Of a DNA stretch of 64,000 nucleotides, positions 1 through 64,000 are shown piece after piece. The first letter of the stretch is position 1, and each line of letters opens with the position of its first letter. This stretch comes from Neoechinorhynchus agilis (taxonomy: Eukaryota; Animalia; Acanthocephala), in NCBI GenBank assembly GCA_051530055.1, contig CM121341.1:9774784-9838783 (forward strand), given 5' to 3'. The position numbers and the translations under genes are program-made. The notes beneath the pieces were generated by a model. That model was given only the letters and a program-made list of their open reading frames with translations. It made no database searches and was not told the origin of the DNA.

Positions 1-140
1 TCCGACCAGATATTACCACCCACACGGGCTTCCCTCGACTGGATGTTCCCATCCTAACGGATACGCTTTTTTGAACAATTGTGAACTCGAATGCTTATGA
101 GGATCCAAACGGGCAAGTGGGTCCTCCTATTCTTTATATA

Positions 141-1615
141 TAAACACGTTTTATTAATTTAAGAAAAGAACGATCCATACACTTGCCAGCATCTATCTTT
201 GCTGAAGGTGTCTGGACGGCGGATGTTGAAAGCAAGGGAGGTGGGACTTGTCTTTGAAGGAGTTTTAATGTGCGATCGGAGACTTTGTACAGGAGATGAC
301 CGATTGGGAGTCTTTCCTTGTTCTCCGGTTGTTAAGGAAAGATTGGGCTTGGGCGAGGAAAGATTTTTGGTGGAGGGTGGTACGAGCGAGGGGAATGAAA
401 AAAATCTCGGTTACGGGTGTTTACGAAGAAAGAGTATTTAGAGATGAAAGAAGAAAATTGTGGAGGGAGTTGAAGAAGACGGAGGGCGTTTTTGGAGAAA
501 ATGGAGCGGAGGTGGGTGTCGAGGGGAGGGAGTGAAGTCTCGCATATTCTCGCTGCTCTCTTGTGAAGGGCTTCAAGGGAATGGAGAGCATTTGCGATAG
601 GGAGGATGGCAGAGAGATAAAAGTAGGCAAGGTGTTTAGGGGATACGCTAAGGCGCCGGAGGAGGTAAAGACGAGGGTTTGTTTTAGAGAGTGTAAATGA
701 AATGTGGGCATCCCATTTATGGTTTTCTTATAAAATCATGCCCAGTATTCGACGAAAAGGGGAGCATTGGATTGGGAGAGGGAGAGGCGCGGGGATAAGA
801 TTGCGTTTGGAAATGTGGGGGACAAGCTCAAAAGATTTCGATAAATTTAGGGTGGAGAACGAGGAAATGAGATGGCTGAGCTCGTCCATGGTCGTGGAGA
901 GGGAGAAAAAGAGAGATGCAATGGTAATGGCTGTGAGGTCATCAGCATAGAGAAAATAGGGAATGAAGGTCATTTAGAAAAATGTCAAGGAGGAGAGGGG
1001 AAAGTACGGCGCCTTGGGGGACCCCTTTAAATATGGGCAGAGAAGAGGAGCAAGAAGTTCCACATTGGATATATTGTTTGCGCTTGGAGAGGAAAGAGGA
1101 AATCCAAGCGAGTTGCCAGGTTGGGAGGCCAAAGGAAGCACATGATTTGAGGAGAAGGGAGTGATCGACCGACTCGAATGCCCTGGAAATATCCAGTTGC
1201 ACGAGATGGACGGTCGATGCTGGATTGGAATCTAAGTTGCGGACAAGCGTATCGTAAATGCAAAGGGGGGCGTTCGAACAAGAGTAATTGGGACGGAAAG
1301 CGAATTGGGAAGAGGAGAGGTTTTTGAGGAAGTAGGGAAGTAGACGGGTTTTAAACATTTTCCTAAAATTTTAGAGAAAGGTGAGAGGATAGAGATGGGA
1401 CGAAAGGATGTGGGGGAAATGCGTTTATTATTTTTGGGTAGGGGGACGACACGGGCTTCCTTAAGACACGATGGGAAAGAGCCCAATAGAAAGCTAAGGT
1501 TCGTTATGTGCGTTAGAGGATTGATAAGTTCCGGGATGATGAAGCGAATGGCCCAATTTGGGATAGTCGAATTAGGGGAAGAATGGCGGGGCACACGTTT
1601 AAGGATCTCTAGGAC
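141..1615 (-). mobile_element. L2/CR1-group LINE, 5'-truncated and frameshifted (RT plus 3' end)
   Basis: Overlapping ORFs 1232-1594, 942-1358 and 728-973 carry RT motifs FRPISILSPFSKIL, QFAFRP, LDISRAF, GVPQGAVLSPLL, YADD, ILG. 3' terminus AATAAAACGTGTTTAT near 141-160 resembles the terminus at 53703-53720. Confidence 0.85.
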
Positions 1616-2225
1616 TTCTTCTGAACAATAAACGTGTTATTATTATAACTTTAGAATAGAAAGCATTTTCAATACTCTCTTAAATTCTCGAGGTAATGAT
1701 CAATGGCCTAGAACTGACATCTTAGATGAATGGACAGATGGCAGAGCAGAGGTGGTAACAACTGAAGATGTCTCCTGCGGTTTTTAAACAAGGAAAAAGT
1801 TAAAGTTATTAAAGCCACGGAGTTGTTTAAAATAACAGATAAGCAGTCTGAGATCACAATCAAAGAAAATGATCACCGGGTTGAAGACAACACTTCAATG
1901 AGAACGTCATTATTTGCACTACTGCCATAGAAGTTCACAAAAGTATCAAGTACCAATTGGGGAAGATTACCCAAACAGACTGATTCAAGGCTTCAAATCA
2001 TTTCTAAATAAACCGCCATCCAATGTGACAATAGAACCCAAAATATTGAGGCAAAGATCTGATAACATTCGCTTCTGAGTCAGCTCGTTGGTGATTTAAG
2101 GGCTTCCTATCATGTGGAAACTAGCCCGTCCCACCATTCTCACACAATCAGCAGGTTCCTGCGAACTTCGACTACTGCTGATATCACCTTTAGGTCGAAT
2201 GTTGATTTCCGTTTACTAGCGTAAA

Positions 2226-5200
2226 CATTATTATTATTGTGATTTGAGTTTTCAAAACTATTTACAATCTACTACCGTCATCATCATGAAATAAAAAGAC
2301 ATCAGGTGTACCAATACCATAATTCGATCTATGGAAATCGCTACCACGCCCAAAAGGAAAAGTTTATTTGTGTGTGGCGCTAAAACGAAAGGGACGCCCT
2401 AATACGTCAATGCAACAAACTGATTTCACCACTTGGCTCATGAACTTTTATACTTCCAATTCAGATGATCCACGCTCCCATTCATCGGCGCTGGCCAAAA
2501 TGCTGGCCGCATTGCCCCGCTGCACCGCAATGCTTATTTTTGCACCAAGAACGAAGTCGATCTTGGCTCTCCAGTCGCCGCGTTGATTCGTTTCCCCAAG
2601 TTCTTCACAAGGGCCAGTTCCGACCCTCCCAAGATACGTTTCCACACCGAAGTGAACAAAATGGTAATTTTGGATTAGCTCCCTGTATTTCGAGCATTTC
2701 CGATCCTCTGCCGTTGTCGCCGCTCCTCCTGGACCTTTTTTCGAGTGGCCGATGTTGGAGTTTGCCAACGTGTCCACACACGTTGCATCCCACAACAAAC
2801 ATTTTCCCCCCGCCAAGGAATTACGGTCACGATCGAATCTACAAAGATTAGTGGGTTCTAGAATGTTTGGAAGGGAAAGCGTTTTTCGAGTCCTACTCAG
2901 AATGGCATTGATTTCAGCATGCCTTGGAAATCGTCCCGCTGACGTCTTGCATATGAGACCGTTTCTCCCCGAAGCATCCACTATAGTGCCGCAGCGGCAG
3001 CGATGGGGGATGCAAATCGGTAGGCCTAATCTCAAGGATACTGCGATCCTGACGACTGAGTCAGCAATGAGCGTTCCAAGTTTCCCTACAGGGAGAGCAT
3101 TCAACCACGATCCCGACTCCTTCGTGGAACAGGCTACCAGCTGGACTTGAGACACCTCACCCAGAAGATCTTTGAAAGAGTTGTGAATCTTCTGAACAAG
3201 AGGAATGTCCCAAGACGACTGTTTGCACTCATTTGCGGGGAGCTGGTTGATGCCTGTCAATTGATGCCATTGAGATAATCCCGGGATAAAGATCAAATCC
3301 TTCACTGATGTGCCTAAAATGGCATCGACATAGACTTTACTTGCCCGGTAAGAGGAGAGGAAGGCAGGTAAAGCGATGTCTGAAGTGGTGCGAACTCCCA
3401 AACCACCATAAGCCGTGGGAAAATTAGCCTGTCGCCAACCTGTGTCAGAAAATTTGACATTCAATATATGTTCCAGCTGCTTACGAATTACCCCGTCGAG
3501 CTCTCCTAACAATTTGTCTTCTCCGAAACATGGAACTGTTCTTAGCTTATGAAGCAATTTCGGCATATAGAGGCAATTTTTGATCAAGAAGAGACCCTCG
3601 TGTGCCGAAAGCTCAGAAGTTCGGCCGCAGAGCAACTCAATTTTCGGGATTTGTGCGCGCAGGTCCTTCGCAAAATTCTCAGCAAGAACGCAGCTCCCGA
3701 GGAGTGTGAGCTGGTCAAGCGTGATCAAACCTAGACCAGGAGCAACTGATTCAAAATCGCTAGAGATTTGAGAGCGCTCGTTTTCAGTTGCGTTCAGGAT
3801 GAGAAGTTCGCATTTTTGGGGATTTATTTCTATTCTCAAGCGGTCAGCTTCATTCACGATCCTTTGAAGGTCGCTCAAAACAACACTTGGATCGCCACCG
3901 AGTGTGGCATCATCCAAGTACCAAGCGTTGAAAGGAGAAAACATTGAATGGGCAAGATCATTTACTGTTACGGAGAAGCCTATGGGGCCGAGTGGATCTC
4001 CCTGTTGTACACCGCTCTGCGACCAAATTATTTTGTCGTTGTACAGCAGAGGCGTATGTTTAGCATATGCACTCCATAAATAGGGGTAAGCCTCTGGGAC
4101 GACATCCTCAATTGCTTTTAACATTATTTCCCTTTTTAAGGTATTGAAAGCATTTTTAAAATCTACTTTCGGAATTGCTGTTGGCTTTGTTCTTTGGGGG
4201 ATAAATTTTCGCAGAGCATGCACGACCGCTTCGGAGATTCTCCTGCATAAAACTTTCGCGGCTAACCTACGCAAAGTGCAGCCAATGGCGATGGGACGAA
4301 TCCCACCATCTTTCATGGACATGAAAAGATGTGTAGCCAAATTGCCAATGGAGCCCTCGATGAAAATATCAACTATTTTAAGCAAAGCAGTTCCGATGGC
4401 TATTCCCGAAGCACCTGTAGAAAAAGATATCAAGTCTTTGAGGTGCTGTGGACGCAAGCCATCCGGCCCGTGTCCTGAGCCATTGGCGAAGGAGGACACA
4501 GCTTTCCTTATTTTTAAAATATTTGTTGAAAGCCTGAGCAGTTGGTGTAAAATTGGTGGAGTTCGACTCCGATGACGGATGCAACTTTAATAGAGCCTCA
4601 AAAGTTGTGCCATGGTTTGGCGCAAAATCTTCAGTTGAGGCTAGAAGCCGAACCGCACCGCGAACATCTCCGTCTGCGAGCTTCGCCGATACGCGTTGAC
4701 CCAGTGGCCGGACTGTGCCTTGTTTACGGCTTTTACTAGACGAATTTTCGGGAGTCGCTGAGGATTCGGTCATTCTCTTTAAATTCGCGTCGAACTCCAC
4801 TAGCCTATTTTTAATGTTGGATGTCAAATTCCCCGATATTGAGTTGCTAGAGCTGAGAACAAGGCGGGGGAAAGCAAAAAGTTTTACCCAATCAATATCC
4901 TCATTGTTCTCAGCACAACGTTGCAATAGATTTGTGTATGATTGTGCCGCCTGGGCTCTTGCCCCCTTGGGAATGTGCTTTAAAATTGTTGTTGATAAAA
5001 CCCGGGAAAGGGATTCCAACGATGGGGGATTCACAGTTTGGCGACCAGCTCTCGTTAGGTTTAGCCGGTCGCGATAAAGATAAGGATGCAGGAATGCTCG
5101 GCCGAGATGGGAGAGGTTGATACGAGCCAGGACACCGGGAGCCAATAGGCCCATGCACCCCAAATAGGCCAACCTTTGTTAAATGTATTTCCCGTTCGCA

Positions 5201-5370
5201 GAAGGGGCAAATCGTGGGTACGTATGGGGCATGCTGGGAGTCGGTACTTCGTCGCGTTGCGTAGAGGAAGCGGTGCTGGTGATTGATGTGGGGTTAGTCG
5301 TCACTAGGTCGTCTGTTTGTTGATCGATTTCGGCCCGAGCGGAGCGAGGGCCATGCCGTCCCACACAAAT
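2226..5370 (-). mobile_element. CRE-clade non-LTR retrotransposon (N-terminal Zn motif, RT, restriction-like endonuclease), decayed, copy 1
   Basis: CPFC...VHGPIGSRCPGS N-terminal motif. ORFs 4378-5172 and 2448-4499 with GPDGLRPQHLKDL, GGIRPIAIG, GVQQGDPLGP, WYLDD, GGLG, CRCG...H, LLWDATCVDTL. (AAT)n tail near 2228-2240. Confidence 0.85.
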
Positions 5371-6025
5371 TTACTCGAACGTAATTTTAAATTAGAATTT
5401 ATTGGTACTGTTCATTTTATTTGAGATTTTCATTCCACATGCTGATGCGCATATCGCATCTTTTGATAGACGATTCCCAAGTAGAAGACTGGCATTCGTT
5501 GATAGATTAGCAAGTAAAATGCAAAAGCTGTGATTTGATATGGGTTTAAGTAATAAGCTATATCTTCACTTGTTTCTGATATAAATAACAAAATGGATTA
5601 CAAAAACACGTTAGATCATTCACACCACCGCTCTGGATCACTCAGCTGCCGTCCGGGTGTAACGGTCGACAGGATGGATGCAGCGTTCCCAAGACATCTT
5701 ATAGATATTTATTCATAGGAAAAGTGTTTTTAACTTTTCGTAACTTGTGGTTTCCAGATTTTGCGCAGATTATAGTCTTATACCCACAAAAGCCTTTTGT
5801 GGATCAACACTCCTGTTCTACTGATGACTACATCTCGATAATATGTTATTACTTTTTACAATTTATTTTTAAGATCAAATCGTTTTTATGAAAAAAAGGA
5901 AAAGGCCACAGAAAACAAAAATTTAAAACTGACCTTTATTTTGATTAAATAAATATTTGAAGCATTTTGTCTATAAACTAATGAGTTACTAACGATTAGT
6001 CGAAACGCTCACGGCTCTTCACGAA

Positions 6026-7600
6026 CTATTTATCCTTCCTCGCCCCAGCATAAGCTACCAAAGGGTCGAAGCATCCTGCAAAGTCGGCAACTTGGTCTTT
6101 CGAGAACACTGATCTACATTGCGTTCTTGGTCTATACCTCTCAATGATCTTATTCTTTTTATAAACAAGTCGATTAATCATCTCTTGTTCTTGTTTATCT
6201 TCGGAGTTTTCCACAAGTAATGCCATTTGCTTGATTATGTTATCGAATAGTGAATCAACGAAGTCAAGAATCTCACATAAACAAGGAATTTCTGTTGGAA
6301 GCTTGAGAGAATCCATGGTGCTCATCGACTGTTCATTGCTTTTCATTTTAGGGACGTGTTCAGTCATCGGGAGAATAGCCGGTTTCATTTTGCCCTTTTC
6401 CACTCTGGTGATTTCTGTGGTCTCGGCATTTTGGGTTGTTGTCTCTGAATTCACTACGGTCGTCTGCGTTGTTGTTTCCTCCGCTTTTGACTCACTTGTT
6501 TGCTCTTGGAATATTGATTCAGTAGTCACTTCAGTCGTCTGCATTGTCGTTTCCTCAGTCATTGTTTCCTCTGTCTTTGGCACGCTTGTTTGCTCTTGAA
6601 TTATTGATTCGGTAGTCACTTCAGTCGTCTGTATCGTCGTTTCCTCTGTTGTTGTTTCCTCAGTCATTGTTTCCTCTGTCTTTGGCTCGCTTGTTTGCTC
6701 TTCAGTTGTTGATTCTTTAGTCACTTCAGCCGTCTGTATTGTCGTTTCCTCTGTTGTTGTTTCCTCAGTCATTGTTTCTTCAGTCATTGTTTCCTCTGTC
6801 TTTGGCTCGCTTGTTTGCTCTTCAGTTGTTGATTCTTTAATCACTTCAGTCGTCTGTATTGTCGTTTCCTCTGTTGTTGTTTCCTCAGTCATTGTTTCTT
6901 CAGTCATTGTTTCCTCTGTCTTTGGCTCGCTTGTTTGCTCTCCATTTGTTGATTCTTTAGTCACTTCAGTCGTCTCCATTGTCGTTTCTTCTGTTTTAGG
7001 CTCGCTTGTTTGCTCTTCAGTTGTTGATTCTTTAGTCGCTTCAGTCGTCTGTATTGTCGTTTCCTCTGTTGTTGTTTCCTCTGTTGTTGTTTCCTCTGTC
7101 TTTGGCTCGCTTGTTTGTTCTTCGGTTGTTGATTCTGTAGCCACGCCACTAGTCTGAATTGTGGTTTCCTCTGTTGTTGTCATTGCCGATGAAGTCTTCA
7201 GATTATCGCAGAAGTGCACTTCACAAATTTCAATTTCTTCAGTTGAGAAGTCCGTTGTCGTTTCCTCTTCAAGCGATGCGACATCTTCTGTTGTTGACAC
7301 TTTCTGAAGATCTGAGAGTTTCCAAAATGTTGACCTATTCAATTGTTGATCGTTATCAGCAACATTTCCGATCAATATCTTATCGAGTTGATCATCAGGC
7401 AGAACCAAGACCACAGCCCGCTCATCGTTCGCAAACCGGTTCTTTACCAAGTCGTATCTGTCATAATTGGTGCTTGGTAATTTATCTCCTAGATAATCCG
7501 AAAAAATGTGCGGCGAAAGTTCTCTTGGTCGTGGACGAGCGGAAGTTATATTAAAAAAAATGATCAAAGAGATCACAGCACAAATTTCGAGTGTGTTCAT
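6026..7600 (-). CDS. Secreted mucin-like Thr/Glu-rich tandem-repeat protein (524 aa from ATG at 7600), single ORF
   Basis: ORF 6026-7837 starts at a non-ATG codon. First in-frame ATG at 7600 gives the signal-peptide-like MNTLEICAVISLIIFFNITSA, then a central TTEE/SEPK repeat array and a Cys-containing helical C-terminus. Confidence 0.8.
   Translation of the reverse strand: MNTLEICAVISLIIFFNITSARPRPRELSPHIFSDYLGDKLPSTNYDRYDLVKNRFANDERAVVLVLPDDQLDKILIGNVADNDQQLNRSTFWKLSDLQKVSTTEDVASLEEETTTDFSTEEIEICEVHFCDNLKTSSAMTTTEETTIQTSGVATESTTEEQTSEPKTEETTTEETTTEETTIQTTEATKESTTEEQTSEPKTEETTMETTEVTKESTNGEQTSEPKTEETMTEETMTEETTTEETTIQTTEVIKESTTEEQTSEPKTEETMTEETMTEETTTEETTIQTAEVTKESTTEEQTSEPKTEETMTEETTTEETTIQTTEVTTESIIQEQTSVPKTEETMTEETTMQTTEVTTESIFQEQTSESKAEETTTQTTVVNSETTTQNAETTEITRVEKGKMKPAILPMTEHVPKMKSNEQSMSTMDSLKLPTEIPCLCEILDFVDSLFDNIIKQMALLVENSEDKQEQEMINRLVYKKNKIIERYRPRTQCRSVFSKDQVADFAGCFDPLVAYAGARKDK
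6480..7260. repeat. Coding tandem repeat, 90-120 bp units built from 15-bp TEETT/TEETM sub-units
   Basis: Recurrent GTTTCCTCTGTCTTTGGCTCGCTTGTTTGCTCTTC; unit ESTTEEQTSEPKTEE(TM/TT)n TIQTTEVTK occurs about 7 times. Confidence 0.9.
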
Positions 7601-8149
7601 TGAATTCAGTTCTCGGGAAAAGACACCTTTTATTAATAGTCGATTTGATGGGCCGAGATTGGAAGTGTTTTTTCGACCGATGTTTATCGTTTTATGTTGA
7701 CTTTTTGTTATAATGACAAGTGTTTTCGGAACTAATAGAAATTTTGATACAATAACAACTGCTGAACCGGCTGGAATGTGCAGCGAAATGTTCAGAGCCG
7801 CAACCTCTGCATCTTCAATGGCGGCATCGATAATCACACTTTATTGGAGGTTAATTTTCATTTTGACCGCAGGCAAATTTAATTTATGATTGTCGTGTCT
7901 TCACGGAGAATCGCTGATAAGAAAGCGTTTGAGGATAAAATTCGTGGCTTCATAACGGAGTTGGACCTTGGTACAGCGATTTGATCGGATTAAGACTTCA
8001 AAACGCTTGTGAGTTTGTACGATTAGCAAAATTGTCGATTAGAACGCAGTCTGCGTACTTACGAAGTCACCATGCATCAAAAAAGTTTTCCGAAAAATGG
8101 GCATCGATTTCAATAGAATAATTCCGTCCTATATCCATTCTGCCTGCTC

Positions 8150-9235
8150 TTTCCTTCTTTCACTTCTCAATATTAAATTATCGCCCCCTACAATTTGGCT
8201 TGCGGCCTAAATTTGTCTGCCTTCCCACGTCACCCGTCTCATTCTACCGGATTTGTCGGAAGTATTGAACTCATGGGACAATTCACTACTCATAAAAGCC
8301 TCTTTCGATCTCGATCCACCGAACTCGTCGCAGATCCGCTGGCTCGAATCTTATCTTCACAATCGCAAACAATACATTCATTGCCGTTCTACCCTCCTCG
8401 ATCAGCCTATCCCTCACCAAAGGCGAATCTCAAGATACTGTGGACCTACCACTTCTTTTTAATATTTTCTTAAACGACCTTAAACCTTTCCTCTCACTCT
8501 AAACTTTTCTTATATGCAGACAATCTCACCCTCATCACCCCACCTCTCCCTCTCCCTAACCTCTAACGAAATCATGCACATCGAAATTCTTTGCACCAAT
8601 CACGAACTCCACCTCAACTTTTCTAAATGCTTCGAGTTGATCCATTCACTCTCTTGCAACCCCATATCCTACCCCGATCTTCCAAATGACAGTCGACGAA
8701 TCACCTCCCTTATAATTTTGGTTCGCCAATTTAAATCAAATTTGAAATGGGACGCGCACATCACTCTCTCCCTCAAGCACAACACCTTTAAATTCTACCT
8801 CCTCAAACGCCTCCGCCGTTTAGGAGTCCCTTCGTTCGATCTCTCCAAATTTTACTGCAGCTTTATTTTACCCGCCCTCACCTACGGCTATTCCGTCTTT
8901 TGCAATCTCTCCCAATCACAAATCCGTCGCCTTGAAAAGTTTGATAGAAGAGCCTCTAAAATTTGAACATGCCTTAATAAAATATTCATCAATCAAAGCG
9001 CCTCTCAATCCTACCACCACAATTTTACAAAATTTTGTTCCTTTTTTCCCACGAGCACAACACTCACAATCCCAATTCCTTTCATCCTCCCTCAACCTCG
9101 TACCTCCCTCTATCTCCGCTCCTTTTTCCATACTACCCGAATCCTCTCAGATATCATTACCCAAAGTAAATCCTAGGAAAGATCCAACCTTATAAATTTT
9201 CCTACAAACAATAACCACCAGCATTCCCATCTGAC
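8150..9235 (+). mobile_element. L2/CR1-group LINE 3' fragment, decayed
   Basis: Remnants WLESYLHNRKQYI, LFNIFLNDL, FLYADN, KWDAHI, FYLLKRLRRLG. DNA similarity to 51130-51255 and 53490-53530. Confidence 0.75.
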
Positions 9236-9259
9236 GGGACTTAATACCCGACCGGATAT

Positions 9260-9860
9260 TCTCAAGCAGTAGAAGAATTAACGGTCTCTGTAATGATTTG
9301 GCGCATGTTTAAAAAATATTGTCGTCATTTTTATCAAAAAAATTAATTTGTGAAAATCTTAAATTAACAGCGATTTTATTCGTTTTCTCAGGCATTACCT
9401 AGAAAACCGTTTAAAAGTTCAACATTGAACCGATGGATAGTTGCAGGTTTTCTAGAATAGAAACTTACAATCGATTATAAAGCCGCTTAGGTCGCTTAAC
9501 TAAGTTCATAAATTGCAGCGTAATTGGAAATAAACAAAAAAAAGTTTTCCCACTCACATCGCGGAGATTGGCGAACCGCCATCCAATGTTTTGCAAAGGT
9601 TCACTTACCCTCGGAGCCAAAATTGTTCTCTCGCTTCTTTGCTCGGATACAAAACCTCATCTCCTGGAAAAGGATATCCAACTAAAAAGACCTTTTGCCC
9701 AGTCACCATCTTCAAACGTAAATCGGAAAGCATTTATCGCCTATCGCAATAAAAGATGACCACCATTCATGCCTAAAACAATCATTATTAAACCGCTATC
9801 TAATGAACTCATTCAAAAAAGACGGCGTAAAAAGAATCAATCATCTCTTGAACAATGAGA
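9260..9860. repeat. Diverged copy of the multi-copy unknown-ORF repeat (family A)
   Basis: Similar to 39010-39560, e.g. GACGGCGTAAAAAGAAT, CATGCCTAAAACAAT, GGTCGCTTAAC. Confidence 0.6.
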
Positions 9861-10060
9861 TTTAAGTGTTGCTTTTGCAAATGTTCATTATTGAGCTGTG
9901 ACCTCAGTACAGACTTGTTAACTTTCATGGATGGGAAACTGCCGAACATTGCAAGAATCCTGGCAGTAGAAGAGAGTAACCTTGTAAATCTTTCATGCCA
10001 TTTACAGTTAAACGACCTTCCTTTATTTACGAACCCTCCTCACTTAATGCAAAACTCGCA

Positions 10061-10856
10061 GACGCTGAATTCACCTGCAATAACGGTTTGATGTGGCTTT
10101 TTAAATTTTGACACTTAGTTTAAGGATTAAAGTTCATAAAAGACACCTGAATTAAATCTGTGGTACTCGTAAGTTGTTACGAAATGATAAAACATTTTGA
10201 GCACATCTAATGCGCTGATTTCAATGGTGTTATCTAATTTTAATGAATCTTGCAAATTTAGTGATCTTTCACTCTTGTGAATATTGACCAAATATGATAA
10301 TGCGATTTCCGATTAGAATATTGCAGCTGTAGTTTAGGAAGTTAGTTAATTTAGTACATCTTAACGCGCTGATTCCAAATCTGTATCCGGATTTGCGATA
10401 GCTATCATGGTTCTTGAGGTATTCGTAGTTACATTTTGAGACCAACTGCCTTGATTATTGATATAAAAACATCAATATATTTAAGATCAAATTAACTTTT
10501 CTAGATCTACTTTTGACGCTGAATTCACCTCCAATAACGGTTTGATGTGGCTTGTTAAATTTTGACACTTAGTTTCAGGATTGAAGTTCATAAAAGACAC
10601 CTGAATTAAATCTGTGGTACTCGTAAGTTGTTACGAAATGATAAAACATTTTGGGCATATCTAATGCGCTGATTTCAATGGTGTTATCTAATTTTAATGA
10701 ATCTTGGAAATTTAGTGATCTTTCACTCTTGTGAATATTGACCAAATATGATAATGCGATTTTCGATGCGAATATTACAGCTGTAGTGTATGGAATCAGT
10801 TAATTTAGTACATCCTAACGCGCTGATTCCAAATCTGTATTCGGATTTGCGATAGT
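10061..10856. repeat. Direct tandem duplication, about 454-bp period, about 340 bp shared, with internal GCTGA(A/T)TTC sub-repeats
   Basis: 10061-10400 closely matches 10515-10856. Confidence 0.9.
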
Positions 10857-11460
10857 GCAAAATACTCGGGTTAAAGACCGTCTTCGAGTGGAAAAATTAG
10901 CTAGTGATATGACATTTAAACTCGCTGAAAAACGGACGATTGTGCTTAAGTTGATGCAATCGCTTGGCGATGTCCGCTATGCATAGAATACGAGGGTAAG
11001 GAAAAGCGAAGTATCGGAACTCAGGAAATTTCCTGAAAAATACCGTGAGCTTAGTAGCAGTTTTGCTACCCGAACAATCTATTTATTCCCCTCGGTTGCG
11101 GAATAGATGCGGATTTTTTCTTGCGGTATCTGCAATCTGAAGATTTATGGCTTGGGTCTTTTTTCAACTCAACGATCGAAGACTTAAAGAAGGACCATAA
11201 ATCGTTGATTGTCGAGCTGCGCGCTGCCATGTAAATCGATGCCGAAAAAGAAAACATATTAAAGAAAACGCACTTAACAGCAACCTTCCTGCGCCATTAG
11301 CGAAAGCAATCAGTATGTATCTGAGACTAATATTGGAAATCAAGAAGTCTTATATCAGAAAGGTGAAGACGCTGGCTGTACTAACCATGGAAACCTTATA
11401 TTTGAACATGGTGATGATTTTTTGGCACGGCAAGAAGGTGTTCGAGAAAGAGTTTAGTGT

Positions 11461-12099
11461 TTATATAACTGCGCAAGATGATGATCTGAAGATGAGCTCG
11501 AACAAAAAAAGTTGGAAAAATTCTTCGCATATTTCCAGTCGAAGGAAACAATCGTTTTGTGGCATTGACTCTCTTTTTCGAACTTGTTGTTTTCTATTGA
11601 ACTCTGGCGACCACGGTCTTGCTTTACACTCTTGGCGATTTTTTTGTCGTGTTTTTTCCGATTCAACATTATTTGATTTAGTAGTCTCTTGTGCAGGTCC
11701 CATCGCCATTCGCTCCCTTGCACATTTTGCCCTATAGTCATCCAATTGCTTGTCGAGAAACTCCAATGTAACACGAGGACGTTTTCTGATCGGAAAATCG
11801 TTCTGTTGTCGCAAAGCTCTTTTTCTAACTTGCTGCCTTCTATTGAGCTCTGGCGACAACGGTCTTGCTTCACGCTCTTGGCGATTGTCCTGTCTTGTTT
11901 TCCGCCAGTAATTTCGATATCTTTTATAATTCCGGTTGTGTGATGGTGGTCGATAATTGAAATTTGGATTGGCTCTCCATTGAGGTTCATAAAAATTATT
12001 TTCATTATCTTGCCGTCGCTGGCTAACATTTCGTGAGTGCCATGTTGAATGATCGCCTCGACGCTCGAAAACTGGCATTTGATTTTGGTGCGAAGACAT
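11461..12099 (-). CDS. Putative Arg/Asn-rich protein with a CHTOP/Aly-type UAP56-binding-like motif and an internal 40-aa duplication
   Basis: ATG at 12099, 212 aa. RPRVTLEFLDKQLDDYRAK resembles the FoP-duplication motif (CHTOP RPVLTKEQLDNQLDAYMSK, recalled). A paralog at 16975-17310 has LDKQLDDYMAK. Confidence 0.5.
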   Translation of the reverse strand: MSSHQNQMPVFERRGDHSTWHSRNVSQRRQDNENNFYEPQWRANPNFNYRPPSHNRNYKRYRNYWRKTRQDNRQEREARPLSPELNRRQQVRKRALRQQNDFPIRKRPRVTLEFLDKQLDDYRAKCARERMAMGPAQETTKSNNVESEKTRQKNRQECKARPWSPEFNRKQQVRKRESMPQNDCFLRLEICEEFFQLFLFELIFRSSSCAVI

Positions 12100-12249
12100 C
12101 TTGGCAGCCTGCTTATCAGAAAAAGGCCCTGAGAAACGGAATTCGAATCAATCCATGCTTTCAAATGCGTATTGAACACTTAGCTATTCCGATGGCGCGT
12201 TGATAAACTTAAAGAAACTGGTCAATTTCCTCGTTTTCCAATTGTCGTC

Positions 12250-13020
12250 TAGTAAATTAAGACACAAGATGAGAGAAAAAATAACGTCTAAAAGGGATAA
12301 GAATTCTTTGTTGAAGACAATGATCATAAAAGGATTCCACCGTATTGACCCTGGCTTTGGTCCATTTCATTGAAGGATCATTAAAGTCACCGACAATAAA
12401 GTCAATGCTATATTTAGGAAGCCCTTTTAAAATATGATTAACGTGAGGACGATGGACAAAACAAGGTTGAATATACAGATTAAAAAATGAATTGCCGATG
12501 ATTGAATAAAAGTTATAAAGAGAATACGACAATTCATTCCATGTTGAAAAATTGAGAAAGATTATATACCCTTTTAGATTTTTAGAATAAAAAATGAGAT
12601 TCTAGGAATATGATGCGTAATATCAGAGATTGGTCGCCCCAGCACAATTCCACTGTAACAAGCGAAAACTAGATTTTCCTGACCTTCGATTTTGAGCCAG
12701 GAATAAGGAAAGCAACTACAGAGTTAATATGAATGGATTGATCTTCGATGATATCTTTGACAATTTCGGAATCGTTCTCTATGAGCCCAATGAGAACGTC
12801 CTCACAAGCGGGCTCAAAAGAATTGGACCTCTTCAAGATGGAGGAAATGGGTCGGCGATAAATGATTCAAGTATGTCACGAAGATGGATGACCTGTGAAA
12901 TTAGTGCCCTCCAACAATCGATGATAACCCTCTAGCCAGTTCCTTTCTATCTTTTACGAATCGACAATAATACTAACCAATGCAGAAACCAACTACATGC
13001 GAGATTTATGGGTAGGAACA
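12250..13020 (-). mobile_element. LINE fragment (ORF1 C-terminus plus APE), same family as 23037-26882
   Basis: DVLIGLIENDSEIVKDIIEDQS aligns to DVMMDIDESTSEFVARIIETQS (ORF 23019). LQWNCAGATNL near 12640-12670; IDFIVGDFNDPS in ORF 12257-12532. Confidence 0.75.
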
Positions 13021-13024
13021 ATAT

Positions 13025-13606
13025 TGATTTTTCAGGTGAGCTCCTGCAAATATGTGATAACTCAAAGAGCTTGGTTAATTGGCGGATTGTTGCTTTTTGT
13101 TGTCAAAGTCACCGAGAGTATCTTCCGATATGCATAGTCCAGTGGAAAAGATATGTTATAAATCAAACAAAGGTCATAAGCTGCGAACAATGCAGAATGG
13201 CTCTGTTCGGAAAACTTGTAGATTCGCGACATTTTAATGCGTTTTCCCCGAACTGTATTTCATTACTTGATTCTAGCGAGCTCCAATTGCTTATTTCGGA
13301 TTCATTGAGTTGGAGCATTTGACAAAAGCCAATAAATAAGGACGATAAAATGGACTCGTAAAAGTGATAATTGGAAATCTTATCTGAAATCCAAAGCGGT
13401 TTTTCGAATGTAAGCATGCGATGTTGCCGTTAAATGAGGTTAAGAGCATTGCGACATATCAGATCAAAGAATGCCCTCCGATTTTGTTATTGAATAGGAC
13501 TTTATTGAGGAGAGTTGGCAAAAGACCAATGGTGAAACAATTCTTGAATGAGGTACAACTTTCGAAACACTCGTCTGGACCGTGGATGCTAAAAGAAGTA
13601 CATGAC
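13025..13606 (-). pseudogene. Endogenous totivirus-like RdRp fragment (C-terminal half), copy 2
   Basis: Near-identical to 15810-16203 over 13210-13606, which is contiguous with RdRp motifs A and B in the 16-kb and 31-kb copies. Confidence 0.8.
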
Positions 13607-13609
13607 AAG

Positions 13610-14490
13610 GTCACATTGAGAGAAACGAACAAAACCGCGCACAAAAAGCAAATAAAGAGTTTGTTCGAAAACAAAATCGATGGTTAAATCTTTTCTGGCC
13701 GCGGTGGTCGAGGATCGCGTAAAAATTGTGGATGTATCGTATGATAATACAAATGATAGCACAACTTCTAAGATGGTTTTAACATTAACCGAATCCAGAT
13801 ATATCCATGAACTTATTGGTGTAAACTTCAGGATTGCAAGAATACGAGCGGTGTTGTATGACTTGGCGCTGGCAGCTGATATGCAGGTAGTCGATACGAC
13901 AGTGGGTTTTTGTTGTTGAGTGATTTACAGAATAAACATTAGCACTATTAAATCATGATACGATTCTACGGTGGATCAGAAACGTGGACGGTAAAAAAGA
14001 GCAGAATTCCTGACCAATATAAATGGATTTTCAGTGGCAATGTAATTCGATACAGGGTCCGCTGAATCAATTATCAATAATTTGAAGGTAGCACAAAAAA
14101 TCAGGGCATTTTGGTGGAACAGAGATCGATAACTTAGGGTCCTACGATGTGCAGGTAACACTTGGTAAAAAACGAGATATCTCAGTATTTGTTATCGTTG
14201 GTGTGGGGCGACCGATATTCAGTCTACCGTGGATGCCAGCGGCCGACCTAAAGATCCCGGAGGCTCAAATATTTCGAGTGCACAATATTCCGGAAGACGA
14301 AGTTGTTGCCCAGGCGGTGGAAACTATGATTCTTAAGTATTTACCAATCCGATTCAATGACACCGCCGGCGCAGTCAAGAATGTTCGGGCTAGAAAATGA
14401 ACAAGAAATAATCTGGAAGGCTCGGAGGGTCCATTTGCGTTGCATGAAGCGCTAGAAGAAGAATTGGAAAGAATATTCAGCGATGGAATT
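13610..14490 (+). mobile_element. Gypsy-type LTR retrotransposon remnant (gag end, protease, start of RT)
   Basis: NINGFSVAM*FDTGSAESII (aspartic protease DTGS) near 14020-14080. PFALHEALEEELERIFSDGIPV near 14430-14497 is typical of the Mag/K02A2.6-like RT start. Confidence 0.55.
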
Positions 14491-14559
14491 CCGGTCGACG
14501 GTCAGACTTGTAGAATGCTTACGATAGCCAATTTTCCTTAAAGGACTTCGGTCTTGAAC

Positions 14560-14870
14560 ATCTAATCATTCTTTGTGACATCGACAATCTTCCTACATCA
14601 CTATCTCTAACTGACTTCGTCAATTTAGTAAAATTTCCTATCCGCCACATCTCACATTTCGATAAAATCTACTAACATCCACAAATACAAGGATCCTAAA
14701 AACTACCTCTAATCCCATCCTCAGACCATTACGCAATAATCCTTTCTCCCTCCGCTCCACCTCAACGTGTCCGGTCATCCCCCTTTACGGTCTGGGACAA
14801 GAGATATTAACACATTTTCGCATTTATCAAATTAGTTTCGCGTAATCTCTCTTTATATAGATAATCTATT
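14560..14870 (+). mobile_element. Short L2/CR1-like fragment (APE C-terminal region)
   Basis: Pyrimidine-rich like the other copies; LTDFVNLVKFP...DKIY remnant. Confidence 0.35.
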
Positions 14871-14939
14871 TTTCACCCAAACTCCACGGGGGCTATGCTT
14901 TCTCTTCCGAGCAAAGGAGCGAGAGAGTAATCTCTGCTT

Positions 14940-15690
14940 AAGCACCCGGTAAATGATTATTTATTAAAGACGTTCTTCGAACTTCGTCAAGTTCATCATC
15001 AATTCTAAAATAAAAGTTTATTGATAGTTGCAACCTTATTAACCTCCCCGATGACTGATTTATTTGTACGAATTTTCGTCTGTATGCAGACCGCTTCAGC
15101 TATCTTGAATAAAACATAGTGAGTGTAGCTTGGGCAGAACTCGGGTGCCCGGGGTTGTTAGGCCCGCGGGTGATCTATCACCCCCCTGAGCTGGTCTTAG
15201 TTTATATGGAATATTCAGCTTCCAGCTTGGGACATTCCCCTCCATACAGTTGTTGTTTATCGTTACCGCCTCTTTGATTACCCTCCTTTTCCAGTCAATC
15301 TCGATCATGATCTGATGAGCATCCTCAAATCCGATTTAATGATTCGTTTTTACAACATGATTACTGATGGCGGATGACATATCTGCTCTGTGCACACAAT
15401 ATTTATGCTGGTCAATGCGCTTTTTTAGTCCTTGACTTGTTTGTCCAACATAATATTTTCCGCATTGTCTGCATGGTACTTTATAGTTTATACTTTTATC
15501 CTCTTGTTTTGGTTTCTTTTTGAATATACCCGCCAACTTCGTTGCTGCTTTAGAATATATTGACACCGAGTGGGTCTTGCATCTTCTTATAAGATGTTGT
15601 AATTTGTTCAGAGTTGCTTCATTGATGAATTTTGATTCCAAGAATATTTTCTGATTGGCGGTGGGTTTCGGGTTGTTTTTCGATGTCCAT
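14940..15690 (-). mobile_element. Penelope-like element 3' part (GIY-YIG endonuclease plus pseudo-LTR)
   Basis: ORF 15336-15641 INYKVPCRQCGKYYVGQTSQGLKKRIDQH, continuing in 15096-15308 RRVIKEAVTI. Hammerhead-like motifs follow. Confidence 0.85.
14966..15099 (-). ncRNA. Two degenerate hammerhead-ribozyme motifs in tandem
   Basis: Minus strand CTGAAGCG-GTCTG-cata-CAGAC-GAAAATTC (15070-15099) and TTGATGAT-GAACTT-gacg-AAGTTC-GAAGAACGTC (14969-15002). Perfect stem II, non-canonical cores. Confidence 0.45.
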
Positions 15691-16975
15691 GACTTTTCAA
15701 AAATGTCATTGCTTTTTGAAATAAGTTTATTAATCTATTTACGGACTGTTGCTTACTTTTTGTTGTCAAAGTCACTCAGAGTATCTTCTGCCCTGCATCG
15801 TCCCACAAAACTTGTAGATTCGCGACATTTTAATGCGTTTCCCCCGAACTGTATTTCATTACTTGATTCTAGCGAGCTCCAATTGCTTATTTCGGATTCA
15901 TTGAGTTGGAGCATTTGACAAAAGCCAATAAATAAGGACGATAAAATGGACTCATAAAAGTGATAATTGGAAATCTTATCTGAAATCAAAAGCGGTTTTT
16001 CGAATGTAAGCATGCGATGTTGCCGTTAAATGAGGTTAAGAGCATTGCGACATATCAGATCAAAGAATGCCCTCCGATTTTGTTATTGAATAGGACTTTA
16101 TTGAGGAGAGTTGGCAAAAGACCAATGGTGAAACAATTCTTGAATGAGGTACAACTTTCGAAACACTTCGTCTGGACCGTGGATGCTAAAAGAAGTACAT
16201 GACGCAGCGTATTTATGAAGGAAGTACCGCGTAGACCTGAACACAAGCCTTGCTTCACTTGCACAGGCTCGTTAAGGTCCGAAAATTTGATTGTGATGTT
16301 GAGCAATGCCTTGGAACACCAGTCTGCGGCTCTAACTTAATCATGGTGTCCATGCGAGGTTGCAAATATGCAGGACTGTATCGTTAAGGTGTGTTGGACG
16401 TTGAAATCGGCATAATCCAACATCAATGCGTGGCAATCGAGACTGTTAGAAACAGTCATCCTAGCGAGATGTCTCGTAGTAGATAGATGGGGCGAATTCA
16501 CGTGTTGCACCTCTTCAAGCTTGTTGAGTTGGCGTTCGAGGCTTTCTAAAACATACGTCATGAGTCGGAAATTTCCTTGCCCAACTCAAAATTCTCGCGT
16601 TAGCGCGTATGATCGGTTCAGCATCGATCCAGGCAAGCACGTCACTCGTAGGCAGATTCTCAAAATATATCTTCCCAGCTGTCATATCAACTCCTATAAT
16701 GTTTGTTTTGTAGTCGCCCGTGCTACCACCAGAAACAAATTTGTTCCTAGCTTGCACGAAAGCGTGCCAGTCCAGAGGAGCTGTTTTGGCGAAGGTGAAC
16801 AACTTTGCCAGCTCAGCTCAAAGACAAGTCTTGATGTGGAATAATGTATCAAACCCAGCCACGGCTTGAGCTCGACTTCCTCTAACCTGTTAGCGCGTTC
16901 CTGTTCCCAATTTGACCTGCTTATATTCCTTGAAGCAGCCATATGCCAGTAGTAAAATTGGCACAGCTCGCTATG
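15690..16975 (-). pseudogene. Endogenous viral element: totivirus-like (Ghabrivirales) dsRNA virus RdRp, frameshifted, most complete copy
   Basis: Collinear motifs: NWEQERANRL (16883-16912), FVQARNKFVSGGS (GGS at 16722-16739), FELGK (16576-16590), LDYADFNVQHT (16388-16420), GLCSGLRGTSFINTL (16205-16249) and a degenerate IHGPDEV (about 16164-16184). Confidence 0.9.
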
Positions 16976-17310
16976 GAGAGTCAATCGAAATTCTAATTAT
17001 CTACCGCCATCGCACAACCGAAATTATCAAAGACATCGAAATTACTGACGGGAAACAAGACGGGACAATCGCCAAGAGCCTGAAACAAGACCGTGGTCGC
17101 CAGAGTTCAATAGAAGGCAGCAATTTCGAAAAAGAGGGCCACGAACGCAAAATGATTTTCCGATCAGAAAACGTCCTCGAATGGCAGACATTGGAGTTCC
17201 TAGACAAACAATTGGATGACTACATGGCAAAATGTGCAAGGGAGCGAATGGCGATGGGACCTGCACAAGGGGCTACCAAATTAAATAACTTTTTCTAATA
17301 AAAGTCATAA
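16975..17310 (+). pseudogene. Frameshifted, 5'-truncated paralog of the 11461-12099 gene, in opposite orientation
   Basis: DNA similarity to the minus-strand 11670-11990. A 4-nt insertion before TLEFLDKQLDDYMAK shifts the frame. AATAAA follows the stop. Confidence 0.7.
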
Positions 17311-17989
17311 TAACGATGGATGATCGTGGAAGGCTGATACAGCAAATTGAACATTTTGAATGCATTAAGTGTAAAGCTTAATACCTGTTTGAAACTCCAT
17401 CCAAGGTGTCTACTGTGATCACTGAACAATTTTCCAGAATGCAGATTATAGACAATCAGTAGATGATTGCAATTTTAGATACGATCAATTTAAAAATAAT
17501 GCGACTCAGCATAATCGAAATATCTTCTAAAAGCGTTTAAAGTTCGAAATTTAATTCCCTGGGAATCCAAAGGAGCGGCATATTTGCGAATCAATTGAAA
17601 AAGCATAATAATTTTTCGAAAGAGAAAAAAGTTCAATCGCCTTCATCTCCCTTATCCAACACAGCAGTCAACGCTTTAGAGCGAGATGATGATGTGGCCG
17701 AACAACTCATGGACACTGTAGTCAGAAAACCGGCTAGAAATTTTAGATACCGCTAAAGGATTGGGTACAATGTCTTAGGAGTATAATCTAAAACCTGTTT
17801 TGGATAGTGAGAGATTAGCCTAATGATTATCTATAAAGAAGTCTGGGGATCCTTGAACGCAGAAACAACTGACTGGGTTAGTACTTGAATGATAGAAGCC
17901 CCTTAAATCACCGATCGCTTGACCTAAAGTTTCAATACCTACAAAAACAATTAGGTCAATCGCAGCTAAAGCTACCTGTTCAACTCTGA

Positions 17990-20900
17990 TGGAGATTGTC
18001 ACACGCACGCATGCTCTATAATCCTGGGACTATTCTCAGCTCGACCTGTGATGCTTCGAAAAATTTCAAGACGTCCGCCGAAGCAAGGTCCGCCGCGCCG
18101 GCTGTTTCGCTCGCTGGCGAGGGGGTGCTCAGTCTCCAATGCAAATCGGTCAAATGCAATGTTTGTCTTCGTGACTTCAAACCCATTCTCTGTGGTCTCG
18201 TCAGCTCCCACGATCAACATGGGTCGCATTGCCATGGATCTAGAAAACCTCCAACTCAGCCTGTCTCTCCGTCTTCATTGAATCCATCTAATCCAACCGA
18301 ACTCACAACATAGCCCACCTCCAGCTCTGATCGAGATGCTTTCACACGGTACCCGAATGATTAGGCGAATCCCGCGAGGCGCCAGGTCCTCCGTAGCATC
18401 CAAATTAGCATGCCTGATCGAGTGCAGTATACGAGATCCAACCGTACCATCTGACTGGTTCAACCTCCTCGCGTTTCCGAAAGCAGTCTTACGTGTCCCC
18501 ACACAAACTGCTGAAACCAACGAGAATCAATCGCTCAGTCAAAAAATTCGCAACAGGTCTGACGCTTTCGAGTCCTTTGAACAAGTCGATCATCTTGGAT
18601 GGCAGAGCCATCGCCGTAATGCTCCTCACGACCCGTACTCTCAACTCCGCGCGAAATGCTCCAAGAAGCTAGAGGACGGCGATCTGAGGGGCGCCGTTCG
18701 ACTTGTAAGCGGAACGGACCGCCTACTCGCGCCGAACAAGGACATCCTCGACTCCTTAAAATTGAAGCATCCTCCACGAAGACGGAGTTGCTTCAAGCCA
18801 AATTATGATCCGTCGTTCACAGAGCCCGACCGCGACCCCCTCATACCCATTACAGTCTCCACCGTCACTTCCGCTCTGATATCTTTTCCGCCATCGTCAG
18901 CTGGAGGGCATGATGGTTTGAGCCCTCGACACTTAGGGGATTTGACCTGCTTCTCTTCTGGAGCTCAAGGTACGCGATTGCTGAACGCAATCACCGAGCT
19001 CACACGCGTAATCATTCGCGGTTCCGTATCTCCTCCAGTCGCTCGTCTACTCTGCGGTACTAAGCTGATCGCTTTCACAAAAAAGGTGGAGGGGTTCGTC
19101 CCATTGCCGTGGGTTGTACCTTCCGTCGACTGGCATCCAAAGTCGCGTGTCAGTTCGCCACCGATCGATTGATCAACTCTTGCCGGTTCAATTAGGAGTC
19201 GGAGTTCCTGCTGGAGCCGAGGCGGCCGTACACTCAGCACGAGCGTATAGTCGAAATGGTATCAATAAGGGAACAGCTATGGTCAAGCTTGACATGGAGA
19301 ACGCGTTCAATTCAATATGCCGCACCGCGATGACAGAGGTTGTCCGCCAGCACATACCAGAAATCTACCAATACGTGTCCTTGTGCTACGACCAGTCCAG
19401 CATGCTGCTGTTTGGCGAGTTCCAGGTCGAATCAGCAGAAGGTGTTCAACAGGGTGATCCTCTAGGTCCTCTGCTGTTCGCATTGACGATCAATCATCTC
19501 GCCCACAGCTCTTCGTCAGATTTGTCGATCTGGTACCTCGACGACTGTTGCATTGGAGGGGAGATCGACCAGCTCATTCGCGACATCAAAAACATCTCCG
19601 AAATGGGTGCCGATATCGGACTATTCCTGAGAACGGACAAATGCGAAATCATTTCGGACGACCAAGAGGATGCATCGAGACTGCTCACCGCACTGCCCGG
19701 AGCAAAGACAACTGCAACCGACTCAGCTGACATTCTCGGGTCTCCAATCGGTAACCTGTCTAACCTGGAAACGTTCCTTTCAAAAGCCATCGATCAATTG
19801 CGGCTCACTGCCGCCAGGCCCTTGCACATCGCGCGACACGACGCTCTGTTCATAATATCACGATGTCTGTCGCTACCGAAGATTGCGTACCTTCTGAGGA
19901 CTTCTCCATGCTTCAGGTCAGTGCTCACAAGGGATTTCGACAACTGCGTTCGATCAACCCTGTCAGAAGTCCTTAACCTATGACTGTCCGACACAGCATG
20001 GAAACAGGCGATCCTTCCCATTCGATTCGGCGGTCTACCGAAGTAGCAATTCCTGCCTTTTCGTCGTCGATCTCGGTCTCTTCAGACCTGGTGCTAAGAA
20101 TCATCCCACCACACACTCGACACGAGTCACATCCACCGCCTGAACTGATCGAAGCGCACGCTCAATGGACGTCAGTGTTCGGGCAAGTCGTTCCAACGGA
20201 AACAAACTCCCAAAAACGTTGGACTACCTTGCTCCACACTGCGTATTATCAGCAACTTCTTAACTCATGCTCGTCTCCCAACGATAGAGCTCGTCTCCTG
20301 GCAGTCTCAGCTCCACACTCCAGCGACTTCTTGAAGGCTTTCCCGATCACGGCTGTTGGCACGAGGCTGGATGACCAAGCCATCACCGTCGCGGTGGGAC
20401 TTCGGTTGGGCATCGAGTTCTCAGGCTCATATACATGTCGATGCGGTGGGACAGTGAATTGGTAGGAAACTCACGGTCTTGACTGCAAGCGTTCAAATGC
20501 TCGCCACGCGTGGCACTCAGCAGTCAACCGGATAACCAAGGAAGCCCTCTAAACGGCCGGTTTTCCCGCTCGACCCGAACCAGTCGGACTCTCCCGTAAC
20601 GACGGTAAACGCCCTGATGGAGCCCTCCCATGGTGCTCCGGGAAAATACTGGTTTGGGATTTTACTTGCCCCAACACGCTCGCAGCATCCCACTTACGGG
20701 ATGCCACCTCAAAAGCGGGAGCAGTCGCGAGCTTCAGCGAGGAAAAGAAGCGGCATAAGTACTCCTCGCTCGATGAGCATCAATATATGTTCATCCCGAT
20801 TGCGGTGGACACACTGGGATGCCTCGGAAAAGAAGGCTATTATTTCCTCTCCCGACTAAGAAAATGCTAAAACATGCCGCCGGCGATGTGCGCTCCAGCA

Positions 20901-21000
20901 GCTTCCTGCGGCAGCGAATCAACGCGGCGATCCAACGCGGCAATGCCGCGGCCATCAAGGAAGCTGCAGAACAATCATAACGTATGAGCCTGTAAAAAAA
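17990..21000 (+). mobile_element. CRE-clade non-LTR retrotransposon, near full length, frameshifted, copy 2
   Basis: CNVC...HDQHGSHCHGS; KLEDGDLRGAVRL; GGHDGLSPRHL; QLGVGVPAGAEAAVH; GVQQGDPLGP; WYLDD; CRCG; DGKRPDG; RQRINAAIQRGNAA; A-rich end near 20991-21000. Confidence 0.9.
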
Positions 21001-21133
21001 TGCGGATTTGATAGGAAGCAAGATAAATCTATTATCTTAATCCAACATCGCTAATTGAAATTGAAACTATAATAAATACTTTCTTTACAATAAAAATGAC
21101 TGTATTTCCGTGCGAGTAATCAAATCTAAAAAT

Positions 21134-21335
21134 GTCGATATGTGAGGTACCGGGGAATGTGATTAGAATCATTGTTTTGGTCTACATCCCTTAAATGGCT
21201 ATTTATTAAAGACGTTTCGAACCTCGTCGGGTTAAAGCCGTCTTTTAATGACAAACAAACTGATGATGAACCCGACGAGGCTCGAAACGTCTTTAATAAA
21301 TACCCATTTACCGGATTTAGACCAAAACAATAATT
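21134..21335 (+). mobile_element. Short non-autonomous hammerhead-bearing element with an internal inverted duplication
   Basis: Homologous to the minus-strand 59660-59790. 62-bp inverted arms at 21172-21233 and 21269-21330. Confidence 0.7.
21257..21294 (+). ncRNA. Minimal type-I hammerhead ribozyme (Penelope type), intact core
   Basis: AAA-CTGATGA-T-GAACC-cgacga-GGCTC-GAAA-CGTC-TTT. Palindromic ACGT helix III, predicted cleavage after GUC at 21291. Confidence 0.7.
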
Positions 21336-21664
21336 GTAATCAAACCTGTTTTTTCTAACAGGAAGTCAGCGATCCAGCTACGTTTGTGGTAATTACTGAA
21401 TTAAGGTTTTTATGTTCAATAATATGTACCGAATTATTTGGGTCTGATCATTTCTGCGTATGACGATACTTACATCGTTTCAACCTCTATTCTCAGAAAT
21501 AAGTACCTTAGCGCACTTAGCTGAAATGAATAAGTTAATTTCAATAAAAGGTCGAGGAAAGTTATCATTTTGTCTTTGTAAGAGGAATGTAGAAGAAGCA
21601 CTAAATTCGATTAAATTTGACTGGTCATTTTTTTGTTTTATTATTTGTAACAACAAAAGCGACG

Positions 21665-21875
21665 ATGCCGAATACGCGACAGACTGCTAAGAAAACGATG
21701 GGAATTGTGCTTCCGCAACGTAATGGTCAAGATAAACAAGCAAAGACGCCACGCACTGAATTTGTTAAAGTACAGAAAGTTGCTGCCAATGAAGAAGGGG
21801 GAGGCTGCACAATCAGACACCGACGTTTCTGCAGTCGTCGAACAGGACGAGGCGCAACTAGAATAAGAAAGGGAA
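21665..21875 (+). pseudogene. Possible decayed histone H3-like 5' fragment
   Basis: MPNTRQTAKKTMGIVLPQR vs H3 MARTKQTARKSTGGKAPRK. In a shifted frame ALNLLKYRKLL vs ALREIRRYQKSTELL. No histone fold. Confidence 0.35.
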
Positions 21876-23036
21876 ATCACACCACCTACAATCAAAAACC
21901 GGATGCAGTTCACATGGTTAAACAGGCTCAACTCTTAATTGGCAATGCATCTGTATCATTGCTCACTTTGTTAAAAAAATAGAAATCGGTATATGAATGC
22001 TCAATAAACTTTTTCGGGATTGCATTATGAGGCTCAATTGATGAAACGAGATTGTGTTTCAGAAGAGCTTCGAAATTTCCGTCGTTGAAGGAAATCCTAC
22101 AAATGTTCAACATGAGAGTGCTGTTTGACATGAGTTCAAACACCAAATTCCACGAGTCACTTCTCCATTTTAAGTGTAAGGAGAAATGGAATCAAGCGAC
22201 ATTTTGGCCCGATCTTAATCCGTGGAAATCAAGAATCCAGATGGATTTCTCCGCGTCTTATCGGGTTGGAAATAATCGAACAAAATCTTCGCATGGATCA
22301 AATTCGTGGCGAAGCGTTCATTTTTATTCAACAAGACAATTAAATCTTAAAGAATTCGTCAATGCAACAAATTGATTTCACAAATTATGCCCAATATCCA
22401 TTACATCTTAATATCGACGTTGCCATAAAATTTCGAGAAAAAGTACTCACATTGAGGCGCTAAGACACCTTCGCTCGTCCTCGGTACGAACGCAGAAATC
22501 AACAATCATCTCCAAATATCGCTCGACTTATCGACGAACAAAAAGAACGACAAGAGGAACGCGAATGCTGCGATAGAAAGCGGAGGGCGTTTTGGAAGGT
22601 ACGAAAAAACAGAAGAATTCACGGTCTGGGTAATCATTTAGCGCCCGTTCAAATTTTTTCGTAATTTGTGAAAATTAGCGATTTAGTCATTGTTCGTGAA
22701 GAAGTTCAACATTGAACAAGCGGGCAACTTCAACTTAGCCGTCAACGAAATGCGGAAGCCGAGATGGTCCGCAGGATCGACACGCAAGGATCGAGTGCCC
22801 AATGAGGAGGTGTGAAAGCTGTTTGTTGTCGATCCGATCGAGGAGGCAATCGCTAAGAGGCGGATGCGATGGTACCTGCAGGTGACACAAGCGGATGAAG
22901 ACGTCTGAGTGAAGAGCGCATGGAGAACCGAGCTCGAGCGCTCAAGAAGAGGCGGGCGGACAGTGTGAGTGGAGATCCCAAGACGCTGTGAAAGTGTTAT
23001 GGTGGACATGATGTCGTCATGCCCTCGACCGGGTGG
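21851..23036. repeat. Segmental duplicate of 34763-35943 (family A segment plus RTE 3' fragment)
   Basis: Near-identical ORFs at offset 12912 (21928 vs 34840; 22052 vs 34964). Confidence 0.95.
22731..23036 (+). mobile_element. RTE-clade LINE 3' fragment (second copy at 35642-35943)
   Basis: EMRKPRWSAGSTRKDRVPNEEV...PIEEAIAKRRMRWY matches the RTE C-terminal consensus. Confidence 0.7.
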
Positions 23037-26000
23037 GAAGAAGCCTGCAACAAACTTCTCATGATCATGCAAGCTTGTCTCACTGAGGCATTGTTGGCTT
23101 TCGAAAGGAAGATCTGTACCCTAATCGATAATTTGACAAACCTTCCAGCTCTTCTCTCCTCTTGCTTATCAAAACAAGATCCAGCAAAACTCAAAAGATC
23201 CGTTACGTCTGACGAGGATGGAAGAGTAGCAAAAAAGTCAAATGGTGGATCTCGCTCTAATGAAGAGGAAGATGTTATGATGGATATTGATGAATCAACT
23301 TCAGAATTCGTAGCCAGAATAATCGAAACCCAATCCAGGCTAATTGATAGCGGAACAGCCAACCTGATCTCAAATGCCAATTCAAGGAAGCCTTGACTCA
23401 ATGGCTCAGGAGAAGGTAGGGAATCTTAGGGTGTTGCAGTGGAATTGTGGGGGTGCGACCAACCTTTCTAAACTCTCGAGATATCTACCTAGAATTTCTA
23501 TTGTGCTCATTCAAGAATCGAAGAGTGTCTTAAATATAGATCAACTCTTTTCTCATTTACCTCATTTAAACTCTTCGGCTTTTATCTCTTTCGTCTCTCC
23601 TCCTTATGAACCTAATTCACAAGGCCTAATTTCTATCTTTCATTCCTACCTCGGTCCCTCCGTGGTCACGTCCTATTCTTGCAAGGAATTGTCGTATAGT
23701 ATCTTCAAAAACTTTTACAATAAGAAATTTTTCTCACTTTGCGAACATATATATAAGGCCAGGTTTTATTCATCGTGCCCATGTGAAGGAAAAAATCAAA
23801 TGGCTTTTAAGGGCTAACATTGATCTGATTGTGGGAGATTTCAATGATCCTTCTTTAAGATGGTCTCGGGCAATTGTAAACGCAGTCAAACCTTCCCACT
23901 CTCTTATCTTGCCCAATAATCCGTCAATCCACAATATTACCACCAACAGTCATTCCTTCTTGGATCTAGTTATATTGAAAAATGTTTTGAATCTTTCAAT
24001 CGATTATGGTCACCAAGTTTCCACCTTCGACCTCTTAGGACATGACATTTTAATTTGGTCCTTGGGTCACATTGACAGACTACGCAAGGTGTATCATTTA
24101 TCACCTTTAAATTTAGCGTTCTTTCGGCTAGTCTGCGAGAACATTTTCTCACGCTCACTTTTGGACTGCAATCTGTCAGATTTCTTACCTTTAGCTAACT
24201 CCTTCGTCAATAAGGCCGCTAATACTTTTTTATGTCGTAATGTTAAAACTTTCTCACGCCCTTATGTGAGCCGATCACATCGTTTTCTAGGACGCCAACT
24301 TTATGCTGCCAAAAGATCGGGGGATACTCTTTTATGCAAAACTCTTTCGAGCCTTCTTTGGACTGCCCGCTGCCGACAGCAACAACGCAGAGATGCAATC
24401 TCTCTTGCGACATTCAACCCTTATTCTTCCAAATGGTGGCGTACCTTTTCAAATAAAGGCCAAACACCTTGGAAGTCGAAACTAGCTGCCTGGTTAAAAT
24501 CCACAACATTGGGGGATATTCTTTTTCAAATTTTTGACTTTCATTCCGCGGGCTCGACTACCAACGTGCCATCAATTTGTTTTCGCAAACTACTTGGTAA
24601 TCGCACGGATATCACCTTAAAAGATATTCTCGAAGTATGGTCCACAAATCCGAAGTTGGGATCGTCTAATGGCTGCCCAGGGACAAAAATCTTCACACTG
24701 CATCCTAAAAGCTGTGTATCCCTCTTAGCCAAATCTATGCTGCATTTCTCCCATTACGCTTGGAGAGAGATTAATGTCTCTAGACGTATTTTCTTGGTTA
24801 AAAATGGCAGGAAGGCCATTGTTGAACCAAAAGACGTTCGCCCTATCTCGCTTCAAAATCCCCTTGTAACCATTTATGAACGCACACTTGCTAATAGGTT
24901 GAGATCCTTCATTAATGAACATAATTGCATCTCTTCAAATTGTCATGGTTTTCTAAAAGATAAATCAGTTCACTCTGCCTTAGCAGTTATTTACTCCAAT
25001 TTTTCTTGCTCTTACAAGCCCATGCGAGCTATGCTAGCCGTGGACATTTCTCAAGCTTTTGATAAGATTTCACTCTCTATTATTGAGTTGCTTGAATTTT
25101 TCAGTATTCCTCACAATTTAATTACACGTATCCACAATATTTTATTTACAAAATCTTTTTACTTAGAAGACGACATTTCAAAGACACTATATTATCCTTC
25201 CAATGATGTTCCACAGGGGTCACCTCTGTCACCTATTCTCTTCCTTTTGGCGTCACAATATTTGATTCAAAATTTTAAAATAAGGGCCTCTCTCACTTGC
25301 TATGCGGATGACTTGACTTTTGTCATCTCCGCCCACAGAGCAGCCAAAATGAAAATCCTGATTGGTCAATGTATTGATTATCTTAACTCCGTTTTACCAA
25401 AAATGAATTTATCTTTGAATAGGTCGAAGTGTTTATGTCTTTTTAAAGTTCGCTCATGCCGAATCCGGAAAGATCTTAAATCTTTTTTTAACAATTTAAT
25501 GAATAACCCTGTCACCTCTTCCTCAGGGTTTTCCAACGCTCCTCTTAAAATTAGAATTTTGGGCCACACTTTTACTTCAAATCTATCACCTAGAACATAC
25601 TTAGGTAAAATGAAAAAATGCTCAGTTTAGCTTTTAAAAAGACTAAGCGCGCCATCAAACTCGGTCTGAATGTTAAGCAATGCCAAATTATTTATAAAAG
25701 TTGGTGCATTCCAGGCCTAGTCTTTTTTCCCCGGAACAAAAGTCTTTGTTTGTCAAAACCTTCTGCGACAACCTTAACACCCTGTCTTTCTCCTGGGCCG
25801 GAGAGTTGAGGAATTTCAGTTTCAAAAGGTTGGTAAGATGGACTACTTAACCGTGTCACTAGAATGGCTATGATGTTGTAAAACTTCTCAATATATATTA
25901 CCATGATGAATAAATCTTGTTGTTTTACCAAATCTCTTGCAAACGGATCATCTCAGCCGATGTACCTGTTGAATCGACCATCATTCTGGCAGGTAATCAC

Positions 26001-26882
26001 TCCTTTTTTCGCACGCTGCCTTCTAAGTCTATTTTCTACATTGCGGACAAGGAGATTGACTTCTAGACAACGCTTGGTTTAGTTGAGGTACCTCCTAATC
26101 TTGCGAGGGAGCTTCTCTCCAAAAAAATGATCGGTCAAGGATGCTAATTTCTTAAGAATGCTGAGACACGGTTCTATCGTGGTGAGTCTGTTAGGCTCTC
26201 TGGTATGCGCCTGCCGATGTGGTTTTCGTTTGGGCATTCTTGCGCTTACTCTGGGATTATCACTCCCGAGACCACTAAGGACGGCCGTAACAATTGGTGT
26301 GTATTAAGGGAATGTAGTGTTCAAGACATGACAATCGATTTTCTACTCGCGACTGAGGATATGGTACTCCGTTCCCTATCTCCTGGGTACTGCTGGGATC
26401 GTTCGTTCCATCTTGTCACTTTGGGTGACGTTGACCCTCTAGCTAAGATGGAGTTTTCCCATATCCTCAACGTTGCCAGCCCTCTAGCTCCGATGTTTCG
26501 TCGGCGCTCAGAGAAAATGGCATATTTGACTCTGTGTGGGACCTGTGCCACGTCTCACAAACGTGATGGTTCTCCGGCGACGTTCGCAAGGCTAAGATCA
26601 CTTTTCGCTCGAGATGATAATCCGAACGTCACTTCTCCTCCAAATGGAGCGATAGAGCTTGAAGGCACTATCAATCGTTTCTGGGCTACTCAACCGTTCG
26701 AAATACTCTGGATCCGTATGCTCGTAATTGAGTTTTTTCATTCTATAGCTGGAAACTCAATTCGTTGGACAGTGGGCGCTAATGACTACAATGCTCCTTT
26801 TGATGGGAGCGTATCTGCGATCATGGAGCAATGGTTTTCGGACCCAATCGAGCACCTTTTCCGCCTGGCGTGCACTGGTTAA
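23037..26882 (+). mobile_element. APE-RT LINE: ORF1 C-terminus, APE, RT and a long unassigned C-terminal extension; frameshifted
   Basis: VLQWNCGG, LIQE, VGDFND, LDLVI (APE). RPISLQNP, DISQAFDKI, VPQGSPLSPILF, YADD, ILGHTF (RT). The frame of ORF 26205-26882 continues the preceding frame through one stop near 26145. Confidence 0.85.
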
Positions 26883-27810
26883 CTTCCTTGATCTTGTCAC
26901 TTCTAACTGGATCGTTTGCAGTATACACTACGAGAAGGTCAAGTAAACATCTATCGGCATGAAGCTTGTGATCATTCGAAGATTCTGGAGAAGATTTTGC
27001 GATATTCACTACATTAAGAACATTGACAGCTACCTTAGATAATACACGTTCAAATGATTCCTCGTTGTATTCAATAAAGTCAGCGAGGAACGGTTTATCC
27101 AGCAAGTTTCCAAACGTATTTTCGTACATGAAAAATGTCTTTCTTGCAATTAATCTTGGCAAATCTTTTCTTCGATTGTGCCGAGGGTAAAGAGAATGTA
27201 AATGGACACTTTAGATTGACTAAATCGGTAGACTCGATAAATGGACTGGATGTCATTCGAAGGATTCCAGGAAGGTTTGAATATTACAACGCGATTAGCC
27301 GCCTGAAGATTCAGCGCAATTTTCCCATCCTGAGTAGAAATTAAAAACAATCGCAAACGTCGGTTGCTTGTTTTACTGATCTCCGCAACGCGGGCTTTTC
27401 TATCGATTCTTATTATAGAGGTTTGCCGATAAGGACAAACACGATCGATAAACCGCTATTCTTCATTATCTCCATCGTGACGTTCAAGATTATCTCCTCC
27501 GGATTTGCAAAATTTATTGCGTTTCCTTATCATAGCATCCTGCTTTTCTTTACGATCAGACCACAAAAGGAACGGATGGGCGCAAATCCGTTGCACAATG
27601 ATATAGAAGTTCAAAAGATCTCTATGTGATTGTGTTTGTCCTTTATAACGAACCAATAATCGATATAATTCTGCTTGCATCTTTGAAGGACGAATACTGA
27701 TAACATATTCATATCGATTTGGGGGATAAGGTTGGAGACAAGTGCTGTCTCGTCTATGGACGCAACCGCCAAGCATTTCGTGAAGAATATGAGTTCTCTT
27801 CATCATGAGT
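26883..27810 (-). pseudogene. ATRX: ATRX/XNP-1 SNF2 helicase C-terminal fragment, intronless, frameshifted and internally deleted
   Basis: MMKRTHILHEMLGGCVHRRD and RLFLISTQDGKIALNLQAANRVVIFKPSWNPSNDIQSIYRVYRF match the ATRX-specific wording of the helicase motifs. Confidence 0.85.
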
Positions 27811-28149
27811 TTAACATCATACCACGTAGAATCAGCGTTTAAGCCGTTTTTGATTGGTGTAATAAATCAGTTGTTAAATTCACACCTCGTACCTAAATAG
27901 TTCAGTTTTATGAAATGTACCATACAATGATACTCTGCTAAATTATTTTGCAGCGGAGTCCCGGTCATCACAATGCGCCTTGGAGTTCGGATGTTGCAGC
28001 GTACTTTATAAATGTGCGTAAGTTCATTCTTTAAAATATGGCCTTAATCACAAACCAACAAATCGGGACCAAGATTTAAGAGTGCTTGACGAATTTGATT
28101 ATCATCACTTTAAAAGAATGATTTTAAAGCTGACGCTGCTTTATCTCAT

Positions 28150-28700
28150 GAACGATTGTGAAAGGTAAGGGAAGAAAGATTTTGTGTTGGAAGTGACAGC
28201 AGAGGATCCCGGTGTTGTGTGTTCATTTGGTGACTACCCTCACCAATTAGGCGGAATCCACAACATACAGCTAGCGGACGGAGTGGTCCCGTTGACTGAC
28301 AGTATCAAGCACAATGCGTGGCTCTCGTCGCTCAAGAGTGTACCGATGTTCATCGGAGGCGCACGGCCCGAGCACTACTCGCCTGCACACGCGAAGGCGG
28401 TGCAAGTTCTTTGCCATGCGAGAGTTTCTCCAGTGAGGCTGGTAATGAGGATGGCGGCAGTCTTTGTCGCCCAAGTGCTTCTGGAACTGCATTTCGAGGG
28501 AAGGCGGCGAATTGGTTGGGGGCAGCATTTGCGGGCTTCCAACCTGAATTCGGCTGGGAACCATGGCTATGTGCTGTTGAAGGCCGCTGTAGATTCAAAA
28601 GACATTATCTACATTCCGGCACAGGTTGGAGATGGCAAGTCAGTTGTGGCAGCGATGGGCTTGGCAGTGAGTCGTGAGTTCCCATTCTCATAAGAAATGA
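28150..28700 (-). other. GC-richer unassigned segment, possibly a decayed gag-like zinc-knuckle region
   Basis: Frameshift-repaired CLI-C-QSTG-H-SVR-C resembles a CCHC knuckle. Weak. Confidence 0.2.
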
Positions 28701-28799
28701 TGCTCGCAAAAACCTGTTGTCCGGCTCTGAACAGACCTCACATTGCGTACAACCGGAATTTAGACGTTGAGGACCACACAAAAAATGCACTACATTTTT

Positions 28800-29070
28800 A
28801 AAAAAAAGTGGGCATACGGACGTCTCCAATAATTTCAAGAATTAATACTCAAATCGAGACGTTCGTTCTTGGTACGAAGGTTCCACCATTCGCTCCCAAA
28901 TCGCTCGATTCATCGGAGAATAAAAAAGAACGATGGGAGGAACACGAATGCAACGATAGAAAGCGGACAACGATTTGGAAGGTACGAAAAAATAGAAGAA
29001 TTCACGGTCTCTGTAATGATTTGGCGCCCGTTTAAAAAAAATTGCCGTCATTTTTATCAAAAAATTAATT
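28800..29070. repeat. Diverged family A copy
   Basis: Shares TTTGGAAGGTACGAAAAA..AGAAGAATTCACGGTCT. ORF 28842-29060 RAPNHYRDREFFYFFVPSK. Confidence 0.75.
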
Positions 29071-29199
29071 TGTGAGCTGTTAAATAGAGAACATCAGAAT
29101 ATTCACAAAGTATTACGAGACCGATAATTTTACTTTGATTTTATAAACGATTGATTTGCTTGACTCCCTTTGTGTTCATACTTCACTGAATTTTTAATT

Positions 29200-29650
29200 T
29201 ATATCATACCGTAAATAGCTGCTATATCGATAACAACTTTGAAGTGAACTATTCAATCCTTTCTAGGACCCGACATCTTATTAATTATACCGATCTTTAA
29301 AAGAATTCGCAGACTTTGCAATAATAACAAAGAAGGGGATCATCTAGTTATTTATAATGATGTTCGAAACATGATTTCCGTGACTAAAATATTTCAAAGA
29401 AGTTCGTTATAAGTAAGTCAGAGAAATTACCGATGACACAACGGTTGTCTAGTTTTTAGATTGAGATAATTCCTTCGATAATAAGACACGAATTCGATGC
29501 ATTAGACTAAAAAGAAGTTCGTAATCCATTATCAGGGCGACATTATGATAGAAAAATGCAATCCAACCGACGATGAACCGTTTTTTTCTGTTTAGTCCGG
29601 CGTTTATAATCGTCGGAGCTTTCAATTTGAGAATAGAAATCACAACAACA
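29200..29650 (-). pseudogene. Decayed distant paralog of the 3-TM gene family
   Basis: FIVGWIAFFYHNV vs FVILFHNG. Stop-interrupted LQSLRILLKIGI vs LKLCNLLRIGI. Confidence 0.4.
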
Positions 29651-30239
29651 AAGCATGAAAATTAAAGTAAGGAGTAATGTTAAGTTTTTCAGCGGCAACA
29701 GGTTCTGTACTAAATCAAAACGAATGAGAAATCGATAATCCTGTAAAACGCCTAAGTTTATGGCCTATAAGTTAGGATTTGAAAGATAGTGTAAGTCCGT
29801 TTCGATTATCTACTTGCTATTGTTAAACAACCATTGATCAACCTAGTGATCGCTATGGTCGTCCTGAGTTTCTGGTAATAAATTATTATTTTTTCGCGAT
29901 CAACTCCGATGTTCCACGTAAATTTCAGCGTCAATCGCGAAAACTGGATAAAACGCGAAGACATCTTGGCAGCCTGCTTCTGCGTTGTTCAAAAATCACG
30001 AAGACAAGAACAAAAATCAAAGTATTCCCAAGAAACGAAATCTTAGCTCATAGAACAAAAATTAATATAAATTGTATAAAATGATAAAATGAAAATATTA
30101 GGTATCAGAAAAAGGCCCTGAGAAACGGAATTCGAATCAATCCATGCTTTCAAATGCGTATTGAACACTTAGCTATTCCGATGGCGCGTTGATAAACTTA
30201 AAGAAACTGGTCAATTTCCTCGTTTTCCAATTGTCGTCT

Positions 30240-31010
30240 AGTAAATTAAGACACAAGATGAGAGAAAAAATAACGTCTAAAAGGGATAAGAATTCTTTGT
30301 TGAAGACAATGGTCATAAAAGGATTCCACCGTATTGACCCTGGCTTTGGTCCATTTCATTGAAGGATCATTAAAGTCACCGACAATAAAGTCAATGCTAT
30401 ATTTAGGAAGCCCTTTTAAAATATGATTAACGTGAGGACGATGGACAAAACAAGGTTGAATATACAGATTAAAAAATGAATTGCCGATGATTGAATAAAA
30501 GTTATAAAGAGAATACGACAATTCATTCCATGTTGAAAAATTGAGAAAGATTATATACCCTTTTAGATTTTTAGAATAAAAAATGAGATTCTAGGAATAT
30601 GATGCGTAATATCAGAGATTGGTCGCCCCAGCACAATTCCACTGTAACAAGCGAAAACTAGATTTTCCTGACCTTCGATTTTGAGCCAGGAATAAGGAAA
30701 GCAACTACAGAGTTAATATGAATGGATTGATCTTCGATGATATCTTTGACAATTTCGGAATCGTTCTCTATGAGCCCAATGAGAACGTCCTCACAAGCGG
30801 GCTCAAAAGGATTGGACCTCTTCAAGATGGAGGAAATGGGTCGGCGATAAATGATTCAAGTATGTCACGAAGATGGATGACCTGTGAAATTAGTGCCCTC
30901 CAACAATCGATGATAACCCTCTAGCCAGTTCCTTTCTATCTTTTACGAATCGACAATAATACTAACCAATGCAGAAACCAACTCTATGCGAGATTTATGG
31001 GTAGGAACAA
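30240..31010 (-). mobile_element. LINE ORF1/APE fragment (duplicate of 12250-13020)
   Basis: ORF 30246-30521 is identical to 12257-12532. Confidence 0.75.
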
Positions 31011-31014
31011 TATT

Positions 31015-31827
31015 GATTTTTCAGGTGAGCTCCTGCAAATATGTGATAACTCAAAGAGCTTGGTTAATTGGCGGATTGTTGCTTTTTGTTGTCAAAGTCA
31101 CCGAGAGTATCTTCCGATATGCATAGTCCAGTGGAAAAGATATGTTATAAATCAAACAAAGATCATAAGCTGCGAACAATGCAGAATGGCTCTGTTCGGA
31201 AAACTTGTAGATTCGCGACATTTTAATGCGTTTTCCCCGAACTGTATTTCATTACTTGATTCTAGCGAGCTCCAATTGCTTATTTCGGATTCATTGAGTT
31301 GGAGCATTTGACAAAAGCCAATAAATAAGGACGATAAAATGGACTCGTAAAAGTGATAATTGGAAATCTTATCTGAAATCCAAAGCGGTTTTTCGAATGT
31401 AAGCATGCGATGTTGCCGTTAAATGAGGTTAAGAGCATTGCGACATATCAGATCAAAGAATGCCCTCCGATTTTGTTATTGAATAGGACTTTATTGAGGA
31501 GAGTTGGCAAAAGACCAATGGTGAAACAATTCTTGAATGAGGTACAACTTTCGAAACACTTCGTCTGGACCGTGGATGCTAAAAGAAGTACATGACGCAG
31601 CGTATTTATGAAGGAAGTACCGCGTAGACCTGAACACAAGCCTTGCTTCACTTGCACAGGCTCGTTAAGGTCCGAAAATTTGATTGTGATGTTGAGCAAT
31701 GCCTTGGAACACCAGTCTGCGGCTCTAACTTAATCATGGTGTCCATGCGATGGTTGCAAATATGCAGGACTGTATCGTTAAGGTGTGTTGGACGTTGAAA
31801 TCGGCATAATCCAACATCAATGCGTGG
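31015..31827 (-). pseudogene. Endogenous totivirus-like RdRp fragment (motif A to C-terminal region), copy 3
   Basis: Contains LDYADFNVQHT and GLCSGLRGTSFINTL (the latter in ORF 31448-31699). Confidence 0.85.
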
Positions 31828-31852
31828 TAAGATAATCTCCCGTGCAGTGGTT

Positions 31853-32004
31853 GATAATGTTTTTCAAAAGCGCGTCTAAATTAAAGTGAAGAACTAAGAG
31901 TGAGTACACGAATGCGTTTTCAAATCACTTGTGTTGATTTGGTGGATAATGTTTTTCAAAAGCGCGTCTAAATTAAAGTGAAGAACTAAGAGTGAGTACA
32001 CGAA
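31853..32004. repeat. Perfect 60-bp direct repeat, 92-bp period
   Basis: 31853-31912 = 31945-32004. Confidence 0.95.
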
Positions 32005-32361
32005 AGCAATTTGACCACCAACTCATTCAATGTCAATTCACCAATATCGACAAAGTCAATAGGTGAAGTTCAACGCGTCTGCGGCAGAGGCAAAGTCATG
32101 CAGAGCGTCAGCCAACAAAGTATTATTATTGTAATTTGTTCTAAGAAGTCACACAAACATAACAAAAACAACTGCGGTTTATAATGTTCTTATTGCCAAA
32201 GATATATTGCAACATTCGATGAAAACAACAACGCATGGGTATTTCAAGGTGTATATATTTAAATAAATAAACAATTACCGCTTTGATAAAAGGATAAAAG
32301 CGTTCCTCTTTACATTTAAAAACTAATAACAAAAGTTGTGATTTGACCATCGAGGAAATTA

Positions 32362-33705
32362 GTGAGTTTTCTTAAACAGCTTCTACCCCCATCAAATCAT
32401 GTGGTTGAATCGGGAGTAGATTTCATTGATCGATTGAACAAGATAAATGTAAACGAATCTGGTCTCATGGTTTCTGCAGATGTAACGTCCTTATTTACAA
32501 AGATACCGGTGAAAGAGGTAATTGAGCTAGCCATAAACTTGTTGGTTAAAAACTGTTCAGAATGGAAGATCTCAGCTGTTAATTGGCTACAGGTTCTTCA
32601 ATTTTGTACACAATATTCAAACTTTGTGTTTGAAAATGAAAATTTTGACCCGGTGGATGCGCTGGCGATGGGAAGTCCATTGTCTCCACTCTGGCTAGGA
32701 TATGTGGATGATACGTTCATTATCCTAGATCCCAATAGGAGTTCACGGATACAACTTGTCAAAGAGCTGAATAACTGCCACCAAAATGGACAATGGAAGA
32801 GGAGGAAAATGGTAATTTACCTTTTTTGGACGTACGAGTAACACGCAGTCCGGGCAATGGGTTCATGACGTCATTTTATAGGAAGCAAGGTGTTCAGCAT
32901 ATGGTGGTCCCATGGATCTCTGCACAACCGATCAGATACAAATTGGCAAGAGTCAGGTCGATGTACATCAGAGCATTTCGGTACTGATCGGATGAGGTAC
33001 TACTGAAATATGAACTAAATTGGATCTACAACAAACTAAAAGTGAGTGGATATCCAAGGATGTAGATTGAGAAATGTATGAAGGCAGTTCGATATGTTCG
33101 TGTGAGGAGAACAGACAATCAGGAGGGTGATCAATGGAACTCTAAAATAGAAACCCCGATAAAACGAATCGATAAGGACAAAGTGTTCACTACGTATAGT
33201 AGGAAGGGCAGGACTCTCCAAGGAATACTCGGACCGAAGAATGAAGATCTTCCAGCTGGATGTGTCTATAAGATCCCATGCTCGAATTGCAGTCTGTCAT
33301 ATGTGGGACAAACGAACAATCTAAAAAGAAGGATTGCTGAACACAGAAGAGCAGCTATCAAAAATTCTGATGTGAGCTCGGCAATAGTGCCCCACATCAA
33401 TGACAATGGGCATGAGATCAATTTTGACGGCGTCGAAGTCTTGCGAGGGGTGACGTAAGACGCGACAGAGTGACCATGGAAGCCATCATGATCCAGAAAA
33501 CAGGTACTTTTGTTGGCAACAAAGCTGACTAAAAACTCAATCTACGAGTCCCACCGGATAAACTAATTGATAATGTTTCTTTTAAATTGTAGATCTGACT
33601 GAAGAAGGCCAACGAAAAGGCCGAAATTTTTTAATATAAATCTATTTCTGAGTAAATATCGCTAATTGAAATTGAAACAATAATGATTAATTTCTTTACA
33701 ATATA
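32362..33705 (+). mobile_element. Penelope-like element (RT plus GIY-YIG plus 3' pseudo-LTR), frameshifted with deletions
   Basis: SADVTSLFTKIP, LAMGSPLSP, YVDDTF, LPFLDV, FYRK; GCVYKIPCSNCSLSYVGQT...RRIAEH. Confidence 0.9.
33590..33644 (+). ncRNA. Hammerhead ribozyme in the Penelope 3' pseudo-LTR
   Basis: CTGAAGA(33599-33605)-A-GGCC-aacgaaaa-GGCC-GAAA-TT-tttt-AAT-A. Stem I TAGAT (33590)/ATCTA (33640). Confidence 0.75.
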
Positions 33706-33879
33706 TTATGAAACCACGAACGAACGTCTAGGTACGAACAGTATTCCACGCTAATTTGATTTAGTTTAGCGCCAGTGCCAATTGAAATAACGAAGAAAAT
33801 AGTCATATACATGGGTTATTTGAAAAGCTTTTTTGCAATTCGATATTTTGTTGACGTTAAAAACGGATGCAATTTTTAT

Positions 33880-34512
33880 TTGCCTCTAATCCTTTTGCCG
33901 CTGCTGCAATTTTTAAAAACTACCGCTAAAAGATGAAGATGATCGTAGTACTATAAATTCTGCTCGGAATTGGAGTTTATTAGTGATAGTAACTGCGCAA
34001 ATGCATGTTTTAATAATTCGCCGGTAGCCTTAGCGCAAACAAGTGCTCGTAGAGAATTAAAAAACATCTCGATGATGAAGCATCAGATCATGCAACATAG
34101 CTACGATGTAAACAAATACAACAAAAGGGCATTAGACATTAGCGAACTTGAAGGACGTCCAAGAGCTTTAGCTGGAGAGCAATATGCGATTTGTGTGAAG
34201 GCACTGATTGAAGAGGATTATCGTCAAGCAATCGTCGCACACTCAGGTCCAATTGCAAAGGCCGAAAATAGAGGACTCCTGCGATTGTGAAGAAGCTGAA
34301 ATACTTCTGCGTCTCAAATACTTTGAAATCTTTGACGATCGGCTTTCGGAAGGCGCTTTGCATTCAAAAAGGTTAGAAGCGCATCTCAGTAAGGATGAAA
34401 TTCCAATAAAAGTTGAGAGGAAAAATAGAAGTTTGTGTAGTCGTTCGTGGTGCATTAAAATACTCCAGTGCCAAATTGATTTTTAGCTGTCTTCGTTTCT
34501 ACTGCGATCTTT
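33880..34512 (+). repeat. Decayed unknown coding repeat (family X); other copies on the minus strand at 37640-37990 and 44790-45070
   Basis: Shared QRPKIEDSCDCEEAEILLRLKY...SEGALHSKRL in ORFs 34208, 37728 and 44762. Confidence 0.75.
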
Positions 34513-35943
34513 AAAATGCTCAATCAATGCATTTCTTTGTTCGGTATTCATATTACGTTTTGAACTTAGAGCAAATATACTTAATGGGACCCAAGAGCGC
34601 ACTGTCTTCAACAAGCCAGTTGACGGGCTGATGAATATAGTGAAGGCAAGAGTAGGCCATCAAGCGAAGTCCACGTGCGCAGGGGTACAGGCGAATGTCC
34701 CGGAGCACCTTCACGTCCAGATTCAATGATTACAGAATGTTGCGACCAATAAAGGATAAGAAAGCGCAACTAGAATAAGAAAGGGAAATCACACCACCTA
34801 CAATCAAAAACCGGATGCAGTTCACATGGTTAAACAGGCTCAACTCTTAATTGGCAATGCATCTGTATCATTGCTCACTTTGTTAAAAAAATAGAAATCG
34901 GTATATGAATGCTCAATAAACTTTTTCGGGATTGCATTATGAGGCTCAATTGATGAAACGAGATTGTGTTTCAGAAGAGCTTCGAAATTTCCGTCGTTGA
35001 AGGAAATCCTACAAATGTTCAACATGAGAGTGCTGTTTGACATGAGTTCAAACACCAAATTCCACGAGTCACTTCTCCATTTTAAGTGTAAGGAGAAATG
35101 GAATCAAGCGACATTTTGGCCCGATCTTAATCCGTGGAAATCAAGAATCCAGATGGATTTCTCCGCGTCTTATCGGGTTGGAAATAATCGAACAAAATCT
35201 TCGCATGGATCAAATTCGTGGCGAAGGGTTCATTTTTATTCTACAAGACAGTTAAATCTTAAAGAATTCGTCAATGCAACAAATTGATTTCACTAATTAT
35301 GCCCAATATCCATTACATCTTAATATCGACGTTGCCATAAAATTTCGAGAAAAAGTACTCACATTGAGGCGCTAAGACACCTTCGCTCGTCTTCGGTACG
35401 AACGTAGAAATCAACAATCCTCTCCAAATATCGCTCGACTTATCGACGAACAAAAAGAACGACAAGAGGAACGCGAATGCTGCGATAGAAAGCGGAGGGC
35501 GTTTTGGAAGGTACGAAAAAACAGAAGAATTCACGGTCTGGGTAATCATTTAGCGCCCGTTCAAATTTTTTCGTAATTTGTGAAAATTAGCGATTTAGTC
35601 ATTGTTCGTGAAGTTCAACATTGAACAAGCGGGCAACTTCAACTTAGCCGTCAACGAAATGCGGAAGCCGAGATGGTCCGCAGGATCGACACGCAAGGAT
35701 CGAGTGCCCAATGAGGAGGTGTGAAAGCTGTTTGTTGTCGATCCGATCGAGGAGGCAATCGCTAAGAGGCGGATGCGATGGTACCTGCAGGTGACACAAG
35801 CGGATGAAGACGTCTGAGTGGAGAGCGCATGGAGAACCGAGCTCGAGCGCTCAAGAAGAGGCGGGCGGACAGTGTGAGTGGAGATCCCAAGACGCTGTGA
35901 AAGTGTTATGGTGGACATGATGTCGTCATGCCCTCGACCGGGT
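34510..35943. repeat. Segmental duplicate block (34510-35635 = 37990-39120; 34763-35943 = 21851-23036)
   Basis: Near-identical sequence; ORF offsets 3480 and 12912. Confidence 0.95.
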
Positions 35944-36236
35944 GATACACGGAAGTATCTGTGTGCGCGTATACGTTGATGTGTGTGAGTGGGTGTGTTT
36001 TGCTTTTATTTGGGTCAGAATACTACACGTCCTCCAGCGAGTCGGTGGCAGAACGGAGAAGAACGAAGACGAAAGCCGAAATTGCTGAAAAGAACGACCT
36101 CTTAAGTTGCTGAACAATCGCTAGATTGTAGAATGGACACGAATAGTTACATTTTGAGCAGTGAACTCCTTCATTTTATAAGGCACAAACCAGTGATTCC
36201 CGGCCTTTGCTTCGTTGAACGTACTGAACCTCACAC

Positions 36237-37477
36237 ATGACTAGCAACTATATGTTACCTTCTTTGCAGGGTCCGCCGCGTGAACGTTTCGACCTCGCTC
36301 AGGCGCAATTCCCATCGGCTACCCATGTATTTGCTTCAGCTGGTAGTGTGAGTTGTCCTGAAACTATAGCCAACGAGGTTGGAGAGGCGTGCATGAGTAG
36401 AGCTTGTCGAGCGAGTCCGTGCGTGAAAGAGTATGATAGTGTGACTCGCTCGATCTCTGCTAAGGCGGCTGCGTTGGTAGATGCTACTACTACCAGCGAG
36501 CCGAACCACCCAAAACTGAGACCGTATCACATTCGCTTCGTGCTTTTGATGTCGGATCTGACATCTTGCCTGGCCCGCAATCTTATTGCTATAACTTCTT
36601 CACTGGCGACGTTGAAAACATATGCGATAACGTCCTTCCTCTGCTCTCTAGGTTTCCAAAATTTATTCTTGATGGTATCCCTGCGCATTTGAAGGGTGGT
36701 TTTGAAGATGGTGGTTTTAGAATTGAGCAACTTCCAACTTTGATCGAGGAACCACTAGGTACTGAAGTCTTAACTCTGTCGAGAGATTTTCTCTCAAAAA
36801 TCGGCCAGCTTTGTTCCTCTGATCTACCAACTGTCAACAACTTCTTTGAAGGTGGGGTCGTCCCAACTAAACCTTCTGTTCCGGCTCTGAGCGAAGCGCT
36901 CAGTAGGGGGGGGCGGTGCCCCAACTGTGCCTGCTTTTTTATTCAGACTCAGCACCGATGTGTGCGAGCTGTGGCCTGGGCACATTTCCCGTTTAACCGA
37001 ATCTTTCGGAAGAAGGATCTCGATGATGAGATGTATCAACGCTACCAATTTGATTCGTCAGCCGATGGGCACCATTTTAAGTTGAGACGTGAAACGTCCA
37101 CTCGCTATCTACTTTATTGGCTGGTTGCCTTGCAACTCTATCATCCAATCCTTCCTGCTAATTCTTGTACTCAGAGTGAATTGATAACGCCATTGGGTGT
37201 GGCCATGAGTGATTTTGTCGAGCTCACAGATTTTGAGTCTCGAGTTGATTTAGTCACGCGTACTATCTTGGACCGAGCTAAGCGCTCGATTAAAGATCTC
37301 TTATCATCCACAGTGGATGAGATCGTGGGGCCTGTATTGAACACTCCAGTGATCGAGAAGGAACCACTCCCTTCTTCCAAAGAAGATATTTCAGAGGCGC
37401 CTGCGTTAGGTATTGTCGTTCTTCCGTTTTTTGCGAGGTCTGCCTCGTTTAGGAGGTTGAGCGAGAATGACGTGTGA
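36237..37477 (+). mobile_element. Diverged 3' fragment of the 23-27 kb LINE family (C-terminal extension domain; one frameshift near 36575)
   Basis: Collinear matches to 26050-26882: VLL...LARNL / VLV...LARELL; QSYCYNFF / QGC*FL; RFPKF / RLPMW; RDFL / IDFL; CPNC / CGTC; LQLYHPI / IEFFHSI. Confidence 0.6.
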
Positions 37478-38319
37478 TGTTGGATCGGTATACGCTTGTT
37501 TGAGGCGGTATATCGGTAAGTTTTCTGGTTTTTCACCGAGATCGATCATGAAAAACTTTGCGTTGCGATACACATTGGACGCTGAAAAGTTACAATGATC
37601 GCTTAGAAAGTATTTTCTATACCGGTATATGGTTACACTTTTAAAGATCGCAGTAGAAAGGACGACAACTAAAAATCAATTTGGTTGTTGGAGTACTTCA
37701 ATGTGCCACGAACGGCTACTCGAACTGCTATTTTTCCTCTGGAATTTCATCCTTACGGAGATGCGTTCCTAATCTTTTTGAATGCAAAGCGCCTTCCGAA
37801 AGCAAATTGTCAAAGATTTGAAGGTACTTGAGACGCAGGAGTATTTCAGCTCCTTCACAATCGCAAGAGTCCTCTATTTTCGGCCTTTGCAATCGCACCT
37901 GAGTGTGCGACGTTGCACCTAATGCCTGGTCCGCATTACTCTTACCATGAAGAGGGGACGGCATTTCCCGCACACGAAAGGCGACAACCTTTAAAATGCT
38001 CAATCAATGCATTTCTTTGTTCGGTATTCATATTACGTTTTGAACTTAGAGCAAATATACTTAATGGGGCCTAAGAGCGCACTGTCTTCAACAAGCCAGT
38101 TGACGGGCTGATGAATATAGTGAAGGCAAGAGTAGGCCATCAAGCGAAGTCCACGTGCGCAGGGGTACAGGCGAATGTCCCGGAGCACCTTCACGTCCAG
38201 ATTCAATGATTACAGAATGTTGCGACCAATAAAGGATAAGAAAGCGCAACTAGAATAAGAAAGGGAAATCACACCACCTACAATCAAAAACCGGATGCAG
38301 TTCACATGGTTAAACAGGC

Positions 38320-40320
38320 TCAACTCTTAATTGGCAATGCATCTGTATCATTGCTCACTTTGTTAAAAAAATAGAAATCGGTATATGAATGCTCAATTAA
38401 CTTTTTCGGGATTGCATTATGAGGCTCAATTGATGAAACGAGATTGTGTTTCAGAAGAGCTTCGAAATTTCCGTCGTTGAAGGTCAATGAAATCCTACAA
38501 ATGTTCAACATGAGAGTGCTGATTGACATGAGTTCAAACACCAAATTCCACGAGTCACTTCTCCATTTTAAGTGTAAGGAGAAATGGAATAAAACGACAT
38601 TTTGGCCCGATCTTAATCCGTGGAAATCAAGAATCCCGATGGATTTCTCCGCGTCTTATCGGGTTGGAAATAATCGAACAAAATCTTCGCATGGATCAAA
38701 TTCGTGGCGAAGCGTTCATTTTTATTCTACAAGACAGTTAAATCTTAAAGAATTCGACAATGCAACAAATTGATTTCACTAATTATGCCCGATATCCGTT
38801 ACATCTTAATATCGACGTTGCCATAAAATTTCGAGAAAAATTACTCACATTGAGACGCTAAGACACCTTCGCTCGTCCTCGGTACGAACGTAGAAATCAA
38901 CGATCCTCTCCAAATATCGCTCGACTTATCGGCGAACAAAAAGAACGACGAGAGGAACGCGAATGCTGCGATAGAAAGCGGAGGGCGTTTTGGAAGGTAC
39001 GAAAAAGCAGAAGAATTCTCGGTCTGGGTAATGATTTAGCGCCCGTTCAAATTTTTTCGCAATTTGTGAAAGTAGCCATTTAGTCATTGTTCTTGAAGAA
39101 GTTCAACATTGAACCGGCGGGTAACTTCAAGTTTCCTCGAATAACAACTAACAATCATTTGTAAAACCGCTTTGGTCGCTTAACCCAGTTCATGAATCGC
39201 AGCGTAATAAGAAATAGACAAAAACAATTTTTTGCCTAATCAGATGGATCGATTGAAGCAATAACCGGAAACCTTAAGAGCCACTTAGCTTACAATGATA
39301 AAAACGGAATTGGAACCTAACGTTGCAGCGGAAGTTTTAAAATTCACTTACCCTCTTAGCATAGATTGTTCTCTTGCTCCTTTTCTAGGATGTCCAACTC
39401 AAAGGACGTGCTGCCCAGTTGACATATTTCGCCCATCACACTTTTGATGACCACCGATCATGCCTAAAACAATAATGATCAAATCGCTGCGCAATGGGCT
39501 CTTTCATTTAAAAATGACGGCGTAAAAAGAATTAATCATCCCATCTTTGGTACAATGAAGTTCTGCCCTACAAACCAAATGTTGCTCTCACCTTTTCACG
39601 ACTAACTAAATTCCAAACTCCCAAGGGGATATTTGCAGTCTATAAGACTTCACAAAAAGTTCAATTCTTCGCCAAAGGACTTTATAGAAGAAAAGACATG
39701 AGTTTAAATCGTCCTTCAACTGTAAAATCGAGTTTCTTCTAAGCCTTTATGTGCTCTTACCTTGTCTCCGTGACTATTATAATATCGATGGGATAAGCTG
39801 CCGTATTATGAAGTTCTTTAAGGACACCGTTAATATGTCTATGGCAAATCGCCTGGCGGCCCATCGAGGTTGCTATCGTAAGCATTCTACTAATCTGATC
39901 GCCGACCGAAATCGGCATATTAATGCATCATAGAAATCGATTATGCTATACAATTTCGCATTGGCAAGCTTCAGCGTTGCTTCTTCAAACGTTGGAACCC
40001 AAGTTAAGGAGTTGAATTCCGAAAGTGGTATCTCATTTGTTTCACCGCGATTATATTGTATAGAAGATTCCACGAAATTATCAATGATGTGCCCACAAAT
40101 GCGGTCGACGTATAAAACGAGAAAATTTATTTCCAACAACGAGTCCTTCGTTTGATGCATAAACTCAAGATCCTCTGAGAAAAAACATTAAGAATCTCAC
40201 TAGTTCCTTCTGAATCCAGCACTTTTAGGAAATCACCATTGAAAATCAGCATCAGGCTTCCAATGTTACCAACTTTCGTTAAATTCAAAATACAACGCCT
40301 GATGACTTTATTTTCAATCA
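38320..40320 (-). pseudogene. Longest copy of a decayed, about 2-kb ORF of unknown identity (family A)
   Basis: ORF remnants 40127-40321, 39873-40160 and 38320-38544 are linked by stop- and frameshift-broken coding-like sequence (KFERALNHYPDREFFCFFVPSK). Confidence 0.5.
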
Positions 40321-40329
40321 CGATCGAAA

Positions 40330-40767
40330 CCTCTTTTTCTTAGCATTGTTAACGTTGGGAGGCAGGGCCAGCTATTGAGCACTTTTGCTTCCACTTGTTC
40401 CGATCCAGATCCTGGTTCGAGTGCAGCTTCGATTCTCTAAGGTCCACGTGTAGGGTGTCTAACCAGCGTTGCTTTGGTTTCCCTCTTGGGCGCCTTCCGT
40501 CAACTTCGATGATCAATCCTTTCCTCGCGAGAGTCTCATTTCCACGCAGCAAATGACCGTACCACCTCAGTCGGGCTTCGCGCATTTTGTCCTTGATCGG
40601 CACTACATCGAAGCGATTTCGAATGCCGTCGTTTGATTGACACGATCGGACAATGTGATGCCGCTCATTCATCTTAGCATCTTTGTCTCATGACGCTCAG
40701 ACCATGTTCTCGTGCTTGGTGATTGGCCAGCATTCGGCTCCATATAGTGCCACGTTCGTACTACTGA
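40330..40767 (-). mobile_element. RTE-1-like 3' fragment (duplicate of 47110-47547)
   Basis: KDKMREARLRWYGH...RPRGKPKQRWLD. Confidence 0.85.
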
Positions 40768-40769
40768 AC

Positions 40770-41275
40770 GATCGTCAATGCAAAAAATTGATTTCATTAA
40801 TTATGCCCAATATCCATTACATTTTAATATTGACGTTGCCATAAAATTTTGAGAGAAGTTATTCACATTGAGCCGCTAAGACACCTTCGCTCGTCCTCGG
40901 TACGAACGTAGAAATCAACAATCCCCTCCAAATATCGCTCGACTTATCGACGAACAAAAAAGAACGATGAGAGGAACGCGAATGCAGCGATCGAAAGCGG
41001 AGGGCGTTTTGGAAGGTACGAAAAAACAGAAGAATTCACGGTCTTTCTAATTATTTAGCGCCCGTCCAAATTTTTTCGCAATTTGTGAAAAGTAGCCATT
41101 TAGTCATTGTTCGTGAGGAAGTTCAACATTGAATCGGCGGGCAACTTCAAGTTTCTTCGAATAAAAACTAACAATCGTTTTTTAAACGTCTTTGGTTGCT
41201 TAACCCAGTTCATGAATCGCAGCGCAATCGGAAATAGACAAGGCAATAACCGGAAACCTTAAGAGCCATTTAGTT
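40770..41275. repeat. Family A copy
   Basis: Matches 38755-39290 with a deletion. Confidence 0.85.
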
Positions 41276-41277
41276 TA

Positions 41278-43120
41278 CGACCTGCAAGAAAAATTCTCTG
41301 CAGACGTATTACAGAGAAAACCGGGTAGCAACTTCGCCCAGTCAAACCGATATGCTGCACATCCTACGGGGCCGAAGCTATTGTTTACACGCTCCGAAAC
41401 TTTACTACGATGAGTTCAGAGCCGTGCGTGATTCTTAAGTGTGATTTTCAGAATCCCTTTAACTCTCTCAATAGAGAAAGCATGTTCTGCGCAATTAGGG
41501 ATCAAGCATCAGAAGCCTTCCAGTATTTTCTCAATGCCTACGGGACGGCGACTCCTTTGCTTTTCGAAGACCACCTCATTTGGTTCGAAAGAGGAGTGCA
41601 GCAAGGAGATCCTCTCGGTGTAATCACGTTCTCTCTAACTGTAAATCTAATAGCGCACTCTCTGCATTCTATCTTCAACGCTTGGTACTTGGATGACGCT
41701 ACGCTCGGCGGTGATCCCTCCTTTGTACTGCGCGATTTGGAGACGCTGATTAGGGAGACCTCGAGAATGGGCATTGAGCTCAATGCTGGAAAGTGCGAGC
41801 TCCTAGTACTAAATATCGAAGACGCCGACAAAGTCAAGGATCCAATTGATGGGTTTGAGGCCATAGCTCCAGGTCTTAAACTCGTGACTCCAGAGCAACT
41901 CAGCCTCCTGGGTAGTTGCGTCTTTGATTCAAATGTGGAACCTGAGATAGGTCGTATCATGCCGAAACCTTCGTTGCTGTGCGATTGGGTGAGCGCTCTC
42001 TCGGCTCACGAAACGTTGTTTCTGATAAAGAACGCACTCTTTATCCCGACAGCAACATTCTTCAAACTTAAGGAAAGATTGGCTAAGGTTGACGTCAAGG
42101 TGAGGGCTTGTCTCGAGCGTATTTTAAATGTCCAGCTCTCAGATGAGGCGTGACGACAAGCTTCATTGCCTGTGTATTCTGGGGATTGGAAATTCGGGCG
42201 CTAGTAGACCTAGCCTTGCCAGCCTTTCTTGGATCGTATGAGGAGATTCAACCGATAGCGAAGAAAATTCTGAGGGGAAAGTTCTGCCTTGACCAAGACT
42301 TTGTGGTGGCAGTTGAAGAATGGTGCCAGCAGACAGGCGCTAACCATGTTCCCGTGAATTGCTTCAGACAGTCGATCTTGGACAGACCTCTCGTCGCGAG
42401 AGCTTACAGCTCTCTACTTTCAGCTTCTCGCGATGGGGTCGTCCAAGCTAAATTGTTGGTAGTTTCGACACCTGTTTCTCTTACATCTGTGGGAACTCTT
42501 CTCACTGATGATGTAACGAGGATCGCAGTGTCCTTAAAACAAGGTCTACCGATGTGGGTCTTTGGTTGATGCTTTCGGGCGACACGGTCTCGTTTGTCGA
42601 AAGTCAGGGGGAAGGTTCTCGTGCCATTCTGAGATCAGCAGCATAATTTCTCGGGCGTTGAGAACGGCGAACTTCACCAACATCTTGGAACCCGCCCATC
42701 TTTGTCGACTAGACGGTCGTCGACCTGACGGAATTTCGGTCTTTCCGTGGCGGGAGGGCAAATGGCTTCTCTGGGACGCCAGGTGTGTGGACACCCTCGC
42801 AGTAAGCAACATTCCCTACCTTCTCGAAATCGCTGGAGGTGCAGCCTGTGCAACGGAAGGTGGAATGTACCAAAATATAGGAAATTAGCAAGAACTCACT
42901 ATTTTGTCCCCTTCTGAGTAGAGACGTATGGAGCGCTTGGCAGCTCGGCAAGAAGAAATTGAGAGAAACGATCGGCGACGCACGAGCAGGCGTATTCCTG
43001 CGACAAAATATCTCGCTTCCAGTAGAACGAGGCAATGCTGCTAGCGTAATAGCGACAACCGAGGAAGGAGAGAAGCTCCAATTTTGCGAACGGTGGTGAT
43101 TGCACGTTTTAAACTTTATT
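41278..43120 (+). mobile_element. CRE-clade retrotransposon, 5'-truncated, frameshifted, copy 3
   Basis: GVQQGDPLG, WYLDD, RFSCHSEI, DGRRPDG, LWDARCVDTL, VERGNAA. Confidence 0.88.
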
Positions 43121-43385
43121 ATATTCTTAATGCGAAAGATATATACGTAGAATGTCAAATTCGATAAAACAACAACGCATTGGTATTTTGATGTGTATGT
43201 ATGCAAATAAACAAATTATTATCGCTTAGATTATAGGATCAAAAAGCGCGCCCCTTCCCATTTATTTAATATTAACAAAAGTTATTATTAGACGTCATTA
43301 TGAACAACTGGTGTGTATAATATTCTTAATGCGAAAGATATATACGTAGAATGCTACATTCTATCAAAACAACAACCCATGGGTA
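43117..43385. repeat. About 200-bp AT-rich repeat with a 70-bp tandem restart; related copy at 32170-32345
   Basis: TATTCTTAATGCGAAAGATATATACGTAGAATG near 43120 and 43320; AAAACAACAACGCAT.GGTATT shared with 32220. Confidence 0.7.
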
Positions 43386-44765
43386 TTGCTCCCAGATAGA
43401 CATACCGCTCTATCTGTTTTAATTGCCCAACTCCATTCGGCCCTACGCCAGAGACCGTATGCGCGACATGCGGAATCGTCAAGAATTCCGTCTTTTTCGA
43501 GTTGATGGTCAGACCAATCATACTCGTTTTCTCGCACCGTCTATTTAGCATGCGTTGAGCTCCTTCGACTGTGAGAGTGTTTATCGCTCTCCATGCTAAG
43601 GCGGTACGAACAAAACCTTCCTTATATGCGATCCTGCGAACTGCATCCTCCATCGAAGCTTTTTGCTTTTCATTATAGAGGTTGGCAAGTTCAAGACTTG
43701 CAATGCGAGCCGCAGATCGTTTTCCTCTTTTTCTTAGAGTTTTGATCTGCTCAGCCATTGCCATAAATTCACCGTCCACCTGCCATGTAACCTTTGCAGC
43801 TTTTATACGATTAATTTTTGGGAGGGTTTTCTGGGCCGCTTCGGTCACTGCGTCGTAGATTGACTTGTAATAAAAATCAATATCCGTTCCAGCAGCTGGC
43901 GTCGAGCTCAGTTGATTCTCTAGTTCGATATCGAACTCTTTCCTCTTCTCCTCATTAGCGAGGGCGCCATAGAACGGACGTGGAGGATGCTGAGGCGTAC
44001 GGAACAACGAGTCACTCATGCTCAACTGACACATCACCAACTTGTGGTCGGTTGGCAGGCCATCAACTGTGAATGTGCCAGCGCTTCTGACCCGACATTT
44101 TTCCCTACGTCTCAACAATATATGGTCAAGCTGAGCTAAGCGTCTTGGGATTTTTTCCCATGGCATGTTTGGACGGATTCTTTTGACCCATAAACGTCGC
44201 CAAACGCCACAGACGCTTCCGGAAAAAAGTGTTGACAGACACGAGACCATGCCGCTCCAGCGCCTCAAAAAAGTACCGGCTGTTCATTCTCGCCTTTAAA
44301 CACATATAGCGATCTTTCGGAATGCGGTAAAATCGCGTTGAAGTCACCGGCTATTAGGAGGGTGTCTCTGTTCGGTACATCATCTAATGCTTCGGCTAGA
44401 TTTCGATAATATCCTTTAACCGCCTCTTCATCCGAAGAGAAGGTCGGTGAATATACGCCAAAAGCATAGAGATTTCTCGACCGAAGCTTTATGCTGACAC
44501 GAAGGATTCGGTCAGTTATAATACTGCATAGTGCAGAGTTTCGGAGATGGGGTGATAAACAAACGTCTACACCTCCATTTCCTCGACTGTCCGCAGATAG
44601 GTAAGATAATGACCAGCCTCCTCCTAAATCCTCCTGATTTACGTCTGTGCCTGACTGGCCTCTTATGCGCAATTCTTGTAAAAACACAAGATCCATTCTG
44701 GCGTCCCTTGCCAATTTGGCCAGGGTTCCCCTACGCCATTGCGCTCGCAGACTCCTACAATTCAA
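43386..44765 (-). mobile_element. RTE-like LINE: APE region joined to late RT, RT core deleted
   Basis: NCRSL, LQELR, VYSPT, IAGDFNA, LDHIL, TDH; then directly IGLTINSKKTE...YVYLG. Confidence 0.8.
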
Positions 44766-45596
44766 GCATCCGATTCGTAGTCCTCTTCTATCTGACTCCT
44801 ATTTTTCCTCTCAACTTTTATTGGAATTTCATCCTTACTGAGATGCGCTCCTAACCTTTTTGAATGCAAAGCGCCTTCCGAAAGCAAATTGTCAAAGATT
44901 TGAAGGTAGTTGAGACGCAGGAGTATTTCAGCTTCTTCACAATCGCAAGAGTCCTCTATTTTCGGCCTTTGCAATTGGACCTGAGTGTGCGACGTTGCAC
45001 CTAATGCCTGGTCCGCATTACTCTTGCCTTGAAGAGGGGCCGGCATTTCCTGTACATGAAAGGGTACAACCTTTAAATGCTCAATCGAAGCATTTTTTCT
45101 TCGGTATTCATATCACGTTTTGAACTTAGAGCAAATAAACTTAATGGGACCTTCGTTGACTACACGTTGTGTAGTAAATATGCTACTACGTCTCTAAGAG
45201 CGGGAGGGGGTGAGTGTGTTAATTGTCGAGAAATGAAGATTGATTGAATTTCAAAAATTATAGAGGTTTTTTTACCAAGTAGTATGCTCACTGTTCTTTT
45301 TCGTCGCCGTCCTCGTTGTTGTTACATGCTGCCGCGCAAAATGTTCGCTGGGTGTTTTGTGTACGATCAGATGTTGTTTCGTAAAAGTGTTGTGGTAGCA
45401 CTCTTTCGATGTTTTTCGGTGTGAAGTCGCGAAAGGCCTCCTTGAAAATGAGTGCTTGCCATAAATTAAAAAAATGTCGGAGGTGTATTCAAGATCGTGC
45501 AACTTTGTTCCGGAGGAAAACAAACAATGGAGAATCCGACGTCAGTGAGGGCTAATCCATCGTTATTCAGTAAGCATTTTTTCTGATTGCTTGACG

Positions 45597-47547
45597 CCAT
45601 AAAATTTCGAGAAAAAGTACTCACATCGAGGCACTAAGACACCTTCGCTCGTCCTCGGTACGAACGTAGAAATCAACGATCCTCTCCAAATATCGCTCGA
45701 CTTATCGACGAACAAAAAAGAACGATGAGAGGAACGCGAATGCTGCGATAGAAAGCGGAGGGCGTTTTGGAAGGTACGAAAAAACAGAAGAATTCACGGT
45801 CTGGGTAATTATTTAGCGCCCGTTCAAATTTTTTCGCAATTTGTGAAAAGTAGCCATTTAGTCATTGTTCTTGAAGAAGTTCAACATTGAACCGGCGGGT
45901 AACTTCAAGTTTCCTCGAATAACAACTAACAATCATTTGTAAAACCGCTTTGGTCGCTTAACCCAGTTCATGAATCGCAGCGTAATAAGAAATAGACAAA
46001 AACAATTTTTTGCCTAATCAGATGGATCGATTGAAGCAATAACCGGAAACCTTAAGAGCCACTTAGCTTACAATGATAAAAACGGAATTGGAACCTAACG
46101 TTGCAGCGGAAGTTTTAAAATTCACTTACCCTCTTAGCATAGATTGTTCTCTTGCTCCTTTTCTAGGATGTCCAACTCAAAGGACGTGCTGCCCAGTTGA
46201 CATATTTCGCCCATCACACTTTTGATGACCACCGATCATGCCTAAAACAATAATGATCAAATCGCTGCGCAATGGGCTCTTTCATTTAAAAATGACGGCG
46301 TAAAAAGAATTAATCATCCCATCTTTGGTACAATGAAGTTCTGCCCTACAAACCAAATGTTGCTCTCACCTTTTCACGACTAACTAAATTCCAAACTCCC
46401 AAGGGGATATTTGCAGTCTATAAGACTTCACAAAAAGTTCAATTCTTCGCCAAAGGACTTTATAGAAGAAAAGACATGAGTTTAAATCGTCCTTCAACTG
46501 TAAAATCGAGTTTCTTCTAAGCCTTTATGTGCTCTTACCTTGTCTCCGTGACTATTATAATATCGATGGGATAAGCTGCCGTATTATGAAGTTCTTTAAG
46601 GACACCGTTAATATGTCTATGGCAAATCGCCTGGCGGCCCATCGAGGTTGCTATCGTAAGCATTCTACTAATCTGATCGCCGACCGAAATCGGCATATTA
46701 ATGCATCATAGAAATCGATTATGCTATACAATTTCGCATTGGCAAGCTTCAGCGTTGCTTCTTCAAACGTTGGAACCCAAGTTAAGGAGTTGAATTCCGA
46801 AAGTGGTATCTCATTTGTTTCACCGCGATTATATTGTATAGAAGATTCCACGAAATTATCAATGATGTGCCCACAAATGCGGTCGACGTATAAAACGAGA
46901 AAATTTATTTCCAACAACGAGTCCTTCGTTTGATGCATAAACTCAAGATCCTCTGAGAAAAAAACATTAAGAATCTCACTAGTTCCTTCTGAATCCAGCA
47001 CTTTTAGGAAATCACCATTGAAAATCAGCATCAGGCTTCCAATGTTACCAACTTTCGTTAAATTCAAAATACAACGCCTGATGACTTTATTTTCAATCAC
47101 GATCGAAACCTCTTTTTCTTAGCATTGTTAACGTTGGGAGGCAGGGCCAGCTATTGAGCACTTTTGCTTCCACTTGTTCCGATCCAGATCCTGGTTCGAG
47201 TGCAGCTTCGATTCTCTAAGGTCCACGTGTAGGGTGTCTAACCAGCGTTGCTTTGGTTTCCCTCTTGGGCGCCTTCCGTCAACTTCGATGATCAATCCTT
47301 TCCTCACGAGAGTCTCATTTCCACGCAGCAAATGACCGTACCACCTCAGTCGGGCTTCGCGCATTTTGTCCTTGATCGGCACTACATCGAAGCGATTTCG
47401 AATGCCGTCGTTTGATTGACACGATCGGACAATGTGATGCCGCTCATTCAGCTTACCATCTTTGTCTCCACGACGCTCAGACCATGTTCTCGTGCTTGGT
47501 GATTGGCCAGCATTCGGCTCCATATAGTGCCACGTTCGTACTACTGA
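45597..47547. repeat. Segmental duplicate of 38821-40767
   Basis: Near-identical; ORF offset 6778 (39751 vs 46529). Confidence 0.95.
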
Positions 47548-49190
47548 GCGATTAATCCTCGACTTGAGGTGCGTCTTCATTCGTCGATCGCACAGCACCC
47601 CAGTTGCTGAGAGCCATTTCATCCTAGTTGCGCTGATTCTATTTCGTGTGGTACTCGATCGAAAGTGTTTTCTATTTCAATAAATGCCAAATGAATTGGG
47701 CGACCTTTTTCACGATACTATTCGATAAGCAGTCGTGCTACATAAATCGCATCTGTGGTGCCACCTCCTTTGACAAATCCAACTCGATCAACAGATAAAT
47801 AGACGATATTGTTAATCCGCATGTCGATCTTGCAGAGTTGCTATAGAATCAGGGCCGATTGCTTTCCCTGGTTTCATTCGATTTATTGCATCTTGAACTT
47901 TCTTCGTATTGATAGGACTAACGGGGCCTGGAATCCTTACGATCTCCGAAATGGATTGATGCCATCTCTCGGATACATCACCTTTATTGACATTCATCAC
48001 GCCCGATATATGATTTATACAGGGAAGCTTTTCAATATCTTGCGCCTGCCGTTGACGCCATTTTACGAGTCGTTATAACTCACGGTCATTTTCACGAATA
48101 TTTTGCTTAGTACTTACACGTGTGTAGTGGGCAGTTCGAGCGGATGCGACTGCTATCTTTGCCTCTATTTTCGCAGTTCGATAGTACTCATAAGCTGCAG
48201 GTGTTTAACTCTTGAGGAATACATGATACATTCTCTTCTTCTCATAAACCTTCTTTTTGACTTCATCAGTCCAGAGCTTAGGGTCGCGATCAATGTATCG
48301 CTTTCCGGTTTTAGTAACACTCAAGTGTTTTCGAGCCTCGACCTGAATGATTTCTTTTGCTCGGTTCCAAATTTCGTCCACTGTGATCACAATCTGCAAT
48401 TTTTTGTTTTCTCTGTAAGGATCGTTTCCTTTTCTTTGAATCGCCACCATTTGATCATAATTGGGCCTGTGAAGGCATTCAAGGATTTTATTGGTTTTTT
48501 ATACGGATGTTCGCTATCATCGGTCGATGTTCAGCAGTAATCGTCTCCGTAGACATGTAGCCTCGTCGAACGAGAATAAAATCTATTCGGGAGTTGGGTT
48601 GGTCGTTTCTTAAACCATGTATTGGTGATGATGAGGTCATGTGAATCCGCAAACTTATGGATTCGTTCTCCGTCAATATTTCTCTTACCAAATCCTTTTC
48701 CACCGTGGGAACGATTTCCGTCCGCTTCTTTAATCTTCAGAAGGAATTTCACGTATGTGATGATCCAGCATTTCCCAAAACGTTTCTCTATTTCGTGATC
48801 TCCAAGCCCAGTATGCGGCGCATATGCAGAATAGAAGTGAAATTTCCTCTGAGGCAAGATTAGGGTCAATTTCATCAGGCGGTCATCGAAGCGATGTACT
48901 TCTTGTACTGAATCCCGAAATCGTTCGGAGATTGCGATCCCAACTCGATTATGTATGCCCCTCGTACCATTATAAAATAGTTTATATCCGTTCTCATCTC
49001 GTTCTTGTTCCATGTCATGTGCCTTTGCGCCACTCCATCGTGTCTTTTGCACAGCGCATATATCCACTCGTCTTTTTCTTAACATCTTACCCAGCTCTTC
49101 GGTCTTACCCGTTAAAGTGTCTGCGTTCAGCGATCCAATGCTTTAATTATCGTTCGTTTTGTTTTCTTCGGACTACTTTGCTTTCGTCAG
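47110..49190 (-). mobile_element. RTE-1-like LINE, 5' APE and 3' end present, RT core deleted
   Basis: DICAVQKTRW, SAYAP, ITNTWFKK, IDFILV, EHRP, GKAIGPD, GFVKGGGTTDAI, then jumps to GVLCDRRM...LRWYGH. Confidence 0.88.
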
Positions 49191-49214
49191 AGGGCCATAT
49201 TCAATACCAAGGTA

Positions 49215-49490
49215 GGAGAGCATTCTTTGATCTGATATGTCGCAATGCTCTTAACCTCATTTAATGGCAACATCGCATGCTTACATTCGAAAAACCGCTT
49301 TGGATTTCAGATAAGATTTCCAATTATCACTTTTATGAGTCCATTTTATCGTCCTTATTTATTGGCTTTTGTCAAATGCTCCAACTCAATGAATCCGAAA
49401 TAAGCAATTGGAGCTCGCTAGAATCAAGTAATGAAATACAGTTCGGGGCAAACATGTCAAAATCTCGCGAATCGACAAGTTTTCCAAATC
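49215..49490 (+). pseudogene. Endogenous totivirus-like RdRp fragment, copy 4 (opposite orientation)
   Basis: Near-identical to the reverse complement of 13255-13480; ORF 49277-49519 matches ORF 13163-13417 over 57 aa. Confidence 0.8.
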
Positions 49491-50042
49491 GAAACCATGA
49501 TTACGTTATCCACCGATGAAATATTTGTTTTCTGTTCTAAAAGTACAACCACATCTTAAACAATTAATGAATAGCATTTGAAGTCATACCCGTAAAATTC
49601 TAGCTTATCATGGATGCAATTCACAATCGAAGACAGAAAAATTAAGGTCATTTAGCAAAAGATGTTGATATTTTTGGAGCCCTCATAAAAATCCTTCGGT
49701 AACGCATGCTGGAGCACATAAATTAAAAACTTTTTATCATCAGTGGCAGTAGATGGTACATTTCAGCGTAAAAAACCTTTAGATAGTTTATCATGCGAAT
49801 TCTGAACCTAGGAACAGGTTCATATTATTTGGGAATGGACGAAATAAATAATGATTTACTATTAAAAATAAAGCTTTCTTTATCATTTTTGCTTAGTCCG
49901 CAATCCATCTCAGGTTCAATAATACTCAGGAAAATATTTATTATTTGATTTTTGATTATTGCACGAACTAGTAAACCCACTTGACTTTAAATCTTCATTT
50001 TAAATCATCTGAAAATAATCATTCCTCGTCTAATATTTATGA

Positions 50043-50417
50043 CCAATCAGATGTTCTTAATTTACTTTTCAATGGCCTGTTTCCCAATCGATTTCCGTTC
50101 GTAATTGCTGACAGGTAATCGTTATCTTGGACCTGGAACTTATGAAACGAGTATCCTTGCTACCGGCGTCCTGTGAACATAATGAGATAATTACACCTTA
50201 GCCCAACCCATTAGAACCAAAAGGAATGAGAAGCAGCTGAGCTAATTAAATGCAATATAATAAGCCAATCAGATTCCATTCTACCCTTCCTTTACATTAA
50301 AAGGAGCATAAACACTGTGAACGCTCTCCTATAAATCATCCTTAACCAAAAACAATCATTCTGAGTAACTCTCACTGTAAGAAGCGCTTTCTCCTAAAAA
50401 ACAGATTTCAGACAACA
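50043..50417 (+). promoter_or_regulatory. Putative promoter: CCAAT (50043, 50265), TATAAA (50330-50335), TTTCAG acceptor (50406-50411)
   Basis: Motif order and spacing upstream of the ATG at 50418. The paralog has TAGAAA at 56790. Confidence 0.5.
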
Positions 50418-51029
50418 ATGAATGATTTAATTCCTCAAACGCGAGTCTGTAAAGTGAATGTATACACTGAACATCCAAAGCATCAACAAACAGCTCAAAA
50501 GCAATCTACGTTTCGGTCATTCAAGCAAAATTCTAAACAGTCACAAAATAGTCACATTATTGAGATCGGCACAAGAGACGATCAGAACAATTCGTCCAAC
50601 GACACCAATGTGATTTTGAAGCACTTTGCATTCTTTGTGCTTATTTTCCTACTTTTTATCGTAACACAAAATGGAATCCATGTTGGAAAAATTGTGAAAA
50701 TATTCAGTACTTCAAATGAGAGAATCTCATTGGACAAAATTCTTAATTCAACAAATGAATTAAATTTGAAGGCAGAACTCGAAAATTGGGTTTGGAAAAT
50801 TCAAGGATTGAGATTTACAGTTGAAACTGTTTCAGCGCTTCTTACTATTTCGGTTGCAATGTCTTTATTCTTCTGCTTAAAACTTTGTAACTTACTGAGG
50901 ATCGGAATAAGACGAAGATTCAATGCTGACAACATCGAGCAACTAAATTTTATTGTAACTAACACTTTACTTATCATTATTCCCATTAATGTTATCGCTC
51001 TGTCGTTTATAAGCTTTGCGTTTAATTAG
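50418..51029 (+). CDS. Uncharacterised 3-TM membrane protein, paralog 1 (203 aa)
   Basis: Intact ORF, three hydrophobic segments, AATAAA at 51046, frame conserved in two paralogs. Confidence 0.8.
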   Translation: MNDLIPQTRVCKVNVYTEHPKHQQTAQKQSTFRSFKQNSKQSQNSHIIEIGTRDDQNNSSNDTNVILKHFAFFVLIFLLFIVTQNGIHVGKIVKIFSTSNERISLDKILNSTNELNLKAELENWVWKIQGLRFTVETVSALLTISVAMSLFFCLKLCNLLRIGIRRRFNADNIEQLNFIVTNTLLIIIPINVIALSFISFAFN

Positions 51030-51099
51030 AAACTTCAAAGCCATAAATAAAAACCAGTATTACTTTTAGATATTGAAATTTTTTGATGTTAATTTCTTA

Positions 51100-51260
51100 A
51101 AGTGTGCAAAATCCTTCTTACCTGGAAAACGATTTCTTGATGTGTCCCTTCATCCGATTTCTCCAAATTTTACTACAACCTCTTTTACAATCTGTCCAAA
51201 TCACAGACCCCTCACCTTGAAAAGTTTTAAAGAAGAGCCTCTAAAATTTGAACAGTTAAT
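51100..51260 (+). mobile_element. L2/CR1-like LINE short fragment
   Basis: Matches 8840-8970 (CTCCAAATTTTACT...AGAAGAGCCTCTAAAATTTGAAC). Confidence 0.65.
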
Positions 51261-52254
51261 TCCCCCTTTACTGAATGCATTAAGCTCAATCAAAAACGTG
51301 GATCCGTCCTTGTTGTGTGAGGCGGAAGTTGTTAAAATCGATCTTAATAAAACATTGCTTCCTACAATGGAACGGTACTGAAGGATATATTTGAACCTTC
51401 GGAAGGATATAGATGAACGCACTCATAGCCGACGATGATTGTATCGCGTTTTAAAATTTTGGACCAATAAAAGACGTAACAACTTTTTAGGTGACTGATA
51501 AGGCGAGTTTGCCTCGTGAAATATTTCAAATAAATCGACTATGCTCGTGAGTATGTTCACCCCAATTTTAATTTTAATTTTTTTCGAATTTACCTTCTAG
51601 ACGAAATGATATCGGGATTTACAGTTGCCTGTGAACGCTAAGTTCCATCTGAAAAAAAATCGCAAAATAAATTAAAAAAGCTTCTCGGACGTCTCTCTCA
51701 ACTACGTCCTCTCTCTCGTCAACGCCTACTCTCTTCTTAAATCAATGAAAATGAATGCGACTCGACCAAGTATTCCATTCTTGTTGATGTTGCACCAAAG
51801 AAATGCTTTGAACGAATTACTGAAACTCTAAAGGACATATTAATTGAAGTGATGAGCACAGTTAAAGATATAAAAGCGGGGACTATTCAGTGCGAAATGA
51901 AAGCTCTCAAAAATGAACGGTTGATTGAAGTCGAAAAGTGCAATGGGAAGAAAGTTAACGGTTCAAAGAGGCAGGCAAATGTTTCAAACGGGAATTTTAG
52001 GAAACAAACTAAAGGTTTACAGAAATCGGCTAGTGAAGCTCCCACGAAGGAAAATAAGGTTTTGGTAGATTCCATCATCATGCTTAACCCGAATGAAAAC
52101 TCGTTGGAAACGAATGGTGTTCAAAAGACTGCAAATATTTCGAAATTTACTAGTGACTTGGTACCACCCTTAGAGGATATTCGGCCTGTAGTACTTAATT
52201 TACTGTGGAAGAGTATGATTGCTACGATTAATTATCCCAAAGAGAACTCGTCTT

Positions 52255-53720
52255 GAGTTCACCTCGACAAACTGTTCACAAATATCGACGCCTACTCATC
52301 CGCCTCTAAACTCCCTCGCCCCGCGAACTCTGACCACTCTTCTGCCCTTATTATTCCTGCCACCCCAGCTTCGCGTATAAAATCTCCCCGTTTACCGTCT
52401 GGTAAAAACGTGATCATCACATCCAAAATTTTATAAAATTGTTCAATTCTATGATTTGCACATTCCCCTCTGACAACACAAATATCCCTTCTTTGCCGTG
52501 TACTCCCTAACCTCAATCATAACAAAATTCCCAAGAAATTCATTAATCTCCAACCATGACCTGCCATGGCTAAACCCCATCTTGAAACTTATTCAAAAGC
52601 AAGCTTCTAAGGTGCATCGCAACCAATATTCTGACTTTTCCCGTTTACAAAAATCTAACTAACAAAACACTTGTCACCCGCAAAAACCTTCTTCAAAAAT
52701 TCGTTCAAGTGGCAATTTAAAATGGTGGCAGGCCGTCAAGGACTCTCTTGTTCTACGCAACACAGATCCCCTCCCCATTTTGTCCTCTGAGTTAAAACCA
52801 GTTCTAGACCCCATCATTCAGAACCGCTGCCCTGACTGCAATTACAATCATTGCTCTACATCAGACACCACACAATCTTTCACGCCCACACCTGAAACTT
52901 TTGTCAACTCAAAGATACTCCCCTTACTTTCGTCATACGAAGTACTATAGCATCTTAAGAAATTACTTCGAAATTCATTTTCTCAATCCGAAACCCCAAA
53001 CTTGGTTCTCCGCTGCATCATCACCAAACTCATCGACCCTCTTACCCACATTATAAAATACAGCTTTTTATTTGGCACCTACCCACATGCCTGAAAACTG
53101 CTAACATTAGGTTTCCACCTAATCATTCCGTCCAATATCCATCCTACCCATCGCTCTTTCAAAAATCCTCGAAAAATGTTTTAAATCTCGCCTTCTTTCA
53201 CTTCCCAACGGAAAGTTATCGCCCCTACAATTCGGCTTCCGGCCCAAATTTTCCGCAACCGATGCCCTACTTTGCATTTATGACACGCTCCTACGTAACC
53301 CCTCACCTACGATTATCCCGTCTTTTGCAAATTGTCAAAATCACAACTTTTCACATGAGCACAACACTCGTAATCCTAATTCTTTTCATCCTCCATCGAC
53401 CTTGCACCTCCCTCTATCTACGGTCCTTATTCCATTCTGCACAATCTCCTCGGATATCAAAACCTGAAATGAATCTCACGAAAACCAACCCTACAAACGC
53501 TCCTACAAACAATAACCACCAATCCCCACCAGAACGGCATACCTCTACCGGACATTCGTACCCGAATGGACATTCTCCGACCTCACCAAATCCACATTCC
53601 ATAGTTTCAATCAAATATTGTTTATCACCCTGTCTTCATCAAAACAATGTCACAAAGAGGACTCAAAGGTACATGGGTCCAATTCTTGTTACCTAAAAAA
53701 CAAATAAACGTGTTATTATA
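52255..53720 (+). mobile_element. L2/CR1-group LINE, heavily decayed, with 3' terminus
   Basis: LDKLFTN...SDH, DPLTHIIKYSF, QFGFRPKFS; ends AATAAACGTGTTATTAT. Confidence 0.75.
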
Positions 53721-54016
53721 AATCCACCTAAGCTTTTTGGGTAACGCGAAACATTTACTCTGTAATTAATTGATGCTGTCGGCCAAAAGGAATTCATCAT
53801 TGGTCTACGAAAACTATTGACTTTTCGCCCACCTACAAAGCGTTCAATATTAATTGCGAACAGACCGAAGATCTACTCTAATTGGTTGCAATATCAACAT
53901 GTAATTGTTCAAATGAAACACAATCTTCTCCCCAAAGATAAGAAAACTAGGAATACGTATATCTATTCGCTTATTATTCTCAAGTTTATTGAAAAACCCG
54001 CCTCATTGCTTGAAAA

Positions 54017-54631
54017 ATGATTCGAACTCCAATCACCTACAATACCGTTAATCTTAGCAAAGAAAAGCGTTTGATGAACAATAGATCATTTCCAGAAGCA
54101 TTTACTAACAATTCACTCTTGCGATCATACTCGCCAAAATTAACGACGATGCAACATTTACTAGCGATTCAAAGTCAAAAAACGATAGTTACAAACGCTG
54201 AAGATCGCAGGATCGTAACATCGTTTGTCAAACGAATTATTAGATTTGCTTTACTCGCAATGTTCGTAATATTATTCCACAATGGAGTTCAGGTCGGACG
54301 ACTGATGTCGATCATTACCTTCGACAGTCACATGGGTCCAAATATCGACTCAAATAATTCTACAATTGACATTAGTCTCCTAATCGAAAATTGGATAGTC
54401 GAATCTCGAAAAAGAATGTACCTAATAGAAATAACGTTCGCATTCGTTACTATTTCAGTTCTGCTGTCCGTGATCACAATTGCAATTCTTTTCTACACTA
54501 TAAGATTGGATTTTAATCATCAAGTCATTCGAAATCGAATGTATCGATTGAGTATTATTGCTAATTACCTGTTAGTGGTTATATTTCTAATCAAAATCGC
54601 GATAGAAATTTGTAATTTGTTTATTTTTTAA
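54017..54631 (+). CDS. Uncharacterised 3-TM membrane protein, divergent paralog (204 aa)
   Basis: FHNGVQVGRL vs TQNGIHVGKI; IENWI..IE.TFAFVTIS vs LENWV..VE.VSALLTIS; same length; AATAAA after the stop. Confidence 0.75.
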   Translation: MIRTPITYNTVNLSKEKRLMNNRSFPEAFTNNSLLRSYSPKLTTMQHLLAIQSQKTIVTNAEDRRIVTSFVKRIIRFALLAMFVILFHNGVQVGRLMSIITFDSHMGPNIDSNNSTIDISLLIENWIVESRKRMYLIEITFAFVTISVLLSVITIAILFYTIRLDFNHQVIRNRMYRLSIIANYLLVVIFLIKIAIEICNLFIF

Positions 54632-56877
54632 TAAATCAAACCTAAACACTGTTCAATATGTAAAATAATTTCTAGAAAAACGCGATATAAACTATTACGA
54701 TAACGTATAAGCTAAAAATTTTGCGGAAATATACAGCTTATGATCTGCTAAGAAAATTTATGCTAATAATATGAAGTGTTTATTATTAATGTAAATCGAA
54801 GGTACAATATAAATCTCAAAAAACGCACCAATTTGACATAAAATAGAGTGACTGTCGGACTTGTTTTTGAACAGAATTAAAAGAAAATTCAGTGTATAAT
54901 TTTTAAAATGTAGAGTAAACGGGTAGAGTGTAGTTTTTAGAATAAATGATAGTAAAGTAAAAACACTGAATTGTGGACGTTGAGCGAAATAAGGGAAATT
55001 TTCTTAATGTCAAACTTGTTCAATTTTATTAGCTGTAAAGATAGCAAAATTGGGATATTGTAAAAAGATTAAATACCGATGAATCGTGTCTAAAAAGTCA
55101 TAAGGTATTAGATTACAACGGATTTGAAATCTTTAAAGAATTTTAATGACACATTTTCGAACTTCTGCAGCTTTTAACTTCAGCATTAATTTAGGTCATA
55201 TTGAATACTTGAATTAGGTCGATTTTGATGTAAATATCGAAAAAAGAACTTAGAATTCAGGAGCGTTCTTTTATTTTCAATTAACTATCTATTCTAAAAG
55301 TTCTGAGATAGATGTTAAGGTATAAAGATAATTTTTGTCGATTTTAATTCTTTTCTATTTAGCAATGAAAAATAAAACACTAGGTTGGGAAATCAGTCGA
55401 CTTTTCACCAACTGATTTTATTCCTAGTCCCATTTCTGATCACAAAATTTTGTTGTTGAACAACAAAGGAGTAAAAGTTCCATAGGCATTAACAACATAG
55501 CAAAATACTTCTGGTGCTTGATCTCTAACCACTTCGGACAAATCTGATCATTGAACTCTTTTTAAAATCACATTTCGAGCGCACAGTTTTAAGTTTAATT
55601 TGATAAACGTACGGAGTGAATGAACAATTCCCTTACAGGAACTTATTTCCTTTTGATGTTGAAGCCGAAGCCAATCATGTTCAAAAGCTGATCCCTTAAC
55701 AAATGAGTAGAAAATCATCTTAAGTTCTCATTTTGATGGTAAAATATCTGGGATCGTATCGAAGAAGGATTTTTCGAAATACTGTCGACCCTTCTAGCCA
55801 CTAAAATGTTTGAAACGAAGATTTCGTAAAGTTTCCTCGTAATCGATGGCGAGATTGCGGATTGATGATAAAAGGTTCTGTAAATAATAATCATAATTTT
55901 TCAATTTTTGATATTTACTAGACTTTAAATGAACTTTACAAAAACAAAATAACAATGTTAATACAGTCTAAAAAATTAACATCAATTCAGACTACTCCCT
56001 AGCAATATTTACAGTCAATCGCACAAATTACAATATATTTTAGTAACAGATAAAATTTGACTATTCAAGTGCTCAAATAAAATTTTAAACGGTGTACACT
56101 ACCGATTGAAAACATAAGAGCCCCTGACCGATTTTTCGATTCACATTTGTTTAAAATCCTAGTTAGGATAAGCTATAAGGAAACTGAGGTAAACTAATCG
56201 AGACACAAATTTAACGGACCAGTGTAGATAAATTGGAAAAACCAATTAGGTTAGCATTAAATAGAATAATTCATTGGATTATTTTTTATCATTAATTGCC
56301 ATATATGGAAAACTATGACAAAAATAAAAATGTTAACTCCTTAATGGGCGAAATAGTCCGCAATCCATCTCGGGTTCAATAATACTCAGGAAAATATTTA
56401 TTATTTGATTTTTGATTATTGCACGAACTAGTAAACCCACTTGACTTTGAATCTTCATTTTAAATCATCTGAAAATAATCATTCCTCGTCTAATATTTAT
56501 GACCAATCAGATGTTCTTAATTTACTTTTCAATGGCCTGTTTCCCAATCGATTTCCGTTCGTAATTGCTGACAGGTAATCGTTATCTTGGACCTGGAACT
56601 TATGAAACGAGTATCCTTGCTACCGGCGTCCTGTGAACATAATGAGATAATTACACCTTAGCCCAACCCATTAGAACCAAAAGGAATGAGAAGCAGCTGA
56701 GCTAATTAAATGCAATATAATAAGCCAATCAGATTCCATTCTACCCTTCCTTTACATTAAAAGGAGCATAAACACTGTGAACGCTCTCCTAGAAATCATC
56801 CTTAACCAAAAACAATCATTCTGAGTAACTCTCACTGTAAGAAGCGCTTTCTCCTAAAAAACAGATTTCAGACAACA

Positions 56878-57489
56878 ATGAATGATTTAATTCCTCAAAC
56901 GCGAGTCTGTAAAGTGAATTTACATACTGAACATCCAAAGCATCAACAAACAGTTCAAAAAGATTCTGCGTTTCGACCATACAAACAAAATTCTAAACAG
57001 TCACAAAATAGTCACATTATTGAGATCGGCACAAGAGACGATCAGAACAATTCGTCCAACGACGCCAATGCGATTTTGAAGCACTTTGCTTTCTTTGTGT
57101 TTATTTTCCTACTTTTTATCGTAACACAAAATGGAATCCATGTTGGAAAAATTGTGAAAATATTCAGTACTTCAAATGAGAGAATCTCATTGGACAAAAT
57201 TCTTAATTCAACAAATGAATTAAATTTGAAGGCAGAACTCGAAAATTATATTTGGAAAATTCACAGATTGAGATTTACAGTAGAATTTGCTTCTGCGCTT
57301 CTTACAATTTTGATTGTGATATCTTTGTGCTTCTGCATAAAGCTTTTTAACTTACTGAGGATCGGAATAAGACGAAGATTCAATGCTGACAACATCGAGC
57401 AACTAAATTTTATTGTAACTAACACTTTACTTATCATTATTCCCACTAATGTTATCGCTCTGTCGTTTATAAGCGTTGTGTTTGATTAG
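56878..57489 (+). CDS. Uncharacterised 3-TM membrane protein, paralog 2 (203 aa)
   Basis: Intact ORF, about 27 aa different from 50418-51029. Confidence 0.8.
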   Translation: MNDLIPQTRVCKVNLHTEHPKHQQTVQKDSAFRPYKQNSKQSQNSHIIEIGTRDDQNNSSNDANAILKHFAFFVFIFLLFIVTQNGIHVGKIVKIFSTSNERISLDKILNSTNELNLKAELENYIWKIHRLRFTVEFASALLTILIVISLCFCIKLFNLLRIGIRRRFNADNIEQLNFIVTNTLLIIIPTNVIALSFISVVFD

Positions 57490-58453
57490 AAACTTCAAAG
57501 CCATAAATAAAAACCAGTATTACTTTTAAGTATGGGGATTGTTTTGAATTTTTTTATGTTGCAAATAGAAAACTTGTAATAGGCTAAATTGCGCAGAATT
57601 ATTCTTTTATAATGGTCAAAAGTATTATCTAAGTGGTTTTTATAATCGTACGCATGATAAAGTCATACTTCAATAAAGTATGCAATGCAAAATTTTAGAA
57701 CTTGAAATTCCGTTAAAAATGAAGATGTATAAATTCATTGACACGACCGTCGACAAAGCGATTATTGGTATTAGTTGATGACGAAAAAATCAGCATTGTG
57801 AATTTTTTGCACGACAAGCGGTAAAAGAACGCAAACACGAACCCAAGTTCGTAAAATTCTAAGTGGCTGGTAAAGTGTTTATAAAAATCGTGCTTTTTAA
57901 TGATTGTTTGTCCAATTATAATCTTTGAAATATCGAGTATAATCTACTTTTTGTGATTATTTCACGATCACAAAACTATTTGCTAGATAAATGTTTCACA
58001 AAAAAATAAATCATAAAATTCCGAAAGGACTCTACAAGTAAATTTTCTTTTTCACGGGTGCGGCATTTAAATTTTAGCGTGCAATCTTAATTAACGAAAA
58101 CTGTTTATTATTTAAGGTGCACTTTTTAGACATCATTTCGATAGCACGAGATTTTAAGAAGTCAAATCATGTTTCCAGCAATGCTATTAAGTTTTAGATT
58201 TGATTTTATAACTAAATAAATTGTTTCTGAAATTACTTTTATGGATATAAAAGCAGACATAAATGCCAGACAACATTTTCTATCAGAATCGAAGAAAAGT
58301 TATTTTCCAAACAACGATATTCATCATCATTGAGCACGTAGAAAAGAGTCATATGTTGTTGTTGCCGAAACCATGACTCCATGATTGCTTCAACCGAGCG
58401 CTATAAAATCATTTGACTTTTGTTCCTAGCAGTTTACTTTTTTAAAGAGCAAC

Positions 58454-58846
58454 ATGCGCCTTATCACGCACAATATATTGTCCACGAACTTCCTCAAGAA
58501 CGTTAAGAAAGGATACCCTCTTATGATCAAGGCAACTGAAGTTAAGGAGACTGAATCAAAGAAATTTAATCCACAGATAGTAAGGCGAACGATTGAACGA
58601 TTAGATTGGAAGACGTTTATCGGAGCAGCACGAGGATTGCAGTTGATAAAAGAAGACAAAGGAGTAAACTGGGACGAGATGCCACAAGAAGAGCAATTGA
58701 AAGATGAATCATTTTTATCTTCAATTCATCGATTGTTGTTTAACGTAGAAATCGTAAAAGGTGAATTGGTCTGTCCGGAAACTGGAAGAGTATTTCCAAT
58801 CAAGAACAGCATTCCGAATATGCTCATAGAAGATGCTGAAAGATAG
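58454..58846 (+). CDS. TRMT112: Multifunctional methyltransferase activator subunit TRM112
   Basis: MRLITHNIL...GYPL...HRLL..VEIVKGELVCPETGRVFPIKNSIPNML hallmark sequence; intronless. Confidence 0.97.
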   Translation: MRLITHNILSTNFLKNVKKGYPLMIKATEVKETESKKFNPQIVRRTIERLDWKTFIGAARGLQLIKEDKGVNWDEMPQEEQLKDESFLSSIHRLLFNVEIVKGELVCPETGRVFPIKNSIPNMLIEDAER

Positions 58847-59659
58847 AAGACTTAATTAAATTCAATATTTGTTAAATGGTCGAATGATGATGTGGATTTT
58901 CCCGGAAACTTGGCTCTGCAAATGGGTTTTAGTTATTTTCAAACATGTTTCCGTCATAATTGTAGTCAACATTACTCAGAATCGTGAATTTTGAAGACAT
59001 TTTAAGAGTGGACCGTCGTCGTTTTGTCGCAACTCCCCATTGTATTATTTGTTATTGATAAGAAACGAGATATTCTCTGCTTCAACCCCATCTCGATATA
59101 AATTGTCATGTCGAAAATTCTTACAAGAAACATTGATAAAGGCACAAAATTGCGCCGAAATATCGGAATCAATACATTCTTTTAATTCTCCGCCACATAA
59201 AACCATGAACAATTCAATCTTCAATCATAATAGAAACAAAACAGATTAATTGGAGAAACAACGATTGGCGATTCTGTTTTTTATCAATGTACGTGCAAAA
59301 AACCTTGAAGCTCTTTTAAAAACTACAGTTGAAATTAATGATCGTGGAACGATGTAGTGAAGAGCAAAAAAACAGCGAGCGATAAAAGTTAACAAAGGAA
59401 CATTCATTTTAAATATCTATATTTTTAAAGCGCAAAATGATTTTATAGTTATTTTAACCGCCCTTTTCCACAAATCGCCGTTTTTATCGAGGACTTCAAT
59501 ATTTGGCTTTTAACTTAAATCTTCACTGGCTGGTATTTCAAATGGTGCGATTGTTGTGGCAAGATATATTTTTCCTTCCGAATATTCATGATTCAATATA
59601 ATTACGAAAAGATGTCAACCCTTTTTATGAAAGATGTAAATACAAATAGAAGTTTAATT

Positions 59660-59885
59660 ATTATTTAGGTCTACACCCTTGGTAAATGATTATTTATTTA
59701 AGACGTTTCGAACCTCGTCGGGTTCATCATTAGTTTGTTTGTTAAACAATAATTCCAATCATATTCTCCGGTACCTCACATATCAACACAAATAGAAGTG
59801 TGTTATTTAGAAGTCTTAACTCTATAAAGAATTTTTGTATTAAAGACGTTCTGTGAACAACGTCGGGTTCATCATCAATTTATTA
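59660..59885 (-). mobile_element. Non-autonomous hammerhead element with two tandem degenerate ribozyme motifs (143-bp spacing)
   Basis: CTAATGA-T-GAACC-cgacga-GGTTC-GAAACGTC (59702-59733) and TTGATGATGAAC...GTTC-ACAGAACGTC (59845-59878). Flanks match 21134-21176 and 21290-21330. Confidence 0.7.
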
Positions 59886-59989
59886 ATTATTAAAAGATGC
59901 TTAAGACGCACCCGACCAGATTCGAATCGTTTTTAATAAAAAAAATCTCTACCAAGTGAAGACCTAAATAACACCTCAAATAATTTGTA

Positions 59990-60200
59990 GTAGTAAGCCT
60001 AAAATGTTTTACCAATATCAGGACGGACACAAAGATAACCGATGACTGACGGTATACAAATCTGGATCCCATCTCACTTTTCCGTGGCGAAATTATCCCC
60101 TACTCTAAACGACTTCAGCAAATGGCTCCAATACCTTCACTTGAAATTCTACCATCTTTCGTTATGGACACTCCAAATGAAGACAATATTGAAAAAACAC
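59990..60200 (+). mobile_element. L2/CR1-like short fragment
   Basis: YSKRLQQMAPIPSLEILPSF resembles YLLKRLRRLGVPSFDLSKF at 8800. Confidence 0.35.
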
Positions 60201-60314
60201 AACTTTCATAATTTGATCACAAATCCATTTCGAAACCAGAATCTCTGTGTAACTATGACAACCAACAAAGGAGGGAAAAATAATTGAATATGTGAGAGGG
60301 ATCAGCGTTCATCA

Positions 60315-60665
60315 ATGTCGGTCACTCATCCTCTAAGGAGCAGTAAAAGTTGCGTCGACGTGTTTTCGGTCAATGTAGTAGTGAAGCATGGAACGAACAT
60401 TTTCCAGGTATTCATGCAGTCATCGGAACCTTTAAGGGTTCATGATTTGAAACGTAAAATATTCGAAGCGGTTGAAGTTCCGATATGCATCCAAAGGATA
60501 TATTTTGAAGGACAATACCTCCACCGTTGGCCCAATGCCAAATTGTCGGACTTTCTGGTCGCTAACAACTGCGTGCTTACTTTGGCAGGAACTACCGATG
60601 CTACCCATGATCCGAATTGCCGCGAGTGCCTTACTTGTCAAACCTCAAACTATTGGTATCGTTGA
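60315..60665 (+). CDS. Small ubiquitin-like domain protein with a Cys-rich tail (116 aa)
   Basis: VVVKHG, VHDLKRKIFEAVEVPICIQRIYFEGQYL...KLSDFLVANNCVLTL fits the ubiquitin-fold pattern. Confidence 0.7.
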   Translation: MSVTHPLRSSKSCVDVFSVNVVVKHGTNIFQVFMQSSEPLRVHDLKRKIFEAVEVPICIQRIYFEGQYLHRWPNAKLSDFLVANNCVLTLAGTTDATHDPNCRECLTCQTSNYWYR

Positions 60666-61329
60666 AAGTAGAATTTACTCTTTCATACCGAGAATAAAGT
60701 ATTGATTTTTTTGAATTAGAGATTCACTTTAAAAATAAACAGTGAGTAGTTAAGGCAAATTTTCTCGTCCCGCTTAAACGTTTCATATGAAAAAATTAAT
60801 CGGCGAATCAAGATGATTGTCCCGATTAATAATGTCAAGTAGCAAGGTTTTTACGACTTTCTTCTATAAAACATGAAACTAGCATTTCCATTGATCACTT
60901 TTTGGCCATTATTGGTCTCATGTTTTTTGTACATAAAGAAATATTTAATAACTCGGTTAATATCTTTAGAATTCTTCACAGCATTACAATAAAATCCTAA
61001 AGTAAGCAATGACATTAGAATCTAAAATTTTCCATATATCACTGAGAAAAATAAACGATTTACCGTTAAAGTCTTAATTCTTTAATCACAGCAAGGCGGG
61101 GGATTAAACAGCGGTAAATAACGCGGATAATAAAGGGCTAAATTTGATTTATAAAATAAAAGCTCTCCGCTTGCTTTAGATTGACTATTATGCAGATTGG
61201 ATGTGCGCAGAAATTGGTGCTAGGATTTGGAACATTCATTATGTCACAGTTCCAACGATTCGCAGACATTACGCTGATATAAAGGCAGTGCTCAACGTAA
61301 AATAATAAGGTGAGCTTGATCATAAGATA

Positions 61330-62645
61330 TATTACGTCTACCTTTTCTCCTCGTGAACGAGGATTAGTTCATTCACTCATATTTTTACTTACCTCCATGT
61401 CGATGTTTGTTGTGCGAGTAAAGTCCGAGGTGACTCCGGAATTTACGATCGCAATGGGCGCAAGGAATATCCGGTGAAGGTTTAGGCAATGAGTTCGCGA
61501 TAATTTTTCTTTTTTCTTTTCCTCGATGTTTGCTGCCCGTTTTCGCTCGAATGTCTTTACTCCTAAAGTGATCTTCTCTCTCCATTATACACGGTCTTCG
61601 GCCGCATCGTACAATGTTTCGATACTAAGATCGACTAGGTTAGAAAAATTTTTCAGTTGGTCCTTTAAGCGCTTTTTTTGAGCACCTCTTCGACTGCGGC
61701 CATTTTCGATTTCACCGAAGGGAATCTGCTTGGAAACGTTCCAGATCGTTTATAATTTTCCTGTAAAGAGTCCAGTTTTCGCAGCCGTAGAGAAGAGTGG
61801 TGAGAACAACTGCTGAATGCACATTTAGTTTGGTCGAGATTTTAGGTTCCGTTGTTTGAACACTCGCTTGTTTAGGCGACCGTAAGCAAGATGAGAGGCT
61901 CGAATTCTGTTTTGGATGTCAGGAGTCAGATCGTTGTTCTCGGTGATGATGCTTCCAAGGTAGCAAAATCTTTGAACTCTTTACACTGTTTGATTACAAA
62001 TACGAAGTTGTGTGTTAGGATCGTAACTGGAAGCACTTGCCTGAACCATGTATTTAGTTTTATCAACATTGATTGATAAACCACCAAGATTGTATGAGTA
62101 AGTGAAAGCGTTTGCGTTCGTTTGAAGAGCTTCTAAGGTAGTTGCTGGAGTTCCATTATCGTCAGCGTATTGCAGCTCCGACTCATTTGTGGACGCTGTC
62201 TTTGAAATCGATTTTAACCATCGAAGATTAAAAAGATCGCCATCACATTTGTATCTGATTTGTATTCCATTAACGTTTCGCATCTTTACATGGAATAGAA
62301 CGGCCGCCATATACATCGAGAATAAAGTTGGAGCTAACACACATCCTTGTTTGACTCCTGAGGAAATTGAGAAACTCGGTCAGCAAGATGACCCATACAC
62401 GACAATACCTCTGATGTCGTCATGAAATTTTTGGATTACATTGACGAATTTCTCCGGACATCCAAACTTTGACAGCACCGTCCATAATATTTGGCGCGGG
62501 ACCGAGTCGAAAGCCTTTCTCAGGTCGAAGAATGTCATCATCATTGATTTTTCGAATAGTTGGCGAGCACACAGAATCATCTCAGAAGTTTTTCGGCCTG
62601 GTCGGAATCCGTATTGAGATTCAGGGAGAATTTGTTCGCGGCGAA
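61330..62645 (-). mobile_element. RTE (BovB-like) LINE, 5'-truncated, with C-terminal C2H2 finger
   Basis: QYGFRPGR, FFDLRKAFDSVPR, GVKQGCVLAPTLF, QYADD, CAHCDRKFRSHLGLYSH; 3' stem-loop TCCTCGTTCACGAGGA. Confidence 0.9.
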
Positions 62646-63543
62646 AACTAAAAACTAAAGATTTTCTTTGTCATTACAACAGCCCTCTCCCAATTGTCCA
62701 TTTTTGAAAATCCGAAAGTTAATAATGCGGCACGAATATCAAGTAGTATTTCACAAGATAATTCCAGAATAAAGACTCGAAGGTCTAAAACGGATGTCAA
62801 TTTCTCAGAATATCGATTAAATTAATTAGCATTAGTCATGGGGAGTTGAAGATCCTGTGTTTTTTTGATAAATACATAGAAACCTAAGATTTGGTGGTAG
62901 TCTTAAATACCATCGATGAAATATCAACCTTCTTTTCACTCCCGATTGCCTCAAAACGATAACCAGGCGCAACCGCCGTATACTCTGATACCTGGGACTT
63001 TGGCAACGACATTCCATCTCTCCTCGAGACGGTCGATTTAAGCAGAAAAGACAAAACAGTACCACGGGATACTGTCTTCTTGGGACTTCACCTTCTCGAG
63101 CGCTAAGAACAACTTGTCCTTTTCATTTTCAAACGACCGCTGAAGTGGCCGATGCATCGATCCGTTGCTCTACATTTTAAAAACCTCTCTCGATTGAGAC
63201 AATTGGTGCCGTTCCCGCTAAGGAACTCTTAAAAATTGGCTTTTGGTGAAATTTTTGAACTACACCAACAAATAATTCGACGATTGCTTCAAATTATCGT
63301 TTGGGTGTGTGGCTATCGGGTAACATTTTGAGTGTATTTTGAATCCCTTAATGCCCATGAAAAATGCGGTTATAAGTTTTGTATTAATCCCCATCGAATT
63401 CTCAACTATAAATGGTTTGGCTATTTGTCGTGAACTCTTTAAAGAAATCAGATATAACTACGTCACGCCTGTGTAGAATTCTTCCAGATAAGTTCAACTG
63501 GCCCGTCTACCGACCGTCCCGCCACCTAATTTTCCAATTTCCA

Positions 63544-64000
63544 ATGATCCATCATAAACATGCCGAGTCTCGGGATCATCCAAAAGCAGGCGTTAGATTT
63601 GCTCCGGACGTTAAATCGGCTACTCACTCGATAGCAGTGGTGGACATTGGTAATGACAAATATAAGATAGATTTGGGAATTGTGAGCTGTGGTCATCATT
63701 TCCGTGTTCAATGTCCGGTACCTTTTGGAGTACCGAAGAAATGTGAGATTGTGAGACCAAACACCGGCGAACCGTGTGTTTGTGAAATTAGCGACGTTAA
63801 GGTCGTCGACGTTGAAGGAAATGAGTCACAAATCACCTTTTGCCTCAAAACCGATGAAAACTGTTCACTGATCAATCAGAAGATATTGATTCAAGAAGTG
63901 ACCGGAAAGGAAGAGAAGGTTGTCAGGGTCTTTGGGAAATGTATGCCAAAAGATGCCGGAACTCCTGCTCTCTTAGATGGAATCGTTCGATGTAACAGAA
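63544..64000 (+). CDS. C20orf27: C20orf27/ADISSP-like (UPF0687) protein, runs off the window end
   Basis: The frame is open from 63412 (alternative ATG) to the end and is absent from the ORF track. GVRFAPD..., KIDLGIV, GTPALLDGIVRC vs human GTPMLLDGVKC (recalled). Confidence 0.75.
   Translation, partial: MIHHKHAESRDHPKAGVRFAPDVKSATHSIAVVDIGNDKYKIDLGIVSCGHHFRVQCPVPFGVPKKCEIVRPNTGEPCVCEISDVKVVDVEGNESQITFCLKTDENCSLINQKILIQEVTGKEEKVVRVFGKCMPKDAGTPALLDGIVRCNR

Follow-up and report, generated by a model that had tools for sequence, protein, structure and literature searches.

The 64,000-nucleotide stretch of the Neoechinorhynchus agilis genome analyzed here (hereafter, the window) raises the question of whether this acanthocephalan carries the remains of a dsRNA virus polymerase in its chromosome, and if so, how much of the gene is preserved, from which viral lineage it comes and how it came to lie among host repeats. 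We found a 769-bp decayed fragment of a Ghabrivirales RdRp on the minus strand (16,204-16,972; hereafter, copy A), which covers approximately 28% of the polymerase and ends at motif B. The proposal of the earlier note that a decayed endogenous RdRp of this order resides in an animal genome is borne out by Pfam and tblastn matches, frameshifts, a stop and linkage to host DNA, each of which is presented below, and several of its details are revised.

A decayed RdRp fragment on the minus strand

Copy A consists of three collinear main pieces in differing frames (16,972-16,862, 16,838-16,596 and 16,570-16,205), with an additional frame used by a short stretch near 16,590, a stop in frame at 16,337-16,339 and a motif A-to-B distance about 7 residues shorter than in its relatives; no open stretch with viral homology exceeds ~80 codons. 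The polymerase had been read from seven peptides, all of which are indeed present on the minus strand in the claimed order and in changing frames (starting at 16,912, 16,772, 16,631, 16,590, 16,420, 16,249 and 16,181). Five of them are recovered as parts of an RdRp by alignment to intact relatives; FELGK, which falls between two aligned pieces in a short unaligned interval, matches the motif of the relatives by eye only, and the seventh, HGPDEV, is non-viral. The viral region had also been drawn too widely, at 15,690-16,975, with homology being confined to the extent of copy A given above.

The piece spanning motifs A and B (16,205-16,561, stop read as X) matches the Pfam family RdRP_4 with 33.7 bits (E 2.5e-8; cut-off 22), and single open pieces of copy A give weak matches to the same family (14.9 and 11.4 bits). 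A phmmer search of 1.84 billion representative proteins returned 136 matches at E <=0.001 and 27 at E <=1e-10; five of the 136 show 5-9 short, repeat-like aligned stretches each. In the opposite direction, tblastn of the three best intact matches (P0003, P0005 and P0006) against the window gave collinear alignments in three pieces (E 2e-41 to 5e-42, that is, ~1e-41), which cover two upstream pieces absent from the original query. The RdRP_4 and toti-like matches on which the earlier note had staked its reading are thus both present. A profile of 39 intact full-length relatives (999 positions, of which copy A spans 271-553) scored the pieces at 28.4, 49.2 and 135.4 bits, in order 5' to 3'; the last score is circular, the profile relatives having been found with that very piece, and the two upstream scores and the Pfam match are independent. 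The best score of this profile in the rest of the window, outside the two viral loci (copy A and the duplicate described below), is 5.3 bits, and the best of 200 shuffled versions of the region reached 5.2 bits.

The best intact relatives are unnamed and 42-51% identical in protein over the matched pieces, which agrees with the earlier claim of a lineage lacking a named close member; the searched representatives are clustered at 50% identity, such that closer relatives could be hidden. No match was returned by a word-indexed protein search with the motif A-B piece or by an Atlas search with the upstream piece of copy A, and a PDB search retrieved only picornavirus 3D polymerases (E ~0.2 with the piece and 1e-6 with the profile). 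One tblastn alignment extended the viral homology upstream into 16,973-17,122; we rejected this extension, as the profile is negative there and the stretch is a high-copy host repeat.

Truncation at motif B

The earlier note had taken HGPDEV for a degenerate GDD, i.e., motif C, set off from motif B by a shortened interval. Neither part of this reading survives: HGPDEV lies only 8 codons past motif B, versus ~28 residues from the end of motif B to GDD in the relatives, it falls inside a non-viral repeat with four copies in the window (unit U, see below), and a sub-profile of the post-motif-B region (motifs C-E) scores no higher than -1.6 bits downstream of copy A and 4.0 bits in the window as a whole. 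The same sub-profile recovers three of five control proteins (P0008, P0026 and P0034, with 51, 78 and 107 bits), the remaining two of which end or diverge shortly past motif B. What had appeared as a shortened interval is therefore a truncation at motif B. GDD is present in P0003, P0005, P0006, P0008 and P0034, which belong to the same clade as copy A; the absence from copy A of this motif C, which is characteristic of Ghabrivirales, is owed to the truncation and bears on its function, not its origin. With motif C onward lost, copy A cannot yield an active polymerase.

We likewise searched the window for other viral genes. Comparison with 38 ORFs from 19 viral loci gave nothing outside the RdRp loci except a match at E 0.08, and a profile of nine ORF1 proteins scored at most 1.9 bits, leaving the window without a recognizable capsid gene. 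Unit U was considered as an RdRp C-terminus or a capsid and rejected, as it matches neither the RdRp nor the ORF1 profiles.

Repeats, duplicates and neighboring genes

Unit U is a 397-bp repeat (15,807-16,203) that is fused directly after motif B, and its four copies in the window illuminate the structure of the locus. One of these (copy C; 13,211-13,606) is virus-free and diverges from copy A exactly at the viral start, with a 99-codon plus-strand frame (13,388-13,687) spanning the point of parting; going by this comparison, copy C likely represents the virus-free state of the unit. Another (31,200-31,596) adjoins copy B, a 234-bp minus-strand segment (31,597-31,830) in which the motif A-B end of copy A is duplicated; it has the same unit U junction and only 2 differences from the viral part of copy A. 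This unit U is part of a 1,494-bp segment (30,103-31,596) that differs at 6 positions from the virus-free 12,114-13,606. A partial inverted copy (copy D; 49,198-49,488; 95%) has no viral part. Pfam searches of copy C and its surroundings in six frames found no family for unit U, and Rfam returned nothing above chance over 11,000-34,500.

On its upstream side, copy A abuts host flank V (16,973-17,288, plus strand), to which it is antisense and which belongs to a multi-copy host family (86% to 11,669-11,980). Flank V has a weak match to FoP_duplication (17.8 bits, under the cut-off), which we take to be a Chtop/ALYREF-like tail; the FoP_duplication-like family occupies 11,461-12,147 (minus) and 16,973-17,298 (plus), with a read depth many times single-copy. 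Downstream of unit U lies a high-copy, Penelope-like GIY-YIG end (15,096-15,734, minus; Pfam GIY-YIG 16.3 bits, under the cut-off; E 2e-12 to the GIY-YIG gene at 33,066-33,458). At the end of this piece sits a short element (14,943-15,017) with a depth of ~1,400x in sequencing run X8 versus 17x for single-copy sequence, fold-back joints and no Rfam match. A decayed Penelope-like element also lies beside copy B (32,347-33,458, plus; GIY-YIG 29.1 bits, above the cut-off); its reverse transcriptase piece was recognized by eye, without a Pfam match, and a 68-bp direct repeat (31,848-31,915 and 31,940-32,007; 97%) separates it from the end of copy B. Further reverse transcriptase elements are recognized by RVT_1 at 19,069-19,983 and 23,630-25,630, and recent local duplications (21,852-23,035, 34,509-35,944, 37,989-41,241 and 45,596-47,552; 91-99%) surround non-LTR retrotransposon fragments. 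Downstream of copy C is a decayed look-alike of a retroviral-type aspartic protease (14,040-14,400, plus; DTGS by eye, no Pfam match).

The remainder of the window includes both recognizable and orphan genes. A Trm112 gene (58,430-58,846, plus) is 100% identical over 130 aa to an N. agilis protein from a 19.4-Mb contig, its single further match being at 47%. SNF2-family helicase fragments occupy 27,150-27,866 (minus; Helicase_C 38.8 bits), and a 604-codon frame (6,026-7,840, minus) is mucin-like, with Thr/Glu-rich tandem repeats of 15, 105 and 120 bp periods. Three related hydrophobic genes (50,346-51,029, 54,014-54,631 and 56,806-57,489, plus) probably code for membrane proteins; the first, the sole one scanned against Pfam, has no match, and two of them lie within a 1.2-kb duplication at 96%. 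Three GC-richer open frames of 174-337 codons (26,148-26,882, 28,169-28,693 and 36,464-37,477, all plus) lack Pfam matches and are possibly additional viral inserts. As viral genes, they were set aside on account of this lack and of the lack of a viral locus for 28,169-28,693 or 36,464-37,477; an Atlas search with the last returned no match, and a single-sequence structure model of the first has a pLDDT of 32.

Linkage to the host chromosome

Of nine sequencing runs under one species label, five of the six that are indexed hold 86-90% of the sampled words. The sequence is present in all five of these (two studies) and in the raw reads of a third study, and we compared four runs from the three studies (X1, X2, X5 and X8), one of which may be the source of the assembly. 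Contigs with zero differences cross the boundaries of copy A: one from X2 (15,935-17,246) spans both junctions, two from X5 (15,992-16,949 and 16,924-17,247) span one junction each, and one from X1 (16,174-17,232) spans the upstream junction. In the raw reads of X8, the unique viral part is covered ~17x, which equals the depth of the single-copy flank (17,516-17,649; 17x), the part common to copy B is covered 28-36x, and unit U is covered 63-73x; these steps of ~1:2:4 match the copy numbers in the window. The contig depths in X1 are 149 for the viral part, 104-142 for single-copy flank contigs and 384-472 for unit U. The depths in both runs fit the copies in the window, such that these make up nearly all genomic copies at >=90% likeness.

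Together, junction-crossing contigs without a mismatch, a viral depth equal to that of the single-copy flank and a host Trm112 gene in the same window confirm the linkage to host DNA that the earlier note had posited. Decay and duplication further imply that copy A would have been inherited through the germ line. None of the runs with the sequence is listed as RNA, and four are guessed to be so, X2 and X5 among them. In these two, the depth of unit U does not exceed that of the unique part, in contrast to the DNA runs; this may hint at transcripts, contig depth being a poor measure. The N. agilis assembly itself is 46.2 Mb in size and Hi-C scaffolded, with three main scaffolds and contaminants removed; viruses are not discussed in the body text of its publication, as far as that text is available (PMC12690905).

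Affinities of copy A

Names were checked for 30 of the 136 phmmer matches, ten of these having been picked for their short length. Four of the named matches (ranks 2, 6, 24 and 32) are hypothetical proteins of the acanthocephalan Pomphorhynchus laevis on contigs of 62-198 kb, and one is from the copepod Caligus. The P. laevis proteins (P0004, P0008, P0026 and P0034) are toti-like RdRp fragments, with 55-58% identity among three of them; the gene model of P0034 fuses the viral piece with a mitochondrial ribosomal protein L28 domain. The three best intact matches are proteins of 1,027-1,040 aa from unnamed Logan contigs of 6.3-6.4 kb, with P0003 being 37% identical to P0005 and P0006. Of the 55 proteins listed by a profile search, those with a name come mainly from toti-like viruses of mosquito or other arthropod samples, including the Culex vishnui subgroup totivirus (Spicivirus shichi, Spiciviridae); a scan of JGI metagenomes added 2 distant loci. 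The parallel with yeast L-A virus drawn by the earlier note holds for the order of the motifs, but L-A is not among the nearest relatives returned, the nearest being arthropod toti-like viruses.

Two pieces of copy A, which fill 16% and 25% of the columns, were entered separately in phylogenetic trees under LG+G4 without a mixture model: a quick tree of 58 rows and two careful trees of 28 and 31 of these rows (30 and 27 redundant or long-branched rows omitted). Phylogeny had been suggested as a check by the earlier note, and copy A groups with toti-like viruses in all three trees. In each of them, we found an eight-row clade in which a copy A piece stands together with all four P. laevis proteins and all three intact viruses (SH-aLRT 100 in the quick tree; 100/99 and 100/100 in the careful trees) on a stem of 0.72-0.82. 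N. agilis and P. laevis belong to different classes, Eoacanthocephala and Palaeacanthocephala, respectively. A grouping of copy A with four mosquito viruses is rejected (p-AU 0.018), and so is a topology in which the five worm rows form a clade that excludes the intact viruses (p-AU 0.005); these p-values are optimistic, as both groups were chosen after the trees had been inspected. With the worm-only clade rejected, the intact viruses nest among the worm rows, as repeated integration predicts. The end branches of copy A measure 0.87-1.0 versus 0.40-0.66 in the three intact viruses.

The worm clade shares a branch of 23 rows with Spicivirus shichi (support 92/93, and 85/80 in the second careful tree), and in these protein trees it is apparently closer to arthropod Spiciviridae-related viruses than to the other named viruses found. 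Two loci, L008 and L012 (7,951 and 8,086 bases; ORF1 with 11-12% each of Pro and Ala), fall outside the branch with Spicivirus shichi, and their lengths presumably match the two spiciviruses that gave the family its name; in that case, the worm clade would lie within the span of Spiciviridae. We accordingly place the clade provisionally near or within Spiciviridae, the branch with Spicivirus shichi being moderately supported.

Origin of the locus and alternative explanations

Copy A is a truncated, frameshifted Ghabrivirales RdRp fragment joined to host repeats, and we consider it probable that it is the defunct remnant of a dsRNA virus lineage infecting acanthocephalans. To our knowledge, dsRNA viruses have neither a DNA stage nor an integrase, and their inserts consequently arise by reverse transcription of viral mRNA by host retroelements. 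Copy A would thus go back to a viral mRNA that was copied into germ-line DNA by the reverse transcriptase of a host retrotransposon, inserted among repeats and then decayed. We attribute the step to such an enzyme because the window includes several reverse transcriptase elements, with Penelope-like pieces next to copy A as well as copy B. The identity of the integrating enzyme is a guess, as the locus showed neither a target-site duplication nor a poly(A) tail, and no point at which virus and retrotransposon are directly joined. The old insert beside repeat V would have lost its downstream part when a later rearrangement joined motif B to unit U; copy B would be the product of a subsequent, recent local duplication. 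As the damage to copy A is greater than 0.4% divergence would produce, its integration is probably older than the unit U junction, though gene conversion among the copies or errors of reverse transcription could give the same picture. Related viruses would have entered the P. laevis genome separately, and the tree pattern fits several such integrations from a diverse circulating clade. The infection of worms by this clade is deduced from the endogenous copies; all further relatives with a name were obtained from arthropod or mixed samples, and the authors of the P. laevis assembly behind the four proteins caution that their sample may have included further species (PMC12548735).

An extension of this account, which would add to rather than replace it, holds that the fragment is maintained as antiviral memory in a piRNA cluster and yields antisense piRNAs against a living cognate virus. 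According to the available text of PMC12256650, N. agilis lacks a cellular RdRP and possesses PIWI genes as well as piRNAs that occur in clusters and with a ping-pong signature, and the window is rich in decayed retroelements and local duplications. Elsewhere, most planthopper toti-like elements yield 24-29 nt RNAs (PMC10636211, as far as available), and in Aedes ovaries an EVE is described to limit its cognate virus through piRNAs (PMC7522710, likewise). However, the closest intact viruses are, at the identity given above, probably too distant for piRNA pairing, and the longer end branches of copy A are consistent with drift from any cognate virus. Hence, we regard maintained memory as unlikely, and copy A is most probably carried along passively in a transposon-rich region, where it may be co-transcribed with its neighbors into piRNAs. 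A wider scenario, in which a living acanthocephalan clade related to Spiciviridae includes the three intact genomes, was endogenized repeatedly in two classes and is stored at this locus as a piRNA cluster, seems to us doubtful, if slightly less so; if true, it would be the first virus-piRNA system of a parasitic spiralian without a cellular RdRP.

It is still less probable that the virus belonged to an arthropod intermediate host or another associated organism and that only its cDNA reached the worm germ line. Named relatives do come from mosquitoes and other arthropod samples, fragments are annotated in a copepod and a sand fly, and acanthocephalan larvae develop within mandibulate arthropods (PMC12690905, in the text available). 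Yet the worm-containing clade is set apart by its long stem and includes no named arthropod sequence, the copepod fragment is placed elsewhere, the grouping of copy A with mosquito viruses is rejected by the AU test, and divergent copies in two worm classes make replication in the worm the simpler account.

An assembly artefact or contaminant DNA is hardly credible. The region is repetitive, one of the compared runs is possibly the source of the assembly, and the depth in X8 (17x) reaches about half of the 33x that 1,523 million letters would give if they all derived from a 46.2-Mb worm genome; against this, runs of three studies contain the element, both junctions are crossed without a mismatch and the depths match the flank and the copies. 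Moreover, dsRNA viruses lack a DNA stage through which they could contaminate, and frameshifts and a stop would not occur in the polymerase of a live genome. Least credible of all is a domesticated viral gene whose protein is still made, as is described for one co-opted planthopper toti-like element (PMC10636211, in part), given the open stretch of ~80 codons at most, the several frame changes, the stop and the missing catalytic motif C.

Significance

Toti-like endogenous elements are common in arthropods, making the kind of element found here ordinary and its acanthocephalan host not. For acanthocephalans, the literature searched (most subscription journals lying outside its scope) yielded rhabdovirus-like elements of P. 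laevis and nothing toti-like, whether virus or element; the words 'virus' and 'viral' are absent from the P. laevis genome paper by term search (PMC7310846), and no other viruses infecting P. laevis have been described, according to the accessible parts of PMC12548735. The host phylum and the clade thus appear new within this literature, although the sequences may have been listed earlier. Through copy A, four P. laevis proteins that are unlabelled and the intact genomes of three unnamed viruses come together in one clade with a likely host phylum, meaning that intact genomes of a likely acanthocephalan dsRNA virus clade are already in public data. This offers a tangible starting point in the search for a first dsRNA virus of thorny-headed worms, known as pests in fish farming, and the piRNAs and small-RNA data of N. 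agilis make EVE-derived piRNAs testable outside arthropods, in a parasite.

Comparison with known systems

Yeast L-A virus (Orthototiviridae) shares its order, Pfam family and motif order with copy A, L-A being absent from the 55 listed proteins and from the trees. Among endogenous elements, copy A resembles known toti-like ones in being a frameshifted RdRp fragment in an animal chromosome, often a multi-copy one, and differs from them in its acanthocephalan host, in preserving the RdRp only to motif B and in the lack of a capsid in the window. Rhabdovirus-like RdRp elements of P. laevis are likewise RNA-virus polymerase fragments in an acanthocephalan assembly; these, however, derive from negative-strand viruses (Mononegavirales) and lie on unplaced contigs, as reported in the available part of PMC12548735. 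Ghabrivirales are absent from the main text of that paper, and the five toti-like P. laevis accessions were not found in the parts of its supplement that were searched.

The closest known systems are those of Spiciviridae (Alphatotivirineae, Ghabrivirales) and the unclassified Stinn virus, Hattula totivirus 2 and Hubei toti-like virus 9, which belong to the same RdRP_4 subfamily as copy A, and the relatives in this group share a motif C context of the HQGDDVW type. Spiciviridae are described as having one dsRNA segment with an upstream PArp/capsid ORF and a downstream RdRp that is translated by way of a -1 frameshift (PMC7150801, in part; their placement is also drawn from part of PMC12779748), a layout of which copy A preserves a piece of the RdRp. 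What distinguishes the worm clade from these viruses is its own long stem, with P0003 being ~28-33% identical to the named viruses.
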